Both the position numbers and the translations under genes were made by a program. Shown in pieces: positions 1 to 62,541 of a stretch of 62,541 nucleotides of DNA. The notes beneath the pieces were generated by a model. The model worked only from the letters and a program-made list of their open reading frames with translations, did not search any database and had not been told where the DNA came from. How positions within the stretch are numbered: position 1 is the first letter of the stretch; the number at the start of each line of letters is the position of its first letter. Source of the stretch: a virus; the UHGV virus genome UHGV-0208829. One strand, written 5' to 3'.

Positions 1-605
1 TTGGGTGTGTTTGGGTTTTGAGTGAGTTAAAAATTTAAGATCGATCCGAGAGACTTAGTGTCTCTCGAAGAGTATTAAAAAAATTTAAAAGATCAAAAAA
101 CCAAAGCTAGAGAACTACTCAACCTGAATCTTCAGTGTGTGAAGATTCAGTAAGTTGATCAATCCAGCTGATCCGCTAGTACGCGAAGCGTGAATGTTTT
201 TTTGATCGTCGCGGCGGCCGGTCCGCCGACCCGAGGGCGGGGTGGAACTGGTCGAGGGTAATGCCCCTCAGACGCTCTCAATCGAGCTGTAACGAGTTAA
301 ACGGGGTTCGGGTACCCAAGTGTACCCCTTGAGAAGATTTTTGCGTCAAAATGCGTTTTAGAGCGTTTTACGGTGGGGTGGGTTTTCGTCCCACCCAGGG
401 ATAGGGGTTGGCGTGACAGCTCGAACGACAAAATCGCGGTTTCATGGAGTTGAGTGAAAATAAATTCAAAACCCACAACCAAAACACCCTCAAATTCTTC
501 GTAGGAAGCTCTCTGACGAGATAAACGTGGGTAAGGGGTACGAACGTACCACCTGGAAAGAAAAATGCGTTAGAATCGTTCTCATCGCGTTTTTTGATTT
601 TGGGC
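1..605. other. non-coding region rich in short GC hairpins and palindromes
   Basis: No ORF of 60 aa or more on plus strand; the two small minus ORFs overlap and lack ATG/SD; multiple inverted repeats (e.g. gagagac..gtctctc, gggtggg..cccaccc, ggtacg..cgtacc). Confidence 0.4.
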
Positions 606-642
606 AAAAAAAAATAAAAACGGGGGAGACTTCGGTCTCCCC
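606..642 (-). terminator. intrinsic terminator for gene 653..1777
   Basis: 8-bp stem ggggagac/gtctcccc (623-642) with ttcg loop; A-run 606-620 on plus gives U-tract on minus strand. Confidence 0.6.
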
Positions 643-652
643 AGAATATTTT

Positions 653-1777
653 TTACAGAGTCGTCAGTTCTTTTGACGGATAGTACAGTTTCACATCGAC
701 CAAACTGTAACCGGTGGCGTAGAACACCTGATTTCCGACCGAAGCAATAAACCCTTCAGGGTCGATAACGTCAACCGAGAAATCGGAATCGAATAGCCAG
801 GTTTCTTGTTCCCCTTCCCGTTCGAAAACGGCAGCGTAACGCCCGTATTCTGGGCCTCGGCGGAAACGAAACAGCGTTAATCCTGTCTCACGTTCTAAGC
901 CATAAATCACCCCATTTTCCTCGTAGATTTCAGCACGATTGCAGCGTGTAACCGTCAGCAACGCAGGCCGTTGTGTCGGGATTGTTTTAAACGGTGAAGG
1001 CCCATCGTATGTCGTTGAAACCCAATCACCGAGACTGTCTAACGCCAGTGCTCGATACGCAATAGGTGACTTGTAGTTACACAGCCTGTTGCCCTCGGTG
1101 TACATCGTGTATTCGATGCGTAACGTCGTACCGATGATGTCGTTCAAACTCAGTTTGTAGTGCGCTAACTGGGCTTGTATACGACGGGACAAAATTGTAC
1201 ACAGGAAAGTGTGACCTTCTGTAGAACGACACACCACACCGTAGTCGGTGACTGCCAGTAACGTGGCATCCGTTTTACGGACGGGTTCCAGGCGAAACAC
1301 CTCATTTTCAGTTTCTACGAGGAACTGTGAAACCGCTTGGTTTCTGGATTTAGCTTTAATCGTGTCGAAGACGTCTCCTGCTTTTACGATTAACGGCTCT
1401 ACTACGTTTACCTGAAATGGTAGCGGTTTCGTTGGGTATTGTCCCAACGTTGTAATTGTTACTGAGTTGAGTTCTGGGTCCGATGCGTCAGGATCACCAG
1501 ACAACCAGTACGTTAACCATTTCGACAGGGTTTGTGGAATAACGCGTGTGGTGTAAAACAGAATTTCGCCATGTAAACCTGCCTCTGCCAGTTCGCGTGC
1601 AAGAAACGAGTTGACCGCATCGTAGGTACCGTTGCGCAAAATGTCCATACCGCCGACACGAACCAAATCACAAATTACGCCGTGTGGAAGAACCCACATT
1701 TTGACGTTTTGATTTCGGTCGATGGTACCTTCGCGCAGCATTCTGTGCCAAACGGGTTTACGTAAGTAATTTCTCAT
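653..1777 (-). CDS. hypothetical protein (374 aa)
   Basis: ATG start with AGGAG 8 nt upstream; terminator downstream. Confidence 0.6.
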   Translation of the reverse strand: MRNYLRKPVWHRMLREGTIDRNQNVKMWVLPHGVICDLVRVGGMDILRNGTYDAVNSFLARELAEAGLHGEILFYTTRVIPQTLSKWLTYWLSGDPDASDPELNSVTITTLGQYPTKPLPFQVNVVEPLIVKAGDVFDTIKAKSRNQAVSQFLVETENEVFRLEPVRKTDATLLAVTDYGVVCRSTEGHTFLCTILSRRIQAQLAHYKLSLNDIIGTTLRIEYTMYTEGNRLCNYKSPIAYRALALDSLGDWVSTTYDGPSPFKTIPTQRPALLTVTRCNRAEIYEENGVIYGLERETGLTLFRFRRGPEYGRYAAVFEREGEQETWLFDSDFSVDVIDPEGFIASVGNQVFYATGYSLVDVKLYYPSKELTTL

Positions 1778-1805
1778 TTTAAAACTCCTTTAGGTAGAAT
1801 AAGAC

Positions 1806-1827
1806 TCTCACTAGGATAATATCTATC
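1806..1827 (-). promoter_or_regulatory. conserved promoter-like motif, site 1 (plus-strand reading tctcactaGGATAATATCTATC)
   Basis: Near-identical motif recurs at 47972-47993 and 57096-57117, each 14-50 nt upstream of a minus-strand start codon. Confidence 0.4.
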
Positions 1828-1850
1828 CGTAATTATTTCGAGGTTCACTA

Positions 1851-3227
1851 ATGGCTGAACTGGTTTATGATTTTACATCCGGCTGCTACCAGAAAGTCGG
1901 AACTCGCGTCGCTCAGGAATCGTTCGGCCGTGATCCGTTCTTCGATGACGCGGAAACCTCATCGGGTTTGTACTACGACTACGGTTTTGGTGGCTACGTC
2001 CCGATGGGATTCTCTGTCGCACACGAAGCCCGTCGTGACGACCGTTTACGTAAAGCGTTTGACGGCGTGTTTAATAAACTCGTGATTGACCGTAAATTGG
2101 CGTCTAAGTTGCGCCACTACGTAAGCGGGATACTCTCTCGTGAAGGTAACGTGGAGTGGTTAGGGTCGAACCTCCTCGGTGTCCACAGCATCCGTTTTTT
2201 TGATTCAGACCGTAATCGTCTGTTCGATGAAGTTATTAACGTCGACGAAGATTATCTGTCAGAACTGATTAAAGAGTCCCAATCGATTAATACCGATTGG
2301 CAGGTCGCGGGTGATACGTATAACCTGACCATCGTGTATTTGTTGCACCTGATGATTCCAAAGTTTGGCGACAAAGAAATCCTCGCTGCAGCCATCGACC
2401 TGGTGACGATACTCCAGTTTAAATTCTACTCGAGTATTTACTATCACTTCTTTCCGAAACCGGTTGATCTTCCCGCAGCAGAAGCGGCGTATTCGATGCT
2501 CTCAATGAAATTCGATATTCGTCGTTTGGGTAACTGGGGGCTGCATATGGCAGAACGTGCAACGTATTTCTGCTCGCCCGAATACCCGAACTACGACGCC
2601 GTAAAACGTTTCGATACCCCCGACTTGGTACTGCGTTATATCACCGATTTAAATACACGTACGAAACAAACCGTGAAAGACTATTACGCGGTGCTCGATC
2701 GTGTACGTCGTGAGAATACTCGCGTGGTTAGTCAGTCTGCACGCATCGAGTTAGATGGGCAGTCTGTGATTCGTGATAAAGTCGGTGCACTAGAGATTGC
2801 AAAACAGAATCTGTTTGATGCGTCTTACGACATTAACAATCTGTACAAGGAAGAGTTGGCTCGTGTGGTGCTAGAAATGGTGCCCAAAGCATCTCCTGCT
2901 GCGCTGAAAACGTTACTGACCTATATCGCCAGTTTACCGATCGGTAAGAAGCGTGATGAAATCAATAGCATTATGGAGGATACGCTCTCACATGCTTTTG
3001 ATGAGATTGTTACCAACCGTATCAACTTCAACGATGCGGTGACGGTGTTGCAGCGTATGCGTGCGTTGTATCAGGCGTCGAAATCACCGAACCCGTACGT
3101 GTTATCCCTACGGTCGAGAATTGAGAAACTGGCGGCGAAGGAAACACATATCCGTCACGAATCCGCGTTAGCAGCTTTGCGTAATGCGTTGCTGTTATAT
3201 TTCTTAATCCGGTCGTTACAGAAATAA
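1851..3227 (+). CDS. hypothetical protein (458 aa)
   Basis: ATG start, GAGG 9 nt upstream; terminator hairpin after stop. Confidence 0.6.
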   Translation: MAELVYDFTSGCYQKVGTRVAQESFGRDPFFDDAETSSGLYYDYGFGGYVPMGFSVAHEARRDDRLRKAFDGVFNKLVIDRKLASKLRHYVSGILSREGNVEWLGSNLLGVHSIRFFDSDRNRLFDEVINVDEDYLSELIKESQSINTDWQVAGDTYNLTIVYLLHLMIPKFGDKEILAAAIDLVTILQFKFYSSIYYHFFPKPVDLPAAEAAYSMLSMKFDIRRLGNWGLHMAERATYFCSPEYPNYDAVKRFDTPDLVLRYITDLNTRTKQTVKDYYAVLDRVRRENTRVVSQSARIELDGQSVIRDKVGALEIAKQNLFDASYDINNLYKEELARVVLEMVPKASPAALKTLLTYIASLPIGKKRDEINSIMEDTLSHAFDEIVTNRINFNDAVTVLQRMRALYQASKSPNPYVLSLRSRIEKLAAKETHIRHESALAALRNALLLYFLIRSLQK

Positions 3228-3235
3228 AAAAGAGT

Positions 3236-3274
3236 TAGCCAGTAACCCTAACGGGTTACTGGCTAGTTTATTTT
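3236..3274. terminator. bidirectional intrinsic terminator
   Basis: 12-bp stem agccagtaaccc/gggttactggct, loop taac, A-rich upstream and T-rich downstream; between convergent genes. Confidence 0.6.
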
Positions 3275-3282
3275 AGCTGGGT

Positions 3283-3519
3283 TCAATGGGGCCCTGACAT
3301 TACCACGAGGTGTATAGAGTAGACCATATTTAGCGCATAGGTAGCTGACGAACCTGCTACCATCAGGCCAAATACTGCAAATGCCTGTACATACCGTGTT
3401 TTTCGTAGTGGGAAACCTTGCGAACGTCCGTATTGTTTTATCGCTTGGTAACTCTCGCGGATCATTTTATACGTCGCTATCCACGAAAAGAACACAAGTA
3501 AATAGTAAATTGGAGCCAT
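3283..3519 (-). CDS. small membrane protein (78 aa, two hydrophobic segments)
   Basis: Track start 3522 is GTG; ATG at 3519 overlaps terminase TGA stop (TGATG) with GAGGA upstream. Confidence 0.45.
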   Translation of the reverse strand: MAPIYYLLVFFSWIATYKMIRESYQAIKQYGRSQGFPLRKTRYVQAFAVFGLMVAGSSATYALNMVYSIHLVVMSGPH

Positions 3520-5627
3520 CACTTCATCCTCTGGCGTTGGATAAGCTCTCTCAAGCTTTCCATTGACGCCACGTTTTGTGTATCAGTGTTAAGTTGAGCA
3601 ATGAGGGACTGGAGACGGTTACGAGCAGCCATTGCTTGAACCGGGTCTAATAACCCGTTTGTGGTTCGCACAAGACGCTCAATTTCCCCCATCAGTTCCT
3701 GCTGTCGCGCCTCCTCCTCGAGTTGTAATTCCTCATCCACCCCTTCACGATTTTCGACTAAATTACGATTGCGCATCATCAATCGACTGTTGTTGATTTC
3801 ATAATGCCCCAGGTTATTCCCAAGCAGCAATAACCACATCGCAAGTAACCAAGAAATCACGAGGTCGTCATGACCTGAAGCTTTGTGGTCAATACGACCA
3901 TTTTTCTCCACGAGGTTAAGTATCTGGTCGATGAGTTCTCCGCAACGGAGTTTATCCGCGGATAAGCGCAACGCCGTGGTGAATACCTCACCGTACAGTT
4001 TACGACGTTTTTCCTGGTCGGTTGAGAAACCGATATATTTACGGAATTTATTCCAGAACTTCTCAGCGTTACCAATAGGCCCACGGTGATACTCTTTGTA
4101 GAGATCGTCCGTACGTGAGTAGTCCTGAGTGATTCTCACAAATAAACGACGATGTAAGTCCGTGACACGAGACTGTAACTGCAGGATAATTGCATCAGCC
4201 ACAGACGAGCCAGTAGACCGCCGTTCCAGGATTAGTACCGTGTTAGGATATCGCACCATAAAATCCGCTAAATGAATCGCGAAAGAGATAACGTTAGATT
4301 CGTTAACGGTTAATTTACCTGCATACTCTGCGGTCACAGAGTTAACAATAGACATGGCGATCGCGTCTCGACCCACAGCCTCAGAGGTATCCAACCCGAT
4401 GACGTGTCGGTCTTTGAGCTTCGTCATCATCTCCTCTTCGGTGTAGTACCAGTCGGTAACGTAGTTTTGTGGTGAAATATCTTTAAACACAGCACGCATA
4501 CGGGAAGCATTCATACGATCTGCATCTTCCGCTGAGAACGGCTTGTTCAGACCACCGGTCGTCCATTCACCCCCGAAGTCACGACGGATCTGGTCAGGAG
4601 TACCTTTGGCGTTCGCAATCATTGCCGCTAACTGCTCATCACTGGTACCGAGCTGACGGTGGTTGTACTTCACGTAGAACATGATACGTGGGACTTCTGC
4701 CGTGGAGTTAGAACGGATGATGTCAATGAGCTGTTTACGGGTTGGAATGTCGATATAGCGCTCATCCCACATAATCCCTGACGTCATCAGCTCGTACATG
4801 TACTTGCCTTCTTCCGTCGCTAAGTCACCCGGGGTTGTTGCGAATACGTTACCGTAAGGAACACCTTCCGCTTCGTTAATACGACGTGCAGCTGTACCGG
4901 ATGCCAGCGCTGCCGGTAGAATGTGGTGTACGTTTTTGGTAAAGGGTCCTTCGTCCGAGAACAGACGACCAGCGGTAAGTCCACGACCGATACCGTTAGC
5001 CGATTCTGGGTCGTTTTGGCCGATGCCCGTAATCAGTTTGTTACCTTGAGCTAAACACGCAAAAGTTTCGCGGTTATCTGGATCGTCTGGATGTGCTGGC
5101 CACAAGTACGACGGTAGACCGTTACGTAGTTGCTTAAGTTTGTTAATGGTTTCTTCACGCAGTGCCGGACCTTTTGTGATAAGAATCGTACGAGAGTTTT
5201 CCAGAAACCGAATTAACCACAACAGTAATCCGCTCATCCCGACGGTTTTACCGTGCTGACGGAGGAATTCGACGGCGGCGTCGATGTTGTTGAAGAAAAT
5301 CCAATACATCGAAAAGTTACCACGGTCGATACGGAACGGAGACCCGTATTTCATACCGTCCGCAGGTACCCTGACGCACTCTCGAAACCAGTACCAAGGG
5401 TTTTCAGCACACTCGATGGCGATGTACGCTTTCTGTTCGTCCGTTAGGTTTTCGTCAAAAGGATCGACTCCTTGCAGCAAAGGGTTATGTAAGGCGAGAT
5501 GAATATAATAGTGCTTTACACCCAGCTTTTTTAGGATATTTGCAAACTTGATAAACGATTTGTTTGTGGTTTTATCGTCAACAATAGCGCCTGGATAATA
5601 ACGCCAGTCCGATTCACGTAGTATCAT
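3519..5627 (-). CDS. terminase large subunit
   Basis: 702 aa; deviant Walker A (LRQHGKTVGMS) N-terminal; C-terminal nuclease-like motifs (IGLDTSEAVGRD, KASGHDDLVISWLLAMW); GAGGAG 6 nt upstream of ATG. Confidence 0.65.
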   Translation of the reverse strand: MILRESDWRYYPGAIVDDKTTNKSFIKFANILKKLGVKHYYIHLALHNPLLQGVDPFDENLTDEQKAYIAIECAENPWYWFRECVRVPADGMKYGSPFRIDRGNFSMYWIFFNNIDAAVEFLRQHGKTVGMSGLLLWLIRFLENSRTILITKGPALREETINKLKQLRNGLPSYLWPAHPDDPDNRETFACLAQGNKLITGIGQNDPESANGIGRGLTAGRLFSDEGPFTKNVHHILPAALASGTAARRINEAEGVPYGNVFATTPGDLATEEGKYMYELMTSGIMWDERYIDIPTRKQLIDIIRSNSTAEVPRIMFYVKYNHRQLGTSDEQLAAMIANAKGTPDQIRRDFGGEWTTGGLNKPFSAEDADRMNASRMRAVFKDISPQNYVTDWYYTEEEMMTKLKDRHVIGLDTSEAVGRDAIAMSIVNSVTAEYAGKLTVNESNVISFAIHLADFMVRYPNTVLILERRSTGSSVADAIILQLQSRVTDLHRRLFVRITQDYSRTDDLYKEYHRGPIGNAEKFWNKFRKYIGFSTDQEKRRKLYGEVFTTALRLSADKLRCGELIDQILNLVEKNGRIDHKASGHDDLVISWLLAMWLLLLGNNLGHYEINNSRLMMRNRNLVENREGVDEELQLEEEARQQELMGEIERLVRTTNGLLDPVQAMAARNRLQSLIAQLNTDTQNVASMESLRELIQRQRMK

Positions 5628-5639
5628 ACAGACTCCTCA

Positions 5640-5663
5640 CCTCCTACCCTTTCGGGTAGGAGG
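5640..5663 (-). promoter_or_regulatory. stable hairpin immediately 5' of terminase RBS
   Basis: 10-bp stem cctcctaccc/gggtaggagg, loop tttc; no U-tract on minus strand, T-rich on plus side. Confidence 0.35.
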
Positions 5664-5673
5664 CTTGTTATAT

Positions 5674-7314
5674 TTATTCGATGTGGTGCGCCAACATTGG
5701 CGACGCGGCTAAGTTTAACGTATCTGTTGGTGTGCGACGTATCCAACGAATCACTAGCGGAGCGTCCAGTGGTACGCGGTAGTCGATAACCTTTTTATCC
5801 AACCACTCATCTACGCTATAGGTGTAAACTTTACCCCCGACGTGGATTTCGAAGTGTGTTGGTTCAGGCGGTTCAGACTCATTACGACGGTCGTACAACG
5901 GATAAATCGGTTCGTACAACAGCTTCAACCATTCTGCCTTAGAGGCCACTTTGTTACTGACGTCGATTTCAGAATAATTGACGTTGGAGTATTTAAATTC
6001 CGCCCACACGTTTTCCCCATACTTCATACCGTCTGGGAGGTATTCCAGAATGAAGTTCGAGTTCAGTTCGTTACCCGGGTTTACAAGCGTAATAGCGAAT
6101 GACTGAGACTGAATAAACGCACGGAATTTACTGTCTACTTTACTGATATCGACCTGAACGTTAAGGCGTTGCTTAACACCCATCAATAACGGATCGAAGG
6201 TCGTGCCCGTGGTGTAGTTAACGTGTGCGGTTGCATCGTAGACTTTACCGCGTGTCAGGTTATACAGCAAGAAGTCCAGACGATAACCGCGTGTGGCATC
6301 CAACCATCTCGGTACAACGAAAAGTTTCATGCTGTAGGCACCGTCGACCTGTTCTGTTACCGCCGTATAGTTTTTCACAATGGTGTCACCTACGACATCG
6401 GTACCCCCGTAAGTTTCACCTCTGGATAACTTATAGCTCAGTACACAGGGTAGCGTGTTGCCTGAGTTAGAAGCGATGTAGAATGTGTCGTGTGAACCTG
6501 CGTTACGTAATCCGTTGAATTTCACACGAGCTTGGTCGATAGGTAGACGTTTTGTGCCATCGCTGTAAACAACATCACACCAAAGCGGTATAGACTCGAT
6601 TGGCATGTTGATCGGCAGCGTCAGTGTGGTGCCGTCGTTGTCTACCAAGAACGGTGACACTAACTTAATACCCAACACCGTACGTGCTGGTGTTTCTTGC
6701 GGCATTACCAGGTTCGTTTTGATAATGTGTGCGTGACCGATTTGCACCACGTTACCGACGTCGGAGTAAACGGCGAACATACATTCTTCGCCGTTCTCGA
6801 CCTCAGCTAAGCAAGCACCAGGTAACGTTTGTTTAACGACACGCTCAGCACCTTCGACAGAAATCGTCTGGACCGGTAAGTAAGTATATTTCAATTTACC
6901 GTCTTTGTAGTAGCCGGAGAGTATTTCCGCACTGTCGTCAACTTTACTGCCTCGGAAAATGCGCACCCCGTCCACATCCGGTCCTTCAAAGGTGAGTGCG
7001 TTATCTAACACCATCGTTGCCGGGAGCTTCGTAGAATCCACGTAGACGCGATATTTATCGCTACGCAGTGGGTAGTGTCCGTTCAGACGACCGTCTTGAT
7101 TAGCCACCCCTACACCGCCCCACGGTTCGGTTTCCCACGATGGTTTGGCGTAGTTAACGCTTATGACGATATCGAAACCGGAGGTGATATCGTTAACGAT
7201 CAGATCTTTCGGGTTCGGTACGTATCCGGTTGGGCGTTCCGGCGCATAGAGTTCTTCAGGACGCCATACACGGAACCCGCGATCCTTATTAATAATGTCG
7301 GTTGTTAAGGCCAT
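5674..7314 (-). CDS. hypothetical protein (546 aa)
   Basis: Long ORF, ATG start, co-oriented with terminase block. Confidence 0.6.
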   Translation of the reverse strand: MALTTDIINKDRGFRVWRPEELYAPERPTGYVPNPKDLIVNDITSGFDIVISVNYAKPSWETEPWGGVGVANQDGRLNGHYPLRSDKYRVYVDSTKLPATMVLDNALTFEGPDVDGVRIFRGSKVDDSAEILSGYYKDGKLKYTYLPVQTISVEGAERVVKQTLPGACLAEVENGEECMFAVYSDVGNVVQIGHAHIIKTNLVMPQETPARTVLGIKLVSPFLVDNDGTTLTLPINMPIESIPLWCDVVYSDGTKRLPIDQARVKFNGLRNAGSHDTFYIASNSGNTLPCVLSYKLSRGETYGGTDVVGDTIVKNYTAVTEQVDGAYSMKLFVVPRWLDATRGYRLDFLLYNLTRGKVYDATAHVNYTTGTTFDPLLMGVKQRLNVQVDISKVDSKFRAFIQSQSFAITLVNPGNELNSNFILEYLPDGMKYGENVWAEFKYSNVNYSEIDVSNKVASKAEWLKLLYEPIYPLYDRRNESEPPEPTHFEIHVGGKVYTYSVDEWLDKKVIDYRVPLDAPLVIRWIRRTPTDTLNLAASPMLAHHIE

Positions 7315-7316
7315 GA

Positions 7317-9833
7317 TTAACCCTTGATTTTCAGATACTGGTTCAGCTGAACTTCACCATTCAGATACCGCTCGTTAACGCGATCCAAAAACGCGAACCC
7401 GAGTTCGTTAACTTCCACGGTTTGGTATTTCACATGCGGATGGAGCTTGACAAACGCTTTATCGTAACCGATGTACGCGGGGTCGAACGGAAGCAGGTCT
7501 TTATACCGCTCCATAATCTCATCCAACTGTGTTGTTGAAATACGATAATCTGGATCGTCTTCCACGAGGGTGAGAACACCCTGTAAGTAGTCCCACAGGA
7601 TTTTATTCAACGTAGGTGAATAAAGGTGATACAAGTGCGGTAAAGGCACCGGGTTCTGTGGAGGCGGTGTCGGGAACCAGTTAGTCATGTAATTTTCTAC
7701 ACGGCTATCCAGGTCACGAGCTACGTCCCTGAGCGCATACGTGTTCCCCGTTACCAGTGTACGCAACGGTATTGTAGGGTCGTCGACAGAGTAGGGATAA
7801 CCATCATCAACAATTTTGACACCTACCGTGTTGTCCTCGCGGAACACTACCTCGTCGCGCAATAGCAAGGAACCGCCAGCAACGACACGAATAACTTTGT
7901 CGTCGCGACAATCAAATTGGTTGTTATTTGATAACAGGCCACTCGAGACGAAACCGTGTTTCGGAATACGAAGTTCACCAGTGACCCCACGACAACGCAC
8001 TGCGATGTGGTTTTCATCGGAATCACTCATCCACGCTTTACAGACTACAACGATTTCTGGCCAAATGACATGATAATCGATACCGTGTACCAGAGGGTGC
8101 CCGTTTAACCACACTTCGACGGTTTCCATCGGAATCCAGAGTGTGCGTTGTTTACCTTCTTGGTTTCGGGCCAGAATAGGAATACGAATCTCCCCTTCTC
8201 TGACTGCCACATCGATTTCGAAATACAGATGGCGATCGTCGTAAATCACCGTAGGGTGACGACGAGTACGGTCCACAGTCCAGGTAATGCTATTACCTTC
8301 ACGGGTGTAATCCGTCCCTTCCACTGCCTTCAGATATTCGTCTCGTGGAATATCATCAATAACCTTACGCAGCCACAAGTTAACGTTTTGACCTTCCTGA
8401 ATCTCGAAATCGTCGGCGTTATCAACGATAGTTACTGTCTCGGCTTTGTCGCCTTCAATCGCCTCGATAATTCTGGTGTTGGGGTTGCGTGCTTGGTATA
8501 CGTCGTAACCACGGTTTTGATGCGCCTCTAACAGCAAACCATCGCCGTCGTACTCGTACACAGTCGAGTTGGTTGCCAATAACGCAGGTAAGGTGGCGCG
8601 GTACCCTCCTTCCGTTAACGTAAGACGCTGAGGGGTATCTGCAGCATAACGACTTACAGCGTTGTAACCGTAGGCATCAGTACACAAATCGCGCGTAATA
8701 TTCTCAAGCTTAGCCGCTGCTAGTCGGTTAAAAGCAGCTTGTTCCAGATTAGCGGCTTGCCACTCCGTTACGTTCGCATTCGCGCCAATCATCGCGTCGA
8801 TTATCAGGACATCTGATAATCGGTATAAATCGTGAATGTGCGATGAGTTAAACAGCGGCGTAATATCCAGATAGTCGTCGCGAATAATCAGCCTGATGAC
8901 CAGATCGTCCAGGTCGGTGATTGAACCGGTAAAAACGTTGCGATATTTTGCAATGCGTTCAGTCGGGATTGATAAGTCGTTCCATGTTAGCTGGCGTAAC
9001 GCCTGGTGGCGGTGACGATGGTAATAACGTCCCCGGCCTTTCCAATAAAGCTGGATCTCCGCATCGTTGTTAAAAATCCAGATGCCATCTTTTTTCGGGA
9101 TATGGAGTAAGTATTTTCGTTTGCTATCCAGTTTGGACATAAACGTTTGTAAGTCGCCACAGCGAAACTCTACAACACGACGTACGCGACCGTCGACGCG
9201 GATGTCGATATCATCCCACGTTTTAATATCCGCAGGTTTTGGAGAATCAACCAGTTCTCCGTTTAACCAGAACTCAACGTACCCTTTGTTTTGTTGTTTC
9301 AGGTAATTAAACCGATCGATGACCTTTTGGACCTGTTCACGATTCGGCGGTGAATAAAACTCGACGGTCGTCGGGTTGATGTACGGTGCGTTTTCACCCC
9401 CGTTGTAACCAGGATAAATTCGCAGGTAACAAGGATCGTTGTCCAACCAGGCATACCGATCGGATTGCGGAATAGCCATGTAAACCATTCCTGCACTGTT
9501 ACGGTAGAAATAAACGTATTCAGAAGGAATCGTCGTTCCGTTTTCGTTATAGACCTGAATCCAGGTGCTAAAGCCGTTTACGCAAGTGGAGAGTTTCTTC
9601 CAACGGTTTAGGGGGATAGCAAGATTCCCCCAGTTTACGTGAAGTTTGTCCACCGCATAGGCGTGCCACCACGAATTCTCTTTCGGTAAAGCGACCGGAA
9701 TCCGACCGTGTTTGAAAAAGCCGATCGCCCCGGTCTTGGGTGAAAGACGGAAGGGTGCGATGTTGAGCACCCCGTCAAGATATGGACGCTGCCACGCTTT
9801 TTGGATGGCGTGGGCGACCAGCCAGTTCTCCAT
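7317..9833 (-). CDS. hypothetical large protein (838 aa), possibly virion structural
   Basis: Long ORF, ATG start; no diagnostic motif recognised. Confidence 0.55.
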   Translation of the reverse strand: MENWLVAHAIQKAWQRPYLDGVLNIAPFRLSPKTGAIGFFKHGRIPVALPKENSWWHAYAVDKLHVNWGNLAIPLNRWKKLSTCVNGFSTWIQVYNENGTTIPSEYVYFYRNSAGMVYMAIPQSDRYAWLDNDPCYLRIYPGYNGGENAPYINPTTVEFYSPPNREQVQKVIDRFNYLKQQNKGYVEFWLNGELVDSPKPADIKTWDDIDIRVDGRVRRVVEFRCGDLQTFMSKLDSKRKYLLHIPKKDGIWIFNNDAEIQLYWKGRGRYYHRHRHQALRQLTWNDLSIPTERIAKYRNVFTGSITDLDDLVIRLIIRDDYLDITPLFNSSHIHDLYRLSDVLIIDAMIGANANVTEWQAANLEQAAFNRLAAAKLENITRDLCTDAYGYNAVSRYAADTPQRLTLTEGGYRATLPALLATNSTVYEYDGDGLLLEAHQNRGYDVYQARNPNTRIIEAIEGDKAETVTIVDNADDFEIQEGQNVNLWLRKVIDDIPRDEYLKAVEGTDYTREGNSITWTVDRTRRHPTVIYDDRHLYFEIDVAVREGEIRIPILARNQEGKQRTLWIPMETVEVWLNGHPLVHGIDYHVIWPEIVVVCKAWMSDSDENHIAVRCRGVTGELRIPKHGFVSSGLLSNNNQFDCRDDKVIRVVAGGSLLLRDEVVFREDNTVGVKIVDDGYPYSVDDPTIPLRTLVTGNTYALRDVARDLDSRVENYMTNWFPTPPPQNPVPLPHLYHLYSPTLNKILWDYLQGVLTLVEDDPDYRISTTQLDEIMERYKDLLPFDPAYIGYDKAFVKLHPHVKYQTVEVNELGFAFLDRVNERYLNGEVQLNQYLKIKG

Positions 9834-9843
9834 AGTGGACCTC

Positions 9844-10752
9844 TTACTGGTTGTTTATCGGTTTGGTGTTTTGGTTAAGTAATGTGTCGTATGCCATGAT
9901 AAAAGCGTCTTTACGTTTTGCCACGTCACATTTCTTAATTAGTCCACCTAAACGGGAGCGGTTAAATATCACGTTCTCTAAGCAAGTGCGGGTAATAACA
10001 AAGAGAGACGGCGGATATTCGATGGCGCTGGTAACAAGTTGACGATCGTAGCTAATAAAACTACCCAAGCTCGTTGCCAGCATACCTTGCAAACTTACTA
10101 CGCTGAGATCTTTTAAGCGTGCGGTAATGTCTGCAGCTTTTACCATCTCGACAAATTCACCGATATTGCGTGGGAACAGGAACTCTGTGTTTCCGGTAAC
10201 AGTTTCAAAAATCTGTGGTCCGAGGCGAAGTTCACGTTCTAACTGCTGCTGCATTCTTAACATTTTAACTTCATCTTCGAAGTTGTTGTAGAACTGTCCT
10301 ACGGAGAACAGGGCAGCGAGTGCCTTGACTTGACCACTTTGATATGGAGCAAGTGCGTAGGTGTGTTCAATTGCATCGCTAATCCACCTGCTGAAGATCT
10401 CATGGTGATAAGACATACGTGACATTAATGCACCGAGCTTATCATTGTTCCGTTTCCACACTAATTCCCAACGTGCTTCGTCGAGACGTAATTGGTGCTC
10501 AATGGGGTTACGGATTTTCAGTACGCCGTTTTTATCGAGCGTAGTGAAAGTTCGTGCGTCAACGTACACGTCATCACCGATGACGATCGGTAACGGGAAC
10601 GGTTTTACATCGGCGGTTTCGATAACGTAATGTACTTCGTCAGACTGCGCAACAGTCTGATTGACTTTACGCGCCAGTTCCAAATCCGCATGTAAGCGGG
10701 TAAGGTCTATGGTATTAAACGGAGTACCGTTGTAAGCGTTTTTGAGTGCCAT
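9844..10752 (-). CDS. hypothetical protein (302 aa)
   Basis: ATG start; co-oriented array. Confidence 0.55.
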   Translation of the reverse strand: MALKNAYNGTPFNTIDLTRLHADLELARKVNQTVAQSDEVHYVIETADVKPFPLPIVIGDDVYVDARTFTTLDKNGVLKIRNPIEHQLRLDEARWELVWKRNNDKLGALMSRMSYHHEIFSRWISDAIEHTYALAPYQSGQVKALAALFSVGQFYNNFEDEVKMLRMQQQLERELRLGPQIFETVTGNTEFLFPRNIGEFVEMVKAADITARLKDLSVVSLQGMLATSLGSFISYDRQLVTSAIEYPPSLFVITRTCLENVIFNRSRLGGLIKKCDVAKRKDAFIMAYDTLLNQNTKPINNQ

Positions 10753-10814
10753 GAGTATGATACCTTAGTATGACCCTTTTTCAAGGTCTTAAAGACTGAA
10801 TATGGAGACGTTCC

Positions 10815-12872
10815 ATGAGTTTTATTCCACGAAACGGCGCGCCGTTGAATAACAAGCAAGGGTGGCAGGATAACTCTGTCCCTGAACTTGCCCGGACCCC
10901 CACGGGTGATCCGATTCATAAGCCGCTGATCTTCACCTTTGCATCACGCGGGGTAGACGACGAGGCGTTCCCGTTATCCGGGGATAATGCATTGTCTCTG
11001 CTTGGTCGTGATTTGTTCGACCTGCGTGGCGATTACGCGACGTTCAACACACCTTTCCAGGCGATGTTTAATGCCAATGGTAACGAGTGTATGTATCAGC
11101 GTCTGGTGCCGGACGATGCGAAAGTCGCAGCTGTCCGCCTGGTGGCTGACGTCCTCGAAACCAAAGTTCCTTCATACGAGCGTGTGAACGGTGTTATCCA
11201 GTACGAAAGTAATGGTAAGCCGAAGAAGAAAGCGGACGTTGATGGCTTGAAAGTGGTTTTCCGTCTGCAAGTTGTCGAAGATGTAAGCACCCTGAAAACA
11301 GGTGTGGTTACTGAAGGGACAATGACCGACGAAACCACTAGCGCGAAATCAAAGCTCTATCCGATCTTCGACATTAAAGGCCCGTATGCGGGTGCTGATG
11401 TCAACGGTTTCGGTTTTAAACTGGTTCCGCTGAACGAAAAATCCAGCCCATCTATCGCGTCTGCTTATCAGACTAATGTAGGTGGACGTATGTACGCACT
11501 GCAATGGTTTGAAACCTTAGCAGGGGTTACATCGCCGGTAATTTGGAAGACCCTTAAAGGTCTCAGCAGCATCAATGTTAGCTTCAAGCCCGATGCATAC
11601 TATCAGCCGATGGCTACTCAACTGGACTTCGAAGTCGTTGTTCCAGATGCCTATCGTCAGACGATGCCAGACATCGGCGGTCTGCCGGACTACGGTCCTT
11701 TCGAAGAGTTCTACATTTACCGTGAAAACCTGGAAACTGTTCTAAAACTGGCACAGTCTAAAATTCAGAATGCGAAACCAGCGATTACCGATCCGTATAT
11801 GGTCGATATCTTCGGCGGTCTGGATTTAACCGGTCAAATGTACGATGGTCTGCAAGTTAGTCCATCTGATGAAGTGGGTAAAGTTGTCTTTTCTGCTTCT
11901 AACATTCACTATCTGCAGGGCGGTAGTGACGGGACGATGGGTAACGATGCTTACGACAAACTCGTGCGTCGTGAGATGAGCCAGTTCCCGGACGGCGGTA
12001 AAGTCCGTTACGATAATGAGCTGAAATATTCGTTAGGCTGTTTCTGGGACTCCGGCTTTAGCATGGATACCAAGAAAGTGCTGACCAATTTCATTGGCCG
12101 TTCTCGTAACACGTTCTTGACACTCTGTACTCACGTTTATAACGAAGGTCGTAACGACATACAAACCGAAGAGAACGTGAAGACAGCGTTGATCGAAATG
12201 ATTACGTCTGTGCCTGAGTCGTCTTATTACGGTACCCCGGCGTGCCGTGGGATGATTACTGGCCAGTCTGCGTTCATCCGTAACTCGAGCTACAAGAAAC
12301 CGGTTCCGATGTGTTATAGCATTGCGAACTTCTTCTCGAAGTATCTCGGTTCTGGTGAAGGGCGTGCGAAACCGGCGTATCGTTTCAGCCGTGGTGAAGA
12401 GACGATCATCGAAGATCTGTACGATTTGAGTATGCCGTGGAAAGGTAACGAGATTTATGCGTCCGACTGGGATGTGTCTCTGGTTACTGCACGTTCCCGC
12501 GACTACTATCGTTTGTTCATCCCAGCTATCCAGTCCATCTATAGCGAAGAACGTTCAGTGCTGAACAACGCACTGTTTAACTTCATCCTGACTTACGTTT
12601 ATCGTGTCAGTGATCAGGTTTGGGCAGATATGTCCGGTGAAAGCCGTATGACGGACGACGAACGCGCGAAAATGATTGAAAACAAAATCACCGAGCGTTT
12701 GGAAGGTCGCCTGGATAATATTGCCGACATTACTCCGAGTGCGTATATGACAGCGGACGATAAAGCCAATGGCTACTCTATCACGCTGGACATTAAAGCT
12801 GAAGGCGGTGTACTGTTGTCGCAGTTCAACACGACGATCAAAGTTTATCGTCGCGACAGTACGGAGAGCTAA
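10815..12872 (+). CDS. large structural protein, possible contractile tail sheath
   Basis: 685 aa, GGAG upstream; followed 4 nt later by a 291-aa gene and a strong terminator; call rests on size and gene order only. Confidence 0.35.
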   Translation: MSFIPRNGAPLNNKQGWQDNSVPELARTPTGDPIHKPLIFTFASRGVDDEAFPLSGDNALSLLGRDLFDLRGDYATFNTPFQAMFNANGNECMYQRLVPDDAKVAAVRLVADVLETKVPSYERVNGVIQYESNGKPKKKADVDGLKVVFRLQVVEDVSTLKTGVVTEGTMTDETTSAKSKLYPIFDIKGPYAGADVNGFGFKLVPLNEKSSPSIASAYQTNVGGRMYALQWFETLAGVTSPVIWKTLKGLSSINVSFKPDAYYQPMATQLDFEVVVPDAYRQTMPDIGGLPDYGPFEEFYIYRENLETVLKLAQSKIQNAKPAITDPYMVDIFGGLDLTGQMYDGLQVSPSDEVGKVVFSASNIHYLQGGSDGTMGNDAYDKLVRREMSQFPDGGKVRYDNELKYSLGCFWDSGFSMDTKKVLTNFIGRSRNTFLTLCTHVYNEGRNDIQTEENVKTALIEMITSVPESSYYGTPACRGMITGQSAFIRNSSYKKPVPMCYSIANFFSKYLGSGEGRAKPAYRFSRGEETIIEDLYDLSMPWKGNEIYASDWDVSLVTARSRDYYRLFIPAIQSIYSEERSVLNNALFNFILTYVYRVSDQVWADMSGESRMTDDERAKMIENKITERLEGRLDNIADITPSAYMTADDKANGYSITLDIKAEGGVLLSQFNTTIKVYRRDSTES

Positions 12873-12875
12873 TAG

Positions 12876-13751
12876 ATGTCTATTAAAGAACGCATGATTT
12901 TACCTGACCAGGGCCTCCACGTCGATGGCGGCCAGTACGATATGGTTAACCCCTTCTCGTCTGGTCAAAACGGTCCGGTCGGTCAGGTTGGTAAGTTCGT
13001 TACCAACGCCCACCGTCTGCGTCGTAACGTAATCGCACGTGTGATGGAATTCCCTCGTTGGGTTGATTACATGCCGAACCCACAACTGTGGCGTCAGGCA
13101 ATCAAATCCTTCATCGAAGTTCACACCACGATTACCGGCCTGGACAAATCCCTGAGTGCTGAGTACGTACAGACTCAGCAGGGACGTAACAACCGCGTTC
13201 AGTACGAAGCTGGTCTGGTAACGGAAGCACTGTCTTCGGTTACGCACACGACCCCGGATAAACTGGGTAAAGTGTATCAGAACATGCTCTGGGCGTGGTT
13301 GGTTTACGGTGTTTGTGATCCGCACACAGGCCACCCTGGTCTGGCGGCAATCAACCCGAACGTTCCTGACCACCTGCCGGATATGTACAGCATGACCGTG
13401 CTGTATTTCGAACCGGATGCGTATCAGCGTAAACCGCAGAACGCTTGGTGGCTGACGAACATGGCTCCTGAGTCTAACGGTCAGGATATCGGTGAACGTG
13501 ACCCGAACACCGGTCCTCAGACCAACGAACTGTCTATCACCTTCACCTCCCAGCAATGGACAGGTTGGGGCCCGATGCAGGCAGCTCAGAAAGAACTGGA
13601 GCGCATGAAGCTTTACGGCCTGCGTCCTTACGAACGCAAACTGTGGCTTACTCCGTCTCAACAGACCAACGGTATCAACCCAGACGTCGATGCTACGGCT
13701 GGCGGTTATCGTTCTGTGTCCGACGAGCAGATGGCAAATCAGCTTCGTTAA
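12876..13751 (+). CDS. structural protein, possible tail tube
   Basis: 291 aa, GGAGAG 8 nt upstream, tightly coupled to preceding gene; size and order argument only. Confidence 0.3.
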   Translation: MSIKERMILPDQGLHVDGGQYDMVNPFSSGQNGPVGQVGKFVTNAHRLRRNVIARVMEFPRWVDYMPNPQLWRQAIKSFIEVHTTITGLDKSLSAEYVQTQQGRNNRVQYEAGLVTEALSSVTHTTPDKLGKVYQNMLWAWLVYGVCDPHTGHPGLAAINPNVPDHLPDMYSMTVLYFEPDAYQRKPQNAWWLTNMAPESNGQDIGERDPNTGPQTNELSITFTSQQWTGWGPMQAAQKELERMKLYGLRPYERKLWLTPSQQTNGINPDVDATAGGYRSVSDEQMANQLR

Positions 13752-13752
13752 G

Positions 13753-13807
13753 CAAAAAAAATAAGTTTACCTACCTCCGTCAAGGAGGTAGGTAGCTTTT
13801 ATTTTTC
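13753..13807. terminator. bidirectional intrinsic terminator (copy 1 of duplicated element)
   Basis: A-tract, 10-bp stem acctacctcc/ggaggtaggt, T-tract; between convergent genes. Confidence 0.7.
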
Positions 13808-14356
13808 TTCTTGCGCCAGTTGTTTACGGGCAGAAGAACGAATAATTAAGTTTTTCATCTGCATTAACAGCAGGAACGTAGAGAGTAAATCGAACGTGGT
13901 GGGTGGGGTGTTGGTGGTGTCGCTGGGATAAGCAACACGCCACAGCGTTAGTTCTGTGTCGCCATTTCCTTTTTCGTTACGTATAATTTCGTTGTTGTGC
14001 AAGCTAACCAATTCAGATTCCAACGCTTCTAATACATCTTCACCGAACTCAATCCGTAAGAGCTGTTTGAAACGGATAACGTAACCGGCGACGACATTAC
14101 CGACTGAACTGCTACGTATCTCGGTTAAGAAACGCTGGTAGCCGTTGATAGTGTGTGGGATCGTTTCAGCAGGCCAGCCCGCGATGTGTGGAAACGCATC
14201 ACCTAAAGTGGCTTGCATAGACAACGTAAAGATTTCACCGATCTGGTTAAGATGGCTAATGACTTCTGTACGGTTCATGACATTAGGAAGCGGAACAGGC
14301 CGTTCTGTATTCGGCTTTTCTTGAGCCATGGGATAACCATCGAATAAGTTTTGCAT
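13799..14356 (-). CDS. hypothetical protein (185 aa)
   Basis: Track start 14377 is a non-ATG codon; internal ATG at 14356 has AGGAG 9 nt upstream. Confidence 0.55.
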   Translation of the reverse strand: MQNLFDGYPMAQEKPNTERPVPLPNVMNRTEVISHLNQIGEIFTLSMQATLGDAFPHIAGWPAETIPHTINGYQRFLTEIRSSSVGNVVAGYVIRFKQLLRIEFGEDVLEALESELVSLHNNEIIRNEKGNGDTELTLWRVAYPSDTTNTPPTTFDLLSTFLLLMQMKNLIIRSSARKQLAQEEK

Positions 14357-14373
14357 TGTTTTATCTCCTGAAA

Positions 14374-14420
14374 TCAAAAAAAAATAAGGCGGTCATAAGA
14401 CCGCCCTAGATTTTATTTTC
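14374..14420. terminator. hairpin with flanking A and T tracts
   Basis: Stem ggcggtc/gaccgcc (14388-14405), loop ataa, A-run upstream, T-run downstream. Confidence 0.45.
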
Positions 14421-14519
14421 TCCGTCGATGGCTCAGGTAAACCAGACCATCAATCGGTCTAGGTGGCCCTGGCTTCCGAGAAAGAGGTTGTTGCCATTTC
14501 GTAGGATTGATTTTCTCTT

Positions 14520-14548
14520 CAGGAACAAAAGCCCGATATAGTCGGGCT
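14520..14548 (-). terminator. intrinsic terminator for gene 14567..15049
   Basis: Stem agcccga/tcgggct with 5-nt loop; plus-strand A-run gives minus U-tract. Confidence 0.5.
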
Positions 14549-14566
14549 CCTGAAATAATGGCGATC

Positions 14567-15049
14567 TTATTCGTCGTCTTCGTCATCGCCTGCCATCATC
14601 GCGTCGGCAAACACTTTGCGCATTTTCCCTTCCAGCTCTTTTGACTTAGGTACACCGTAACCAAAGCCGATAGAAGCTGCCCATTCAGACGCCCCTACTG
14701 TTTCCCCAGTTGGACGTGAGAACACCGTAGAGAACGACGCGTTACCAATATTCGTGGTAAGGTCCAGTGCGACCAGTTCGTCGTCTGCTTTCGCTTTCTC
14801 AACGATAAGTTCTGATGCAACCTTACCGTAGACTTCCAGGAAGTTCGCATCGTGTTGGCGAACCGCATCCGCATCCTGTAGCGTCAGACGATAATCGGTG
14901 TCGTTCACTTTGATGACCGGAAGTGATTCTTCGTAGATTTTGATTAACGGGTCTGCGTTAAGTACCGCGCTTTCGTCCAGAGTCATTGCCGGAGTTTCCA
15001 GCGCATCGATCATTGCAGCCAGTTCTTTAGTAGACATTACTTGTGCCAT
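14567..15049 (-). CDS. hypothetical protein with acidic C-terminal tail (160 aa)
   Basis: ATG start; C-terminus MMAGDDEDDE. Confidence 0.55.
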   Translation of the reverse strand: MAQVMSTKELAAMIDALETPAMTLDESAVLNADPLIKIYEESLPVIKVNDTDYRLTLQDADAVRQHDANFLEVYGKVASELIVEKAKADDELVALDLTTNIGNASFSTVFSRPTGETVGASEWAASIGFGYGVPKSKELEGKMRKVFADAMMAGDDEDDE

Positions 15050-15068
15050 TTGATTTATTCCTTAAGGT

Positions 15069-15740
15069 TTACTGTTGTTGAAGACGGCTTTCTAAGCCAG
15101 TGATGATTTCGTCGGTGAAATACGCTAAGTCGAGCATTCCAACGTACTCTTGGCGTTCCAAGATTTCTTTCGCAAACAATGCGTTATACCAATCAGGAAC
15201 ACGAGATTTACCATTACGACCGAACTTATTTTGCACGTGACCGATTGCATGGAATTTTGAATCGGTAACGGATTTTCCATGGTCACGTGCGTATAAGTAA
15301 GAGCGGTGCATGTAATTTTTAACTTCTTCGACGGTAGGGATACCGCGATCGGCGGCAGCGACAATTTCAGAAACAATGGAATTATAACCGCCTTTGTGGG
15401 AACTCCGATGTTCTAATACTGCATACGCTACCTCGGTTACATCGTCGGAGGTAAGTTTAAAGCGACGTCTGAGAATAGGTGCAGAATCAAGCACGTAATT
15501 GAATGCTTTGATGTGGTGGGAGGCACGGTCAGCAGGTGTGGAGAAAATATCGTGCGCTGCCACAGCAACCAGAACATTCTTTAAGTGTTGAGTTTCGTTC
15601 AACAGGTAAGCGATACGAACAGCGTTCGACTTCACAGAAAGAATGTGGTCTAGTCGATGTGCGCTATCGGTATAGCGATAGAAATCGCGGAAGTGGCTAA
15701 GTACACGTTCCCAGAATTTATTAATTTCAGTAGCTTCCAT
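15069..15740 (-). CDS. possible HD-domain phosphohydrolase
   Basis: 223 aa; spaced H ... HD ... H ... D pattern (LDHILSV, AVAAHDIFS, SHHIK). Confidence 0.3.
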   Translation of the reverse strand: MEATEINKFWERVLSHFRDFYRYTDSAHRLDHILSVKSNAVRIAYLLNETQHLKNVLVAVAAHDIFSTPADRASHHIKAFNYVLDSAPILRRRFKLTSDDVTEVAYAVLEHRSSHKGGYNSIVSEIVAAADRGIPTVEEVKNYMHRSYLYARDHGKSVTDSKFHAIGHVQNKFGRNGKSRVPDWYNALFAKEILERQEYVGMLDLAYFTDEIITGLESRLQQQ

Positions 15741-15761
15741 TGATAATACCTTACAAGTCGA

Positions 15762-16151
15762 TTAAGAGAATGTGAACTGACAACGTGCCAACAGAATACG
15801 ATGGTTTTTCCAATCGTCAGGTTCTTGGATAATGTTTCGATAAAGGATATGGTCGGCGCTTACTACCTTTGCAAGCTCTTGCACCATATCCGGGAGCGTA
15901 GGTGCTTTTAGCCGATGCGCTTCACGCCACTTAGGAGACGCCATACGGCACAGAAACGCATCTTTAGGTACGATGGTATTGCTTTCCTCTTTTAACGTCT
16001 CTAAATGCGCCTCAACGCGTTTTACGTGGAGCTCAAGTGCTTGTGGGTCTGTTACAAAAGTACAGAATCTGTCATCGCGGCGTAAGCTACACAGAATCCA
16101 TAAGGTGAAGGGGTCACGACAAGCATTGATAAGTTCTTTTGACCATTCCAT
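15762..16151 (-). CDS. hypothetical protein (129 aa)
   Basis: ATG start, 1-nt gap to upstream gene. Confidence 0.5.
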   Translation of the reverse strand: MEWSKELINACRDPFTLWILCSLRRDDRFCTFVTDPQALELHVKRVEAHLETLKEESNTIVPKDAFLCRMASPKWREAHRLKAPTLPDMVQELAKVVSADHILYRNIIQEPDDWKNHRILLARCQFTFS

Positions 16152-16152
16152 C

Positions 16153-16542
16153 TTAGCTACCTACGCTAGAGAGCATCCAATTGTTTTTGATAGCGTTAAT
16201 TTGTTTAACTGATTCCCGAATACCTTCAAACATTTTAATGCGCTCTGGCGTAGTAAGACATTGTTTAAGGTCTTTATCGAGAGAGAACAACATTGCCAGT
16301 TTTGCAAGCGAAACACTCAAGATATCAGACAATTCGTTGTTTCTACGCCACTCTGGGTTACGGACGATAGTCACTAGAGGACCGATATCTTCACAAGAAC
16401 ATTCTTTGTTCAGTAGTTTGTCACGTTGCTCGCACAGATAAGTTTCATCTGTAATTAATCGTTCCAGGTCATCTGGACGCATGATAGCACGAGTAGAAAT
16501 CATTAATACAACAAACGGGTCTTTAAATAATTCGTTTTTCAT
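16153..16542 (-). CDS. hypothetical protein (129 aa)
   Basis: ATG start with AAAGGAG upstream. Confidence 0.5.
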   Translation of the reverse strand: MKNELFKDPFVVLMISTRAIMRPDDLERLITDETYLCEQRDKLLNKECSCEDIGPLVTIVRNPEWRRNNELSDILSVSLAKLAMLFSLDKDLKQCLTTPERIKMFEGIRESVKQINAIKNNWMLSSVGS

Positions 16543-16592
16543 TCTTAATACTCCTTTAGGTTAAACAGTCGAATAGCGTGTAATTCTACAAC

Positions 16593-16623
16593 GCTCACCT
16601 AAGTAAAATATATCTAAGATAAT
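16593..16623 (-). promoter_or_regulatory. weak variant of conserved promoter-like motif
   Basis: gctcacctaagtaaaatatatctaagataat shares CTCAC and ATATCT blocks with sites 1-3 but different spacing. Confidence 0.2.
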
Positions 16624-16639
16624 TTTCAATAGGGTTAAA

Positions 16640-16678
16640 ATAAAGGTGGGCTAGTCTATTCGATGAATAGACTAGCCG
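16640..16678 (-). terminator. intrinsic terminator for gene 16686..17237
   Basis: Perfect 12-bp stem ggctagtctatt/aatagactagcc, 6-nt loop, minus-strand U-tract. Confidence 0.65.
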
Positions 16679-16685
16679 AATGGTT

Positions 16686-17237
16686 TTACTGCACGCACAA
16701 AATCTGACCTGAGTATTCGAAGGGATTTTCTGCGAATGTTCTGAGTTGTCGGCAAATGGCGTCAACGTCAGGCTCATCCGTCCGCGTATAGATCGCGGTC
16801 CCGTTCTTTAACACCCACTCACGGCAATTCCGGCCATAGTCATCCACTAACAATCTCCCCTTATCAGCGTAAGTCGCCTTTTCTGCAGAGTTTGTGGTTA
16901 CGATAACTTTGTGACCAGGCACACCAAAGTGTTTCTCGAAGAATAATTTTTTACACTCAACAACACGGTCGTGATCGAAATGGTCTTCCGAACCCGACGT
17001 TAATATCGCCCAGCATTCCCCCAGACTTTCTACCGTTTCGAGGATTTTTGCAGCCTCGGGTATAGGGTCTAGTTTATAGAAAAGATCCGGGTCCTTTAAA
17101 TACATTTCCCGGACCAGTGCACGGCGGTGCAATTCCGGCATTCCATGAAATTCTTGTATGGACATTCCTTGAAAGTGGTGGGTCAACACGTATTTACGCC
17201 AACTCGCGAACACGCCGTCACTATCTAAATTGAACAT
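16686..17237 (-). CDS. HAD-superfamily hydrolase, 5'(3')-deoxyribonucleotidase-like
   Basis: N-terminal DSDGV (HAD motif I), downstream S/T, K and LLVDDYG (motif IV). Confidence 0.5.
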   Translation of the reverse strand: MFNLDSDGVFASWRKYVLTHHFQGMSIQEFHGMPELHRRALVREMYLKDPDLFYKLDPIPEAAKILETVESLGECWAILTSGSEDHFDHDRVVECKKLFFEKHFGVPGHKVIVTTNSAEKATYADKGRLLVDDYGRNCREWVLKNGTAIYTRTDEPDVDAICRQLRTFAENPFEYSGQILCVQ

Positions 17238-17304
17238 TTTTGATTATCCTTTTTGTAGAAGTTCCTCCGACACAATAACGGTAGAAATCGTAAAATAAAA
17301 AAAA

Positions 17305-17604
17305 TTAAGACTGCTTAATCGAAAGAATGAACCGAAACGGTTCAGTTAACAAGAGGTAAGTACGTGTAAAGTCGATTTCGGTACCGGCTTGACGCACATC
17401 GCAATAAAATTTCGCGATATCTTGTTGTGAAATACCTGCGACAATGTTGTTGACTTTACGTTTGGTGTCAAAACGTTCAGCGAGTATCGAAGAAAGCACT
17501 TCCTTTCCAGCACGCTCTTGAACGGCGTAGATTGTTAGTGCTTTCAATTCCTCAGGCGTTAAAGTTTGCAAAGTCGGAGGTATGGCAATGTTAACCACTT
17601 TCAT
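17305..17604 (-). CDS. hypothetical protein (99 aa)
   Basis: ATG start. Confidence 0.5.
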   Translation of the reverse strand: MKVVNIAIPPTLQTLTPEELKALTIYAVQERAGKEVLSSILAERFDTKRKVNNIVAGISQQDIAKFYCDVRQAGTEIDFTRTYLLLTEPFRFILSIKQS

Positions 17605-17653
17605 GCTTCCCTCACAATCGACAAATTCGGGTTGCAGACCATGAACTGGGCGA

Positions 17654-18292
17654 TTATGGAGTTACAGTGTATTCGTTTAACGCAGCGTCAAAAATACCCC
17701 GAGAGATTTCCTTTGCATCAGAAATCGTAATCTGAGGTTCCCGTTCACTACACGTTACAGTAAGTTCGTAGAATGAACCACCTTTTAATAGCTGGTTAGC
17801 ATTCAAACGAACGTCTTGGTTAAGCGCTACTGCTAACGTGTGGGTGTATCCGTTGTTTGCCAGTCGAACTAAACGCAGTTCACCGACCAAACTGGGTTTA
17901 ATTTCCCAGTTCGATAAGCGGTGAGGAACAATCCACACTTCATTAGCGCGGTAAGGCTCAGCCGACAGTTCTATCGAGGGCTGGACAACATCACGTTCGT
18001 CGAACCCATACAGATAAAAACGTGGCACAGCGGTTGCGGTTTCCGCAGGTGTAAAGTAACGACGGACACCACGCAGGCAACGTTCTAAATCGACAGAGCA
18101 GCAAATACGGGGTACCGTTTTGTCTTCGTCTCTGTAAACGCTATAAGGAACCCGAGGTGTGAAAACCGAAATCTTTCGATCGCTGATATGTAACGGGGCG
18201 CTATCTAACTTTTTCAAAGAAACTTTCTTTGCGGTGCGCGGCAGTTGTTGCTCTAACCACTTCACCAACGAAGGTTCAATAGTATCAGCCAT
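17654..18292 (-). CDS. hypothetical protein (212 aa)
   Basis: ATG start; stop abuts next gene. Confidence 0.55.
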   Translation of the reverse strand: MADTIEPSLVKWLEQQLPRTAKKVSLKKLDSAPLHISDRKISVFTPRVPYSVYRDEDKTVPRICCSVDLERCLRGVRRYFTPAETATAVPRFYLYGFDERDVVQPSIELSAEPYRANEVWIVPHRLSNWEIKPSLVGELRLVRLANNGYTHTLAVALNQDVRLNANQLLKGGSFYELTVTCSEREPQITISDAKEISRGIFDAALNEYTVTP

Positions 18293-19096
18293 TTACCACT
18301 TCCCGTTACCTAAACCCATAACACGCAGGTTAGTTTTCTTATTAGCGATGGCCAGGTACTCCTGCGCTAACGCACGAACTTCACCACGACGAGATTCTGT
18401 CGCGATGGTAGACGTGGTGTTAGGATTTCGCAGAATGTCCTCCAGCGCCTGGAGGGAGACGCGACGGTCCAGCAGAACGCGTGTGGATTCTTGAGCCACT
18501 TTACTACCGCGTTGAATCGCAGAGTATTTGTTACAAATCTGCAACCCGTCTTCGATAACCCAGTCAAACGTTACCAGGCGATCCAGGCGACGTGTTTTCA
18601 CACCACCTACATAACCTTCACGTACGATTGCACGCAGAGAGAAACATACATTCTGGTGTGGGTTTTCGAGCGCTTCTGCTAAGTACGGACCACGTTCGCG
18701 GTTCGGCTTAACCCAGCCCCAGATTTCCATAACCGGTAACCCGTTACAGGTTTGGTCGGTTGGAATCACTTCAACTTCACGAATGTGCATACAGACGTTT
18801 TTCGTCTCAATCCATTCGTTGCGATCAATCCATTGCGCTTCGGTCATACCGGGTTCTGGTGCCGGGTGATCTTCTTCCCCGAACAGATTCCCTGCTTTCA
18901 CTTTACGCATAAAGATGTTCGAGCGTTCGAATACGTGCTTAGACTCGTTATAGGCGTAAAAAATCCCTTCCGAGTTAAAGATATTCAAAGCACCCAATAG
19001 TACGCGGTAATAACCATCCGCGTCTTTCTCCAGTGTGGCTGGAGCGTTAACACCGGCTAACGCTACGCAGTTGTAACGCAGTGTTAAATTGTCCAT
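18293..19096 (-). CDS. hypothetical protein (267 aa)
   Basis: ATG start. Confidence 0.55.
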   Translation of the reverse strand: MDNLTLRYNCVALAGVNAPATLEKDADGYYRVLLGALNIFNSEGIFYAYNESKHVFERSNIFMRKVKAGNLFGEEDHPAPEPGMTEAQWIDRNEWIETKNVCMHIREVEVIPTDQTCNGLPVMEIWGWVKPNRERGPYLAEALENPHQNVCFSLRAIVREGYVGGVKTRRLDRLVTFDWVIEDGLQICNKYSAIQRGSKVAQESTRVLLDRRVSLQALEDILRNPNTTSTIATESRRGEVRALAQEYLAIANKKTNLRVMGLGNGKW

Positions 19097-19127
19097 TGTT
19101 TTCCCCGAGTAAAAGTAAAAGGTAAGA

Positions 19128-19856
19128 TTACCTCATAAACAAATCTTCGAGCGGTTCGGCACGCACCGGGTCAACCTGTAGCGCAGAACGAATACCACGT
19201 TTAAGTTCTACGTCTGCAAGTTTCGCCAGTCTCGACGTTTTGTTAAGTGAACCACTGCGCAATGGAATAAACTGCACAGGGTTGTTAAGATCGCTATCTT
19301 TCTTCAGCGTGTAACGGAAGAACGTTCTCGGATCACCTACTTTACGCTGCGTGTGCGCTGCGTAAACGTCAGCGGTAATCTGATCGGCAAATACAGTAAA
19401 ACCGTTCCATTTCTTGACTTTATCAGGTGCCAAGAGTTCAGCATCATCCGCTGCAGTAAACCAGAAAGGACGATTACCAAAGTCGTAAATATACGACGCA
19501 ATGTTGTAAATAGGGTGAGACAACACCTGTAAATTGCGGTTGGGGAAAACCACTGTACCGGGATCAAAACGAAATTCGTAATAAGGAACACCAAAGACGT
19601 CGATCTCTTCAAACGCCGTTGGGGTAATCTCCATAAGCGTTGTAACGCTGGACACCCCATATGTTTTACGGTCGGTAGAAATCGCAAAGATCCCTACAAT
19701 TGTTACCGTAGAAGAAATAACCGCCAACTCTTTCGCCACAAACCCAACGGGGATGTAAATGTAACACCCCCCTTTGGTAGTGGTGACCGTGCCGTTATTT
19801 ACCAAGTCCGCATGAACCTTAGTAGGGTCACGACGGGCTGTTTCAATCGCACTCAC
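19128..19856 (-). CDS. hypothetical protein (about 242 aa)
   Basis: Track start 19862 is GTG abutting the SD; GTG at 19856 has AGGAGG about 5 nt upstream; no in-frame ATG nearby. Confidence 0.45.
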   Translation of the reverse strand: MSAIETARRDPTKVHADLVNNGTVTTTKGGCYIYIPVGFVAKELAVISSTVTIVGIFAISTDRKTYGVSSVTTLMEITPTAFEEIDVFGVPYYEFRFDPGTVVFPNRNLQVLSHPIYNIASYIYDFGNRPFWFTAADDAELLAPDKVKKWNGFTVFADQITADVYAAHTQRKVGDPRTFFRYTLKKDSDLNNPVQFIPLRSGSLNKTSRLAKLADVELKRGIRSALQVDPVRAEPLEDLFMR

Positions 19857-19874
19857 GATCACCTCCTAAGCGCG

Positions 19875-21335
19875 TTAAAGTTTATCGACAAATACTGAAC
19901 CTGCAATCCAGTTCAATACATAGTCAATCATCCAACTGGTTGCGGCTTCTGCCGGGTCGGTGTTCTCAATCATCGCGGTATGAATCGCACGCATCAGCGG
20001 ATCAATTTCGTAGGCGCAGAATACGGCGTTACATGCAGTCCGGATGATAAACAACGTGATGTCTTCGTCTGCGTTGACAAAGAAATCATCACAAATCCCC
20101 ATAACAACCTGTTTGACTTCTTCGCGAGTACGCGTCAGTTCGCCAACAGTCAGGTAGCCCTGGTCGAGCTGGTCGATTGCAATCGAGAACGCTGTTTTCA
20201 ACGCCTGACGGTTACGACTTACCCAGTCGAGTTCATTTCGTTTCTGAACGATAATTGCACGACGGTTGTAAGCTTCAACATAGGCTTTCTGGTTTTCCAG
20301 CAGAGACGCGACACGTGCGGAAACGTTATAGTCGCCTTCGTCCATCAGGTAAATGGCACCCAACAGGGCTTCAACGATACCGCCTTTTTCCAGGTAGTCA
20401 TCCATCGTTTCCTGACAGATATAGACATTTTTCTCGTTGGTATCGTAAGAGTAAACGATGTTACCTGTGGCGACACGGTTAGCCACCGCTTTTTCGAAAC
20501 CGTATACCCAACCGATAGACGTGTAATAGGCACGGCCCATTTCCGCTTTCCATTTCAGGGCGTCAACACCTGAGTCAGGCCACGGACGTTCAATGAAGAA
20601 CGAAGACAACAGCAGTACCAGAACACGTTCTTTTACCATCTCCGGTGCTTTATCTGCAACAGGTACGGTGTAGTTACCTGCCAGCAACAGTTTTGCTGCA
20701 TCGTACATGCTGAGGTTCAGGTCGTTCAGTAATTTACGTACCAGCTCATCGTACGCTTTTACACCTGTTTCCGGAATCTCGATGTCGGTCGGTACATCGA
20801 ACTTGATTGGGTCGTAAGTCGTACCGTTACCCATCGGGTTGGCGATTTCTTGAATCAGCGCCTGGACAACTGGGGAATCCACACACGGATCGATACCTAC
20901 TGGAATCAGGTTCCAGTCTTCAACCAACGGTTTGACATCTTCAATCGTGTTATTTTGGATAACCAGCTGCACAAATGGTTGAACAACGTTACGGGCAAAG
21001 TCCAGCATCCCGTTGCAACGCTGAATGGCCATGTTCTTCAGCTCGAATAGCGTGGTTTCATGATCATCAACACGCAGTGCTTCAACTTCAACAGCACCGT
21101 CACGAATAATCGAAGCTTCTGCCGTACCGTCTACTGGACGTTTAAGCTGCGTAATCGCGGGCAGTTCCTGGAAGAACTGTTCGTCGGTGATTGTGGTATC
21201 GAAAACGCGGGTAGGGTCGACCGCACGGTTGAGCAAATCAACCGGAGAGTCAACATCTGTGCCAAGCTGAACATTATGCTGTTTGCACAGTTTCATGGCG
21301 TTAGTAACCGCATTCAGCGAGTATAAACTGATCAT
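19875..21335 (-). CDS. hypothetical protein (486 aa)
   Basis: ATG start overlapping upstream stop. Confidence 0.55.
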   Translation of the reverse strand: MISLYSLNAVTNAMKLCKQHNVQLGTDVDSPVDLLNRAVDPTRVFDTTITDEQFFQELPAITQLKRPVDGTAEASIIRDGAVEVEALRVDDHETTLFELKNMAIQRCNGMLDFARNVVQPFVQLVIQNNTIEDVKPLVEDWNLIPVGIDPCVDSPVVQALIQEIANPMGNGTTYDPIKFDVPTDIEIPETGVKAYDELVRKLLNDLNLSMYDAAKLLLAGNYTVPVADKAPEMVKERVLVLLLSSFFIERPWPDSGVDALKWKAEMGRAYYTSIGWVYGFEKAVANRVATGNIVYSYDTNEKNVYICQETMDDYLEKGGIVEALLGAIYLMDEGDYNVSARVASLLENQKAYVEAYNRRAIIVQKRNELDWVSRNRQALKTAFSIAIDQLDQGYLTVGELTRTREEVKQVVMGICDDFFVNADEDITLFIIRTACNAVFCAYEIDPLMRAIHTAMIENTDPAEAATSWMIDYVLNWIAGSVFVDKL

Positions 21336-21625
21336 TGTTTAACCTCTTTATTCGTGCTGATGTTCGCCTGAAGCATCGCGTACAAACGCGCGCCCACCAG
21401 ATCTGCGATATCACGTTTCAGCAGTTTCTGATCACCGATACGGTCAGACATTCCTGAGTTACCGCGAATCAGACCATGCACAATCTCCGTTGCTAATTCG
21501 ACAGTATTACCTAAAGACACGTAGTTGGTACGTTGAATGGGACTGTATCCCTCCACGTTTTGCTGGGTAATATTTTTCCCAGTCGGAATACCGTGCCGCT
21601 GTTTGATTTTATCTAGAATAGACAT
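21332..21625 (-). CDS. hypothetical protein (97 aa)
   Basis: ATG start, GGAG upstream. Confidence 0.5.
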   Translation of the reverse strand: MSILDKIKQRHGIPTGKNITQQNVEGYSPIQRTNYVSLGNTVELATEIVHGLIRGNSGMSDRIGDQKLLKRDIADLVGARLYAMLQANISTNKEVKQ

Positions 21626-21646
21626 TCTCTTCTCCGGAGTTTACCA

Positions 21647-21665
21647 GGGTGGGAGCGACCCACCC
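21647..21665 (-). promoter_or_regulatory. hairpin between co-directional genes just 5' of RBS
   Basis: Stem gggtggg/cccaccc, loop agcga. Confidence 0.3.
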
Positions 21666-21672
21666 CTCGAGA

Positions 21673-24600
21673 TTATTTAAGTGTCGCGGGTAAATCAGGC
21701 ACAGCCTCCCCATCGAGTATACGCCCGATGAGAATCCCGGCTTGTTCACCTACAGCATTCGCGGTACCGATACGTTGGATTGAACCTACGATACGCGCAT
21801 CGACGGAATCACGACCGAACAACACGTCCAGGTCATCGCCATCCTCTGTTTTGTTGTCGCCGTACATGACTTCTTGTACGGTGGTTTTTAGCTGGTTAGC
21901 AATAACCATCTTATCCGCAGCGGCCATCTCAACGTCGTGTGTAATAAAGAATCGAACACAAAGTGAGTTAAAGGCCAAGGGTACACCTTCAACACGGTAG
22001 TCGCCGTTTACACTGCCTGAAACCGGATCACCGCGTCCGACTGCCAGTGCGGCTTTACGACGAATTCTGTCGTATTTACGCACCAGTTCAGCAAGACTTG
22101 GCGTCATGTCTTCGGTTTCACCGTGATACACCACTTCGATTTTATCCACGATACCACGTACCCCTGCACGAGGTGCGTACGAACTTAAACTTTGCAACGT
22201 TGCGGCTGCTTCCTGACTAAAGGCACTCATATCTCCCGTCAAGTCGTCAGTAAACGTGCATAGGATTGTATCGACGTCTACGTGGTCGCCTTCATTCACG
22301 ATTTCCAAAAGCATCTGGTTGCTGTTAATCGTCACTTCTTTCAGCTTTGTTACCTGCCCCACCATTTTCTTCGCGAACCGTTCAGAAATTGCGTTGGAGT
22401 CTTCGATAACTTCTTCAGCTTCTAATAAAGCAACGGTGGCCAGCACCCCGTTTTTCCAGGAAACCTGAGTAGGATCGTAAATATCAGGTTCAAAGTGTTG
22501 CTCGTTGTACGTAATCACTGCCCCGGCCGGGAGCTTGTCACCGGCTTTCCAGCGTGTTACCAAGGTGTGCGGATAGAAGGTACCTTCGTGGGGGCCGAAC
22601 CAGCGCCCTAGAGGAAAGGCTTCTTTACTTCCATCTTCGTACGTAATTTCAATGTGGTCTTTCGACAGACCAGTAATCTTACCTGCTTTATCAATAACGC
22701 GTGCATGTTTCACCGAAGTACGGTGAGCGACGAATTTCTCCTGTTCAGTACGATACGGGGTTGTGGTTGCCCCATTACAACTGGTGGCAGAACCTAACTG
22801 AATCCCAACGAAGTTTTGACGTTTTGCATCGTCCATTAAGGTATCGGGTACTAACCCGTCAATAAACGAAAGGGTATCGCTTGGTTTCGGGGTTTTCTCT
22901 TCACGCTTAAACGTGGTACCGTCAACGGTGTCAAAACGTGGGTTATTGGTGACGAAAGCAGTAATCCCTACGTCGCCGTTATCTACGGTGTTACCCGAGA
23001 CTATCCCGATATCACTGGGTTGGAACTCACGCGTGTGGTAGACCATCGTTTTACGATTACGACCACCTGTACCCCCCATCGTAATAACGTCTTTTTCTTT
23101 AATTGACTGGATAGGGTTAGCGCCTGGTGCCAAAAGTACCGACGGGTCGGAGTTAATTGCACCCCAAACCATGTCTTGCGTCAGTTCGAACTTACGGTTA
23201 CTACCCGGTGCGTTATTGTAGTTACGCATCGCTCTGACCATCGCAGTATAGATGTGGTAGGCAATCCTCTGATTTCCTAAGAACATCATTTCGTCGCCGT
23301 TAATCTCTGGTAAAGAGTGGTCAGTTTGTAACAGTTCGTTAGAACGTTCCAGCAAGCCAATAAAGGTTTCCGGCTCACCCATTTTCCTGAGGATACGTGC
23401 GTGCATGTCGTCAACAAACGCGGACCGCATCTGTTTCAGCTCGTTGATGTACCGTGGTGTTAGGCCATCTGCTTCACGTAATAAGTTCAGGTAAATGTCT
23501 TCGCGGTCTGCTTCTGATTCGGTATAAGCAACCAGGTGTTTGAGATAGCGATCCAAACCATGCAGAATCATCCTCTGCTGATCGTTATCGCAAGTAACTA
23601 AAAGTTTACAGTCTTGTAGTCGAATAATACTGTCGTAGGCATTCTTATCAACACGCTGACCTGTAGGAACCAACTCGTACTGGATACCGAAATGTTTCAA
23701 CATTCCCTGGAGTCCAAGATAGAACGAGAAGATAAAACCAAGCGACAAAGATTTACCCATCAAAGACAGCTCGGTCATTTCGCGAGGCACTTTCTGGTTA
23801 TTAAAGCCCAGTACCTCTGCGATAGTTCCCACCGGTTCAACTTTGTTTCCGTTCACACCGTAAAGCATGGATTTGTCATCCATTGCCAGGATTGTTTCAC
23901 TACGCGGACGTTTCGCCACTGGTAAAAGTTTGGCAGCATCGGCGTCTCTGAGTTGCTCGTCGTTAAAGAAGTTAACGGCTTCTTTGTAGTCGAAGTTCCA
24001 CATATAGCCATTCGCATTAAAGCTGGCAATACGACGTGCAATCTCCGTATACTGACGAGGCAGATGTTGCGTAGGATCGAACACATTTGCTAAACGTGCA
24101 TCGGTGACTTCGGTGTTTGTCGGGTCAACAGCGCGTGTGATGATCGCGTTGGTTAACCAACGACCGTAATCGTTCGCGACCTTATCACTACGACGGACAA
24201 AGTTTTTACCGTAAGCGGTAGTCAGTGCGACAGTATCCGGTGCAACTTTACGAATCGGTAAGTCCACACGTTGCCGACGCATGGTGTATTCGACACCATT
24301 AGCGACCCAAGTACCGTCCTCGGTCAAGCCTGGGATAGAGAAGCGAACGGTTGTTGGCTCACCACCGACTGGCTGAACACGTAAAGTGTGGTGCTCGATA
24401 GTTCCTGTAACAGAAACTTCTTTTTCCACCGTGTGGTTGTGAACCGCCAGACCCAAACGTTGTGAACTGGCGACCGCCGCCAGTACGTCTTTGGTCATCA
24501 TGGTCTGGTTGTATTGTTTCACCATCTGGTCGGTGACGTTCTCTGCCCACCCTTCATCGGTAACAAGCCGCTGAACTTTTTTCGGTTCGGCTTTAACGAC

Positions 24601-25839
24601 AATATCTTTCTCGTGAACAGTCAGTGCTTCCCCGTAGGTTTCTTTCGGGTTATACGGGTTAGGTAGCTGAACGAAACGTTTAGACGATTCTGACAGGAAC
24701 TGATACGCTTTAGAACTTAAGCGGCCCGCTTCAGCTAAGCGTTGTGCTTCCTGTTTAATAATCTCGTCATGCGGAATGACTTTCTCGACGACGATAGTCG
24801 TCGGTTTGACGTCTTCCTTCGGTTCTTCAATAACGACGTCTTCTTTTTCATCGAAGGTGTTATCGGATTCCACCACAGCGTCATTAACAACGTCGTCATC
24901 GTCGACAACATCAACGGTTTCTTCTTCGACGTCTTTAAGGAAAACACGCTCGTCGCCTTCAGGCGTTAGGAATTCCGCTTCGTACGCGTTAGACGGTGCT
25001 TGTGTCATTACACGCACCAGCGTACGGTAGAACATCCTGGCCATTTGGTCGTCACTTAAACGACCGCCGGACGACTTACGCATTTTCTCTACAACACCCA
25101 TGTTCATGGACGTGAAGCCCGTGTTGTGGGTGAAGATAAAGTTCATTCGTGACAGCTGAGTTAAATCCATTCCCGAGAATAAGGAATCGGATTGTTTTCC
25201 ATAAGCCCAAGCAAACAACTCCAATAGCCACAGCAAGTTGAAGTCCTGGAACTTCTCAATCTTGCTCTTAACGCGGTCGTTATAGGTTGTTTGAAACTTC
25301 TGGAACGAAGGTAGAGTCGAACCCAGTTCAATAACGAAATAGTTCTGACGCATGTATTCTTGCGTGTCGTATTTGAACTGGTTAATCATCAACAGTTGGA
25401 TGTTACGCAGTCTATCGTACCAGGCTAACTGGGTGTCAGGATAGTAATAGTGCGATAGCATCGGTGTGTAGTTCTCGACCAGGAGAACTTTTAAGTCTTT
25501 GCGAACCAGATCGTCTGAGGTAAGACGACGCATCGGGCGGTTTGCACGGTGGTAGGCAAAGATAGCACGTTCTTGCCCCTGAACAGGTTTGTTGCGAGGA
25601 TGGCCGCTAATACCGTCTTCCGGTAATTTAAAGTGGTGACGAACCTGTGCAGGTTTTTCTAACGGTTGAATAATCTCGAGTGTTGCAGGTGGCGCTAATA
25701 CCACCTGGTCGAGATCAATGACATGGAGTACAGAACCACGTGGTATCTGTAGCTTCTCGAGCGGGATAATCCTCGGATTACCAAACTCGTCAGTTTTACG
25801 CACCGAGAAGCGTTGGTTAAACTGTTTAATGAGCAGCAT
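21673..25839 (-). CDS. very large protein (1388 aa) immediately downstream of RNAP beta-prime-like gene; possible RNAP partner subunit
   Basis: ATG start 9 nt after upstream stop; acidic low-complexity linker; only weak RNAP-like matches, so function unassigned. Confidence 0.55.
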   Translation of the reverse strand: MLLIKQFNQRFSVRKTDEFGNPRIIPLEKLQIPRGSVLHVIDLDQVVLAPPATLEIIQPLEKPAQVRHHFKLPEDGISGHPRNKPVQGQERAIFAYHRANRPMRRLTSDDLVRKDLKVLLVENYTPMLSHYYYPDTQLAWYDRLRNIQLLMINQFKYDTQEYMRQNYFVIELGSTLPSFQKFQTTYNDRVKSKIEKFQDFNLLWLLELFAWAYGKQSDSLFSGMDLTQLSRMNFIFTHNTGFTSMNMGVVEKMRKSSGGRLSDDQMARMFYRTLVRVMTQAPSNAYEAEFLTPEGDERVFLKDVEEETVDVVDDDDVVNDAVVESDNTFDEKEDVVIEEPKEDVKPTTIVVEKVIPHDEIIKQEAQRLAEAGRLSSKAYQFLSESSKRFVQLPNPYNPKETYGEALTVHEKDIVVKAEPKKVQRLVTDEGWAENVTDQMVKQYNQTMMTKDVLAAVASSQRLGLAVHNHTVEKEVSVTGTIEHHTLRVQPVGGEPTTVRFSIPGLTEDGTWVANGVEYTMRRQRVDLPIRKVAPDTVALTTAYGKNFVRRSDKVANDYGRWLTNAIITRAVDPTNTEVTDARLANVFDPTQHLPRQYTEIARRIASFNANGYMWNFDYKEAVNFFNDEQLRDADAAKLLPVAKRPRSETILAMDDKSMLYGVNGNKVEPVGTIAEVLGFNNQKVPREMTELSLMGKSLSLGFIFSFYLGLQGMLKHFGIQYELVPTGQRVDKNAYDSIIRLQDCKLLVTCDNDQQRMILHGLDRYLKHLVAYTESEADREDIYLNLLREADGLTPRYINELKQMRSAFVDDMHARILRKMGEPETFIGLLERSNELLQTDHSLPEINGDEMMFLGNQRIAYHIYTAMVRAMRNYNNAPGSNRKFELTQDMVWGAINSDPSVLLAPGANPIQSIKEKDVITMGGTGGRNRKTMVYHTREFQPSDIGIVSGNTVDNGDVGITAFVTNNPRFDTVDGTTFKREEKTPKPSDTLSFIDGLVPDTLMDDAKRQNFVGIQLGSATSCNGATTTPYRTEQEKFVAHRTSVKHARVIDKAGKITGLSKDHIEITYEDGSKEAFPLGRWFGPHEGTFYPHTLVTRWKAGDKLPAGAVITYNEQHFEPDIYDPTQVSWKNGVLATVALLEAEEVIEDSNAISERFAKKMVGQVTKLKEVTINSNQMLLEIVNEGDHVDVDTILCTFTDDLTGDMSAFSQEAAATLQSLSSYAPRAGVRGIVDKIEVVYHGETEDMTPSLAELVRKYDRIRRKAALAVGRGDPVSGSVNGDYRVEGVPLAFNSLCVRFFITHDVEMAAADKMVIANQLKTTVQEVMYGDNKTEDGDDLDVLFGRDSVDARIVGSIQRIGTANAVGEQAGILIGRILDGEAVPDLPATLK

Positions 25840-25848
25840 TGCTTAGCC

Positions 25849-27468
25849 TTATGGGTTCTTTAATAACGCTTGCGTTGCACGTTTAATCACGTTGTTGATA
25901 GGATTGATTTTAAAGTTCCCATCAGAATCGAACCAGTAGTTTTTCGAGTGTATCCAATTCCGGTTTTCCTCGAGTGCTTCCTGGGACATAGGCGCGTTAA
26001 ACGACCCGGTATCGCCGTCGTAGTCACCCCCTAAGCCACCTAAGCGTGAAGGGTGTGGTGCCATCGACTCAACGAAGGTAGGAACCGACCGGTCAGGGTA
26101 GCTGATAGCCCCTCGGGGTTTTTCAGTTTCCCAGTCATCTTCCAGTTCTTTTAAGTATAAAGATGACGTGGTGGTCTCCAATCTTATGGTCGATGAATAC
26201 GTCGAGCCTCGGCCTGTAACGGGATAACGTGTAACGAAACCGAAATAATCGTTCCAAAGTTCGTAGCCCGACAAATAAAGCAATTCGACGAGTGTCATAC
26301 CGTGGACGAATTTTCGGTCAAACGTTTTAGGAAGTTCTTCAATATCGTAGAACACCTTAAAATGTTTGGTGTCTTGGTAAACCAACGCAACGTAGTGGGT
26401 GTCGTCCAACATAATCGGCTGATGGCGAAGCTCGCGAGCTTCCATTCGGTTGATTAAGGATTCAATCCCATCGTCGGTGGTGAATGTGTCGTATACACGA
26501 CCACCTACTTCCAAGAATTCACGTTTAAGGGTTTTGGTGTTTACGCCGTAAAGGTTGCCGTCACCAGCACGGATGTTACCGAGGTAACGTTCACGTATCT
26601 GGTATTGCGCAACGGGGAGTAATGCTTTTAAACCCTGGTATAAACCAATTTTGGTGTCGGTGGGACGAATAGCGTCTTCACGACCCATGCACTTAGACCC
26701 CGTCGAGAACGAGGACAGTACGTTACGTGTCCCGTTCATTAATTTACGAGACGTCACTTTACGACGTTGGAAACCCCCTTTACCGTCTTGGATGTTAAAG
26801 AAATACATCCAGATATCGTTGAAGGTTTGTTGCAGCTTCCAGCGTACGGGGTTAGTTAATTCAACACGGGTTGCTCGGTCAGGGATCGCCCTGGCGAGTG
26901 ATACCAACCGACGATACATCCCGCCGATTTCTTCTTCCTGTTCTCTACCATCTTGTCGAATTACTAAATCGCGTAAACCCGCGGGTAACACGAGAACGTA
27001 TCGACTAAGACTAACGGGACGGAATTTCAAAAAGAAATCCACGGTTTCGTCACGTTGTAGAGACTCGTTACGCTTAGGTTTTAAATCGTTATAGTGACTG
27101 AGGAAGAAGTTAAAACCGGTATCTGCGCCTGGGTCTCCCGGCAAGGCCGGTTCGAAATCTTTTTCTTTTTCGCTCCACGTTGCGTAGCGTTTTCCAGAAC
27201 AAATTTCTTCGTAGAGTTGTTTGAGTTGGAATAACGCCAAACACACCGTCGGCGAAATGATATCGAGTTTAATATCGATATAAGAGAAAGTAGAGTCTCG
27301 CGCTTCACTCCCCGTGAGTCCAAATATCTCTGTAGAGTAAAGACCTTCGGGGTGAAAGTTTTTTGTTAACCCCTGGAAAGTATCCGTGGTCGTGACGGGT
27401 CGTAATCGCGACACAAGAGACTTGTTTACATTGAGCAGATAAAAGTCAACCCAATTAAGTTTATTCAC
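25849..27468 (-). CDS. multisubunit RNA polymerase beta-prime-like subunit, N-terminal split fragment
   Basis: 539 aa; YVLVLPAGLRDLV...IGGMYRRL (region B-like), GKGGFQRRKV (region C-like), catalytic GDYDGD at 26011-26025 near C-terminus; GTG start with AGGAG 8 nt upstream. Confidence 0.65.
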   Translation of the reverse strand: MNKLNWVDFYLLNVNKSLVSRLRPVTTTDTFQGLTKNFHPEGLYSTEIFGLTGSEARDSTFSYIDIKLDIISPTVCLALFQLKQLYEEICSGKRYATWSEKEKDFEPALPGDPGADTGFNFFLSHYNDLKPKRNESLQRDETVDFFLKFRPVSLSRYVLVLPAGLRDLVIRQDGREQEEEIGGMYRRLVSLARAIPDRATRVELTNPVRWKLQQTFNDIWMYFFNIQDGKGGFQRRKVTSRKLMNGTRNVLSSFSTGSKCMGREDAIRPTDTKIGLYQGLKALLPVAQYQIRERYLGNIRAGDGNLYGVNTKTLKREFLEVGGRVYDTFTTDDGIESLINRMEARELRHQPIMLDDTHYVALVYQDTKHFKVFYDIEELPKTFDRKFVHGMTLVELLYLSGYELWNDYFGFVTRYPVTGRGSTYSSTIRLETTTSSLYLKELEDDWETEKPRGAISYPDRSVPTFVESMAPHPSRLGGLGGDYDGDTGSFNAPMSQEALEENRNWIHSKNYWFDSDGNFKINPINNVIKRATQALLKNP

Positions 27469-27497
27469 GCTAAATCTCCTGATACGGATTAAACGTT

Positions 27498-30400
27498 ATG
27501 GCTAAAAAAGGTAAAGATGATTTCGATGAAATCGATCTTGATAACATGGACGACTGGGACGATTTTGATGAGCCCCCTCGTCAACAAGACCAATCGCGTA
27601 ACCCGGTCATGGACACATTTCGTGCTGCCCGTAAGTCGGCGTTGTCGACTATCTGGCCCGAAAACAAACGTGATCAGGTTATTTTAAAAGGGATGCCTAA
27701 ACCTGCGGCAGAAGCCTACGAAGGCTATCAAAACGTTAAAGCTGCAGGTCAAGACATTCTGGCCCATACGAAAGACGAGATTGAAAAGACGTCTCGCGTC
27801 GTTAAGATGCAAGCGAGACAGTTAGGCCCAACACTGAAACGGTATTTACCGGAATCCGTAACACGGAAAATCGACAAGTGGGCACGTAACGATCAAATCG
27901 ACTATGGGAATTACGATCCTAAACAAGCGATGATGGATCGTGAGCTGGACAGCGTGTTCTCAGGTGCACCGCAAACGGCGGACCAGCAACGCGAAACGCA
28001 AGAAGGGATGGTTGAAGACCGCTTGCGTGACACGATTAAGGACATGAAGTCCGACGCACTGTTCCAGACAGTAATCGGTATTGCAAAAGACGTCAACTTA
28101 ACGACTAGCTTAAGTCGTGGCGTGTTGTTGAATGTTCAGCGTAAGCAGTTAGAGCTGCAATACCGGACATTGTTTGCTTTGCAGGATATTGCGAAACTCA
28201 AACAAGACGAGTTTGCACGCAATACACCGGCATTAGAAGCCATCGTTAAGAACACAGCACTGCCAGACTACGCGAAGGAAGAGTTTTCTGAAATTCGTTG
28301 GGCTAATGTAAAACGTAAAGCTGCGGAGTGGATGAACCCCTTACACTACGCAGATAATTTCATTGGTCAGATTCGCGAAAACGCGAAGAAGAAAATCTCG
28401 AACATCTTTAGTGATGGTCGTGGGATTCTAGAACAAGTTCTAGGGATGGCTCAGGAAGATGACTTTGACATGTCGGACAGCTCATCGTTGTCTCCTGACC
28501 GTCGTAACACAAACTCGCGTAATAAAGCGGCAGGTTTTGCAGGTGGGTGGGTCGCAAAACGTCTCTTACAACCCCAGATCGAACGTCTTCAGAACTGGAC
28601 CCGTGGCGAGTTAGAGAAAAACCCAGAAGTCATGAAACGCCTACAGTTGGCGAAGTATGGCTTTGGAAATTTGTCGTCTATTTCTAACTCGGCAATAGCA
28701 GGAGAAACAAGCGGTCCGTTAGCTGATCTGTTTCGACTAATGCACGAGTTGGGGTTAGTTAACCCGCTACGTCGCGAAACCTTAGCATTAGACGATCGTT
28801 CTGCGGAATCTCTTTCTGCCGCGGCGAAATTCGATCGTAAAGCTTACCTTAGTATCACCGAAGTTATTCCGACGTTACTGTCCGAGATTAACAAATCTAT
28901 TCGTCGTGGGTATGGCGAACACCACGATCAGGTTTATGACCTGACCACGCGCGGCATGGTGGATCGCAAAGTTATTGGTAATCGCGTACGTAAGGCCGTT
29001 GCTAATGACGATCAGCGCAAACGTTTACAGACGTACATCAACGACACTGTCGACTTTATCGATAAAGATAAAACGCTCGATAGGAAAACACGTCAAGCGT
29101 TAGCGGACTACATCGAATCTCGTGCCTCAGAAGGGAAAGCGTTCGATGTAGGGTCTTTATTGAAAGACCCGATGCACATGTATCGGTACATGAACGCAAA
29201 CGCTGTGGAAGCGATTCAGGGTATTTTAGAAACCCGTTCTGCGGAACTGGTTGGCGGTCACCATGAACTGAGTAATGCGATTTCAAACAAAATCGCCGCT
29301 ATTCAGTCAACGATTCGTGCACGTCAAGACACGGTTGATGCTGCGTCTGTGATTTACGGCGAGAACGCACTTCGCGATTCCGGTATTTTTAAATACGATG
29401 CGAAGAACGACATTTTCGAAGTCGATAAGGACATTAACGATCCCTATACGCTATTTAACGACCTGTCGATGGGTAAGACCCGTTCTGGCCGTTCGTTAAC
29501 CCGTGAGCAAGAGATTCAACGTAAGCTGCAAAATGGTTCTGCGTTGGGTGATTACTTGCGTCGGATGGGTGCAGGAGCAGAGCCGAGCTTTGAAGACAAA
29601 GAACTGTCCAACGTACGTGGTGGTGGAAAAGGTGGTCGCGGTCGTGGTTTAAGCGCCCGTCAACTCGCTGCGGTACTTTATGGAGAGAAATCTACCAACT
29701 TTGTTGAGCTCTTAAGCAACCGTCCAGATACGAACGCTGGGCTGGAACAACAGTTCGATCGATTGATTGATGCGGTACGTAAACAGTCCGAATCTAGCAC
29801 CGTGCAAGATATCCTCAAACACGTTAAGAACATGGATGAGGAAGGTATTCTTCTAGCCAGTTTAGGCGGTAGCCGTGATGACGGTGACGAACCTGAAAGT
29901 TCGAGTGAATCGGGCCGTAAACGTCGTCGTAAGCGCAAACGTATTGTACTAGGCGAGACAGGTTTGCTACGTCGCTGGGCTGGGGTGCTTTGGGATACCG
30001 GTTCTGGTGTAGGACGGTTTGGTAAGAATCTGTTCCTACGTGGGAAAGATCGCCTACAAGCATTAGGTGGTTTTATTCGCGGGAAATTCTCAGGCGGTTC
30101 CTCCGAAGGTCCCGGCGTATTTAGCCGACTGAAAGGGTTAGTAACCGGTACATTATCGACGGGTTGGAATTCTGCCGTAGCTTTCGGTAAAGGCGTTTTA
30201 GGCGTTCGCGACATCTACGATGAACGTGGTAACGTCGTATTACAAGGAAGTCGTTTAGAGGCTGGGGAATATTACCAGGCTGACCCGAAAACTGAGAAGC
30301 TGATTCAACTTAAAACTCTCGACGATATTAAACTGGGACGTGACATCGTCGACGAAGCGGGTAATTTAATCTTAGCGGCTGCTGATTTGGCTGCCGCAGG

Positions 30401-31010
30401 TAAACTGCGCTTCTACAAAGGCGGTAAAGTTCAAGCGCTTTTCCAGTACATTTCTGGGAAAGCAGGAACGGCGGTAAACAAAGCTGTGACTTTACCGAAG
30501 AAACTTCTGGGTTTCATTTCGCCTAAAGCGGCTTCGTTGTTCGAGAAAGCACGCGAGTGGTTAAATGAGGTTCCAGAGGGTGCAGAGAAAACCCGTTTAC
30601 AAAGCATGATTTCCCGCGTAACGGGAATGCCAGCTCGTCTGTGGAACAATGCAAAACGTGGGTTTGAGAAGCTCAAAGAGTTGGCTTCTGATAATCCGTT
30701 GACACGTTGGTGGCAGAACCGTAAGGAAGGGGGCTCTGGTGGTGGGTTTAGTGTGTTCTCGTGGTCGAATGGCCGTAAAACTAACCACATCCTAATCCGT
30801 ATCTACAAACTCCTTAACCGGAGATTGCCAGGTGAACCTGAAGATGACACCTGGACAGAACAGATGGAGCGGAATACAGGGGCCAGTTCAGTTAAAGGAT
30901 TATTCCAACGTGCTAAGGCCATACGCGATGGGTTCCGTGAACATTTTCAAGGTTTCCGGGTTTGCGTGGTCGGATGCGTGACAGAATGTCCCGTTACCGC
31001 AGTGCGGTAG
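27498..31010 (+). CDS. giant protein (1170 aa), probable virion-associated
   Basis: ATG start; acidic N-terminus, Gly/Arg-rich and polybasic RKRRRKRKR segments. Confidence 0.55.
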   Translation: MAKKGKDDFDEIDLDNMDDWDDFDEPPRQQDQSRNPVMDTFRAARKSALSTIWPENKRDQVILKGMPKPAAEAYEGYQNVKAAGQDILAHTKDEIEKTSRVVKMQARQLGPTLKRYLPESVTRKIDKWARNDQIDYGNYDPKQAMMDRELDSVFSGAPQTADQQRETQEGMVEDRLRDTIKDMKSDALFQTVIGIAKDVNLTTSLSRGVLLNVQRKQLELQYRTLFALQDIAKLKQDEFARNTPALEAIVKNTALPDYAKEEFSEIRWANVKRKAAEWMNPLHYADNFIGQIRENAKKKISNIFSDGRGILEQVLGMAQEDDFDMSDSSSLSPDRRNTNSRNKAAGFAGGWVAKRLLQPQIERLQNWTRGELEKNPEVMKRLQLAKYGFGNLSSISNSAIAGETSGPLADLFRLMHELGLVNPLRRETLALDDRSAESLSAAAKFDRKAYLSITEVIPTLLSEINKSIRRGYGEHHDQVYDLTTRGMVDRKVIGNRVRKAVANDDQRKRLQTYINDTVDFIDKDKTLDRKTRQALADYIESRASEGKAFDVGSLLKDPMHMYRYMNANAVEAIQGILETRSAELVGGHHELSNAISNKIAAIQSTIRARQDTVDAASVIYGENALRDSGIFKYDAKNDIFEVDKDINDPYTLFNDLSMGKTRSGRSLTREQEIQRKLQNGSALGDYLRRMGAGAEPSFEDKELSNVRGGGKGGRGRGLSARQLAAVLYGEKSTNFVELLSNRPDTNAGLEQQFDRLIDAVRKQSESSTVQDILKHVKNMDEEGILLASLGGSRDDGDEPESSSESGRKRRRKRKRIVLGETGLLRRWAGVLWDTGSGVGRFGKNLFLRGKDRLQALGGFIRGKFSGGSSEGPGVFSRLKGLVTGTLSTGWNSAVAFGKGVLGVRDIYDERGNVVLQGSRLEAGEYYQADPKTEKLIQLKTLDDIKLGRDIVDEAGNLILAAADLAAAGKLRFYKGGKVQALFQYISGKAGTAVNKAVTLPKKLLGFISPKAASLFEKAREWLNEVPEGAEKTRLQSMISRVTGMPARLWNNAKRGFEKLKELASDNPLTRWWQNRKEGGSGGGFSVFSWSNGRKTNHILIRIYKLLNRRLPGEPEDDTWTEQMERNTGASSVKGLFQRAKAIRDGFREHFQGFRVCVVGCVTECPVTAVR

Positions 31011-34000
31011 GTGGCCGTCTTTCTCGTTGGGGTGGTGCAGCACGTGATTGGTTTGACCGTTTCCGTGGCCGTGCAAGCGATATGGTCGATACCTTCCGTG
31101 ATCCGCGTTACGATATCGGAACACGTTATCGAATGGAGAGTCGTTTAGCAGGACGCGATGACGACGTTGCTGAGTTTTATCGTCAACACATCTACGCAAG
31201 AGGCAAGGTGTCTAAAACACGTATCATCGATGCGGCAAAAGAAGACTTAGATACCGTAACGGATAGCGCTGGACGTGTGATTAATAAAGGGAAACAGAAA
31301 GCCCGTAGCGTTGGGTCGGCTTTACTGGAACGCCTGAACAGAATGGTTAATCTTCAGGAAATGTCGTGGTTTAATACCATGCGCGATTCTGCGGAAAAAG
31401 CAGGTGCTTCGGATGGTTTGTTAAGAACCATGTTCAGTAAGTTCGGTCAACGTAACAAGCCACCTGCCAGTGATGAAAAACGCGATTACTTCCAGTTCTT
31501 CCGACGCCGTCGTCGTTCTAAGGAAGAGGAAAAGGCTAAGAAAGAGGCTGAGAAGAAAGGCGGTAAACGTGGGGTAATGGATTTCCTTAAAGGACTGCCG
31601 TTGGTAGGACCGATTGTGAGTATTTTAGGCACAGTGGGTTCAATCTTAGGTAAAGTCGCAAAATGGGGAATCTTTAAGCCGGTTGGGTTTGCAGGCAAAG
31701 CGTTGTGGAACGTTGGTAAATTTGCCGTAACCCGTTTGGCTGTTCCTGCGGTGAGTGCTGTCGCGACGGCAGCATCTGCAGTGGTAACTGCGGTTGGCTG
31801 GCCGATTATCGGTTTGGTTGCTGCAGGCGCTGCGTTGTCTTGGTTTGCGTATAAAACTGCAACCCGTGTGAATGCCCAGTATCTGGATAACATGCGATTG
31901 GCACAGTACGGATTTAGAGATCATGATGAGTGGTCTTCCGATGATGGTGCAAAAGCACGTTATTTAGAAGACAACTTGAAACCGTATATCTCTTATACAG
32001 AGAACGGTCAAGCACAGTTGCGTGGTTTGTCCGGTGACGACGTGAAGAAACTGGCCGAAGGGTTTGGTACTAACGTAGAAGACAAAGGCGAAATGCTGGC
32101 GTTTACTGCGTTTATGTTACAACGTTTTGTGCCGATCTATTTACGTTGGATTACAGCGTTACGTTCAATGGATAACGATATCGCGTTAGCTGATGTTGGT
32201 AATCCGTCGAAGGTATCAAAAGCAGACATGCTTACCATCTTTAACAAAATGAAGATGACAAAAGATGCGCCCGCTTTTAAATCGCTGACAGACCCCCGTA
32301 AAGTTAACCAAGGTTGGTTCTCTAAAGCGTGGGATTTCGTGACCTTCACACCGGCAGAATTTTTGTCAGGTGAAGAAGTTGTCGAAGCACAAGATCGTGT
32401 TTTCCGTTCGATCAACATGCGTCGTGATGATAAGCGTAAGGAAACAACTGGAGTCGGTGCTGTGCCTGAAGGACATAAGGTTGCTTCTGTGGCAGAATCT
32501 TCGCAGGTACTCGCGAAGAACGATACCGAGCGTAACGAAACTGTTGCTAAAGCTGAGGGTTGGGAAGACGGTACTGAACAGGTTCAAATTCAAGTTGACT
32601 GGAGAGTATTACCTGAGAAGAAAGATTTGGACGCGATGGAATCCGTCCGTTGGAAATCTTACGGTGTGAAATCTGTTAATGAGACAACACGTACCCTCTT
32701 TAGGTTGCTTGAGAAAGAAGTGTTGAAGGACACGGATATCAAAAATTGCATTTATAAGGGCGATTGGAAGAAAGCAATTTCTGCGATTGCGCCTGATGCA
32801 ATTGGCGGTCCAAAAGAGGAACGTTACAAGAACTGGTTCTATAATCGATTCTTACCTGTATTCATGACTTACGTTTATGGTGTAAAACGCTACGTACCTC
32901 ATGCCGATCCGTTGGATCTGAAACTCACAGGGGGGTTCCTCTATGAGCTGGCACTGATGATGCGTGGTGCTTACAACATGAAAGGGGGTATCCGACAGTC
33001 TGTGTGGGAAATCGCATTTAACCCGTTAGGGGGCGATGCGAATACCGATGCAGGTTCAGTGAGGGAAGAATTAGCAACGCTGAAAGAGTTGTCTAAAGAA
33101 CCCGATCTGGCTGTAAGGAATATGCTCAAAGAAACACCGAGCACGCCTAAGCGTATGACATGGAAATCGCCAGCGACAAACTCCAGTGTCCATCAGACGA
33201 ATGAAGATAGCAAAGAGCGTTATAAGGGAATTAACAGCTACGGCGAAGCTTCAAACGACGGCTACTTACCGAAGGGTGGCCAGTCCTACGGTACGCCAGG
33301 TGACCTATCACAAGTTGTTGGCGATATGGGTATAGGGAACTATGCGAAATACTCCACTGGACAATCGGGTATCACCCTCGGTGAGTTACAAGACGGTGAT
33401 TACAAGTCGTTAGTGACTAAATACCCAAGGGAAGTGCTCGGCAAACCGATGCAGTCAAATACTGAAGCCATCAAGTCATTGATTATTGACGCGGCAAACA
33501 TGGTGGGTATTCCGCCATCTGTTGCGATTGCAATGGCACAAGCAGAATCTGGCTTGCAGTATGGCAACTATCCTGGCGCATCCTCTGGCAGACCGAGAAG
33601 TAATAAGATGACTGCCGCTGGCCTGTTCCAATTCACCAACGGTACTTGGAACGGGGTTATGAAGCAATACGCCCGAAGATACGGTATCCCACAAACCGAT
33701 CAGTTCGACCCGTGGGCTAACGCAATCTTAGGTGTTAACTTCATTAGAGACAACATCAAGACCGCACAAAAGGATCTGGGTGGGATTGCCCCGCCACCGG
33801 CAGTAGCGTACCTATACCACTTCTTAGGTCCAGGTGGTGGTGCTGAGTTCCTTAAAGCCTGGAAAACCAATCCTAACGGCTCGCCCGACAAAGTGAAGTA
33901 CATTACACCTGCCGTTCTTAACGGTAACGAAGGTGTTTTCTACATCATGAACGGGAAGAAACGCGTTAGGATGCGTACGGTCGGCGAGGTTGTCGAGGAG

Positions 34001-34663
34001 CTGAACCGCCGTATGGGTGCGGTTGGAACTAACGAGATTGCAGCAAATCCTGCGTCTGCGAAAAACATGACAAAAGGGTTATCGCCAGTTCCATCGTCTC
34101 CTGCAATTGCTGCGGGCGCTGCTAACGATCCGTCTATTGCTGGACCGGCAGATAACCTGCCAGCCGCGAACGAGGCGAATCGTGACACCGCTTTAGCAGA
34201 CAAAGGTGCGATGGGTGCCGAAGATATTAAAGCTGCAACGGGTGGTGGTCCGGCTGTGCCGAGTCCTGGCGGCGACGTTACGCCGAGTGATGCGTCTGTC
34301 GTTGTAGAAACGGTGGGTAAAAATGCGCGTGCCGACGGCCTGGCCGAAGAGGAAGTTGCCAAAGTAAAAGAAGGTGCTAGACAGCAAATGGAGAAATCCG
34401 CACGTCCTGCACCAACGGTAACGTCTGATGCACAGACTGCGCCAACAGTGAACAGCGGCGATCCGATTAGCGTACAACAGCTGGCGGTTGCAAAAGAGTC
34501 TGCGGGCTATCTGAGAGAGATTGTTACAATTCTTCGTCAGCGGCCACAGGCTATGCAGCCATCCCCAGCGACCTCGGCAGCTTCTGCTCCGGGATCAGCA
34601 TCACGTAACATCGCGGTTGAACAACCTGCCCGCCAACTCGATGTTGGTCGTAAACGGGCGTAA
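30974..34663 (+). CDS. giant protein with lytic transglycosylase (SLT) domain and transmembrane segments
   Basis: First ATG at 30974 (track start 30962 is TTG); SLT motifs AMAQAESGLQ ... AAGLFQF ... AYLYHFLGPGG around 33430-33900; hydrophobic stretch; Ala/Pro-rich C-terminus. Confidence 0.6.
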   Translation: MRDRMSRYRSAVGGRLSRWGGAARDWFDRFRGRASDMVDTFRDPRYDIGTRYRMESRLAGRDDDVAEFYRQHIYARGKVSKTRIIDAAKEDLDTVTDSAGRVINKGKQKARSVGSALLERLNRMVNLQEMSWFNTMRDSAEKAGASDGLLRTMFSKFGQRNKPPASDEKRDYFQFFRRRRRSKEEEKAKKEAEKKGGKRGVMDFLKGLPLVGPIVSILGTVGSILGKVAKWGIFKPVGFAGKALWNVGKFAVTRLAVPAVSAVATAASAVVTAVGWPIIGLVAAGAALSWFAYKTATRVNAQYLDNMRLAQYGFRDHDEWSSDDGAKARYLEDNLKPYISYTENGQAQLRGLSGDDVKKLAEGFGTNVEDKGEMLAFTAFMLQRFVPIYLRWITALRSMDNDIALADVGNPSKVSKADMLTIFNKMKMTKDAPAFKSLTDPRKVNQGWFSKAWDFVTFTPAEFLSGEEVVEAQDRVFRSINMRRDDKRKETTGVGAVPEGHKVASVAESSQVLAKNDTERNETVAKAEGWEDGTEQVQIQVDWRVLPEKKDLDAMESVRWKSYGVKSVNETTRTLFRLLEKEVLKDTDIKNCIYKGDWKKAISAIAPDAIGGPKEERYKNWFYNRFLPVFMTYVYGVKRYVPHADPLDLKLTGGFLYELALMMRGAYNMKGGIRQSVWEIAFNPLGGDANTDAGSVREELATLKELSKEPDLAVRNMLKETPSTPKRMTWKSPATNSSVHQTNEDSKERYKGINSYGEASNDGYLPKGGQSYGTPGDLSQVVGDMGIGNYAKYSTGQSGITLGELQDGDYKSLVTKYPREVLGKPMQSNTEAIKSLIIDAANMVGIPPSVAIAMAQAESGLQYGNYPGASSGRPRSNKMTAAGLFQFTNGTWNGVMKQYARRYGIPQTDQFDPWANAILGVNFIRDNIKTAQKDLGGIAPPPAVAYLYHFLGPGGGAEFLKAWKTNPNGSPDKVKYITPAVLNGNEGVFYIMNGKKRVRMRTVGEVVEELNRRMGAVGTNEIAANPASAKNMTKGLSPVPSSPAIAAGAANDPSIAGPADNLPAANEANRDTALADKGAMGAEDIKAATGGGPAVPSPGGDVTPSDASVVVETVGKNARADGLAEEEVAKVKEGARQQMEKSARPAPTVTSDAQTAPTVNSGDPISVQQLAVAKESAGYLREIVTILRQRPQAMQPSPATSAASAPGSASRNIAVEQPARQLDVGRKRA

Positions 34664-34671
34664 CAGTAATC

Positions 34672-34700
34672 GGGGGTAGGTAACTACCCCCTACTTTTTT
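34672..34700 (+). terminator. intrinsic terminator
   Basis: Stem gggggtag/ctaccccc, loop gtaa, then T-run. Confidence 0.7.
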
Positions 34701-34711
34701 AGAGGTATAAA

Positions 34712-36883
34712 GTGGACGCTAGAACAGCTAACGACTCAAGCTGGGTCAAAAGCCTCTTTAACGGCGTGTTGGATGGCCGAGATGAACGTTTCCTGGCCTT
34801 GCGACGCTACTCCAACGGTATGTTATCGTTCGAGGACACCACGTTAGGTGGCAGTAAAGCGATTAACACACCACCCCAATTTACATGGTTTGCAGATCCG
34901 CCCTCGACTGGCGCATTTGCACAACCTGACAACCCGAGGGCCGAAACCAAAACATTCTCCAATAACCGAGAAACAGGTTCGTATAAACTCGGTACTTATT
35001 TCTACGAAAGCATTAATCAGAATTCGTTTTATGTTCACTGTCGGTTCGGTAAACCGAAATATCTGGGTATGGCCGCATTCTTTGCGAACATGTACGACTC
35101 CAACCTAGCGTACTTGGCCCGTACTGGTGACTATCCAGGTATGATGAGAACGATGGTTTCGTATTTAGGTGCAGCCGCAATATGGGCCACTGTAGGTACC
35201 GTTGCTTTTGCGGTTATTCTCATCACGCCACGAATTCTAAAAGCGGTGTTGAACAAACAAACATCGCGTTACTATTACGTCAAGCCAACGATGCATTTGT
35301 ATTTGCGTGCTGTGCAAAACATTCTAAATACGCAACTTATTTATCGTCGTTTGGTTCCCACAGGCGTGCTCGGTAATTTCAAACTACAAGAAAATACCGA
35401 CGATGGCACAAATTCATACAGCAATGATAAACAAGACTGGTATGCTTCGTTGCCTACTATCTGGAAAGATAACGGGGAGTTTGACGTTTATCGAATGATA
35501 AACCGCTATCAAACGTTAGCGAATTATCAGACCAAAGCCATAGAGCAAATGCGTGTTGAAAGCGGTGGAGATGAAGAAGCATTTGCAAGAAAACTACGTG
35601 CGTTTTATAACGAAGGGATGTACTCCAAACGCGTTATCAATGATGCGGGTAGTTTCGAAGTTTCGTTGCATGACTTAGAAATGGTCGCTCAAAAAGACAA
35701 CGCTTATAAAGCACCTTTTGAAGATATTAACGATCAGGAGTCTATGTTGGTTGAAGGGATCACTGGCACACTAACCGCTGGCGGTACCGCAGATGAAATT
35801 GATGCGAACACAAAGAAACTTCGAGAATCGATGGCAGCAAACATGGCTGCTGCGGAAAAAGCTGAAAGCGAAATCGGTGGTGAGGAAGTCCCTGATATAG
35901 CCAAGATACAAGAATGGGCAGATGCGGGTTCTAAAGAAAATGTAGGTACCTTCTTTAAAGATTTCGTCGAAATGGGTAAAAACTATATCGATGGTATTAA
36001 GGAAAATGCGCTTTCTGAAATCCGTAATGGTTCACAATGGGTATCGTGGCGTATCGATGCTAAAGACACGGTTTCTCGTTCGTTCTCTAACTCTACTAAA
36101 GAGCCAGAGATTTCTGGTACCGTTAACTCGTTAACCGCGAAAGCACGTTCGTTAGAAGTCAACTTATCCGGTGGTCAAACGGGTTTCAGCGCTGTAGATG
36201 CTTTAGTTTCCGGGATTAAGTCCGCGATGCGTGGCGTTGCCGACACCTTACATTTGACAGGGATCATGTCGTTGTACAATTCTTCGGTAATTGACTTTCC
36301 AGAAGTGTGGGACAGTTCGGATGCGTCGGGTGATGACATTACGTTAACGATACCGTTACGCTGTTGGTCTGGCAACGATTTGGATATCTTCCAAGACTTG
36401 CTCGTTCCACTGTCATTCTGGATCGCTGCGGTTTGTCCGCTGGCTACAGGTAAACAATCTTTTACTCACCCGTTCTATTTAGAGTGTTACTCACAAGGAC
36501 GCTTTTCTTTCCGTAATGCGATGGTGACGTCAATGTCATTGCAATTCGGTGTGGGTGGTTTAGGTTGGCGGCCAGGTGATTCCGTTCCGCTGTCTTGCGA
36601 TATCTCTGTTACTATTCGTGATTTGACTCGCGTTATGTACATGCCCATTGTTACCGACACAGGTGTGTGGGATGACGATAATAAATTCAGTGAATTTATG
36701 GCGTGTTTAGGCGGTGCTACGTTGTACGAGCGTACTAACGGTATTGCGCGTGCCAAGATTAATGCGAGCATCTGGGCACAAAACTGGGCATCCGCGTGGT
36801 CACAGGGTAGTTTTATTAACTCTGCACTGGATGTTATCCCAGCACGCCAGATCGCGAACATCTTCTTGCCGCAAGCACGTTAA
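34712..36883 (+). CDS. hypothetical protein (723 aa)
   Basis: GTG start with AGAGG 6 nt upstream. Confidence 0.55.
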   Translation: MDARTANDSSWVKSLFNGVLDGRDERFLALRRYSNGMLSFEDTTLGGSKAINTPPQFTWFADPPSTGAFAQPDNPRAETKTFSNNRETGSYKLGTYFYESINQNSFYVHCRFGKPKYLGMAAFFANMYDSNLAYLARTGDYPGMMRTMVSYLGAAAIWATVGTVAFAVILITPRILKAVLNKQTSRYYYVKPTMHLYLRAVQNILNTQLIYRRLVPTGVLGNFKLQENTDDGTNSYSNDKQDWYASLPTIWKDNGEFDVYRMINRYQTLANYQTKAIEQMRVESGGDEEAFARKLRAFYNEGMYSKRVINDAGSFEVSLHDLEMVAQKDNAYKAPFEDINDQESMLVEGITGTLTAGGTADEIDANTKKLRESMAANMAAAEKAESEIGGEEVPDIAKIQEWADAGSKENVGTFFKDFVEMGKNYIDGIKENALSEIRNGSQWVSWRIDAKDTVSRSFSNSTKEPEISGTVNSLTAKARSLEVNLSGGQTGFSAVDALVSGIKSAMRGVADTLHLTGIMSLYNSSVIDFPEVWDSSDASGDDITLTIPLRCWSGNDLDIFQDLLVPLSFWIAAVCPLATGKQSFTHPFYLECYSQGRFSFRNAMVTSMSLQFGVGGLGWRPGDSVPLSCDISVTIRDLTRVMYMPIVTDTGVWDDDNKFSEFMACLGGATLYERTNGIARAKINASIWAQNWASAWSQGSFINSALDVIPARQIANIFLPQAR

Positions 36884-36899
36884 TGTTTGAGAGGAAATA

Positions 36900-37463
36900 A
36901 TGGCTAATACGCTATTAGGTAAATCAGGAAAACAACTGGTTTATGAGTTATTAGTAAAAAAGAATCCTGGTTTGGTAGAGAAAGGTATTACAATCGATAA
37001 GTTGAATTTTGGTACACCGTCACATATTCCTGCGGTAGAAACACCAGAAACTCAATTTACACGATTAAATACCCAACTTAGCGTCCAGGGAATTATTGAA
37101 CAGAAAACGTTTGGTAAAATTGACGTTATTTATCGTCGTTTGGATTTAGAGCACCTCTTAGGTGACTTTGTAGTTTCTGTTGCGGGTGTTAATGCGGCTA
37201 CGGTATCTGAGGTACTACAGCTTTTCCGCAATAAGTACAATTTACAGATTACTGACGACGAAGTTGAGAACCCAACAGCTGCACCAGACAGCAAAGATAA
37301 AACCATCATTACCATGAATGGGACATCTTTGGCGTGGACAGGGCGGCTGGAGGTGTACTTAACAGAGCTACCGTCTGACGGTAAGGATATTTCGAAGTTG
37401 ATTAAAGTCACTGAACTTGACGGTTTGACGTATATCTCTTCTGGGATTGTTCCAGGCGCTTAA
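36900..37463 (+). CDS. hypothetical protein (187 aa)
   Basis: ATG with GAGAGGA upstream; terminator after stop. Confidence 0.55.
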   Translation: MANTLLGKSGKQLVYELLVKKNPGLVEKGITIDKLNFGTPSHIPAVETPETQFTRLNTQLSVQGIIEQKTFGKIDVIYRRLDLEHLLGDFVVSVAGVNAATVSEVLQLFRNKYNLQITDDEVENPTAAPDSKDKTIITMNGTSLAWTGRLEVYLTELPSDGKDISKLIKVTELDGLTYISSGIVPGA

Positions 37464-37520
37464 AAAAAGAAAAAAAATAAGAAAGTTAACCTACCTCCGA
37501 AAGGAGGTAGGTACTTTTAT
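37464..37520. terminator. bidirectional intrinsic terminator (copy 2 of duplicated element)
   Basis: A-tract, stem acctacctcc/ggaggtaggt, T-tract; near-identical to 13753-13807. Confidence 0.7.
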
Positions 37521-38354
37521 TTATTTCGCCAGGTCTGCTTCTTTTACAAAGATAGCGTCGGCGTTCAGATAACCTTTACGGTCTTTGATTTCGTGCCAGG
37601 CCAAAGAGAAACAATGACGAATGTCCAGTTTGTAATACAAGGCGATACGAGCAAGATGAGCTAAACCCAGGCTAACGAAATCGAAACCATGATCTTTACC
37701 TTCCATAAAGGTTGTGGCAAAACTTTCAATAGCGTGAAGGTATTGTTGATGTGGGTATCCAGCGTTGTTTAAATTTTCTTCAACTTCAGCTACATCTTCC
37801 ACGCCTAAGCGTAGACCAGACTCGATGCAGTCTTCTGCCACTGTAAGGTGACCAGAATACGCATCCCCTAATTCGATGATGTTTACCAGAACCACCAACG
37901 CATCACCAATACCATCCATGATCAACTCAGGTTTGTTTTTACTGATACCCGCCGCAATTTCACCTAACTCTTCAAAGAACTTCGTGATTTGGGTTTCCAG
38001 TTTACCGTTATCGAGAATACCACGTTCTTTAGACCAACCTTTAACGAGTTTTACACATTTTGCGATCGTGCAAACTAGAACAGATTCTGTATGCATTACC
38101 GTGCCGTTGTAAACAGCATCGGTAAGCTTTATAGGTGCTACAATTGTTTCGATGTCCAGTTCTTGATTACCGGTGTGGCGTTTACCTTCTACACGAATAC
38201 GGTTGGTGCCAGGGTTTACACCAATTGTGTAAATAGCATCGAACTGTACTGCATTCTCATTCAGAGCGCGCAGTTGTGCGTTAACTTCTTCCAGGTGCTG
38301 ACCAGGATTAACTACGATGTTGTAAATAGTGTTGATGTCAAAACGTTCGCCCAT
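37521..38354 (-). CDS. possible MazG-like all-alpha NTP pyrophosphohydrolase
   Basis: EELGEIAAG ... IMDGIGDALVVLVNIIELGD resembles MazG/dimeric dUTPase motifs; track start 38378 is TTG, ATG at 38354 has GGAG upstream. Confidence 0.4.
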   Translation of the reverse strand: MGERFDINTIYNIVVNPGQHLEEVNAQLRALNENAVQFDAIYTIGVNPGTNRIRVEGKRHTGNQELDIETIVAPIKLTDAVYNGTVMHTESVLVCTIAKCVKLVKGWSKERGILDNGKLETQITKFFEELGEIAAGISKNKPELIMDGIGDALVVLVNIIELGDAYSGHLTVAEDCIESGLRLGVEDVAEVEENLNNAGYPHQQYLHAIESFATTFMEGKDHGFDFVSLGLAHLARIALYYKLDIRHCFSLAWHEIKDRKGYLNADAIFVKEADLAK

Positions 38355-38393
38355 TTTAAACTCCATTAGATTAAACAAAAAGAATAAGGATTA

Positions 38394-38414
38394 GGGGTGC
38401 TACATAAGCACCCC
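38394..38414 (-). terminator. intrinsic terminator hairpin
   Basis: Stem ggggtgc/gcacccc, 7-nt loop, minus-strand U-tract. Confidence 0.5.
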
Positions 38415-38422
38415 AGGAACTG

Positions 38423-38785
38423 TTAAATTTTGCAAGCCCCGCCTGAACAGTTATCGTCTTCCGTAGTTGGGTCAGCACCCTTCTCTACGGTAGCTTCCGG
38501 GTCTAAGCCAGGGATTGCAAATTCATCAGTTTCTTTAACGGTTTCTACTTTAACTTCTTCAGACATTTTAGTTCCCAAATTTCTTACAAAGGGGTTAACA
38601 GTTTTGATTTTAAGGTTGGCAAATGGTGATAGTAGCATTGCCAACCGCGGTAGACTTGGCGGTGTCTCTTTATATTGTACAACGCGTACCTTCGACTTAC
38701 CAGGACCCTTACGTACACGGTTGTAGCCAATAAAATATACAGTACCTGTAAAGTATCTAAGGCTGTGAAATCGTGGTTTCTTCAT
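38423..38785 (-). CDS. small basic protein with acidic C-terminus (120 aa), paralog of 38782..38955
   Basis: ATG with AAGGAAG upstream; ATGA overlap with upstream ORF; shared motif R-x-RKGP-x-K. Confidence 0.45.
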   Translation of the reverse strand: MKKPRFHSLRYFTGTVYFIGYNRVRKGPGKSKVRVVQYKETPPSLPRLAMLLSPFANLKIKTVNPFVRNLGTKMSEEVKVETVKETDEFAIPGLDPEATVEKGADPTTEDDNCSGGACKI

Positions 38786-38955
38786 CGCACTTCCTTTTCG
38801 AACGGGTTAGTTTCAAGGAACTTGGAATAATCAAGTTGAATTACTTGGAAACGTTTACGTCCTTTGCGTGGCCCTTTCCGACAACGTGTGGCAATGGTAC
38901 GAAATTTTTTCGGCTCGAAATACGTTATCGTGAAATTAAGAACATCACCCAACAT
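38782..38955 (-). CDS. small basic protein (57 aa), not in ORF track
   Basis: ATG at 38955 with AAGGA 8 nt upstream; translation MLGDVLNFTITYFEPKKFRTIATRCRKGPRKGRKRFQVIQLDYSKFLETNPFEKEVR; stop overlaps next start. Confidence 0.4.
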   Translation of the reverse strand: MLGDVLNFTITYFEPKKFRTIATRCRKGPRKGRKRFQVIQLDYSKFLETNPFEKEVR

Positions 38956-38974
38956 AATTTTTCCTTATCACCAA

Positions 38975-39421
38975 CTAACCCATTAAATGTATTACAACGT
39001 CTTTAGTTACTGAGTTTGCCAGTAAGCGAAAGAACTTCATGTAACGGAAAATGCTAAAGAAAACCCCAGCGTTATCTACAATAACAAGACTGTATTTTTC
39101 TTTTTCTGTACCCATTTGGTAACCGATGATTTGGGTGATATTCTCCGGTAAGTCTTCGAGACCCAAACGGAATATCACATCGTCCTCTAAGAACCCTTTC
39201 GGATTAACGAATAATACCTTCCCTTTATGGTTCTTAGCTAACTCGACAGCAAAGTCTGTAAGTCCTGTCTGTCTGCCTGTACCGTAGCGGAGAGTACGGA
39301 ACTCAGATAAAGCTTTGGCTCCATAACGATCGGTAAACGGATTATCTTTAGAATCCAGATCAGTTAAACCTTTTGATAATTCTTCTACTACGATGTTATA
39401 GTTAACATGAGTTTTAGACAT
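38975..39421 (-). CDS. hypothetical protein (148 aa)
   Basis: ATG start; downstream of thyA. Confidence 0.5.
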   Translation of the reverse strand: MSKTHVNYNIVVEELSKGLTDLDSKDNPFTDRYGAKALSEFRTLRYGTGRQTGLTDFAVELAKNHKGKVLFVNPKGFLEDDVIFRLGLEDLPENITQIIGYQMGTEKEKYSLVIVDNAGVFFSIFRYMKFFRLLANSVTKDVVIHLMG

Positions 39422-39450
39422 TTCATCATTCCTTTTAGTTAAGTGGTAGT

Positions 39451-39747
39451 TTATACCGCGACAGGCGCAGCAATATGTGGTTGTGCTTGATATCCAACCA
39501 ATTCGAAGTCTTCGTATTTATAATCGAAGATAGAATCAGGTTTACGTTTGATAACCAGTTTAGGTAACGGATAAGGTTCACGGGTAAGCTGAAGTTTTGC
39601 TTGCTCCAGATGGTTAGAGTACAAATGGACGTCTACGCCACTGTAAACCAACTCGTCTGGAACCATGTTCAGTTGTTGAGCAACGATGTGTGTTAACAAC
39701 GCGTAAGAGGCGATGTTAAATGGCAAACCTAAGAATACGTCATTACT
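39451..39747 (-). CDS. thyA: thymidylate synthase, exon 2
   Basis: [18 protein letters not shown]...HLYSNH...PHIAAPVAV matches the ThyA C-terminal half; in frame with exon 1 after intron removal. Confidence 0.85.
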
Positions 39748-40831
39748 CATTACGTTCAGATGCGGTCGTTAGTCGCATCCCGCGCCATTACGCGCAGCTG
39801 CATGTCACCATGCAGATCGGACTATATCACCCTCTACAATGTAGAGGCTCTCCCGTTTCGAGAACACTTGTTCCCTACGAACAGTCACGTTCTAGTCTCT
39901 GGGCATTTATCTGACCATTTCCATGTGGCATACTTTGGATTTTTACTGTTTACTCTCCAGAGGACAACGGTTTTGTGTTTACCTAGCTGTCTTCCGGCCT
40001 CTGTAATACTTTCGTATTCGATGCCGTCAATGTTTACTGGTCTGCTGTTTGTGGGCTTGGTACCCATCATGCGTTCGGCAAGTTTACGTTTAGTCTCGTC
40101 AGAATGTTGTCTACCGTAAAAAGGATTTTTCTCTCCAACACGCTGTGAAGCAATGATGGATAACTTTCTACGTGTTTCCTCACTGCGTTTTATCCCGATG
40201 CACGGTGAGGTATTATGTTTATACCATTCTGCTAACTTCTCTCTAATTTTCTTCCTGGTTTCGGGAGTATGCGTGCGACCATACATGCCATTTGCCTTGC
40301 CGAATTTACCGTAAATTTTTTGACGTTCTTCCTTTGTCATTTTTGAGAATCTTCGATAGAGCGAGTTAGTCATTTTTTGAATAATCTCTGCCCTTCTTGG
40401 ATTCCTACTAATGCAGTCGTAACCGCATTCAATGTTAACAAACCCTTTTTCACTACTAATCATTTTCTGTTCGAGCTCTCGCGCCTTCGTTTTAGATGAA
40501 CAAGGCACGATAGTTGGGTTACCGTCGTATCTATATCCTTCATTCCAGATTTTCTGGAGTGTAAAGTTATGATGCGTACCTTTCTCTAACAGATTTAAAT
40601 GAATTTTGATACGCTCGTTGAAATCACGAGTCTCTCCGACGTAGCGAAAACGTTTTTCACCTTTTACGAAAGTAATAATGTAAACAACTGCCATAGGACC
40701 TCCTTTGTTTCATATTAAAAGGTTGTCCTAGAAATGGTTCGAATTTAGCAACGGGTTCTCTCCGTGGAGTTCTTCCCGTTTTAAGGAGAGTTTTTCGACT
40801 AAGGTCACCCTTAGAAGGCGCAGTTATGTTT
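39748..40831 (-). mobile_element. group I self-splicing intron (1084 nt) in thyA
   Basis: Exon 1 ends in U (CGU), intron ends in G (AAUG|AGU); R-like element CAGAGACUAGAAC (39889-39901) and S-like element GAUAUAGUCC (39819-39828) give P7 GACUA/UAGUC; splice restores KLSCFYMMR|SNDVFLGLP. Confidence 0.8.
39885..40694 (-). CDS. intron-encoded GIY-YIG homing endonuclease (I-TevI-like)
   Basis: VYIITF...RYVGET...LEKGTHHNFTLQKIWNEGY matches I-TevI catalytic domain; NUMOD-like repeats; C-terminal HTH-like region; AAGGAGG upstream of ATG. Confidence 0.85.
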   Translation of the reverse strand: MAVVYIITFVKGEKRFRYVGETRDFNERIKIHLNLLEKGTHHNFTLQKIWNEGYRYDGNPTIVPCSSKTKARELEQKMISSEKGFVNIECGYDCISRNPRRAEIIQKMTNSLYRRFSKMTKEERQKIYGKFGKANGMYGRTHTPETRKKIREKLAEWYKHNTSPCIGIKRSEETRRKLSIIASQRVGEKNPFYGRQHSDETKRKLAERMMGTKPTNSRPVNIDGIEYESITEAGRQLGKHKTVVLWRVNSKNPKYATWKWSDKCPETRT

Positions 40832-41569
40832 ACGCATCATGTAAAAACATGAAAGTTTACGACGCGGGATACCTTCACGATCTAAAGTTTCATGAAGTCG
40901 TTCTTCATCATCAATATCTTCGTGATTAATAAGTGGTGCGTTCGCAAATTTTTCCGGTTCATTTGCTTCGTACCAATCCAGTCGCTCAAGCAGTGTCATT
41001 TCTGTAGTGTAGAACTGGAAGTAGTTGTGACACGGATTAAGTGCCATATCGTCCAGGTCACCTACATTCCAGGCACTAACAATAATACGGCGGGAGTCAG
41101 GGTCTTCACGAAGTTGTTGGATAACTTTCCCGATCTGGTCATGTGCTTTTTCATAAACCAAATACGTCGTACCATCTTCCTTCATATTCCCAATATACTT
41201 GTAACCCCGCTGCATTAGTTGTTGCGTACGTCTTACGTCATGACACTCCACAACTTTACAGTCGCGCCATTCGCGCCATTGTTTACCATAAACTGGCCCT
41301 AAGTTCCCCTCTTCATCACTCCATGCATTCCAGATTTTTACCCCGTTCTCTTGCAGGTACTTCACGTTAGTGTCACCGTTTAAGAACCACAACAGTTCAT
41401 GAATGATACTTTTCAGGTGAACCTTTTTCGTAGTAACTAATGGGAAACCTTCTTTCAAGTCAAAACGTAGTTGACGACCAAATACAGAAAGTGTCCCTAC
41501 ACCTGTACGATCTTTCTTAACAACGCCGTTATTCAGAATGTCTTGCATTAACGATAAATACTGTTTCAT
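40832..41569 (-). CDS. thyA: thymidylate synthase, exon 1
   Basis: [74 protein letters not shown]; active-site PCH at 41027-41035; track ORF reads 6 codons into intron before stop. Confidence 0.9.
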
Positions 41570-41886
41570 TTGTTATTACTCCCCATTCGTTTCGTTAGAA
41601 TATCTAAATTGCGCTGCGCTTGCTCAGGGCTAAAAATAATGTTTTCCTGGCTATACGTTACATGAAAATGTTTTTTGTTAACAATGTCAACTTTAAGGCC
41701 ACGAACTTCGAATTGCCGTTTAGCCTCTTCAACCTTTTTTGGTGAGATTCTAAGAAGACCTGGAAATAGTTCGTCTGCGGGAACGTAGTATTTGATTTCC
41801 TTAGTTTCGGGAATTAATTCGATTCTATCTAAACTGACGCTTATAATCTCGTCAATCTTTTTCTTTATATTGTCGTTCACAGTCAT
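41566..41886 (-). CDS. hypothetical protein (106 aa)
   Basis: ATG start; overlaps neighbours by 1-4 nt. Confidence 0.5.
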
Positions 41887-42194
41887 TAGATTTTGTCCTT
41901 TTCGAGTTCAGTTAAAATTTCAAACAGGTCTGCGTTGGACTGCAGTACGATTTCACTGCCCTCTGCTACAACGGTAATTGTTGGCTTCTTACCGCGTAGC
42001 AAGAACTCCCAACGCATTGTTCTTACGTGGCTGTCGAGTAACTGCTTTAATTTGTGGTTAACTTCGACTTCCAATTTGCCCAGTAACTGTGGTGTAATAG
42101 CTTCGCCTGAGTTTTTGTTATAAAGCGTACGCACTAAAGAACGTAAAGAATAACCAATGCACTGCGAAATTGCCCAACCCGAATAGTTTTCCAT
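41886..42194 (-). CDS. hypothetical protein (102 aa)
   Basis: ATG start. Confidence 0.5.
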   Translation of the reverse strand: MENYSGWAISQCIGYSLRSLVRTLYNKNSGEAITPQLLGKLEVEVNHKLKQLLDSHVRTMRWEFLLRGKKPTITVVAEGSEIVLQSNADLFEILTELEKDKI

Positions 42195-42195
42195 G

Positions 42196-42741
42196 TTAAT
42201 CCTTCAAAATGTCTTTAAGCTTTAGTTTTGTATAGAACGGAGAACTGCTTAGTTCTTCTGTCCAACTTATACGTCCGTTCTGTAGAACCCGGTCGAAGAT
42301 TAGGCCGTTCATCTTTACAATTCTAGCCAACTGATAAAAGAGTGTCGTGAGGTGTAGTCGACGCTCCATTTGTGCGCGTGCGGTACAACTGCGTACCGCT
42401 TTGATAGCAAGTACCGCTTCTGGCATCAACGTCACCGCGATGGTCTCAGGATGTTCGTTTTTCCATTTCTTAATGGCTAGTAGTCGGTGTAATGATTTTT
42501 CAAGGGGACGTAAATCCCCGTTATTCATCACGTAAACTAAAGCAGCAAGATCCCACAAGGCAATACCTACTGCTTTAGCAACAAACAACCCGTCGTGTGT
42601 TGTCGTGGATTCACAGACTTTGCCAATACTTCCATAAACACGTGCAGTCCATGCGTCTGTCTGTTCGCCAGGTTTTATACCCGCGTTATCCAGAAAGTGT
42701 TTAAACGCATTAACGTGATCAGTTAACTGTATTTGTTTCAT
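42196..42741 (-). CDS. hypothetical protein (181 aa)
   Basis: ATG start. Confidence 0.5.
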   Translation of the reverse strand: MKQIQLTDHVNAFKHFLDNAGIKPGEQTDAWTARVYGSIGKVCESTTTHDGLFVAKAVGIALWDLAALVYVMNNGDLRPLEKSLHRLLAIKKWKNEHPETIAVTLMPEAVLAIKAVRSCTARAQMERRLHLTTLFYQLARIVKMNGLIFDRVLQNGRISWTEELSSSPFYTKLKLKDILKD

Positions 42742-42755
42742 TTCCGATACCCGAT

Positions 42756-43304
42756 TTAGTCACGAGACTTTATTTTAAGGTACGCAACCGCAGCTCCCAC
42801 GATTGCAATCCCGGCACCCCAACCTATCTTTTCTATCACAGTCAAATCAGACCATTTCTTCTCTTCCGTAGTAGACGGGCCTGTATTCGATGTGGAGGTT
42901 TGCGTTCTCATGCGTTCTGTTTCAACACTGTTACGTTCGATTTCGTCTTCTACCTGTTTCAACAACGCTTCGCGGTTTAGGTATTTGGCGTTTATCTCCA
43001 CTGTTCTGGCATTCATTTCTGCAGCCCTTTGACGTTTCCGTTCTTCAATTTTCCTAATCAGATCTTCTAAATAGAGCCTAGTTTCTTCCACAGCTTGTTC
43101 ATAGACGTCTATGCGATCAGGAAGAATTCTCCTGTGGTTGGATTTGTTGCGAACGGAAGCAATCATGTGGAGTTTCCGTTCGTATTTTGGTTCGAGAAGA
43201 TGAGCTATGCTTTCGGTCTTCTCATGAAGTCCGCGACCAGTACCGCCGAGTTTTTCCACAAGTTCTTCTACAGAAATTGCAAGATCGAGAATATATCCAC
43301 GCAT
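42756..43304 (-). CDS. coiled-coil protein with C-terminal transmembrane anchor (182 aa)
   Basis: Track start 43355 is TTG; ATG at 43304 has GGAGA 8 nt upstream; C-terminal IGWGAGIAIVGAAVAYL. Confidence 0.5.
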   Translation of the reverse strand: MRGYILDLAISVEELVEKLGGTGRGLHEKTESIAHLLEPKYERKLHMIASVRNKSNHRRILPDRIDVYEQAVEETRLYLEDLIRKIEERKRQRAAEMNARTVEINAKYLNREALLKQVEDEIERNSVETERMRTQTSTSNTGPSTTEEKKWSDLTVIEKIGWGAGIAIVGAAVAYLKIKSRD

Positions 43305-43364
43305 AATTGTTTCTCCGCTTAAACGCAGTCTTGGGAGACATAAGTCTGTTCCCAACTGTAAAAA

Positions 43365-43733
43365 TCATTTTAACAAAACAAGATGAATTTGGTATTCGTC
43401 ATCCGCAGGAGAAGAATAATCGCCAGTTACAGGTAACGTTATATCTTCCAGTAGAGCGTGGAAGGGTAATCCACGGGCAGCCTCAACTGTTCGTACAAGC
43501 GGAAAACCTGTTCTTTTAATCCAATTGTAATCAACAAACATAACACCGCCAGGAGTTCCCGAACCTTCCCACACACGAATTTCCACAGTCTTTCCCGAAA
43601 AGTTGGCAAGTACAGTGCGCAGTCCTAATTGCACATAACGGGGGAAGGGTACTTCAATAACTTGTTTTGGTAAAACAAATTCAGGGAATTTAAAACCGAA
43701 ACCTTTGGGTGTACTAAAAAACTGAGCTTGCAT
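43365..43733 (-). CDS. hypothetical protein (122 aa)
   Basis: ATG start. Confidence 0.5.
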   Translation of the reverse strand: MQAQFFSTPKGFGFKFPEFVLPKQVIEVPFPRYVQLGLRTVLANFSGKTVEIRVWEGSGTPGGVMFVDYNWIKRTGFPLVRTVEAARGLPFHALLEDITLPVTGDYSSPADDEYQIHLVLLK

Positions 43734-43766
43734 GGTAATTCTCCTTTAGGGTAAAAAATGAAAATA

Positions 43767-43790
43767 CCCTACTCCTAGTCAGGAGTAGGG
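43767..43790 (-). terminator. intrinsic terminator for gene 43797..44456
   Basis: 10-bp stem ccctactcct/aggagtaggg, loop agtc, minus U-tract. Confidence 0.6.
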
Positions 43791-43796
43791 TAGGTG

Positions 43797-44456
43797 TTAC
43801 ATACGGGTAACTGAATCCCAGTAATCACGAAGATATTCTTGGTCTTCAGGATCTTTTGGCGTAGCCGGAATATGGCCGTCAAACTCAAACGGAATCACAG
43901 ACAGAACATCCGCAATCTCGTAACGCTCGACTTCCAGTTCAACTTTCACCCAGTCACCGACGCTGGTACTGCTACGCATTTCAGTGAGGAGATCGTTAAA
44001 GTCACTCGAAAGTTCAATTGCAGGGTGTCCGGTGGTGATCGTGAAAATATCAATATCCCAATGCTTAGCACCTTTATCGGCTAATTCGCCCGGTTCTAAG
44101 TGGATACGTTTCACCAGGTGAGCCAAATAACCGTCCTTGTAAAAAGAGAGTGCAGAACTAATACCGATATCCGAATTCTCTTCAACCTTTCCGTCCAGGA
44201 ATTTACGCTTAAGCGTTAGCTGTGCTGTACCGTCTTCTTTAATACGGATACGACGACGCCCACCTTCTATCGGCATGAGAATGTCCATGAACATCTTAGT
44301 GGACTGTGCGTGTAGCCAATCCCATCCCGCTTGCGTGGGTTTTACCCAAACGCAATATTCCTTTTCCACTTCACGTTTAATGGATTCGCCTGCAACGCGA
44401 ATAACCTCTTCTTCCTGCGCTTTTTCCAATTGCGCAAGGGTATCGAATAATCCCAT
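43797..44456 (-). CDS. hypothetical protein (219 aa)
   Basis: ATG start overlapping upstream stop. Confidence 0.5.
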   Translation of the reverse strand: MGLFDTLAQLEKAQEEEVIRVAGESIKREVEKEYCVWVKPTQAGWDWLHAQSTKMFMDILMPIEGGRRRIRIKEDGTAQLTLKRKFLDGKVEENSDIGISSALSFYKDGYLAHLVKRIHLEPGELADKGAKHWDIDIFTITTGHPAIELSSDFNDLLTEMRSSTSVGDWVKVELEVERYEIADVLSVIPFEFDGHIPATPKDPEDQEYLRDYWDSVTRM

Positions 44457-45277
44457 TAGATTAATCCCATACTTTCACTGACGCTCGTAATGTCGAACGT
44501 TGTGTCGTTAAAGTCGATGTTTTCTACAATAGAAACCACCAGATTAGGAAGCCATTCCGAATGGGGCGGTGTAATAACACGGCCGTTCATAACGTAGTAA
44601 TGCAAGAACGGTAATCCCATCGAATGGCAGTACGATAACACATTACCTAAGCAGCTTCCGTCAAACTTCAAGAGTCGGAGCTTACGCAATAATGCGTTTT
44701 GAAATGCACCGCTTGCGTAATTGCTAAACTCGCCAGGCCGATAATCCGTGCCCCCGTAGATACTCGCCTTTAATCGCCGACCGTGTTGTATACATTCAGC
44801 CCCAGTCAGGGTGCGTAATAAACGGATGTCAGGATATTCAGTTTCCAAACGACCCAAAGCGTTTATTCCGTAACCCTTGTAGAACAGATAGTCTACGATC
44901 CTTAAATAATGATAGTAACCTTCTAACGTTAAAAACTGACCGTGAATTGTGGCGATTTTAGCACCGTCAGGTTGCGCGTATAAGTTACTGATCATTTTCC
45001 CTACGGTAGTACGACCGTTAGAGTAAAAGTTAACATGGTTGATACCATCGGTAAAAGGGAGTTTTTCGGGTAACGCACAAACGTAGCCTAAACGACGAAG
45101 GTATAGGACATAAACAAAGCGCTCATCAGGAGTAAGCACGATGTTTGACGCGTTAACGTATGTATTAGGATTATTTTGGCCAGGTTGATAACCCAGCGTT
45201 AATGCCAAAGCGTGATTGTTTTCGCTCTGACTTTTGATCTTCTTTAATACGGAACGCAGTAATTGTGGTTCGGACAT
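44456..45277 (-). CDS. hypothetical protein (273 aa)
   Basis: Track start 45298 is TTG; ATG at 45277 has AAGAGG 7 nt upstream. Confidence 0.5.
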   Translation of the reverse strand: MSEPQLLRSVLKKIKSQSENNHALALTLGYQPGQNNPNTYVNASNIVLTPDERFVYVLYLRRLGYVCALPEKLPFTDGINHVNFYSNGRTTVGKMISNLYAQPDGAKIATIHGQFLTLEGYYHYLRIVDYLFYKGYGINALGRLETEYPDIRLLRTLTGAECIQHGRRLKASIYGGTDYRPGEFSNYASGAFQNALLRKLRLLKFDGSCLGNVLSYCHSMGLPFLHYYVMNGRVITPPHSEWLPNLVVSIVENIDFNDTTFDITSVSESMGLI

Positions 45278-45287
45278 AACCGGCCTC

Positions 45288-46562
45288 TTAAATTGCAAAA
45301 TAGTCTTCCACGATTTTATCGGTAGACTGGTAACTTACACTGCCTGCAGCAATCACGTAATTACGTTTCTCAGTGGTCAGTAGCGCCTGAATCGCATTTA
45401 CGCCTGCATAGGTGTAAAGTTTAAGTTCAGTCATTTCCGGCGTGATGTTTTTCGCTTTGTCCCACTTTGCATCTAATCCTTTAAATAGCGTTAATAGGCG
45501 AGTACCATACGTTTTGAAACTGACACCAGGTTCAACCCGAAGGTTAGCCATGAGGTTTTGGATAACGGTGGTTGCGATCTGGGTTCCTTGTCCTGGCTGG
45601 AGTTTATCCAGATAGTATTCCGTTGAATCCAGATTACCTGTAGCTGCTGCTTGAATCATCAGCTCGCCGTACAGTACCTCTTTTGCTTGTGCATCAGTGA
45701 TCGCTTGAAGCATCGGTTCGATTTTAGCCGGTAAACCATAACTGTTCAGTTTGGTAGACAGGCCATAAATCAGCGCTGAAGAGGTATTAATGTCTAACGT
45801 GGAGAAACTGTTGCTGCCTTTAAAGCTGTTAATCAGGTTATCGATGGCCAAGAAGTCGTCCAAGTCTTTGTAGCTGTCGAAAGTATGCTGTACGTCATCA
45901 ACGATCGAGGTGATTTGATAACGCATACTGTTGACTTCGGACATAAACCCGTTGACTTCTTGACTAACTTCCGAGGGGAGTTTAGCCAGTTGCCCAGCAA
46001 TGTTCATCGTCCCTTCGAGACGTTTTTTCACCGAGTTAAAGTCAGTACCGATACCGGATAAAACGGAGTCGGTTAAGCTGCCGATGCTGTCCCAACCTTT
46101 ATTTAACAGTTTCCCCATCCCACCTGGACTTAGGTAGTCTAACGCCTTTAGACCATCTTCATCCTTTTTCTTAAAAGGTTCAGAAACGGCACGCTTTTGT
46201 GGGTCGAGGACAGGAAGCGTTTCTTTGGTGTTAGATGCAAACCCGGGAACTTTTTGTCCTGGAGATACACCGGAAGCCGAACTCCCCGCAGTCTTACTTC
46301 CCCCAACACTGGCGGTATCGCTACCGCCAAAAAGGTTACCAATTTTGCTGGTCAGTTCGTTGCCGCCGCTAATCAGTTTGTTGAATGTTTCACCAGCACG
46401 TTCTGATAATCGGTTGACGCTATCGACCGTGTTTTTAATACCACGCTCCGCATTCTCCACCGTCGATTGTACGCGGTTTGCGGCGTTCTTTGCCGTATTA
46501 ACGGAATTATCGATTGCTGACTGACCTTTATTTATCTGACTGGTTATTTGGTCGATTTTCAT
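45288..46562 (-). CDS. hypothetical protein (424 aa), Ser/Gly-rich middle region
   Basis: Track start 46589 is TTG; ATG at 46562 has GGAGA 6 nt upstream. Confidence 0.5.
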   Translation of the reverse strand: MKIDQITSQINKGQSAIDNSVNTAKNAANRVQSTVENAERGIKNTVDSVNRLSERAGETFNKLISGGNELTSKIGNLFGGSDTASVGGSKTAGSSASGVSPGQKVPGFASNTKETLPVLDPQKRAVSEPFKKKDEDGLKALDYLSPGGMGKLLNKGWDSIGSLTDSVLSGIGTDFNSVKKRLEGTMNIAGQLAKLPSEVSQEVNGFMSEVNSMRYQITSIVDDVQHTFDSYKDLDDFLAIDNLINSFKGSNSFSTLDINTSSALIYGLSTKLNSYGLPAKIEPMLQAITDAQAKEVLYGELMIQAAATGNLDSTEYYLDKLQPGQGTQIATTVIQNLMANLRVEPGVSFKTYGTRLLTLFKGLDAKWDKAKNITPEMTELKLYTYAGVNAIQALLTTEKRNYVIAAGSVSYQSTDKIVEDYFAI

Positions 46563-47370
46563 TCTGGTCTCCAATTTGGTATTCGTCAAGGTTTACCGTG
46601 ACCTGAACTTCGTAGATTTTATTGTCTTTCTGACGCCTTAAGGTCAGAAGGATTTCGAAACTACGAACATCAATTGCCTTGAGTACCCTCATAAACCATT
46701 TCCAGGAAAACTTCTTTTTTAACCTTAGATTGTGCTGCATGTTGTGCCGCAAATCATTTCGTTTCGACGGCGTCTGTTCACAGTTAGCAGGATCGTTAAC
46801 GAAGTTTGTGGAAAGACGGTACCACCAGTCCGCATTCATTTTCATGTTTGCGAAGATAGTCCAAGTTAGCCGAGATAACGGATGTACCATCATCTTTGCG
46901 GTCTCACCACAGTTCTGGAAATAACGGTTCAATTGTGCAGTTGCAGACTCTTTAGGTCGTTCGTCGTTATCTTCGAACAAATCCCGAGCGAGATCTTCAC
47001 GCACGCGTGTGGTAATTTCAGATACGGTTTTTGTTTTGAAGTGTCCTCGGTAAGTGGTTACACAAATCCGCAGTGTTTCCACTCCGGTAATCACCAACCC
47101 TTCTGTAAAACCTCGCCAGGTAAGATCGACAGGTAGTGCAGGGATGTTACCTGAACTCAGCTTCGTGGAGATACGTTGTATTCGATCGTCCATCGTTGCT
47201 TTTGAACGTGTTTTAAATTCTGGAGACAGAATATGTTTGGCGACGGCGAGTTTATAATCCGAAGGCTTCCATCCGATCAATTCTTTATAATTCCAATATA
47301 GTGTTTGAAGTGGTCCGCCTGCACGTTCGTCTTCAGCGTCCACGACCACACTTACTTTTTTGCTATCCAT
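46528..47370 (-). CDS. hypothetical protein (280 aa)
   Basis: Track start 47373 is GTG; ATG at 47370 has AAGGTGA upstream. Confidence 0.5.
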   Translation of the reverse strand: MDSKKVSVVVDAEDERAGGPLQTLYWNYKELIGWKPSDYKLAVAKHILSPEFKTRSKATMDDRIQRISTKLSSGNIPALPVDLTWRGFTEGLVITGVETLRICVTTYRGHFKTKTVSEITTRVREDLARDLFEDNDERPKESATAQLNRYFQNCGETAKMMVHPLSRLTWTIFANMKMNADWWYRLSTNFVNDPANCEQTPSKRNDLRHNMQHNLRLKKKFSWKWFMRVLKAIDVRSFEILLTLRRQKDNKIYEVQVTVNLDEYQIGDQNENRPNNQSDK

Positions 47371-47403
47371 CACATCACCTTGTTACAAGGGGTTACTGGT
47401 TTA

Positions 47404-47952
47404 TTAAATAGGACGTTCTAAAAGGTAGTGTTCAATCAATGTTTCCAACTCCCGGAATAAATGCGCAGTTTGATTTACCAGCGCTTTGTCTTCGTCGGAC
47501 TCCGGTTTAAGGAACGCCGATTCATAGGGTTGAATTAGCGCGAGTAATTTACCCAGCTTATAAGCGGCAACCTCAGGACTGGACGTCCCAAAATAAGTGT
47601 CTAGCCATCGGTATTCCGCCAAGTCGTTTCGTTTATTTAAAGCGTCAGGTAATGGTAGCCATTCGATTGAACTCCTGTTAATTGCTCGTTGGTATTCATT
47701 AATGAGAAATGCTAAACGTTGATAAACAAGATCAATGTTATTAACACGCAATTCGAGGAAACCGCGAAGGCTGGGACGAAAAGGTTCTTCATTTATGTTT
47801 AAAGGCAACGTAAGCAATTGTAAGCCGGTAAAGACTCTGACATAGGGGTTGTGGGTGTTCTTATGGAACTCCTGCTTCAGAGACTCTTTGAGGGCTTTTA
47901 AACGATTATTCTCTAACCGTTGTTTAAAACGAGTTATTATTCCTGTTAACAT
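47404..47952 (-). CDS. hypothetical protein (182 aa)
   Basis: ATG start; promoter-like motif 20-40 nt upstream. Confidence 0.5.
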   Translation of the reverse strand: MLTGIITRFKQRLENNRLKALKESLKQEFHKNTHNPYVRVFTGLQLLTLPLNINEEPFRPSLRGFLELRVNNIDLVYQRLAFLINEYQRAINRSSIEWLPLPDALNKRNDLAEYRWLDTYFGTSSPEVAAYKLGKLLALIQPYESAFLKPESDEDKALVNQTAHLFRELETLIEHYLLERPI

Positions 47953-47971
47953 AATTCACTCCTAAAGAATG

Positions 47972-47993
47972 TCTCACGTAGATAATATCTGTC
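47972..47993 (-). promoter_or_regulatory. conserved promoter-like motif, site 2 (plus reading tctcacgtaGATAATATCTGTC)
   Basis: Same motif as sites 1 and 3; in divergent gap between 47404..47952 and 48024..48488. Confidence 0.4.
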
Positions 47994-48023
47994 TGACTTC
48001 TTTTTGAAATTGAGGTAGTAAGA

Positions 48024-48488
48024 ATGGCTGACGAAGAAGTGAAATATCAGGCGTTTGATGGAGATGTGGACGACGAAGAATCGCTTCTCCGCCAAACGCA
48101 ACAAGCCCGTGTACGGATTGTGAATCTCATCTTAGACGATCCACAAGCACACAAAGACTTGAAAACGGTAGACCGGTTAGGGTCTTTGCTTAACGACGTT
48201 GACAAACAAATCATTTCCAAACGTCGCGTCGCCGCTGCACAGAAAAACAGCGAAGCTAACCAAGATTTGGCGAATGCACTTAATAGCATCCTCATGCAAC
48301 GTGGCAATATCAAAATACGTCGTCACGATGAGGAAATCGAAGAAAGCCAGGGCTACCAGCCCCCCGTTCCTGTTATTCCGGATGTTGAAGTAACAGAAGG
48401 GGAGCTGGCACCAGTAGGCGAACAAATCGATGTTAGGTCCATTATGACGGCGGCGTTTGCACGTCCTGAGCAGGGCGAGCAAGACTAA
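48024..48488 (+). CDS. hypothetical acidic protein (154 aa)
   Basis: ATG with GAGGT 7 nt upstream; 3' end overlaps convergent minus gene by 47 nt. Confidence 0.45.
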   Translation: MADEEVKYQAFDGDVDDEESLLRQTQQARVRIVNLILDDPQAHKDLKTVDRLGSLLNDVDKQIISKRRVAAAQKNSEANQDLANALNSILMQRGNIKIRRHDEEIEESQGYQPPVPVIPDVEVTEGELAPVGEQIDVRSIMTAAFARPEQGEQD

Positions 48489-49164
48489 ATAAAGCGGCAT
48501 CTCGTGGGTCGACACCGACCCACTCTGCCATAAACCGGATATGTTCCTTAAACGGGTTAACCCCGTCTTGTTTGATTTGTTCGACCAATTCCCCGGTCAG
48601 TTCTGGTGTGAGCATGGCAGGGTGTGTGATGGTAAAGCTTGGAATCGGTTTTTTCAAGTGTGTAGCGTTAAGCTTAATCCACTCGAACCAATCGTACATT
48701 ATCCAGCAATCCCACGCCAATGACAATCTCCCCGGTGTGAGATCTTCTAACGACCAAGACACTAATTCAACTTGTACGTTATTGTAGTACATCCGAAACA
48801 GATTCAAAAAGGCTTGAAGTTCTTCGCCCGTTAAATCCGTATAAGGCCACGTATTGATGGTCAGAGTGGGCTTTTCAATTGGCGAATGCATTTCGATTTC
48901 AAGCAACATACACTCGAATTCGTTTTTCATTGTTGCCAATAATTCAGTAGGCTGCGCATTAATCAACGCGCGCTTATCCCGCTTCCGCCACTCTTCATCC
49001 CATTTTTCAAATCCAAGTACGCCAGCCCAAGCTTCTGTATAGCGACGACGATAAACATCGTAGTCTAGCAATGCTAAGCTTTCAGGCTTAACGGCTTTTA
49101 CCCAACCTAAACGCGTATCAAATAACGTATCAATATCGATTAAGAAACGCCGAGATAATCTCAT
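48442..49164 (-). CDS. hypothetical protein (240 aa)
   Basis: ATG start, ATGA overlap with upstream gene. Confidence 0.5.
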   Translation of the reverse strand: MRLSRRFLIDIDTLFDTRLGWVKAVKPESLALLDYDVYRRRYTEAWAGVLGFEKWDEEWRKRDKRALINAQPTELLATMKNEFECMLLEIEMHSPIEKPTLTINTWPYTDLTGEELQAFLNLFRMYYNNVQVELVSWSLEDLTPGRLSLAWDCWIMYDWFEWIKLNATHLKKPIPSFTITHPAMLTPELTGELVEQIKQDGVNPFKEHIRFMAEWVGVDPRDAALFSLARPAQDVQTPPS

Positions 49165-49829
49165 GACGGATGGCCTATGTTGTTACCGATATGCATCGCT
49201 TTTAGGTACGCCGACCACGTACGCGTTGCTTTAGAACTCGTTCGCTCCGCTCCAGGCAAGTCAATACGCCCTTTACCGGTTTGGCGCAGCGATTGATAGA
49301 AAGCACGTTGTAGTGCGTCGTTACCACCACGCGCCCACAAGAACTCTTTCAGTGTCCAGTCGTGACCATCGGAGTACATGATGTATGCCTCTGGGAAGGA
49401 CACCCCGGATGCTTTGGAAGGTCCGACGACTTGACCGGAGAGTTTATCGCGAACTTTGTCGTTTTTCGCAACCGCCATTTTCTTTTCTTGCATCTGTGTC
49501 TGACGACGGACAGGCAAGCGTAAGACTAAGTGAGGGTAACGAGTACGGTGATAGACACCCGTTTTTGGTTCTGTTAACCAGAGTCGTTGCTCCAGGTTTA
49601 CCCCGAGAATTTTGCACACCTCGATATTGCGCAGGTGATCAATTTCGACTTTACTTCCCACCGGGTTGTAAATAGGCAAACCGTTACGAAGTCGGTTAAA
49701 CTGTTCGTCGGTCATTCGTGCGAAGGCTTTCTTCGCGGCTTCGGCATTAATGCCAGAAGGGTCTACCAACTTTAAGATTTGTAAGGCGTAGGCTTCCGCC
49801 TTTTTACGCCGCGCTGGTTCGAGTTTCAT
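49161..49829 (-). CDS. hypothetical protein (222 aa)
   Basis: ATG start. Confidence 0.5.
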   Translation of the reverse strand: MKLEPARRKKAEAYALQILKLVDPSGINAEAAKKAFARMTDEQFNRLRNGLPIYNPVGSKVEIDHLRNIEVCKILGVNLEQRLWLTEPKTGVYHRTRYPHLVLRLPVRRQTQMQEKKMAVAKNDKVRDKLSGQVVGPSKASGVSFPEAYIMYSDGHDWTLKEFLWARGGNDALQRAFYQSLRQTGKGRIDLPGAERTSSKATRTWSAYLKAMHIGNNIGHPS

Positions 49830-50103
49830 TGTCTACCGCCTTACGTAAATTGGATAACGTTTCTGCTTCAAGCAGGTCAATCCAGTAGCTGATAGCTTCC
49901 GTGTTTTCAGGAAGTTCGGAACGTACTGGCGCATACCCGTAACGTACTAATAGATTCGAGTAATACTCAGCGACCTTTAAACAAAAGGATTCCAGATCGG
50001 GAAACGGGTGAGTGAAGGCTTCACGAAATTCGGCCGCTGTTTCTAAATTAACACTTGCCAATCCTTCACTTAAGCGTTCCACAATCTCCGTTTGATAACG
50101 CAT
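49804..50103 (-). CDS. hypothetical protein (99 aa)
   Basis: ATG with AAGGAG upstream; 26-nt overlap with downstream gene. Confidence 0.45.
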   Translation of the reverse strand: MRYQTEIVERLSEGLASVNLETAAEFREAFTHPFPDLESFCLKVAEYYSNLLVRYGYAPVRSELPENTEAISYWIDLLEAETLSNLRKAVDNETRTSAA

Positions 50104-50118
50104 GATGACTCCTTAGGT

Positions 50119-50140
50119 CGGGTAGGGTAAACCCTACCCG
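50119..50140 (-). promoter_or_regulatory. hairpin between co-directional genes just 5' of RBS
   Basis: Stem cgggtagg/cctacccg; T-rich only on plus side. Confidence 0.3.
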
Positions 50141-50147
50141 AGCCTAT

Positions 50148-51644
50148 TTATTTCTTTTTCGTCAGGAACTTCGGTTCTAGTCCATCGACAGCCATACCCA
50201 GAATAGTACGTGCAGTCAGTGTACGTTTACCACCTTTAGTTTCCTGGTCTTTAAACATCCAGTATTCTACCGTGTTGTCCAGAATTTCATTCCAGTCCCA
50301 CTTCACGTCAATCAGTTTGTAAATCTCACCCATGCTGAGATGATACTTCATTTCAAGACGATGGTAGTTGTTTTGCATATACGCAATTGCCGCAGTGATT
50401 TCTAAAGCGCGACGTAAGCGGGCGTTATCAGAAATCATATCACGGATTGTCGTGCGTTGGAATTTCACACCAGGTAGAATGTCCAGTTCTTTGATGGAAC
50501 CACCACTACCGCTTGATGTGAAACCAAAGTCTGACTTCTTCAGCGTGTCACTTAAATAGTGCCACAGGCTCAGGTGATATAACAAACCCATTTCCTGAGA
50601 GAAGATCATCTGGAATTTCACACCGGTATGACCACCCTTCGCACGATACTGGGTAAAGGTGATAATCTTCAAGTCGTTTACCGACGCATTCATCGCCTTA
50701 GAACGTGACGTCGGATAAAGTTCTTCGTTAACACCGGTCTGCGCGTTATAGCTCTGGTCTTTCTTCAGTTCCCCTGATTTCGTCGCGACGATAAAAGAGT
50801 TTGTTAAGAAGCTAAGCTGACGGCGAGGAATACCTGCGAATTTGAGGTCATCGTTGGCGTCGTCGAGAATTTTCGCATTTGCTTTTTGTGCCTGTCGGCC
50901 ACCCGCCATCGCTTTCCCAGAGTCATCGGCCATCTGTGCCACGAAGCCCATGTAAAAACCGCCGCGTGCAAACGCAGACGGCCAGCGGCTCATCATATTC
51001 GATTTTTGCAGCGCATCGTGGGCGTTCAGGATGTTCTGATCAGAATCCCCGATATCCGTTTTTGCGTGTTTGTCTTCCAGTGAACTGGAATGCCACTCTG
51101 ACAGGGAGTCGATAGAATAAAGCCAGGGGTCCAGGATTTCTTTTAACTTGCGACGAACCGGATCGGGGAACGGTGTTACGCGGGTCTTACCAGACATATA
51201 CTGTTTGAAGCGTTTTTCAACTTCATCACGAATATAATCACTGTAATACTGTTCCCCAGGCATTACGTCAGAACCGACCAGGTTATAACGACCTTCGTGG
51301 ATAAGTTCCAGTACGGATGTTCCGTCGTCGATACCGTTGGCGTTCATGGCAGAGATGTACCCAGTTTCTAAACGATCGAGGGCAGCGGACACTTCTGTAT
51401 CGTACTTAGAACCCCACTCTGCTTTATAACGTTGCAGGATTTGGAAGATACAGAAATCTAACAAGGTGGATTTAAAGGTGTTACCGCGACCTGCGAAACC
51501 CATGATGTGGGCAAAACCACCGTTAAGGTAGTACAAACCATCTTCACCTTTTTCGTAGTTACCTAAGGCATGATCCATGATGGTGTAAACGTTAAAACGT
51601 GGACGAATTACTTCACCGATAACTTGCTTAGTTGGGCCTGCCAT
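50148..51644 (-). CDS. UvsX/RecA-family recombinase-like ATPase
   Basis: 498 aa; deviant Walker A FAGRGNTFKST with same G-x5-K-S spacing as T4 UvsX GPSKSFKS; Walker B-like YSIDSLS. Confidence 0.5.
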   Translation of the reverse strand: MAGPTKQVIGEVIRPRFNVYTIMDHALGNYEKGEDGLYYLNGGFAHIMGFAGRGNTFKSTLLDFCIFQILQRYKAEWGSKYDTEVSAALDRLETGYISAMNANGIDDGTSVLELIHEGRYNLVGSDVMPGEQYYSDYIRDEVEKRFKQYMSGKTRVTPFPDPVRRKLKEILDPWLYSIDSLSEWHSSSLEDKHAKTDIGDSDQNILNAHDALQKSNMMSRWPSAFARGGFYMGFVAQMADDSGKAMAGGRQAQKANAKILDDANDDLKFAGIPRRQLSFLTNSFIVATKSGELKKDQSYNAQTGVNEELYPTSRSKAMNASVNDLKIITFTQYRAKGGHTGVKFQMIFSQEMGLLYHLSLWHYLSDTLKKSDFGFTSSGSGGSIKELDILPGVKFQRTTIRDMISDNARLRRALEITAAIAYMQNNYHRLEMKYHLSMGEIYKLIDVKWDWNEILDNTVEYWMFKDQETKGGKRTLTARTILGMAVDGLEPKFLTKKK

Positions 51645-51659
51645 TTAGCGCTCCGATAA

Positions 51660-51959
51660 TTAACGATTCTTGGTCGGAAGAAGGAGACGGCGGTTGTGCC
51701 AGAATTCAAAGTAGGTCTCTACCCACTCAGTAACTTCTTCCGCATTTTCAGGATAAGGGTTTTCAATAGACTCGAAACGGCGTTTATTACGCTCGTCAAT
51801 TTCCAGTTCCATAACACGTTTACCGCTCGGGCACGACGTTACGCTCAAGACTTTTCCAACTTGAATAGGCTTACCGTTCTGACCTTTTTTAACAGGGGTC
51901 AGATAAATTTCCGGTTCTAAACGCGGTGTGGTGTTTCGAGTCAGTAATTTGATTTTCAT
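51660..51959 (-). CDS. hypothetical protein (99 aa)
   Basis: ATG start. Confidence 0.45.
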   Translation of the reverse strand: MKIKLLTRNTTPRLEPEIYLTPVKKGQNGKPIQVGKVLSVTSCPSGKRVMELEIDERNKRRFESIENPYPENAEEVTEWVETYFEFWHNRRLLLPTKNR

Positions 51960-52057
51960 CGAGCTTTACCTTTATGGAAGAGTCTCGGTCATAAGGTTTG
52001 GGTGAACTGTAAAAAGACTTTACTATGTAACCCTGACTTATAATCCGAGGTTTTAGA

Positions 52058-52813
52058 ATGAATGTAAATCCACTTGCAGCGTTATCTAGCTTCGCCGCTA
52101 AAGCGTCTGCAATCTTACCGAAAGGGTTTAGTGGCCCTCAACAAGAGATTGCATTAACCACTTATGACGAGATGTCGGACGTTTCCAAGTGGATGCAACA
52201 AGAAAAATTCCTACACTTTGCGGGAATGTTGGTTATCGTTCCACCTGGGTTTAATACCTACGTGATGGATCACTTGAACCGCTTAGAATCTGTATGGAGT
52301 TCACTACAAAACATCTACACGGGTATTCTGCTGCCGGTCGATAAACAACTTTCGGCCCTTACACATGATGTGGGGGTACTGTCATTACCGATTGGTTTCC
52401 GTTACAAAAATGTTAATTTACCGCTACGTAATGTTAACCCGAAAGACCTGGTTAACTTATTAGCGAAATCGTACACTAATAACGTTATTGACCAGCGACC
52501 AATTGAGAAGACGTACCATAGCGCTTCTGAGATTGACGTTGCGTTCAATCGTGCTAAAGCCCTGAACGTTGAAATTACGAAACGTTTACGGACGAACATC
52601 GACAAGTCAATCGAGTCCATTCGCACTACGTCGGAAATCTTGTCTGAACAAAACATTCATCCGAATGTAGCAAAAGAACTGACGATGATGTTAGATTTTG
52701 CATCCGATTGGGTGGAGCTGTTTGGTCTGTTCATGAAACAGGTTAACGAGTTAATCGAATGCCTGAACGTTACTGCCGAACGCTTAAAAGCGCTTAAGGC
52801 AAACAAAAAATAA
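52058..52813 (+). CDS. hypothetical protein (251 aa)
   Basis: ATG with GAGG upstream; terminator after stop. Confidence 0.55.
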   Translation: MNVNPLAALSSFAAKASAILPKGFSGPQQEIALTTYDEMSDVSKWMQQEKFLHFAGMLVIVPPGFNTYVMDHLNRLESVWSSLQNIYTGILLPVDKQLSALTHDVGVLSLPIGFRYKNVNLPLRNVNPKDLVNLLAKSYTNNVIDQRPIEKTYHSASEIDVAFNRAKALNVEITKRLRTNIDKSIESIRTTSEILSEQNIHPNVAKELTMMLDFASDWVELFGLFMKQVNELIECLNVTAERLKALKANKK

Positions 52814-52829
52814 AAAAAAAGTAAAGTTA

Positions 52830-52853
52830 CCCCTAGACCGTGTGGTCTAGGGG
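52830..52853. terminator. bidirectional intrinsic terminator
   Basis: 10-bp stem cccctagacc/ggtctagggg, loop gtgt, A-run upstream and T-rich downstream. Confidence 0.7.
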
Positions 52854-52861
52854 TAAACTAT

Positions 52862-53761
52862 TTATTTCCCACGATAAAATCCAGAAATGTAACTCGGCGC
52901 TATCCATCGCCATTCGCGCCAGCGCATTTCTGACATCTTACCACACCATACACGCTTCCAATGCGCACGACGGATATGTGCGGCGCAATAAATCGCCAAA
53001 CAAACCTCGTGTCCTTCCTTGCGTTGCTGCTCTATATCTTCCCATTGTAGCGGACTTACATCTAAAACGACCGCTTCACTACGTGGGCGAATTTCTGTAT
53101 CAGGAACATAACGAATGGACCTTCCACGAAATTCTTTCTTCTCACGTTCAGTTCGTTTAATTCGCGATGAAAGATATAACCCGATGTAGACCGCGTCGAG
53201 TAGTCGTTGATTCTCCTTAACCGAAGTAAGGAGCGGCTTTAACTCCACGAAATCATCATTACTTTTATCGATCGTGTAAATCTCAAACTCCATGTATACC
53301 GACTCGTCATGTTCTTCGCATGACATCACAAAGAGAACTTCTTCACCTTCGTAAAGACGTCTTCCGATAAATAACGTGATTGGACTTTCGTCGAGATTTA
53401 CAGTAACCGAGAAAGTAAATGAAGGGATGGTTTCTATCCAGAAGTACGGGATATTTTTTAGTCTCTCAGTTTTTGCTAAGAGCGCCATCAGTTCTTCATC
53501 CGAGATGATTTCAACAGCAGCGTATTGCCATCCTAGTCCCAGGGACTGCTTAATCAGTCTGGGGATCTGTTCGGTAACGCCATACTCACGATAGGTCGGA
53601 TCTTTAACTGGCATAAACGTTACGGGTATTTGACGTTTATGCTCGTTAATGAACCGAATAAAGCGACACTGATCTAATCCGTGAATTGTTTGGTGTGCCT
53701 TTTCTATTTGTTCGCTCATGCGTCTTAGCGCTTTCCCGTAAAGTCTATTATTCGTTGTCAT
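52862..53761 (-). CDS. hypothetical protein, tandem paralog B (299 aa)
   Basis: Track start 53917 overlaps upstream gene; ATG at 53761 has AGGAG 8 nt upstream; C-terminal AAHIRRAHWKRVW...WIAPSYISGFY. Confidence 0.5.
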   Translation of the reverse strand: MTTNNRLYGKALRRMSEQIEKAHQTIHGLDQCRFIRFINEHKRQIPVTFMPVKDPTYREYGVTEQIPRLIKQSLGLGWQYAAVEIISDEELMALLAKTERLKNIPYFWIETIPSFTFSVTVNLDESPITLFIGRRLYEGEEVLFVMSCEEHDESVYMEFEIYTIDKSNDDFVELKPLLTSVKENQRLLDAVYIGLYLSSRIKRTEREKKEFRGRSIRYVPDTEIRPRSEAVVLDVSPLQWEDIEQQRKEGHEVCLAIYCAAHIRRAHWKRVWCGKMSEMRWREWRWIAPSYISGFYRGK

Positions 53762-53786
53762 TTTAATACTCCTAAACACTTTTAGC

Positions 53787-54713
53787 TTAATTGTGGGGTA
53801 CGTAGCCACGGACAAATGTAGGTGGAATCCAACAAAGTTTTCTCTTTCTTTCACCATTTCTAGGGCCGACCCAATATCTGCGCCAGTGAGCGCGACGGAT
53901 GTGGGCAGCCTTAGCATGTTTGATACCCTGCATGGTTTTCAAGTCAGTGTTAAACCCTTTTAGATAATTCACTTGTCCTGGCGTGATATCTATCTTAACA
54001 TCGCGTTCACGAGGTTTAACGTCGTAACTAATACTACCGTTCTTTTTGATTTCCTTGAACTTAATATCATTAAAAGACTCCCTGTAATTAGGCGGGATTA
54101 GCGTACACAGAAATATCATCGAAGTGGCGGCTTTGGCCAGAGATAACCATAGCATCTTTTCTTGTTCGTTCTCCACACCGTCGGCATAGTCGATTTCAAC
54201 AAGCCCGTTTCCAACACTACATATCTCTAACGAGCAGGTGGCGATTGTGGTAACGCCTTCTGTTAACCCGTAATCAGTATTTGTAGCAATTATAATAAAC
54301 CTTCTCTTCCCGTTTTTTCGATAGCCGAGAAAGAAAGTCTCATCCTCTTTACCTACGTCGATTGCTACAGTCCATGTGGGTATAAAGTCCAACCATTCTT
54401 CAGGGAATTTACTGGGCATCTCAGTCTCGAAAACAAGTTCTCTAAGTGCTTGGTTGGATATTAAGGAAGCACCACCGTATAGCCATCCAATTGCCAATGT
54501 TTGAGCGTGAAGGGAACGGGGATCTTTGAGACCTAACTCAGCGTCGTAAGGTATAAAGGCATTGGTTAAATGGTTACGATTCTTTTTTATCCATTTCGAG
54601 ACAGGATTTTCCTTTATTCGGTTTTCTTCCATGACATTTTCAAGATGCTGAGACCCCATTTGTCTAAGGCAGTCTTTAATACCTTTTACTTTTTTACTTT
54701 TGTACAAATACAT
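53787..54713 (-). CDS. hypothetical protein, tandem paralog A (308 aa)
   Basis: ATG start; C-terminal AAHIRRAHWRRYW...WIPPTFVRGY shared with paralog B. Confidence 0.5.
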   Translation of the reverse strand: MYLYKSKKVKGIKDCLRQMGSQHLENVMEENRIKENPVSKWIKKNRNHLTNAFIPYDAELGLKDPRSLHAQTLAIGWLYGGASLISNQALRELVFETEMPSKFPEEWLDFIPTWTVAIDVGKEDETFFLGYRKNGKRRFIIIATNTDYGLTEGVTTIATCSLEICSVGNGLVEIDYADGVENEQEKMLWLSLAKAATSMIFLCTLIPPNYRESFNDIKFKEIKKNGSISYDVKPRERDVKIDITPGQVNYLKGFNTDLKTMQGIKHAKAAHIRRAHWRRYWVGPRNGERKRKLCWIPPTFVRGYVPHN

Positions 54714-54748
54714 GGTTTATTCTCCTAAAATGGTTAAAAATAAAGTAA

Positions 54749-54766
54749 CCCTAGCCGAAGCTAGGG
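54749..54766 (-). terminator. intrinsic terminator for gene 54773..55261
   Basis: Stem ccctagc/gctaggg, loop cgaa, minus U-tract. Confidence 0.6.
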
Positions 54767-54772
54767 TGTCTA

Positions 54773-55261
54773 TTAGTCGATTTTGACGTAATCAGGATAA
54801 TTAGCTTTTAGCCACTCCCATAGTTGCAGAGCAAGTTGGTTTTCGTTACGCTTGATGATTTCTACGATTTCGTTCAAGAGAGAGTCTTCAACCCAAATCC
54901 GGGTATAAAATTTTTCCCATTCCGGTTCTGTATAAGGGACTAGCGGAGTAGGGAATCGACCCATGTGGTACGCATCAGAAACTTTCTTTAAGAACTCGTT
55001 GCGACCATGGCGTAGACGTTGCCGAACGTCTGTTTCTGTCATGCGCTTGCTTGATGGATCGAAGAAGTCAAGTATGATAAATATGTATCCAAATAAGCTC
55101 TGAGAAGAAAAGTAGGACGCGGCGTAGTCCGCCATCCAGGGAGTGTCTACAACCAACGGAGTCAACTTTTCTTCAATTTCTTTTCTTACACGTGTTTCGT
55201 TATTGAGAAATTCATGTACGAAATCGGTGTCACGAATATCGAAGTTATGATTTAAGTTCAT
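54773..55261 (-). CDS. hypothetical protein (162 aa)
   Basis: ATG start. Confidence 0.5.
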   Translation of the reverse strand: MNLNHNFDIRDTDFVHEFLNNETRVRKEIEEKLTPLVVDTPWMADYAASYFSSQSLFGYIFIILDFFDPSSKRMTETDVRQRLRHGRNEFLKKVSDAYHMGRFPTPLVPYTEPEWEKFYTRIWVEDSLLNEIVEIIKRNENQLALQLWEWLKANYPDYVKID

Positions 55262-55262
55262 T

Positions 55263-55787
55263 TTATTGTCCTAAAATTGGGGAGAGTTTGTCTGCGGTGT
55301 TTAACAACGCTTTTGTAATTTCGTGGTTGGTCTCTTTTAGGATGGCGCAGCAGAGAGTGGTATAAACCTCGATTGCTAACGTGATTTCTTGTTCAGTCAG
55401 GCACGGTTCGGTACCGCCAACCCCATAACGTTGAGCTGCATATTCAATTTCAAGTTTCAAACGTTTTCGTAGTGCTTCGTCATTAGTTAAACGCGTACAT
55501 GTCCGATCGAAACGTCTATTGTAAGCCTCGATCTTGTGGACAATTTCGCGTCGCAGTTGGTCGACATTTACGTTATCATCAAGAGTGATGGTGACGTTGT
55601 CAACTAAACAGTAATGCACTGTGTGTCGTAAGTTGTGTAATGTGGCGACAGTAACGACCCGCTCCTGATGGTCGCTAAAGCCGTGAGCACCACAGAGCTT
55701 GCGTGCAACTGCGCCGGAGATTTTCTCCTCTAGCGCTATCGGTGTGGCAATGGTTGTTTTCTTACGAAGCTGAATTAAAATATCCAC
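55263..55787 (-). CDS. hypothetical protein (174 aa)
   Basis: GTG start with AAGGAG 8 nt upstream. Confidence 0.5.
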   Translation of the reverse strand: MDILIQLRKKTTIATPIALEEKISGAVARKLCGAHGFSDHQERVVTVATLHNLRHTVHYCLVDNVTITLDDNVNVDQLRREIVHKIEAYNRRFDRTCTRLTNDEALRKRLKLEIEYAAQRYGVGGTEPCLTEQEITLAIEVYTTLCCAILKETNHEITKALLNTADKLSPILGQ

Positions 55788-55789
55788 GA

Positions 55790-56332
55790 TTATACTCCTT
55801 TAAGTTGACCGTATTTTGATGACAGGTAGATGAGTTCAGCATGGCAGATTTTCTCAACTAACCCGAGTGTCTCAAGGAAAATATCCCGGATACGGGACAT
55901 TGTTTCATTGGTAAGAATATCGCTCCAACACGTTGTGTCTATTATATCCGTCGTTGAAGATTGTCGCTGCAATATGGCGACATACACTTCATCGAGGGTA
56001 TCTGGAGCATTATTCTGTAAGTAATGCGCGGCATGTAGAAAGGCTTTCTCAAGAATCAGGTGAATATCCGTATCGGGATCAGTTACCCGCACCAAATGTG
56101 GGTATGTCATGGCCGAATGGATTTTTCGCTCTAACTGTTCAATGAGATTATTCACCATCGCTTCTGAATCCAGGATAGTAATTTCGACCCCACTGTGTTC
56201 TTCAGAAATCTTGTTCTCATGTACTGCTATCGCGTCGTGCAGTTCAAACGCAACGCGGCTACGCATCCCACTTAACAGTTTGTTTAATTTACCCCGTGAC
56301 TCGCTGAGTGAGAAATCGATAAGTATTTTCAT
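55790..56332 (-). CDS. hypothetical protein (180 aa)
   Basis: ATG start. Confidence 0.5.
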   Translation of the reverse strand: MKILIDFSLSESRGKLNKLLSGMRSRVAFELHDAIAVHENKISEEHSGVEITILDSEAMVNNLIEQLERKIHSAMTYPHLVRVTDPDTDIHLILEKAFLHAAHYLQNNAPDTLDEVYVAILQRQSSTTDIIDTTCWSDILTNETMSRIRDIFLETLGLVEKICHAELIYLSSKYGQLKGV

Positions 56333-57075
56333 TATGCATATTCCTGATAAATTGCCCGACCCCGATCTTCTCGAATCTGGCAGTAAGTTACAACAGCACC
56401 ATTAGGGATTTGTGCTCCGCTGTCTTCAAGGTAAATAACGCCCGTAGCTTCACAGAGGTAAAACGACCACAATCGTGAGATACCAAGCCGTGCGTTCTCG
56501 TAGTCACTGAATGGCCAGAAACCACAGTGAAGCTCAACATAGTCTCCACGTTCTATCCCGTAAGCAATCAATTCTTTTTCCCACAACGTACATTCGGCGT
56601 CGTAAATCGAAAACCAGAAACCAACGAGGTTCTTTGTTTGTTTAACGTTGAGTAAGTCGTTATAAATGGGGAAGAGTGCTTTATTGAAACTTTCTAACAT
56701 CTCTGGAGAGAATAGAAAATTCATGTAGTATTCTAGCCATTGATAAACGGCTTCCCAGACATCTTCAGAAGAGAAATGTTCGAATACAGCGTCATCGCAA
56801 TCGTAGTTATCGAAGATCCCTGAGAGATCTATTTCGACTACGCCGCGAAGGTCAAAGTTTCGGTTGGTATTGACAGCCTCGATAACTTCGGAGATGAGAC
56901 GAGTAAAGACGATTGTGCAAGCCGTCTGTGCGGTATAAAAGAATTCTCCTTGTACGGTTGACCACTTTGGGTCCTTCAAATGTTCATTGAAGTATTGTGG
57001 CCAAATTTTATAAAAGATTCCCTCGAACAACGAGGGATTGATACGTTGTAATTGAGGGACATAAACTTTTAGCAT
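56332..57075 (-). CDS. hypothetical protein (247 aa)
   Basis: ATG start; promoter-like motif 20-40 nt upstream. Confidence 0.5.
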   Translation of the reverse strand: MLKVYVPQLQRINPSLFEGIFYKIWPQYFNEHLKDPKWSTVQGEFFYTAQTACTIVFTRLISEVIEAVNTNRNFDLRGVVEIDLSGIFDNYDCDDAVFEHFSSEDVWEAVYQWLEYYMNFLFSPEMLESFNKALFPIYNDLLNVKQTKNLVGFWFSIYDAECTLWEKELIAYGIERGDYVELHCGFWPFSDYENARLGISRLWSFYLCEATGVIYLEDSGAQIPNGAVVTYCQIREDRGRAIYQEYA

Positions 57076-57095
57076 TTTAATAACTCCAATGGTGT

Positions 57096-57117
57096 TACAC
57101 CTGGATAATATCTATCT
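57096..57117 (-). promoter_or_regulatory. conserved promoter-like motif, site 3 (plus reading ttacacctGGATAATATCTATC)
   Basis: Same motif as sites 1 and 2; overlaps 3' end of gene 57112..57780. Confidence 0.4.
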
Positions 57118-57780
57118 AAGAATATTTTTAGCGAAAAAAGGATCGACTGTAAACTCCTTCACCTGTGAGTCATAACCCGAATGTATTTGATCGCTACTGA
57201 GCAAATACCCGTCTAAATCGTGTGGAAGAATCCAAGAATCGCCTTGTTTAAAAATACCATAATCTGTTGTTCCAGAGGAAAAAACGATTTCCTCTGGAGA
57301 CGAATAGATGTGGCGTAAGGCAAGATCTGACGGCTTTAACACGATTAATCGAACGGGATGTTGACTGACTGCCTCTTTAATAAACTGTTCACGATTAAAC
57401 CAAATTATTTTTTCGGGGTAAGTTTCGAATTCAGCCCATGTCCGCGTGATAACTAATTTGGAAATCTTTCTCAATTCTTCAGAATGCTCTGCGTAGCCGA
57501 TACACTCCTTGCGCACTTCATGATTTTCTACCGATGCTGCGAATTTTTGGAATAGGTGTTGTTGGAAAAAGCCGTTCTCCGGGATATCACAACCTGCGTT
57601 GTATAGTGCAATGATCTCCCACAACAACGAAAGAGAAAACACAAATGCTAACTTTTCCACCACTTCCCAATCTTCGGAGTAAGGGGCTTTAAAGCCCCAA
57701 TACTGCCGTGCGTTATACATAAAGTGAGTTTGTAAAAACCGGGGGGCTTTTGACAAGACCTCACTATAAACGATCAGCAT
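57112..57780 (-). CDS. hypothetical protein (222 aa)
   Basis: ATG start; 7-nt overlap with upstream gene. Confidence 0.5.
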   Translation of the reverse strand: MLIVYSEVLSKAPRFLQTHFMYNARQYWGFKAPYSEDWEVVEKLAFVFSLSLLWEIIALYNAGCDIPENGFFQQHLFQKFAASVENHEVRKECIGYAEHSEELRKISKLVITRTWAEFETYPEKIIWFNREQFIKEAVSQHPVRLIVLKPSDLALRHIYSSPEEIVFSSGTTDYGIFKQGDSWILPHDLDGYLLSSDQIHSGYDSQVKEFTVDPFFAKNILR

Positions 57781-59294
57781 TCAAGCTCCTTATCCGTCAA
57801 TATTCGTTTGTTTGAATAATAGCCACACCACAACCCATGATATTTTTCCCCAATATAAACCAACGCGTACTCGATATACTGCCGTTCTGGACGCCGTACC
57901 GCCACGTAGAATCGTCCTTCTGGTTCTTTCATACGGTTGATTTCCGTACGCGTCGGTATGTCGATACCTCGAGTAAGGATGGTTTTAACCTTGTTTTTGC
58001 TACCAGGGATATGGATGGCTACGTCAAAACCTTTATCTACGTTACGATAAAAGTCTTTCTTCGGCTTACCTTTCTCATCGTAAAGCAGGTCAGTAATGTC
58101 GTTCATTACGACTGAGTTTTTCCCCTCCATGGCATCGCGTAACCAACCTGCAAGCTCATCACGAATCGTAATGCAGCGATAAGACAATAACGCGGGACGA
58201 AGAATTCGTGTAATCGAAAGATCTTCAAACATCCACAGGTTTTTGTCTTCGCTAAAATGCATCCGATCGATAGGAATACCGTTAGCTGCGGCTTCTGCGA
58301 ACTTTTTACGCTTTACGAATAAGTTAAATACAACGGCGATGGGATCAAATTGACGTAAACGGGGCACCCCTTCCCACGCTTTCGCAGAGTGGGTATTTAC
58401 CAACTCGTATACGTTATCCCACGGTTCTTTGGTAAACATTACGCAGAATTGTGCGTCTGGAATGTACTTACCAACGAAGACGATATCGTCCTTCTGTTTT
58501 GCATGGTTCCCACCGAACATGTAATAAAGTTTATTACCGTTAACCGTAACCGTGGGATGGGGTTCGTTCACCATCGGGTAACAGAACTTCGTAACACAGA
58601 TATCGGGAAAAGCGGACAAATTGACACCTTCACCAACAACTTCTGGTTGCTGTTCTTCCTCAGGCATCTCGTCTTTTGACCAATACGGTGTATAGTCTAA
58701 CCCATCACCTCGAGCCGAAATACTTGAACCTTTCCGTGCTAACTCGTCGGCACGCTCGTTTCCATAGCGTCCTGAGTGCCCTTTAATTTTAAGGACACGA
58801 ACACCTTTCCCTTCTTTCTTTAACCGCTGTTTAACCTCCCACATCCGTTGGATTAATTCCAAGTTCGCAATAGGCGTACCGTCTGCACGACGCCAACCGC
58901 GTGCAGCCCAACCATCAATCCAATCGTTATACGTGTTGACAACGTAAGATGCGTCAATATAGATAACATAGTTTTTGGCAACGAAAGGTGCGTGTTCGAA
59001 GACGGTCAGGAAAGCCACGAGTTCTGCAACGTCGGAGTGTGACATTTTTGGTACAGGCACAACACCGTCAATAAACTCCACGGTTTCTGGTAAAGGTGGA
59101 AGTTTTTCATCCTTGTTTATCTGGCGGTATCCTGACGTCGTAATCCCCTCGGGAATAGAGGGATGGCGGTAAACCCGACCATCCTCAATCGTTTCACGAT
59201 TAAATAAGTATCCATGAATCCCCGCTCCTGTACCGAGCGGGGAGGTCAAATGGCTACCATCCGTGTAAATTACTGCAACATCAACGTTCTTCAT
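57774..59294 (-). CDS. RNase HI-domain protein with ~300-aa C-terminal extension
   Basis: N-terminal IYTDGS ... SDVAELVA ... IYIDASYV ... W..W..GW ... VKGHSGRYGNERADELA matches RNase HI catalytic D-E-D-D and basic protrusion. Confidence 0.7.
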   Translation of the reverse strand: MKNVDVAVIYTDGSHLTSPLGTGAGIHGYLFNRETIEDGRVYRHPSIPEGITTSGYRQINKDEKLPPLPETVEFIDGVVPVPKMSHSDVAELVAFLTVFEHAPFVAKNYVIYIDASYVVNTYNDWIDGWAARGWRRADGTPIANLELIQRMWEVKQRLKKEGKGVRVLKIKGHSGRYGNERADELARKGSSISARGDGLDYTPYWSKDEMPEEEQQPEVVGEGVNLSAFPDICVTKFCYPMVNEPHPTVTVNGNKLYYMFGGNHAKQKDDIVFVGKYIPDAQFCVMFTKEPWDNVYELVNTHSAKAWEGVPRLRQFDPIAVVFNLFVKRKKFAEAAANGIPIDRMHFSEDKNLWMFEDLSITRILRPALLSYRCITIRDELAGWLRDAMEGKNSVVMNDITDLLYDEKGKPKKDFYRNVDKGFDVAIHIPGSKNKVKTILTRGIDIPTRTEINRMKEPEGRFYVAVRRPERQYIEYALVYIGEKYHGLWCGYYSNKRILTDKELEC

Positions 59295-59296
59295 TC

Positions 59297-60031
59297 TTAA
59301 TCCCTGGTTAATTGATCACGAATCTGCGGCGCAACATACTCGCCCGTTTTCAGTTCTTCGTGACAGGCTTTGGCGCGTTCAAACCCGTATTGGCGAGTGA
59401 CCAAAGCGAGGTGGTAAATACGTGCCGTGGTGTAGGCTTCTTTTGCTGCATCCCACATTGCGTGGTGCTCAAAAGCGGGCTTACCGCGTGTCCAGTAAAT
59501 TTGCTCTACGGTTAGGTCAGGCTCGAACCCAAATGCAAAGGCTAAACGTTCTGCGGTACGATCGCTATCCAGTGCACTGAATTTACGGAACTTCCCTGGC
59601 GGAATATCACATTGTGCGAACGCGTTCATGAAAATCGGCGCATCGAAGTCAGGACCACGCATGGTAATAACAAACTCATGTTTTGCGGTAATCTCCCCGA
59701 GCCATTTTTGCATCGCCCAGAGCGCGTCTGGCAATGCTGTCGTCCCACCCCATGCTTCCGCATAGGCTTCACGAGACGGTGCGTATTCGGGTTCGCCTTT
59801 ACCTTCCCACCAACCAACGGTTTGTGGGTCTTCGTGGAAAATGGCTTTTGCTTTAGGATCGTTAGGATCGATCCTGATGTATGAGGAACCTACCATTTTC
59901 AATGTAGGGACGTCAAAAGCCACTAAACCCGCACTTAACAGATAAGCATCGGGACGTAATGATTTGGTTTCAGCATCAGCACCAATAACCAGCGTCGGTG
60001 TGTACGGGGTGACAATTTTTGGGTAGGTCAT
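59297..60031 (-). CDS. DEDD-family (DnaQ-like) 3'-5' exonuclease
   Basis: LVIGADAET (Exo I-like) and HHAMWDAAKEAY (Exo III-like); ATG with AGGAG upstream. Confidence 0.5.
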   Translation of the reverse strand: MTYPKIVTPYTPTLVIGADAETKSLRPDAYLLSAGLVAFDVPTLKMVGSSYIRIDPNDPKAKAIFHEDPQTVGWWEGKGEPEYAPSREAYAEAWGGTTALPDALWAMQKWLGEITAKHEFVITMRGPDFDAPIFMNAFAQCDIPPGKFRKFSALDSDRTAERLAFAFGFEPDLTVEQIYWTRGKPAFEHHAMWDAAKEAYTTARIYHLALVTRQYGFERAKACHEELKTGEYVAPQIRDQLTRD

Positions 60032-60086
60032 GTTGAATTCTCCTGTTAGTCTACATTAAAATAGTTACAAACGTTAAAAAGAAAGA

Positions 60087-60117
60087 CCCTCCTGTACCAC
60101 GAATGGGTACAGGAGGG
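60087..60117 (-). terminator. intrinsic terminator for gene 60122..60577
   Basis: 12-bp stem ccctcctgtacc/ggtacaggaggg, 7-nt loop, minus U-tract. Confidence 0.65.
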
Positions 60118-60121
60118 GGTG

Positions 60122-60577
60122 TCAGTACAAACACGATGTCAAGTATTGGTTGTACGAATCGAGTAGTGTCTGACGGTCGGAACGGTAATTCCACAACAAA
60201 TTATTGAGTTTACGCGATAAATCACGGCTAATCTCTTGGGGCGTTAAAGAGCTTTCATCAAGAGATAAGCGTTCAGGTACAACATGTAACTTCGGTAACT
60301 CATAACGTTCACAAAGTGGGGCCAGCATTGGTGGGCTCCAGCCACGTTTAACGGCTTGTTGGTTTAAATTTCGGGTGTAGACATAAACGTAGTAAGCATA
60401 GGTGTTGACGTCCGCAACATACTCACGCATTGCATTATTGTCAATTTTCCAATTCACCATTATTGGCGGTGTAGGAGGAAGTTCCAGTGGCCTATAAGCT
60501 GGACGTTTAACTTCGTCGCCGTAGCTATTACTCACCAACCCCACGAACACCATCATGATGAATAACAGCATTTTCAT
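60122..60577 (-). CDS. secreted/periplasmic protein with N-terminal signal peptide (151 aa)
   Basis: Track start 60580 is TTG; ATG at 60577 has AAGGAG upstream; N-terminus MKMLLFIMMVFVGLVSNSYG then charged region. Confidence 0.5.
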   Translation of the reverse strand: MKMLLFIMMVFVGLVSNSYGDEVKRPAYRPLELPPTPPIMVNWKIDNNAMREYVADVNTYAYYVYVYTRNLNQQAVKRGWSPPMLAPLCERYELPKLHVVPERLSLDESSLTPQEISRDLSRKLNNLLWNYRSDRQTLLDSYNQYLTSCLY

Positions 60578-60580
60578 CAA

Positions 60581-61084
60581 TCACTCCTTAGAAGACGTTA
60601 GCGTCTTTATGATCTCCTGTCGAAAACTGTTCGCATTTAAATTGCCAACAGGTCTCGCCGAAGCCTCTTTACGTTGTTCTGGTGTTGAAGCTGGATTAAC
60701 AGGAGTTTCTGGTTTTGTCGAAGACAGATCCTTCGCCGTACCGCTCGCTTTCGATGAATTAAACGTGCTTTCATATGGCGGTTTCTGGCCGAGGCAAACG
60801 AAGAGCCTGTCGTATAACTTCCCATTATCTTCTTTTAGTTTATCTCGATCTTGTTTCATCTCTTGGTAAGACTGCGACATATACGTGTCATGAGACTGCA
60901 CTGCAACGAGCGCGTGAAACTGTTGTACATAGGCGTAGGAGACGAAGCCAGAATACGACAACAAGATCGTGATGATTAAAGTCATTATCTTGCTTGCTCT
61001 TGATACGTTTTCTCCTTCTCCTGGTTTAAATGCTTCCATTAACATCTGAAGGAAGAACGGAAGCACTTTAAAAAATGAACCCAT
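60581..61084 (-). CDS. membrane protein with one internal transmembrane helix (167 aa)
   Basis: ATG start; hydrophobic IMTLIITILLSYSGFVSYAYV; C-terminal charged/coiled region; stop abuts next gene. Confidence 0.5.
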   Translation of the reverse strand: MGSFFKVLPFFLQMLMEAFKPGEGENVSRASKIMTLIITILLSYSGFVSYAYVQQFHALVAVQSHDTYMSQSYQEMKQDRDKLKEDNGKLYDRLFVCLGQKPPYESTFNSSKASGTAKDLSSTKPETPVNPASTPEQRKEASARPVGNLNANSFRQEIIKTLTSSKE

Positions 61085-61109
61085 TGCTCACCTCGGAGTA
61101 TTTTTAATT

Positions 61110-62541
61110 ATGTTAGACTTACAAGGTTTTATTCAGATACCGGCACTGTTTGACAATCAGGACGGCGTCACCGCTCCGGTGGGCGAGCTGTCGGATTTGA
61201 CACTCTCGTACGCGAAGAGTAAACAGACGTTTACTAAAACCAATTTGCAAGTTCAATTGGTGACTTTTACGTCTAAACGAGAAAAACAGACGGTTGTTGT
61301 ACCAGCCGAATTTTCTGATCATATTCTAACCGTTTCTCAATGGATTTACCAGCAAGCCATCTTGGGGAATCTGAGAAATGACGAACTTGAATTCCAGCGC
61401 CTGTTACTAGGACAATTCCAATCAACCATTTCTGGCGTTCAGTCCGGTGCGATGATCCAGACGAACAGTAACTGGTTCCCACGCTGGGTGAGCTGGAAAT
61501 ATGAAGCAACAGCAGATCAAGTACAAGATGACACCGATGTAGATAATCAGATCATTGTTTGGTTCTCGGATGAAGACTTCGATCAAGATTACACAGGGTT
61601 CGAAATCGAAGTGCAGATGCCGATTTCACCAATCGACACATTTTTGTCGACCAAGTCAGTCGTTGAAAAGGCGATGGAAGGGTTTAACCTTACCGAACAC
61701 CATAAGAAAATCAATGAGTTAATGGCAGGGTTTCCTTACACCGCTATCCAAACCAACTACTATACTTGGCACGATAAAGAAAACTACGAGTCCACCCTAG
61801 TTGTCCCAATGTCGGTTATTATTTACGGCCGCGCGGGAAAAAACCCAACGAAAATAAAGCAAGCGTTGCGAGAACATATTCTCGCCAATTCTAGCTTTAC
61901 TGTCCCCGTCGGGGTAAAGGTATTTCCTGAAATTTTCACTACCACGAAATTTACAATTGTTCCTGGATGGAAAATTCGTGGAATACCTAATGAGGAAGAC
62001 GTAGCGGCGCTTTATTCCCCTATCCTTCCATATGATTTCTGGGTCAAAGCTATCAGTCGGTTTGGAGAATGGGCAGACCTGACGGTAGCAGAAAGAAATA
62101 CTAAAACGATCAGTAAGCCTACGACAGATGTAACTGACTTACCAACCGTTTATAAATCATTAAACTGTGTTGTAATCAGTGGGCCAGAAAATGATACGCG
62201 GAAAGCGACCTTACACGAAACTATCCCGGATTATGCGTTAATTGCGACGACTAACCCTGATATTGCGCGTATGTCGAAAACAACGACCGAATGGTTGGCG
62301 TTATTTTTCCAGGCACTTATTGCTGCGGAAGAATACCACCCGTATCAAACCAGCTTGGATATTGTAAAACTGGTCGATGAGGCTGACCCTGATAACTACT
62401 TCTGGGTGTTTGAATACGACAACGTAGAATATCGTATCCTGTCTCGGAAAGCGAAATGGTACACCGAGTTAGACAAGGAGTTATCAATCGCTACGCCTTT
62501 TCCACTCGAGGTACCAGTCACCACCGCGGGACTGGTTACAG
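61110..62541 (+). CDS. hypothetical protein, 5' partial at window edge (477+ codons, no stop in window)
   Basis: ATG at 61110 with GGAG upstream; frame stays open to the end of the window; absent from ORF track because no stop is present. Confidence 0.6.
   Translation, partial: MLDLQGFIQIPALFDNQDGVTAPVGELSDLTLSYAKSKQTFTKTNLQVQLVTFTSKREKQTVVVPAEFSDHILTVSQWIYQQAILGNLRNDELEFQRLLLGQFQSTISGVQSGAMIQTNSNWFPRWVSWKYEATADQVQDDTDVDNQIIVWFSDEDFDQDYTGFEIEVQMPISPIDTFLSTKSVVEKAMEGFNLTEHHKKINELMAGFPYTAIQTNYYTWHDKENYESTLVVPMSVIIYGRAGKNPTKIKQALREHILANSSFTVPVGVKVFPEIFTTTKFTIVPGWKIRGIPNEEDVAALYSPILPYDFWVKAISRFGEWADLTVAERNTKTISKPTTDVTDLPTVYKSLNCVVISGPENDTRKATLHETIPDYALIATTNPDIARMSKTTTEWLALFFQALIAAEEYHPYQTSLDIVKLVDEADPDNYFWVFEYDNVEYRILSRKAKWYTELDKELSIATPFPLEVPVTTAGLVT

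What the first reader, a model, noticed from the sequence alone, without database searches (positions are those of the whole stretch)
38423..38955. Untracked 57-aa ORF and its larger basic paralog, translationally coupled
A 57-aa ORF (38782-38955, minus) with a good SD is missing from the ORF track (below 60 aa). Its TGA overlaps the ATG of the next gene (ATGA). Both products are Lys/Arg-rich and share R(C/V)RKGP(R/G)K..R..Q and NPF blocks; the larger one adds an acidic tail ending in NCSGGACKI. They could be small nucleic-acid-binding proteins or internal virion proteins.
Basis: seen in the sequence. Interest (0 to 1): 0.5.

Follow-up and report, generated by a model that had tools for sequence, protein, structure and literature searches.

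The report
Free-standing ribonucleotide-reductase tail peptide cassette
The 57-aa ORF is a real but dispensable phage gene, and the larger ORF after it is a fusion of a related basic module with a small conserved peptide that copies the cysteine-bearing end of the host's ribonucleotide reductase, in a phage group whose two fully checked relatives have no reductase of their own.

Summary
The 57-aa ORF (38782-38955, minus) has an AAGGA ribosome-binding site and an ATGA overlap with the next gene. It belongs to a family of at least 34 protein clusters found only in this jumbo-phage clade. Its frame is the only one open in all variants (dN/dS 0.2-0.6). It is dispensable: a clean 170-bp deletion removes it in the closest relatives.

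Paralogy with the next ORF is weak but likely (E about 1e-3). A relative carries three tandem copies of the same [RK]x[RK]KGPxK module.

The 120-aa ORF is a fusion. Its first 73 aa are the basic module. Its last 47 aa are a separate gene in sister phages, where a poly-A run of different length shifts the frame. These 47 aa are under strong constraint (dN/dS 0-0.15). They are conserved next to mazG in SPN3US-, Erwinia- and CR5-type jumbo phages. They end in DDNCSGGACKI, matching the redox-shuttle tail of class Ia ribonucleotide reductase alpha (E. coli DDGCESGACKI).

SPN3US and CR5 encode no NrdA, NrdB, thioredoxin or glutaredoxin. Neisseriaceae carry standalone copies. Two fusions join the tail to nucleotide enzymes. 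The likely target is the host reductase thiol relay, but this is inferred. I found no published description.

The parts
38782..38955 (-). 57-aa basic ORF (pI 10.3), an accessory gene of a clade-specific family. It is predicted as three beta-strands with an RKGPRKGRKR loop (low-confidence model).
   Evidence: Searches show the ORF and its homologs. One search finds 34 protein clusters of 56-65 aa. One search shows it is the only frame open in all variants. One search gives dN/dS 0.2-0.6. One search gives pLDDT 61.7.
38962..38966 (-). Shine-Dalgarno-like AAGGA, 6 nt upstream of the ATG of the 57-aa ORF.
   Evidence: Read directly from the sequence.
38802..38971 (-). 170-bp segment present in the window but cleanly absent in the closest relatives (L004-L008, L058). 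It holds the ribosome-binding site and the first 51 codons of the 57-aa ORF. The last six codons (FEKEVR*) remain in the deleted relatives and serve as the ribosome-binding site of the next gene.
   Evidence: The DNA alignment defines the indel. Searches show the junction. Searches give the gene maps.
38782..38785 (-). ATGA stop/start overlap that couples the 57-aa ORF to the 120-aa ORF.
   Evidence: One search shows it in the window. One search shows the same overlap in L055-L060, and TGATG in L009-L011.
38567..38785 (-). Basic 73-aa module (pI 11.4), the N-terminal part of the 120-aa ORF. It is a probable paralog of the 57-aa ORF and is a separate 74-aa gene in some relatives.
   Evidence: One search lists P0009 and P0010, which end in ETKK*. 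One search shows the split genes. One search aligns the family. Searches give the profile comparisons. One search gives dN/dS 0.2-0.55.
38564..38572 (-). Junction ACT AAA ATG, a poly-A run followed by a conserved internal ATG (M74). Relatives with two more A's split the ORF into 74-aa and 47-aa genes with an ATGA overlap. A variant with an extra Lys (P0006, KKM) implies three more bases; its DNA was not read.
38423..38566 (-). 47-aa acidic peptide (pI 4.05) plus stop codon: the conserved RNR-alpha-tail-like peptide (MSEEVKVETVKETDEFAIPGLDPEATVEKGADPTTEDDNCSGGACKI).
   Evidence: One search hits PHROGs 14561, 38753 and 24014 at E 1e-14 to 1e-12. Searches show the phage homologs. define the family. 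One search gives dN/dS 0-0.15. One search finds 69 clusters.
38426..38458 (-). Terminal DDNCSGGACKI, which matches the CX4C-K-I redox-shuttle end of class Ia RNR alpha (E. coli DDGCESGACKI, Cys754/Cys759).
   Evidence: One search gives the E. coli NrdA C-terminus. In one search this is the best NrdA tblastn hit in the window. In one search the family profile hits only RNR alpha C-termini in the PDB. In one search genuine NrdA genes end in EDDGCAGGACKI/L.
38394..38414 (-). GC-rich hairpin followed by a U-rich stretch, just after the tail gene and before mazG. It is a likely terminator or transcript-stabilising element.
   Evidence: One search gives dG -16.1 kcal/mol and z -3.8. In L004 the same hairpin is followed directly by a T-run.
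38975..39421 (-). Upstream neighbour: a 148-aa protein homologous to SPN3US gp033 (PHROG 2586, function unknown). A gene of this kind lies directly upstream of the tail gene in every phage context examined.
   Evidence: establish the homology. Searches show the synteny.
37521..38354 (-). Downstream neighbour: a MazG-type nucleotide pyrophosphohydrolase (277 aa).
   Evidence: One search gives a weak Pfam MazG hit. One search hits phrog_7855 at E 2e-66. Searches show mazG immediately downstream of the tail gene in five other phages.

Best explanation
The region is a cassette of three small coding modules in a jumbo phage related to SPN3US.

Modules 1 and 2. The 57-aa ORF and residues 1-73 of the 120-aa ORF are diverged tandem paralogs. 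They belong to a clade-specific family of basic proteins built as strand, [RK]x[RK]KGPxK loop, strand. Related phages carry one to three copies, and the first copy is dispensable.

Module 3. The last 47 residues are a conserved acidic, probably disordered peptide. Its C-terminus copies the thiol-shuttle tail of class Ia ribonucleotide reductase alpha (NrdA). In this window a short poly-A run puts module 3 in frame with module 2. In sister phages module 3 is a separate gene, coupled by an ATGA overlap or starting two bases after the stop.

Inferred mechanism. The authentic NrdA tail is reduced by thioredoxin or glutaredoxin and then re-reduces the active-site disulfide. A free copy of that tail should be recognised by the same partners. 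The two related phages checked in full (SPN3US, CR5) have no NrdA, NrdB, thioredoxin or glutaredoxin, and this window has none either. They do have thymidylate synthase, thymidylate kinase and MazG, and SPN3US also has an annotated dihydrofolate reductase. So the peptide most likely engages the host reductase thiol relay. It could act as an extra electron shuttle in trans. It could also be a handle that ties phage nucleotide enzymes or the basic partner modules to host NrdA. The basic modules are probably co-produced partners or cargo of the acidic tail.

Shown: that the genes are real, the module structure, the conservation, the sequence identity with genuine NrdA tails, and the lack of RNR in SPN3US and CR5.
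Inferred: binding to Trx/Grx/NrdA and the direction of the effect.
For: The genes are real.
- The 57-aa family has 34 clusters.
- Its frame is the only one open in all variants, with dN/dS 0.2-0.6.
- The basic 73-aa module has dN/dS 0.2-0.55 and the tail 0-0.15.

The 120-aa ORF is modular.
- P0009 and P0010 are the basic module alone. P0019 and P0021 are the 47-aa tail alone.
- Split genes are called in L007, L008 and L061.
- The junction differs only in the length of a poly-A run.
- M74 is present in all fused variants shown.

The basic modules are probably paralogs.
- Pairwise E-values are 0.005, 0.001, 3.9e-4 and 2.5e-3, all centred on the same KGP motif.
- L061 has three tandem copies.

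The tail matches the NrdA tail.
- E. coli NrdA ends in DDGCESGACKI.
- The family profile searched against 177,635 PDB sequences hits only class Ia RNR alpha C-termini and the 25-mer R1 peptide 1qfn_B. All matches are anchored at the C-terminal end, E 0.03-0.23.
- Of 28 confirmed loci in a genome scan, 23 are ends of NrdA genes with EDDGCAGGACKI/L. That sequence is identical to some phage peptides.

The context is nucleotide metabolism.
- The gene order td ... gp033-like, tail gene, mazG is kept in SPN3US, SPAsTU, Caitlin, phiEaH2 and Huxley. In CR5 two genes lie between the tail gene and mazG.
- The tail is fused to a 5'-3' deoxyribonucleotidase (P0176) and to a nucleotide pyrophosphohydrolase (P0201).

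Related phages have no reductase.
- The complete SPN3US and CR5 genomes have no NrdA, NrdB, Trx or Grx homolog by tblastn or by annotation.
- The window has none either.

The established role of the C-terminal cysteine pair is stated in PMC4078304 and PMC5704485 (abstracts listed).
Against: - Similarity to NrdA is limited to about 11-21 residues. It is not significant in database-wide searches: no NrdA-length protein reached E<=10 or E<=1e-3.
- There is no experimental or structural evidence that the peptide binds Trx, Grx or NrdA.
- The direction of any effect (stimulation, tethering or inhibition) is unknown.
- N. gonorrhoeae NrdA keeps its own tail, so the standalone Neisseriaceae copies are not simple replacements.
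- In Neisseriaceae the gene has no conserved neighbours.
- The rest of this particular phage's genome, outside the 62.5-kb window, could not be checked for an RNR.
- The evidence for paralogy of the basic modules is weak (hhalign probabilities 12-36%).
- The structure models are of low confidence.
- Each of the two fusion proteins is known from one metagenomic cluster only. P0201 sits on a 1.2-kb contig.
Confidence: 0.55

Rival explanations
1. The tail peptide acts as a decoy or competitive inhibitor, in the manner of yeast Sml1. It would block the NrdA active site or soak up reduced thioredoxin or glutaredoxin. That would lower host dNTP synthesis or disable a Trx-dependent host function, rather than support phage dNTP supply.
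For: This rests on the same mimicry evidence as the main explanation. A free peptide in excess could compete with the tethered tail. From my own knowledge, not tested here: yeast Sml1 inhibits R1 by competing with the R1 C-terminal domain.
Against: SPN3US and CR5 lack any RNR but keep thymidylate synthase, thymidylate kinase and MazG (SPN3US also an annotated dihydrofolate reductase), so they should depend on host RNR output. Fusions to a deoxyribonucleotidase and to an NTP pyrophosphohydrolase fit a docking or coupling role better than pure inhibition. Chromosomal copies in Neisseriaceae would be self-inhibitory.
Confidence: 0.2
2. One reading: both ORFs encode small Lys/Arg-rich nucleic-acid-binding proteins or internal virion proteins, and the acidic tail is only an appendage.
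For: The two modules are strongly basic, with pI 10.3 and 11.4. They carry a Gly-Pro-containing basic loop between predicted beta-strands. Nucleic-acid binding by the basic modules is compatible with the main explanation.
Against: The tail is the most conserved part. It occurs without any basic module in SPN3US-, Erwinia- and CR5-type phages and in Neisseriaceae. The genes lie in a nucleotide-metabolism block, not a structural block. The main text of the one SPN3US virion and essential-gene paper checked does not mention gp233-235. The fold search gave nothing. There is no AT-hook RGRP core.
Confidence: 0.15
3. The tail peptide is a cysteine-containing peptide with an unrelated role, such as a precursor of a modified peptide or a metal- or redox-sensing peptide. 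Its likeness to the NrdA tail would then be convergence or chance.
For: The match to NrdA is short. The layout of an acidic leader followed by a C-terminal Cys pair resembles some precursor peptides. SPN3US and CR5 encode radical-SAM proteins elsewhere in the genome.
Against: In the PDB only RNR alpha tails match the family profile, and the match is anchored at the C-terminal end in both. Some phage peptides share a 12-residue identity with genuine NrdA ends. No maturase gene lies next to the tail gene in the phages or in Neisseriaceae. The neighbours and fusion partners are nucleotide enzymes.
Confidence: 0.07
4. The tail ORF is a decaying remnant of a phage nrdA gene that was lost, and the 57-aa ORF is a chance ORF. 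Neither would be functional.
For: The tail is plausibly derived from an nrdA 3' end. The 57-aa ORF is absent from the closest relatives.
Against: The tail is under strong purifying selection (dN/dS 0-0.15 at dS 0.2-0.4). It is conserved across several phage genera with its own start codon and an extra IPGLDP motif. The exhaustive search finds 69 clusters. The 57-aa ORF is kept open in 34 clusters at dS up to 1.3.
Confidence: 0.03

Closest known systems
C-terminal redox-shuttle tail of class Ia ribonucleotide reductase alpha (E. coli NrdA residues about 737-761, Cys754/Cys759)
   Same: Both sit at the extreme C-terminus and are acidic and flexible. Both have a CX4C pair followed by K-I. DD-x-C-x-x-GACKI is shared with E. 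coli, and EDDGCAGGACKI is identical to the NrdA ends of Rheinheimera and Arsukibacterium.
   Different: Here the tail is a 47-aa gene product on its own, or is fused to a 73-aa basic module. There is no NrdA catalytic body in the window or in the SPN3US and CR5 genomes. It also carries a phage-specific IPGLDP...VE(G/K)G(V/A)D segment that E. coli NrdA lacks.
SPN3US gp032 (gene 234 in the original numbering), CR5_113 and the Erwinia phage homologs (PHROGs 14561, 38753, 24014), all annotated as hypothetical
   Same: They share the conserved C-terminal 30 residues and the same position between the gp033-like gene and mazG.
   Different: Their N-terminal parts are unrelated to the window's. None is preceded by KGP basic modules or fused to one.
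Small disordered protein regulators of RNR such as yeast Sml1 (from my own knowledge; not tested here)
   Same: Both are small, probably disordered proteins that would act at the interface used by the R1 C-terminal tail.
   Different: There is no sequence similarity. Sml1 does not carry the CX4C motif. It is eukaryotic, and its inhibitory role is established by experiment, whereas the effect here is unknown.
Grx1-R1 peptide complex (PDB 1QFN, chain B, a 25-mer of NrdA)
   Same: The family profile aligns with this peptide end to end over its last 15 residues. This shows that a free peptide with this sequence can be bound by glutaredoxin.
   Different: 1QFN is a synthetic fragment of NrdA made for structural work. 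Here the free peptide is genetically encoded.

Membership tests
Class Ia ribonucleotide reductase alpha subunit (NrdA) | Catalytic alpha/beta barrel carrying the active-site cysteines (a body of about 700 aa) | tested here: not met
   The product is 47 aa (120 aa when fused). A tblastn of E. coli NrdA against the window, SPN3US and CR5 finds only the last 15 residues. There is no Pfam hit.
Class Ia ribonucleotide reductase alpha subunit (NrdA) | C-terminal flexible tail with a CX4C pair at the very end of the chain | tested here: met
   The ORF ends in DDNCSGGACKI*, against DDGCESGACKI* in E. coli. The profile hits only RNR alpha ends in the PDB. It is identical to genuine NrdA ends.
Class Ia ribonucleotide reductase alpha subunit (NrdA) | The tail cysteines are reduced by thioredoxin or glutaredoxin and re-reduce the active site | not testable with these tools
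   This needs biochemistry. The only indirect support is that the profile aligns with 1qfn_B, named by its depositors as ribonucleoside-diphosphate reductase 1; from my own knowledge it is the R1 peptide bound to Grx1.
Phage tail-peptide family (PHROG 14561 / 38753 / 24014; SPN3US gp032-like) | Sequence match to the family profiles over the C-terminal 30 residues | tested here: met
   E-values are 1.1e-14, 8.2e-14 and 1.4e-12. tblastn finds 79 phage records. The alignment is A3.
Phage tail-peptide family (PHROG 14561 / 38753 / 24014; SPN3US gp032-like) | Position between the gp033-like gene and mazG, downstream of td | tested here: met
   The window order is td, 148 aa, 57 aa, 120 aa, MazG. 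SPN3US, SPAsTU, Caitlin, phiEaH2 and Huxley have the same order.
Tandem paralogs (57-aa ORF and the basic 73-aa module) | Significant sequence similarity over a common core | tested here: inconclusive
   BLASTP gives E=0.005 over 17 aa. hhalign gives E=0.001 at 21.6% probability. A third paralog in L061 gives E=3.9e-4 and 2.5e-3. All alignments centre on the same [RK]x[RK]KGPxK motif, and the genes are in tandem.
AT-hook type DNA-binding motif | R-G-R-P core flanked by basic residues | tested here: not met
   By inspection the motifs are RKGPRKGRKR and RKGPGKSK. They are basic Gly-Pro loops without the RGRP core.
Precursor of a ribosomally made, modified peptide | A maturase or modifying-enzyme gene next to the precursor gene | tested here: not met
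   The phage neighbours are the gp033-like gene and mazG. The Neisseriaceae neighbours vary and are housekeeping genes.
Translationally coupled gene pair | Stop/start overlap with the ribosome-binding site inside the upstream ORF | tested here: met
   ATGA lies at 38782-38785, and AAGGAA lies within the last codons of the 57-aa ORF. The overlap is kept in L055-L060. Actual coupling of translation was not measured.

The most novel reading that the evidence does not exclude
A previously undescribed class of genetically encoded 'detached enzyme tails'. Jumbo phages without an RNR, and Neisseriaceae, would make a free copy of the NrdA thiol-shuttle tail. This copy would plug into the host Trx/Grx-RNR relay. 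In phage infection it would capture or accelerate the host reductase and couple it physically to phage nucleotide enzymes such as MazG, nucleotidases and td. The KGP basic modules would be clade-specific cargo or adaptors. This would be a new way for a virus to take over dNTP synthesis without encoding a reductase.
Probability: 0.3. Interest if true: 0.85.

Novelty: new variant of a known kind. Interest (0 to 1): 0.66.

Why it matters
Ribonucleotide reductase is the sole de novo source of DNA precursors, and its C-terminal cysteine tail is the entry point for reducing power.

A conserved, separately encoded copy of just that tail is found in jumbo phages, two of which were checked in full and lack any reductase, thioredoxin or glutaredoxin. 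This suggests an unrecognised way to manipulate or harness the host enzyme. The same peptide occurs on its own in Neisseriaceae and is fused to two nucleotide-metabolising enzymes. It may therefore be a general docking or redox module.

The hypothesis can be tested directly with a synthetic 47-mer and standard RNR, Trx and Grx assays.

For annotation, the work shows three things. A sub-60-aa ORF here is real. A '120-aa hypothetical protein' is two genes fused by a change in poly-A length. Three PHROG families of unknown function can be given a specific, testable label.

Tried and rejected
Searches that found nothing:
- A megablast of the locus against the phage collection gave no match. The phage is not in that collection.
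- Pfam and NCBIfam gave no hit for either small protein or for the 148-aa neighbour.
- phmmer of the 120-aa ORF and of a Neisseria peptide against the PDB gave nothing useful. Only the family profile found the RNR tails.
- The basic modules have no relatives outside this phage clade.

Structure:
- The AlphaFold2 models were of low confidence (pLDDT 61.7 for the 57-aa protein, 37.8 for the 120-aa protein).
- Foldseek of the 57-aa model against the PDB gave no hit below E=2. No fold assignment was made.

RNA and signals:
- Rfam at the gathering threshold found nothing in 37000-42000.
- The consensus promoter and terminator scan did not flag the hairpin after the tail gene. Folding did.

Literature:
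- Searches for a described free-standing RNR tail peptide found none.
- SPN3US 'gp234' returned only an unrelated paper.
- The search for 'GACKI' returned only a surname.
- The jumbo-phage comparative paper and the SPN3US essential-gene paper do not mention the gene.

Hypotheses rejected:
- Split NrdA was rejected for SPN3US and CR5, because their genomes have no NrdA body.
- A replacement of a missing tail in Neisseria was rejected, because N. gonorrhoeae NrdA (7MDI) has its own tail.
- A modified-peptide precursor was judged unlikely, because no maturase is adjacent.
- P0201 shows no clear BLASTP similarity to the window's MazG. Its pyrophosphohydrolase assignment rests on PHROG 671.
Full report
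1. THE OBSERVATION

On the minus strand, a 57-aa ORF runs from ATG at 38955 to TGA at 38782-38784. An AAGGA lies 6 nt upstream of the start. The TGA overlaps the ATG of a 120-aa ORF (38423-38785) as ATGA. The 57-aa product is basic (pI 10.3). Residues 1-73 of the larger ORF are more basic still (pI 11.4). Its last 47 residues are acidic (pI 4.05) and end in NCSGGACKI.

The shared RxRKGPxK block exists. BLASTP aligns 17 residues at E=0.005. A comparison of family profiles aligns 27 columns at E=0.001 with 21.6% probability. The 'NPF' block is not conserved within either family, so it is not a shared feature.

2. WHERE THE WINDOW COMES FROM

The locus has no near-identical match in the phage collection. 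The protein-level gene order matches Salmonella phage SPN3US and its Erwinia and Cronobacter relatives. That order is thymidylate synthase, a gp033-like protein of about 150 aa, a small gene, MazG, then convergent virion genes. A conserved 723-aa virion protein is 67-68% identical to those phages, and there are weaker hits to Pseudomonas jumbo phages. Close relatives sit on metagenomic contigs of up to about 228 kb, and one source labels its copy Salmonella enterica.

3. THE 57-AA ORF IS A REAL, DISPENSABLE GENE

Homologs of 56-65 aa occur in at least 34 protein clusters, all from this phage clade. Many were called as genes by the source pipelines.

Six variants were compared at the DNA level. 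The proposed frame is the only one of six with no stop codon in all of them. Pairwise dN/dS is 0.2-0.6 at dS up to 1.3. The invariant residues are the YF.P motif, the KGP.KGRK loop and Q, I, S, F further on. The stop/start overlap with the next gene is kept: ATGA in most, TGATG in L009-L011.

The gene is missing from the closest relatives (L004-L008, L058). There a clean 170-bp deletion, equal to window 38802-38971, joins the stop region of the 148-aa gene to the last six codons of the small ORF. Those codons still supply the AAGGAA ribosome-binding site of the next gene. The remnant shows that the gene was lost there rather than gained here.

4. THE 120-AA ORF IS A FUSION OF TWO MODULES

- Some database relatives are the first 74 residues alone, ending in ETKK* (P0009, P0010). 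Others are the last 47 residues alone (P0019, P0021).
- In L007 and L008 the two parts are called as separate genes that overlap by ATGA. In L061 the tail gene starts two bases after the stop of the basic gene.
- The junction differs only in a poly-A run. It reads ctaaaATG in fused forms and ctaaaaaATG in split forms. A variant with an extra Lys (P0006, KKM) implies a third length.
- The internal ATG (M74) is present in every fused variant shown.
- The two halves evolve differently. dN/dS is 0.2-0.55 for the basic part and 0-0.15 for the tail.
- They also have different histories. Between the window and L004, dS is 0.019 in the basic part and 0.27 in the tail.

5. THE BASIC MODULES FORM A TANDEM FAMILY

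L061 carries three small basic genes in a row before the tail gene:
- a 56/61-aa protein with SRIKKGPRKHQTKK;
- a 65-aa member of the 57-aa family;
- a 71-aa homolog of the 73-aa module (hhalign 97%, E=1e-10).

The cross-family comparisons all centre on the same [RK]x[RK]KGPxK loop, at E=3.9e-4 and 2.5e-3. Together with the tandem arrangement, this makes paralogy likely, though no single comparison is strong.

The AlphaFold2 models are of low confidence (pLDDT 61.7 and 37.8). They only suggest strand, strand, basic loop, strand. A Foldseek search found nothing. The modules have no relatives outside this clade.

6. THE TAIL PEPTIDE

The last 30 residues match three PHROG families of unknown function, at E 1e-14 to 1e-12. 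They also match small hypothetical proteins in 79 jumbo-phage records. Examples are SPN3US gp032 (62 aa), CR5_113 (78 aa), and Erwinia phage proteins of 51-54 aa.

An alignment of 39 members has invariant G, D, C, G, A, C and K. The consensus is IPGLDP.A.VEGGVD...EDDNC.GGACKI.

An exhaustive profile search of 1.84 billion representative proteins found 69 clusters. Nearly all are 38-120 aa long, and the match nearly always lies at the C-terminal end.

7. THE LIKENESS TO RIBONUCLEOTIDE REDUCTASE

- E. coli NrdA ends in ...VPSIQDDGCESGACKI. This is the tail that carries the redox-active Cys754 and Cys759 (residue numbering from my own knowledge).
- The best tblastn match of full-length NrdA in the window is this 15-residue end against the end of the ORF.
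- The family profile was searched against all 177,635 distinct PDB sequences. It hit only class Ia RNR alpha subunits: E. coli NrdA, 7MDI (N. gonorrhoeae NrdA) and 8VHP.
- It also hit 1qfn_B, a 25-residue chain named ribonucleoside-diphosphate reductase 1. From my own knowledge this is the R1 peptide in complex with glutaredoxin-1.
- Every alignment is anchored at the C-terminal end of both partners (E 0.03-0.23).
- A scan of one genome per species for [DPE][NG]CxGGACK[IL] returned 28 confirmed loci. Of these, 23 are the ends of NrdA genes of about 760-800 aa, in Thiomicrospira, Hydrogenovibrio, Rheinheimera and Arsukibacterium. They read ...TRDGADD..EDDGCAGGACKL* or ...EDIKPEAEDDGCAGGACKI*.
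- The other five loci are standalone small ORFs in Neisseriaceae.
- Several phage peptides end in exactly EDDGCAGGACKI.

The similarity is too short to be significant in database-wide searches. It is nonetheless specific, it is anchored by position, and it covers a known functional motif.

8. CONTEXT

- The complete genomes of SPN3US (240 kb) and CR5 (224 kb) contain no NrdA, NrdB, thioredoxin or glutaredoxin, by annotation or by tblastn.
- Both do encode thymidylate synthase, thymidylate kinase, MazG and an HD-domain protein. SPN3US also has an annotated dihydrofolate reductase.
- The tail gene lies immediately upstream of mazG in the window and in five of six other phages examined.
- Two longer family members are fusions. 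P0176 is a 5'-3' deoxyribonucleotidase (phrog_2643, E=3e-15) plus the tail. P0201 is a nucleotide pyrophosphohydrolase (phrog_671, E=2e-30) plus the tail.
- In Neisseriaceae the peptide gene is chromosomal, with variable neighbours that do not include nrdAB.
- At least one Neisseria NrdA keeps its own tail.

9. INTERPRETATION

What is shown:
- The genes are real.
- The region has three modules.
- The poly-A run varies between fused and split forms.
- The tail is under strong constraint.
- The tail is identical to genuine NrdA ends.
- It is associated with nucleotide enzymes.
- The two relatives checked in full have no RNR.

What is inferred: the peptide is recognised by the partners of the authentic tail, namely reduced thioredoxin or glutaredoxin and the NrdA active site. 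PMC4078304 and PMC5704485 describe this relay (abstracts listed). On this reading, the peptide links the phage's nucleotide metabolism to the host reductase.

I cannot tell whether the peptide speeds re-reduction, tethers other proteins to NrdA, or inhibits. I favour coupling or stimulation, for two reasons. These phages appear to depend on host RNR. The known fusions attach the tail to enzymes that would gain from being close to RNR.

The basic modules are made from the same message and are coupled or fused to the acidic tail. They are most simply read as partners or cargo. Nucleic-acid binding is possible but untested.

10. NOVELTY

The literature searches available here found no description of a free-standing RNR tail peptide. 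All database names are 'hypothetical protein'. I rate it a new variant of a known kind: a detached module of the RNR thiol relay. If host-RNR capture is demonstrated, it would be a new takeover mechanism.

Noticed in passing
window 39451-41569 (minus strand); L004 8591-8823: The thymidylate synthase gene is split into a 252-aa part (40811-41569) and a 99-aa part (39451-39750). Between them lies an ORF (39885-40694, 269 aa) whose same-sized counterpart at the same position in relative L058 carries Pfam hits to GIY-YIG (weak), NUMOD3 and I-TevI_DNA-bd (weak). This looks like a T4 td/I-TevI-type group I intron. Relative L004 has the intron without the endonuclease (Rfam RF00028, 63.8 bits). L005 and L006 have an uninterrupted 344-aa td. 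Rfam at the gathering threshold did not detect the intron in the window itself.
   Followed up: partly
window 38975-39750 and the matching stretch in L004-L011, L055-L061: The stretch between td and the small-gene cassette varies widely among close relatives. Genes of 98, 129 and 148 aa come and go in different combinations, as does the number of KGP basic modules.
   Followed up: partly
window 38423-38785 compared with L004 10001-10363: There is a sharp change in divergence inside one ORF. Synonymous divergence is 0.019 in the basic module and 0.27 in the tail. This suggests a recombination breakpoint at or near the module junction.
   Followed up: no
window 38975-39421 (minus strand): The conserved 148-aa neighbour (SPN3US gp033-like, PHROG 2586) has a GTGRQTGLT segment and a VIVDNAG segment. 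By eye these look like a degenerate terminase-type Walker A without the lysine, and a Walker B. There is no Pfam or NCBIfam hit.
   Followed up: no
window 37489-37512: A perfect 10-bp GC-rich hairpin with T-runs on both strands lies between the convergent mazG and virion-protein genes. It is a likely bidirectional terminator.
   Followed up: no
L021-L030, L052 (Neisseria, Alysiella, Simonsiella, Eikenella, Kingella chromosomes): Standalone genes of 40-56 aa encode ..DFDLDNLDDLL.FDGV.VEGGVDA..EDDNCAGGACKI. This is the same RNR-tail-like peptide, found in bacterial chromosomes with variable neighbours (AhpC/Redoxin, YfbR-like HD, HxlR, MnmG). Their function is unknown.
   Followed up: partly
P0163 (89 aa) and P0011 (78 aa), metagenomic proteins: P0163 joins the first 50 residues of a NifU/IscU-type domain (Pfam NifU_N, E=1e-18) to the tail peptide. 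It may be an assembly or gene-calling chimera. P0011 is a frameshifted allele of the phage tail gene that loses the second cysteine and the KI end.
   Followed up: no
L007 3205-3225 and L008 (ACTAAAAAATGA junction): In the split variants the upstream ORF ends in AAA AAA TGA on a run of six A's. This is a slippery context in which -1 ribosomal or transcriptional slippage could re-create the fused protein. This is pure speculation.
   Followed up: no

Follow-up and report, generated by a model that had tools for sequence, protein, structure and literature searches.

A putative td-type group I intron with a GIY-YIG homing endonuclease gene in a jumbo phage's gene for thymidylate synthase

The virus genome UHGV-0208829 carries a thymidylate synthase gene (thyA) on the minus strand of the stretch analysed here (62,541 nt, hereafter the window), and direct reading of the sequence shows the gene to be split at 40832|40831 and 39748|39747. 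In the ORF list the locus is represented by a 252-aa exon-1 ORF (40811-41569), an internal ORF of 269 aa (39885-40694) and a 99-aa exon-2 ORF (39451-39750), the last of which takes its AUG from the intron-terminal UAAUG. Here we describe the locus as two exons and an intervening putative group I intron, with the following main features.

40832..41569, minus strand: thyA exon 1, 246 codons, MKQYLSLM...LSCFYMMR; once joined to exon 2 it matches Pfam and E. coli ThyA
39748..40831, minus strand: putative 1,084-nt group I intron of td-like type (IA2); omega-G, its last base, at 39748
40699..40705, minus strand: AAGGAGG, Shine-Dalgarno sequence for the endonuclease; a predicted hairpin pairs it with AGGAC..CCUUU upstream
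39885..40694, minus strand: homing endonuclease gene, 269 aa, in the P6 loop; GIY-YIG, NUMOD3 repeats and a C-terminal I-TevI-type DNA-binding domain
39451..39747, minus strand: thyA exon 2, 98 codons plus stop, ending ...APVAV

Exon 1 ends in TGT TTT TAC ATG ATG CGT (C F Y M M R), with the final T at 40832, and exon 2 starts at 39747 with AGT AAT GAC GTA TTC TTA GGT TTG CCA (S N D V F L G L P). The insert between them, 40831..39748 (AAACAUAACUGCGCC ... CUGAACGUAAUG), is 1,084 nt long and has its final G at 39748; the ligated junction implied by the exon ends is ...AUGAUGCGU|AGUAAUGAC. Both exons are intact and in phase, with all conserved ThyA motifs retained. When joined they give a 344-aa ThyA that covers positions 1-266 of the 266 of Pfam PF00303 (Thymidylat_synt) at 367 bits, aligns with E. 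coli ThyA through the junction, and is 60-65% identical to the uninterrupted 344-aa homologues of SPN3US, Goslar and Erwinia jumbo phages, each of which was found as a single tblastn piece. The initial annotation had placed the splice sites at exactly these bases and had stated that removal of the intron restores ThyA, and the direct reading and the matches of the joined exons agree with it on both points. The conserved spacing is likewise restored, but the count is KLSC-x4-R and not KLSC-x5-R as had been given, and thyA, which had been called essential, is not necessarily so for a phage. Splicing would give an mRNA for the full 344-aa ThyA. An intronless junction of the window type reads ...TACATGATGCGT|AGTAATGACGTA..., and one of the SPN3US type reads ...TATCAGCGT|TCTGCTGAC....

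The insert is very probably a self-splicing intron of group I and of the td type (subgroup IA2) that carries a homing endonuclease gene of the I-TevI/I-BmoI GIY-YIG family in its P6 loop. The predicted elements of the ribozyme are listed below.

40734..40831, minus strand: 5' ribozyme core, comprising the P1 3' strand, P2, P3 5', P4-P5 and the P6 5' strand
40818..40828, minus strand: internal guide sequence, CAUAACU and GCGC segments
40828-40822, minus strand: P10, CAUAACU with AGUAAUG of exon 2; both-side changes at 6 of 7 pairs
40821-40818, minus strand: P1, GCGC with GCGU of exon 1; invariant in 8 of 8 introns
40814-40799, minus strand: P2, 5' core
40811..40813, minus strand: in-frame UAA inside the P2 5' strand, which ends translation running in from exon 1
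40790-40784, minus strand: P3 5', 5' core
40780-40750, minus strand: P4-P5, 5' core
40740-40734, minus strand: P6 5' strand, 5' core
39748..39918, minus strand: 3' ribozyme core, from P6 3' to the terminal G
39918-39913, minus strand: P6 3', 3' core
39897-39893, minus strand: P7 5', GACUA, 3' core
39892-39879, minus strand: P7.1, GAAC-GUGACU-GUUC; retained among the closer relatives, with longer stems in its place in others
39875-39860, minus strand: P7.2, GGGAAC-AAGU-GUUCUC; 95.7% paired, 3 covarying pairs
39854-39848, minus strand: P3 3', 3' core
39847-39831, minus strand: P8, 3' core
39824-39820, minus strand: P7 3', UAGUC, 3' core
39815-39798, minus strand: P9, 3' core
39797-39780, minus strand: P9.1, 3' core
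39779-39759, minus strand: P9.2, 3' core

The P1 and P7 pairings had both been proposed beforehand, and the elements quoted for them, CAGAGACUAGAAC, GAUAUAGUCC and GCGC, were found at intron positions 931-943, 1004-1013 and 11-14, respectively. The R-like and S-like elements do form P7 (GACUA with UAGUC), which covaries in relatives, and P1 is real, with the wobble U40832.G40821 at the splice site; this pair and the terminal intron base G39748 recur in 8 of 8 family members, and P1 of the homologues is also assigned as P1 by cmscan. In the eight introns, changes in P10 track the AGU/UCA choice of the exon 2 Ser codon. An in-frame stop lies within the first 21 intron nt in every family member. 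P7.1 and P7.2, the extra helices of subgroup IA2 (the T4 td, nrdB and sunY type), are present between P7 and P3' in the same layout as in T4 td. P5 is 3 bp only, and with the ORF present the pairing of P6 is somewhat ambiguous. An alternative P6 in the T4/Bobb style (UCUAGGAC with GUCAGA) was set aside; GAACCAU with AUGGUC changes compensatorily in the metagenomic allele L211 and in phage RisingSun. A tertiary pairing of J2/3 (GUCG) with L9.2 (CGAC), seen by eye, was dropped, as both segments are nearly invariant and the sequence of L076 misfits.

Covariation was evaluated over 78 pairs in a set of eight introns at the thyA Arg|Ser site. Across the set 89.4% of the cells were paired, versus 36-43% when the partners were slid by 1-3 columns, and compensatory change on both sides was seen in 38 of the 78 pairs, versus 9-13 when slid; the observed values for pairing and covariation were attained in 0 of 500 shuffles. 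P7 was 100% paired with 2 covarying pairs, P3 was 96% paired, and P4, P8, P9 and P9.2 covaried. The covariation thus supports the predicted P3-P8/P4-P6 core with its P3/P7 pseudoknot. The unconstrained MFE fold of the ORF-less allele recovered P2-P6, P7.2, P8, P9, P9.1 and P9.2 (z = -3.7).

The Rfam model RF00028 has a gathering score of 50 bits, and no group I match was obtained at gathering score over the whole window; a search of the whole window at E <= 0.1 also returned nothing, and an E-value-mode local search gave a partial match of 22.7 bits (E = 0.003) at 39798-39984. The window is missed at the gathering score because the ORF-carrying insert of ~815 nt in the P6 loop breaks the model. 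The ORF-less allele L211, which has the same core, passes at 64.8 bits, and further ORF-less introns at the same thyA site score 59.5, 58.5 and 80.6 bits. The covariance-model check suggested in the initial annotation therefore fails on the window itself at gathering score but succeeds on the ORF-less form, so that treating the lack of a group I model match as a refutation would give a false negative. The Rfam miss was discarded as evidence against the intron once the ORF-less allele had been found.

The internal ORF matches Pfam GIY-YIG PF01541 at 30.4 bits (cut-off 22.6), NUMOD3 at 56.9 bits in 2 stretches and I-TevI_DNA-bd at 28.5 bits, barely above the cut-off of 27, and its C-terminal part matches 1i3j (I-TevI 130-245 bound to DNA) with E = 1.5e-10. 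Residues Y18, R28, H32, H41, E75 and N87 share invariant alignment columns with Y17, R27, H31, H40, E75 and N90 of I-TevI, and the first catalytic Tyr is present as VVYII. Against the copy in metagenome contig L247 the pN/pS is 0.19. By sequence criteria, the ORF is intact and under purifying selection, with its catalytic residues complete. These Pfam matches and residues confirm the earlier call of a GIY-YIG homing endonuclease; the call of close resemblance to I-TevI went too far, with an identity of just ~32% and the I-TevI zinc finger absent, and the ORF is not free-standing but intron-encoded, in the P6 loop. We infer that the intron/endonuclease pair is, as had been said of it, active-looking. 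The stop codon UGA lies at 39887-39885, and the last ~12 codons overlap P6 3', J6/7, P7 5' and P7.1. The hairpin predicted by MFE over the Shine-Dalgarno sequence has z = -2.07 and the analogous RisingSun hairpin z = -2.22, both modest values. No further introns or endonuclease paralogues were detected in the window by tblastn and core motifs.

The thyA Arg|Ser-site family comprises at least 13 distinct introns in 16 loci, with exon 1 ending in GCGT in all of them; its members share the guide sequence GCGC, a homologous core and the P2 GUGA hairpin, and exon 2 starts with Ser-x-Asp in every locus that reaches far enough. These features place the window intron in the family, together with those of RisingSun, Bobb and metagenomic jumbo phages. 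Erwinia phage vB_EamM_RisingSun (gp186-gp187-gp188) and Bacillus phage Bobb (gp223-gp222-gp221) have homologous introns inserted into thyA exactly where the window intron is, and the GIY-YIG genes that these introns carry in the corresponding loop are 45% and 39% identical to that of the window, respectively. The ORF-deleted core of RisingSun is 82% identical to the window core; its ORF ends before J6/7, whereas that of the window continues into P7.1. In GenBank, RisingSun has two thymidylate synthase CDSs and a homing endonuclease with no intron annotated. The split of Bobb thyA by an intron endonuclease has been suggested already (PMC4528723).

The metagenomic phage L211 has a 273-nt ORF-less intron that is identical to the ORF-deleted core of the window at 283 of 287 positions, and the first 92 nt of the window intron are identical to it; the ORF is gone, with its last codons kept as a P6 hairpin. 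In the copy on contig L248 the ORF has many indels and is apparently frameshifted or decayed. When the locus was compared by megablast with 50,697 phage records, no close relative appeared; the sole match was that of the intron 3' end (window 39755-39859) to the 201phi2-1 RNA polymerase intron, with 81% identity over ~102 nt. A scan of genome contigs with the guide-sequence/P2 pattern gave 83 matches, 0 of them with an upstream GCGT and a paired P2 and hence no bacterial copy, and all 83 were rejected as chance matches by this filter. The identity of the window to L211 and L247 revealed no clear co-conversion tract around the intron, the whole region being a mosaic of 90-100%.

The intron is a real and ordinary relative of the phage T4 td intron, and a new member of an established type. 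Both introns interrupt thymidylate synthase, belong to the same subgroup, have the same helices, including P7.1/P7.2 and P9-P9.2, and end in ...UGAACxUAAUG; core identity is 60%, or 69% over the 3' half, and the P9 hairpins are identical. The endonuclease genes of both lie in the P6 loop, with their last codons (KWxW...) overlapping P6 3'/J6-7, and the enzymes have the same domain families and catalytic residues; a hairpin sequestering the Shine-Dalgarno sequence is predicted in the window as a further likeness to I-TevI. The insertion sites differ. That of T4 td is G|L (QWYQRSVDVFLG|LPFNIASY, inside DVFLG|LPFN), whereas the window intron, as read from its exon ends, is inserted 21 nt upstream at R|S (CFYMMR|) and not at the td site, and its guide sequence differs from that of T4 td in keeping with the shift. 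In the window endonuclease, extra NUMOD3 repeats stand where the linker of I-TevI has its CxC...CxxC zinc finger, which sets the cleavage distance; the four-Cys segment KFCKCGVRIQTSAYTCSKC has no counterpart in the alignment, with a single Cys there. The T4 td host is a T-even phage and that of the window intron a jumbo phage. The thy intron of Bacillus phage beta22, which Bechhofer, Hue & Shub (1994) are said to have described as a group I intron in thymidylate synthase, reportedly does not lie at the td site either; its reported distance of 21 bp from there would put it at the site of the window intron. Its ORF is reportedly a degenerate remnant.

Several traits of the window resemble the system of I-BmoI, a GIY-YIG endonuclease without a zinc finger (PMC5009752) that carries NUMOD DNA-binding modules (PMC3664794), as does the likewise zinc-finger-less window enzyme. 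I-BmoI cleaves 2-5 nt upstream of the point where its own intron is inserted, beside a critical G-2, and its intron-plus allele is G-2T (PMC3161791); its homing site extends from -10 to +41, mainly in exon 2 (PMC2853131). I-TevI cuts within CAACG, of which G5 is critical, whereas at the homologous GCCCG just G5 is required by I-BmoI (PMC5009752). The Arg codon CGU of the window supplies the G at position -2, and the intron end UAAUG places a U at -2. From these traits we infer an I-BmoI-type insertion site. The I-BmoI ORF is placed elsewhere in its intron than the I-TevI ORF (PMC5009752), whereas the window ORF is at the I-TevI position, and the I-BmoI intron is hosted by the Bacillus mojavensis chromosome, that of the window by a phage. 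Group I introns are also found in the phiKZ-like jumbo phages PhiPA3 (gp210) and 201phi2-1 (gp273/274), in RNA polymerase genes and not in thyA; on RF00028 the RNA polymerase beta intron of 201phi2-1 reaches 87 bits, and the PhiPA3 intron endonuclease is HNH, not GIY-YIG (PMC11620839).

Other explanations of the locus were weighed against a splicing and homing intron. We consider it unlikely that the intron splices while its endonuclease no longer acts, or does not act only, in homing, being a passenger in decay, a factor for splicing or repression, or an anti-thyA weapon against co-infecting relatives. The ORF indels of L248 and the ORF loss of L211 would be stages of an endonuclease decay cycle, and a scan of IMG/VR for the intronless FYMMR|SND junction (TAYATGATGCGTAGTAAYGAYGT) gave 0 matches, so that no intronless allele of the window lineage was found in that collection, from which the lineage appears to be absent. 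An intron-encoded endonuclease also acts in interference competition in the nucleus-forming phage PhiPA3 (PMC11620839), which is in the same broad jumbo group, with its own multisubunit RNA polymerase, as the window phage. However, the window ORF is intact and constrained, with all GIY-YIG catalytic residues there and the pN/pS given above; interference and homing can coexist, and thyA is usually dispensable, so that cutting it would be a weak weapon.

It is far less probable that thyA is dead, split by a non-splicing endonuclease cassette into ThyA fragments that are relics or act separately. Public annotations do list two thymidylate synthase CDSs around a GIY-YIG gene in RisingSun (gp186/187/188) and in Bobb (gp223/222/221; PMC4528723), and the window has no gathering-score Rfam match. 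Yet the ORF-less versions exceed that threshold, the non-coding flanks of the ORF fold as a group I core that is complete and rich in compensatory changes, and the thyA exons are intact and in phase with their motifs kept; moreover, the guide sequence tracks both exons, down to the choice of Ser codon, which counts against a non-splicing cassette. An assembly artefact or chimera, with the insert absent from the phage genome, has nothing specific in its favour and a probability close to nil: two independent Logan assemblies have an identical 269-aa ORF between the same exons, the JGI/ENA metagenome contigs L247 and L248 contain near-identical copies, the same arrangement is seen in the independent assemblies L247, L248, L337 and L338, and isolated phages carry homologous introns at the same site.

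As a splicing and homing intron, the element would work as follows. In the pre-mRNA the guide GCGC would pair with exon GCGU, and a guanosine would attack after U40832; CAUAACU would then align exon 2 through P10, and the terminal G39748 would leave with the intron. At 18 nt into the intron, the in-frame UAA would keep ribosomes off the core, and the hairpin over the ribosome-binding site probably restrains translation of the endonuclease, as for I-TevI. By analogy with the known enzymes, the C-terminal domain would bind the DVFLGLPFN-coding DNA of an intronless thyA, and the enzyme would cut at the Arg codon just upstream, a position common to I-TevI and I-BmoI. Repair from an intron-bearing copy would insert the intron into the cut thyA, and the resulting allele would be immune because its cleavage and binding sites are separated and the critical G at -2 becomes U.

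The family combines a td-type ribozyme and an ORF at the I-TevI position with an insertion site that appears to be of the I-BmoI type and an I-BmoI-like enzyme without a zinc finger. A tentative and rather doubtful reading is that the Arg|Ser-site family is a natural link between the two model thymidylate synthase homing systems; the intron-endonuclease unit would have moved 21 nt within thyA, onto the cleavage site of the enzyme, which would fit the model of 'escape to a new target site' (PMC5009752). In the window lineage the cleavage motif has changed from CAGCG to ATGCG, which removes the C1 needed by I-TevI, and this change could reflect an arms race over cleavage preference.

Current understanding is not overturned by the thyA intron. 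The three ORFs at 39451-41569 should be re-annotated as one spliced thyA with an intron-encoded endonuclease, and the same is due for RisingSun and Joad, listed in GenBank as two ThyA fragments. As Rfam thresholds miss ORF-bearing group I introns, an absent covariance-model match does not mean an absent intron. Related jumbo phages offer a natural series of alleles, namely intronless (SPN3US-type), ORF-less (L211), with intact endonuclease (the window and L247) and apparently decayed (L248). A passage of PMC3073962 cites that in T4 efficient splicing requires coupled translation. If the window phage forms a nucleus-like compartment, as is probable, such coupling would be absent; the endonuclease would then need to be imported to reach DNA, and splicing would have to proceed without coupled translation.

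The thyA gene on the minus strand of the window is interrupted by an insert of 1,084 nt, and direct reading of that strand bore out the break and the insert coordinates proposed in the initial annotation. The locus is laid out as follows.

41569-40832, minus strand: thyA exon 1, frame start at 41569, ending ...TGT TTT TAC ATG ATG CGT with the last T at 40832
40831-39748, minus strand: insert, 1,084 nt, 5' end AAACAUAACUGCGCC, 3' end CUGAACGUAAUG
40694-39885, minus strand: internal ORF of the insert, 269 aa (ORF table)
From 39747, minus strand: thyA exon 2, beginning AGT AAT GAC GTA TTC TTA GGT TTG CCA

The exon-1 frame extends six codons into the insert and then reaches a UAA stop (40813-40811). 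Three ORFs are listed at the locus in the ORF table, of 252 aa (exon 1), 269 aa (internal) and 99 aa (exon 2), the last of which borrows its AUG from the terminal UAAUG of the intron. Joined, the two exons encode a protein of 344 aa that covers the full Pfam Thymidylat_synt profile (1-266 of 266, 367 bits) and aligns with E. coli ThyA without a break across the junction. The spliced protein was also matched by tblastn, in one piece over residues 1-344 and at 60-65% identity, to the uninterrupted thyA of SPN3US, Goslar and many Erwinia jumbo phages. Compared with E. coli ThyA it has two large insertions (aa 103-143 and 190-236), common to the window and SPN3US-type phages; the intronless homologues, which share these lineage-specific insertions, fix the position of the junction. 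The claim that removal of the insert restores thyA was thus upheld, and judged by sequence the exons form one normal thyA gene. In the stretch of exon 1 that corresponds to the first insertion (41100-41299, approximately aa 103-143), identity between the window and L211, a metagenomic locus of the same thyA-intron lineage, is just 52-68%, and in the adjacent 100-nt bins 89-100%.

The insert had been read as a group I intron. Rfam gave no match on the window at the gathering score, and a local E-value search gave 22.7 bits (E = 0.003) for the 3' part only (39798-39984); the miss arises because an insert of ~815 nt with an 810-nt ORF occupies the P6 loop. The guide-sequence/P2 motif GCGCCTTCTNNNNGTGANNNNAGT was scanned in IMG/VR, metagenomes and genomes, and filtering of the matches yielded a family of introns at the exact same thyA position. 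Among these is L211 (SKEP01000003.1, a 225-kb contig), whose match to the window is ~83% for the 6.7 kb upstream and 93% on the downstream side. Its exon sequence is that of the window, and its ORF-less intron is 273 nt long. The first 92 nt of this intron are identical to the window and the last ~170 nt nearly so; overall, 283/287 positions agree with the ORF-deleted window core. On the Rfam group I model RF00028 (cut-off 50 bits) it scores 64.8 bits, and the further ORF-less members L076, L132 and L175 score 59.5, 58.5 and 80.6 bits.

For the fold, eight introns of this thyA site were aligned with their ORFs cut out, and P1, P10 and P2-P9.2 were assigned on the window row. Standard pairs fill 89.4% of cells, against 36-43% with partners slid by 1-3 columns, and both sides change in 38 of 78 pairs, against 9-13; the observed pairing values were matched by none of 500 shuffles. 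P7 (GACUA x UAGUC), the pairing proposed initially for the R and S core elements, is fully (100%) paired, and two of its pairs covary. The proposed P1 (exon GCGU x intron GCGC) likewise held, with U.G at the splice site; its link to the Arg codon keeps it invariant. Exon 2 opens with either of two synonymous Ser codons, AGU or UCA, and P10 (CAUAACU x exon 2 AGUAAUG) covaries with that choice; this locates the 3' splice site without recourse to the protein alignment. An unconstrained minimum free energy fold of the ORF-less allele recovered most helices (z = -3.7, none of 200 shuffles as good). The presence of P7.1/P7.2 and P9.1/P9.2 indicates the T4 td type (IA2), and the insert is accordingly predicted to be a group I ribozyme of that type. 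Its core is 60% identical to T4 td, 69% in the 3' half, with an identical P9 hairpin. The P9.2 loop UAACGA (39759-39779, L9.2) and J2/3 AGUCGAA (40793-40798) are nearly invariant across the family; J2/3 GUCG x L9.2 CGAC could be a tertiary pairing, which L076 misfits and which shows no covariation.

The internal ORF matches GIY-YIG (30.4 bits, cut-off 22.6), NUMOD3 (56.9 bits) and I-TevI_DNA-bd (28.5 bits, cut-off 27) in Pfam, and in PDB the I-TevI DNA-binding domain (1i3j, E = 1.5e-10) and, weakly, the I-TevI catalytic domain. An alignment with I-TevI, RisingSun, Bobb and three database relatives shows no change at the catalytic Tyr, Arg, His, His, Glu and Asn. Between the window and L247, a second locus of the lineage, the ORF has 12 synonymous and nine non-synonymous differences (pN/pS 0.19), so the ORF is being preserved at the protein level. 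We take it to be a GIY-YIG homing endonuclease gene. It had been described as closely resembling I-TevI; the GIY-YIG motifs and catalytic residues stand, but identity is just 32% and the linker lacks the I-TevI zinc finger. I-BmoI likewise has no zinc finger (PMC5009752) and has NUMOD modules (PMC3664794), and the architecture is thus nearer the literature description of I-BmoI. As in T4 td, the gene lies in the P6 loop and its last codons (KWxW...) are encoded by the P6 3' strand and J6/7; the window frame continues through P7 and ends at a UGA in the P7.1 loop. The AAGGAGG ribosome-binding site of the window gene, like its RisingSun counterpart, is predicted to be hidden in a hairpin with upstream intron sequence, at a modest z of about -2. 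This predicted hairpin would resemble the delayed translation of I-TevI, as described in a paper cited in PMC3984707.

The T4 td intron lies between Gly and Leu (DVFLG/LPFN), whereas in the window the interruption is 21 nt upstream, between Arg and Ser; the beta22 intron is probably likewise 21 bp from the td site. The I-TevI cuts are 23-25 nt upstream of where the td intron inserts. The cut falls in CAACG, upstream of the DNA-binding site, and C1 and G5 are critical; I-BmoI, an isoschizomer whose intron position in the gene differs from td, needs G5 alone (NNNNG) (PMC5009752). As CAACG in T4 is a Gln codon plus the first two Arg bases, G5 is the middle base of the Arg codon. The I-BmoI nick adjoins G-2 of its own insertion site (PMC3161791), and its homing site spans -10 to +41 (PMC2853131). 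Position -2 in the window is the G of CGU(Arg), so the intron sits at the cleavage point of I-TevI as well as of I-BmoI, and we infer an I-BmoI-type insertion site. The element is therefore td-like in its ribozyme and ORF position and I-BmoI-like in its site and linker.

The end of exon 1 (40832-40846) reads C-FYMM-R/S in the window, L211, L247 and L248 (also of this lineage), and C-QLYQ-R/S in SPN3US, E. coli and other thyA-site introns of jumbo-phage-sized contigs; in Bobb, L175 and L199 only the first two positions vary and YQR is kept. The lineage thus has four substitutions in an active-site strand of ThyA that is normally almost invariant. They fall exactly on the presumed cleavage motif (CAGCG to ATGCG), with loss of the C1 required by I-TevI (PMC5009752).

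Splicing would follow the standard two-step group I pathway, with P1 GCGC/GCGU, P10 CAUAACU/AGUAAUG and the terminal G at 39748. The in-frame stop early in the intron, which all family members share, may shield the ribozyme core from ribosomes. On an intronless allele, the endonuclease would bind the DNA of exon 2 and make its cut at the Arg codon; the intron-plus allele would escape, because the intron parts the two half-sites and changes G-2 to U.

The same thyA site is occupied by introns in Erwinia phage RisingSun/Joad (endonuclease 45% identical to that of the window), in Bacillus phage Bobb (39%), whose locus has been discussed as a probable split gene (PMC4528723), and in several 220-250-kb IMG/VR contigs. 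In RisingSun (MF459646.1, 162523-164748), GenBank gp186 and gp188 are annotated as two 'putative thymidylate synthase' genes around a GIY-YIG gene; both are exons of a single gene, interrupted by a 1,089-nt group I intron that is a homologue of the window's. The NC_042018.1 and Joad records match the endonuclease query in the same way. Introns of two further loci at the site, L213 and L129, carry another ORF (RRNLSKRWYNM...) that is not GIY-YIG, with a just sub-threshold I-HmuI-type NUMOD-like domain in L213 and a shortened 98-aa version in L129; at least two types of endonuclease have thus settled at one insertion site. The window lineage itself shows three allele states: intact endonuclease (window and L247, the exact window protein also occurring in two Logan assemblies), many apparent frameshifts (L248) and no ORF (L211). 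The L211 P6 hairpin, CAUGGAAAUG, keeps the last ORF codons and shows compensatory changes (GAUCAU/AUGAUC, against GAACCAU/AUGGUC in the window); because it retains this sequence, L211 seems to derive by deletion and not to represent the ancestral state. More than 120 viral contigs of IMG/VR, among the matches listed, carry the P9 hairpin TCTGCATGGTGACATGCAG, which suggests that td-like introns are very widespread in phages. In L121, three Rfam-positive group I introns lie inside 2 kb (2277-4134).

Among the other products of the window are a phiKZ-type RNA polymerase beta subunit, a tail sheath protein, a terminase and large virion proteins. The polymerase subunit shares 82% identity with its counterparts in Erwinia phages Stratton, phiEaH2 and Asesino, and 76-80% with those of the SPN3US group, so the host phage is a new relative of these jumbo phages. 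No further introns or endonuclease paralogues were seen within the 62,541-nt window. Two ORFs at 27498-31010 and 30962-34663 (plus strand), overlapping by 49 nt in different frames, correspond to the N-terminal (1-1024) and C-terminal (1200-2406) parts of phrog_3201 'tail fiber protein' (2,408 positions); the pair could reflect a frameshift, an error in sequencing, or a giant virion gene that is genuinely split.

Group I introns with GIY-YIG endonucleases in phage thymidylate synthase genes have been known since the 1980s, and same-site homologues already exist in public genomes under split-gene annotations. The initial observation and its interpretation are confirmed, with corrections to the degree of I-TevI similarity and to the insertion site. 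The window intron is of value for its allele series and for its combination of td-like with I-BmoI-like traits, which are relevant to target-site switching.

Follow-up and report, generated by a model that had tools for sequence, protein, structure and literature searches.

The DNA analysed here is a stretch of 62,541 nucleotides from the virus genome UHGV-0208829, referred to below, at its full length, as the window. Two adjacent genes lie on its minus strand: gene A (positions 53787-54713), which encodes an AcrVA2-like protein of 308 aa, and gene B (52862-53761), which encodes an AcrVA2-like paralog of 299 aa. These are the coordinates and sizes given in a preliminary description of this DNA, and they are right. 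Gene B starts with the ATG at 53759-53761, and an AGGAG lies 8 nt before it. A 351-aa reading of B, starting at 53917, was rejected, as it overlaps gene A by 131 nt and lacks a ribosome-binding site (RBS); the 299-aa form is used here since the B orthologues begin at the equivalent internal ATG and the longer frame runs into A. The spacer between the two genes is only 25 nt long (53762-53786, minus strand), with AGGAG at 53769-53773, and a terminator scan found no terminator-like site in it. Therefore, A and B are probably co-transcribed.

The cassette formed by the two genes starts just past a terminator of its own and ends at a terminator that it shares with a convergent neighbour. The upstream intrinsic terminator (54748-54767, minus strand) has the sequence ACCCTAGC-TTCG-GCTAGGGT, followed by a T-run; its 8-bp stem contains 5 GC pairs, and it folds with a dG of -15.5 kcal/mol and a z of -4.8 against shuffled controls. 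It stands directly after the stop codon of an upstream 162-aa gene, whose transcript it ends, and so insulates the A-B cassette. At the other end, a bidirectional hairpin with a 13-bp stem (52827-52856) serves both strands, that is, the cassette and a convergent gene of 251 aa on the plus strand (52058-52813); its dG values are -24.9 and -25.6 kcal/mol, with z of -5.3 and -6.4 against shuffled controls. Terminator hairpins with such long stems number only about five in the last 20 kb of the window, and both cassette terminators are among them. The strong terminators proposed earlier on either side of the gene pair are thus real, having long stems that fold far better than the shuffled controls.

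Between the upstream terminator and gene A lies an AT-rich leader of 34 nt (54714-54747, minus strand), with an AGGAG RBS at 54722-54726. A promoter of the cassette would have to sit in this leader. A sigma-70 scan gave no site in the 34 nt and no enrichment; such a scan says little about a phage with RNA polymerases of its own, whose promoters lie outside its scope.

Related phages and the content of the slot

A megablast search of positions 52000-55500 against GenBank phages gave no match, so no cultured phage is closely related to this one in its DNA. Compared as proteins, the surrounding genes are collinear with those of the SPN3US-like phages of Salmonella and Escherichia and of jumbo phages of Erwinia and Dickeya (Erskinevirus, Machinavirus, Alexandravirus), and the adjacent UvsX-like protein is 81% identical to its counterparts in SPN3US and pEa_SNUABM_29. 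The window also encodes split beta subunits of a multisubunit RNA polymerase, a large terminase and a tail sheath, along with large virion proteins of the kind found in such phages. It comes from a jumbo phage of the SPN3US/Erwinia type. The genera Erskinevirus, Machinavirus and Alexandravirus are members of the nucleus-forming Chimalliviridae. The hosts of the cultured relatives are all Erwinia, Salmonella, Escherichia or Dickeya.

The cassette occupies a defined slot, bounded by the last gene of the upstream operon and by the convergent 251-aa gene that adjoins UvsX. SPN3US and pEa_SNUABM_29 have no gene there. A single AcrVA2-like gene fills the slot in SaP7 and EC001, both of the SPN3US species, in Asesino and pEa_SNUABM_4, and in phages of the Machinavirus type, and two such genes fill it in the window and in all of its close metagenomic relatives. 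Alexandraviruses carry one copy near UvsX, with co-directional neighbours in a different order. The copy number across related phages is therefore 0, 1 or 2 per slot, and the AcrVA2-like genes are dispensable, accessory genes. The tandem arrangement is unusual for the family: among 93 family loci, 79 of them from a scan of IMG/VR viral contigs, copies within 4 kb of each other occur only in the window clade and in L061, which is unrelated to it.

Comparison of EC001 with SPN3US shows what was inserted. In SPN3US, gp213 and gp214 are adjacent, with one bidirectional terminator between them, and EC001 carries its insert exactly there. The inserted unit consists of a terminator hairpin, an AT-rich leader with RBS, and the gene, and it precedes the bidirectional terminator common to EC001 and SPN3US, which is the equivalent of the hairpin at 52827-52856. 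The upstream hairpin with its T-run is likewise kept in position in Asesino, SaP7, EC001, and pEa_SNUABM_4, where its sequence is unrelated. Since terminator, RBS, and gene were inserted as a unit, and since the position of the upstream hairpin is kept in the relatives, the earlier reading of the gene pair as an insulated cassette between terminators is both correct and conserved. The accompanying guess of an accessory, host-interaction or anti-defence role is supported in kind by the homology to AcrVA2 described below, by the dispensability of the genes, and by the conserved position of the terminator.

In these respects the cassette is like the morons of other phages, which are also present or absent between collinear genomes, the insert bringing its own terminator and RBS. 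It differs from them in that the private promoter that defines a moron was not identified in the 34-nt leader by the sigma-70 scan. Moreover, the moron concept comes from temperate lambdoid phages rather than from jumbo phages with RNA polymerases of their own.

Family assignment and conserved residues

The two proteins are clearly paralogous. BLASTP aligns A with B at E=2e-21, with 24% identity over 286 columns, and both match phrog_6160, a family without assigned function, at 2e-36 and 9e-19, respectively. The paralogy, first proposed from a few shared blocks, thus holds under alignment statistics and is solid for the tandem pair. The C-terminal blocks are as first quoted: A has AAHIRRAHWRRYW (53871-53909, minus strand; H271, R273, H276) and WIPPTFVRGY, and B has AAHIRRAHWKRVW (52946-52984, minus strand, with the translation checked against the sequence; H262, R264, H267) and WIAPSYISGF. 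A further block, given as LGW.Y for both proteins, is found as such in B (LGWQY), whereas A reads IGWLY, so that the common block is GW.Y.

In the preliminary description, the C-terminal motif could not be assigned to any known family. It belongs to Pfam PF26125, "AcrVA2-like". This entry is recorded on all homologues in a large protein collection, including homologues 95% identical to A, and, in a look-up by contig, on both tandem genes of the relatives, B orthologues included. A Pfam-A search gave no match for A, B or 5 homologues, the copy searched being apparently without the PF26125 model, and an NCBIfam search gave no match. Gene A's product alone matches the sequence of the AcrVA2 crystal structure 7CI1 at E=4e-5, in the C-terminal region only. 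A 12-sequence profile, built from A, B, 3 metagenomic homologues, and 7 homologues from cultured phages, matches 7CI1 at E=4.8e-10 over nearly the full length, with profile positions 70-300 aligned to residues 54-317 of the chain.

For B, neither the protein alone nor a 4-sequence B profile gave anything significant against PDB sequences. The AF2 model of B has a pLDDT of 63 and a TM of 0.32, and its sole significant Foldseek match is AcrVA2 (7ci1_B; E=2e-4, probability 0.99); comparison with the AcrVA2 crystal structure thus finds an AcrVA2-like fold. Since the B-only profile misses the PDB sequences, the membership of B rests on its paralogy with A, on the PF26125 record of its orthologues, and on the fold; its tie to AcrVA2 is partly indirect, and the model that would support it is of low confidence. 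A marginal PADLOC match of B to Csx19 (E=0.0098, no domain passing) was dismissed as noise. Profile and structure-based searches therefore lead to the same protein, and the family reached is AcrVA2-like rather than a housekeeping one. A and B are diverged members of the AcrVA2-like family (Pfam PF26125, PHROG 6160). At E<=1e-3, an exhaustive profile search retrieved 5,185 cluster representatives, and 1,195 remained at E<=1e-30. The majority align from about profile position 75 to the end; the family is thus very large, with a variable N-terminus.

To our knowledge, AcrVA2 is the only prokaryotic protein so far reported to destroy a specific mRNA via recognition of the protein that this mRNA encodes. 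It lowers Cas12a mRNA and protein more than 10-fold, independently of promoter and codon usage, and it does so by a translation-dependent route, binding the conserved LSKT residues in the N-terminal polypeptide of Cas12a (bioRxiv 10.1101/2022.11.29.518452). The substitutions H286A, R288A, and H291A abolish the down-regulation of Cas12a mRNA and leave binding intact, while W79A and D89A, both in the N-terminal domain, impair function moderately (10.1101/2022.11.29.518452). Structures of the family resemble one another in the C-terminal domain and become less alike towards the N-terminus, and homologues are widely distributed over plasmids and megaphages, the bacteria concerned mostly having no Cas12a (10.1101/2022.11.29.518452). 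One of them is FinQ, a plasmid fertility inhibitor that lowers the mRNA of the F transfer genes (10.1101/2022.11.29.518452).

We placed these residues on A and B by a family-wide MAFFT alignment of 166 sequences, including the AcrVA2 fragment. An HMMER pairwise placement of W79 was off by 5 residues and was corrected by that alignment. The residues equivalent to H286, R288, and H291 of AcrVA2 are H271, R273, and H276 in A and H262, R264, and H267 in B; they are invariant in 166/166 sequences, an invariance that is partly circular since the profile that picked the top 150 matches itself contains the motif. The equivalents of W79 are W77 in A and W78 in B, with Trp in 165/166. At the position of D89, the residue is Asp in 129/166, including D88 of B and the type-2 alleles of A, and Asn (N87) in the A of the window. 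The putative His-x-Arg-x-x-His effector signature is thus intact in both A and B.

The residues of AcrVA2 that contact the Cas12a 620-636 peptide in 7CI2 are E98, D129, and D195, and they are not conserved in the family alignment. A keeps only the first, as E96; B has Lys there, and the positions of D129 and D195 fall in gaps. Since these contact residues are dispensable in vivo (Marino et al., 10.1101/2022.11.29.518452), their loss is a weak negative for Cas12a. It follows that nothing points to Cas12a as the target, and that a binding site cannot be mapped from these residues either.

Allele variation in genes A and B

Values of dN/dS for A and B are below 1 wherever they could be computed, at 0.05-0.26, and the C-terminal stretch of about 85 residues is the most constrained, at 0-0.07. 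Both genes are thus under purifying selection and, by this measure, functional. In one metagenomic variant, B is cut short by a premature stop.

Comparison of alleles divides A into a variable N-terminal and middle part, residues 1-222 (54048-54713, minus strand), and a constant C-terminal part, residues 223-308 (53790-54047, minus strand). The division is seen between the phages L012 and L008, whose nucleotide backbones are 97-100% identical. From the upstream 162-aa gene through about residue 222 of A, their identity is 54-83%; at about window position 54043 it rises again, and both the C-terminal part of A and B are 96-99% identical. This drop and recovery place a recombination breakpoint inside A at about residue 223. 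The dS of A is 1.2-1.5 in residues 1-222 versus 0.16 in the C-terminal part. In the C-terminal part, the A allele types of L012 and L008 do not differ (100% identity), P0001, P0002, and P0003 are identical to one another, and the window is 94% identical to L008; dN/dS in this part is 0-0.05.

A second comparison concerns the window and L012. Their A proteins are 94.5% identical, with a dS of 0.34 (0.14-0.28 in the first 222 codons), whereas the dS of their backbone genes is 0.8-2.4; an allele of A has therefore been exchanged recently between lineages. B is 63% identical between the same two lineages, the flanking genes being 92-96% identical. Three combinations of alleles were seen: A1+B1, A1+B2, and A2+B2. 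In gene A, then, a variable N-terminal part of about 222 residues has been swapped onto a constant C-terminal part. Such a mosaic fits genes engaged in conflict. It also fits a published idea in which the variable part would be responsible for recognising the target and the C-terminal part for the effect.

Proposed function and alternative readings

We propose, and consider reasonably probable, that A and B are two polypeptide-guided mRNA silencers of the AcrVA2 type, directed at different targets, neither of which would be Cas12a. Each protein would bind a short stretch of a specific protein, probably while it emerges from the ribosome. Binding would be the task of the variable N-terminal and middle part (residues 1-222 of A), and the C-terminal part, with its His-x-Arg-x-x-His, would then trigger the loss of the target's mRNA. 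The two paralogs would serve two different targets, and these probably act in host defence or stress, or else belong to rival mobile elements. We infer the biochemical activity, the roles of the two parts, and the nature of the targets from AcrVA2. As the mRNA-destruction step of AcrVA2 itself is still unsolved, the analogy rests on one characterised member, known from a preprint.

The distance from that member is considerable. AcrVA2 is an anti-CRISPR protein of a Moraxella bovoculi prophage (PDB 7CI1/7CI2; PF26125), whereas A and B are carried by a lytic jumbo phage with hosts of the Enterobacterales type. The identity of A and B to AcrVA2 is only 11-18%, and their first ~70 residues are unrelated to it; D89 is replaced by Asn in A, and the contacts with the Cas12a peptide are not conserved. 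There is no acrVA1-like partner next to A and B, and they stand as two tandem copies versus one. Closer in genomic setting are the single-copy genes of cultured jumbo phages, namely Asesino gp235, the SaP7 gene, EC001 MGA_211, pEa_SNUABM_4 gp243, and Alexandra gp249 (phrog_6160), with 21-30% identity over 74-88% of the length. Those of the SPN3US, Asesino and Machinavirus types share the slot of the A-B cassette, upstream of the convergent 251-aa gene and UvsX. They differ in being single and annotated as hypothetical, whereas the window clade has a tandem pair with shuffled alleles.

Could A or B, or both, be a genuine type V-A anti-CRISPR that recognises Cas12a and removes its mRNA as AcrVA2 does? 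They share the family and fold of AcrVA2 and keep the motif that it requires, and it has been suggested that huge-phage proteins that cluster with AcrVA2 may act as Acrs (Al-Shayeb et al. 2020). However, homologues are typically found where Cas12a is absent (10.1101/2022.11.29.518452), the E98, D129, and D195 contacts are lost, and the identity to AcrVA2 is as low as stated above. The host range of the relatives is a further point against Cas12a. Erwinia, Salmonella, Escherichia, and Dickeya have type I CRISPR systems and are not known to carry Cas12a. Phages of the SPN3US-type group, moreover, shield their DNA from DNA-targeting CRISPR, so that a Cas12a Acr would benefit such a phage little. 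We therefore regard this possibility as very improbable.

It is also conceivable that the same fold acts in another way, for example that A and B bind or inhibit a mature host protein stoichiometrically, or that they regulate the phage's own genes, with no mRNA decay involved. The residues that are invariant throughout the family are, however, those needed in AcrVA2 for mRNA down-regulation and not those for binding. Furthermore, SPN3US lacks the gene, and so it is not a core regulator. An action of this other kind seems to us quite unlikely.

The choice of target is less easily decided. FinQ, of IncI1/F-like plasmids, has a non-Cas12a target, since it lowers F tra mRNA and F transfer in enterobacteria, and it is listed among the fertility-inhibition factors. 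It is reported to be homologous to AcrVA2 and to share its HxR motif and C-terminal domain, and it is related to A and B by description only, differing from them in being plasmid-borne, with an N-terminal region reported as divergent. By this precedent, what is silenced would be proteins of co-infecting phages, prophages or plasmids and not host defences, and the fast turnover of alleles and the variation in presence and absence fit any conflict between elements. This is a variant of the explanation proposed above that keeps the mechanism and changes only the class of target, and the evidence separates neither from the other; we hold a weapon against other elements to be unlikely.

Returning to the proposal of two silencers with different targets, it is tempting to extend it, though only tentatively, to a silencing system that is naturally re-targetable. 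A constant HxRxxH effector would be combined with interchangeable recognition parts of about 220 residues, each of which would direct it, via the nascent protein, to destroy a different mRNA of the host or of a rival element. The phage would carry two such silencers, and phage lineages would swap these recognition parts in response to cytoplasmic host defences. In such a system, the defences concerned would act in the cytoplasm, which is also where the phage's own mRNAs are translated.

The AcrVA2-like family was already known, and the locus reveals no new kind of system. What is new here is that a jumbo-phage clade has a tandem pair of these genes at an accessory hot spot, with intact effector motifs joined to very different recognition regions, and that a module swap could be mapped. 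As most of the family is found in the absence of Cas12a, nearly all of its targets are still to be named, and the locus is of interest mainly because it might lead to targets other than Cas12a for a mechanism that is poorly understood. The locus is a compact natural experiment, and the phages that carry it have cultured, tractable relatives: it offers two paralogs with the effector motif intact and very different recognition regions, two allele classes per paralog, and a mapped point at which the variable part is exchanged against the constant one. Naming both targets would test the mechanism beyond Cas12a and would show which host functions still threaten such a phage.

RNA-polymerase and virion genes of the window

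Two adjacent genes on the minus strand, at 21673-25839 and 25849-27468, match phrog_3148 and phrog_2986 and encode split multisubunit RNA-polymerase beta-type subunits. This arrangement is typical of phiKZ/SPN3US-like jumbo phages and supports the placement of the window among SPN3US/Erwinia-type jumbo phages. Two overlapping plus-strand ORFs, of 1170 aa (27498-31010) and 1233 aa (30962-34663), match the same PHROG profile, phrog_3201 ("tail fiber protein", 2408 positions). The former covers its N-terminal half (positions 1-1024), and the latter, which includes a transglycosylase region, its C-terminal half (positions 1200-2406). The pair could stem from one giant virion protein whose gene is split or frameshifted, or whose sequence contains a sequencing error.

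The insertion slot and its AcrVA2-like genes

The downstream border of the slot that holds the AcrVA2-like genes A and B is fixed, and it is formed by the convergent 251-aa gene (52058-52813, plus strand; phrog_4682, unknown function). This gene is strongly conserved, with 92-100% identity in metagenomic relatives, and SPN3US, Asesino, and Machinavirus phages have a gene of equal size in the same place.

In one metagenomic relative (L009; ENA ERZ27318539 k141_26687, 1186-1300), the B orthologue is interrupted by an in-frame TAA after about 25 codons, and the remaining ORF of 270 aa has a non-ATG start codon. This variant may therefore lack an active B. Of the 93 loci that match the family, the only other viral contig with two AcrVA2-like ORFs within 4 kb is the 30.9 kb IMGVR_UViG_3300007802_000022, where they lie about 1 kb apart (1226-2308, E=3e-38; 3305-4345, E=5e-36). 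This pair seems to have arisen by independent duplication, in a smaller and unrelated phage.

The apparently variable stretch between RNase H and UvsX

Directly upstream of the cassette lies a hypervariable 162-aa gene (54773-55261, minus strand), for which no match was found in PHROG or PADLOC. Its identity to the window is 98% in phage L019 but only 42% in phage L021, and the flanking 251-aa gene is 99.6-100% identical to the window in both. The copies of the 162-aa gene in L012 and L008, two otherwise near-identical phages, are 71% identical. This gene may be another accessory gene that can be swapped, and it is possibly linked to gene A, since the replacement tract that distinguishes L012 from L008 spans both. 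Its operon contains two further small minus-strand genes, of 180 aa (55790-56332; phrog_8379) and 222 aa (57112-57780; phrog_9472), both of unknown function. In comparison with L012, these are only 61% and 56% identical, respectively, against 81-89% for neighbouring genes. The entire RNase H-UvsX interval looks like an accessory, variable region.
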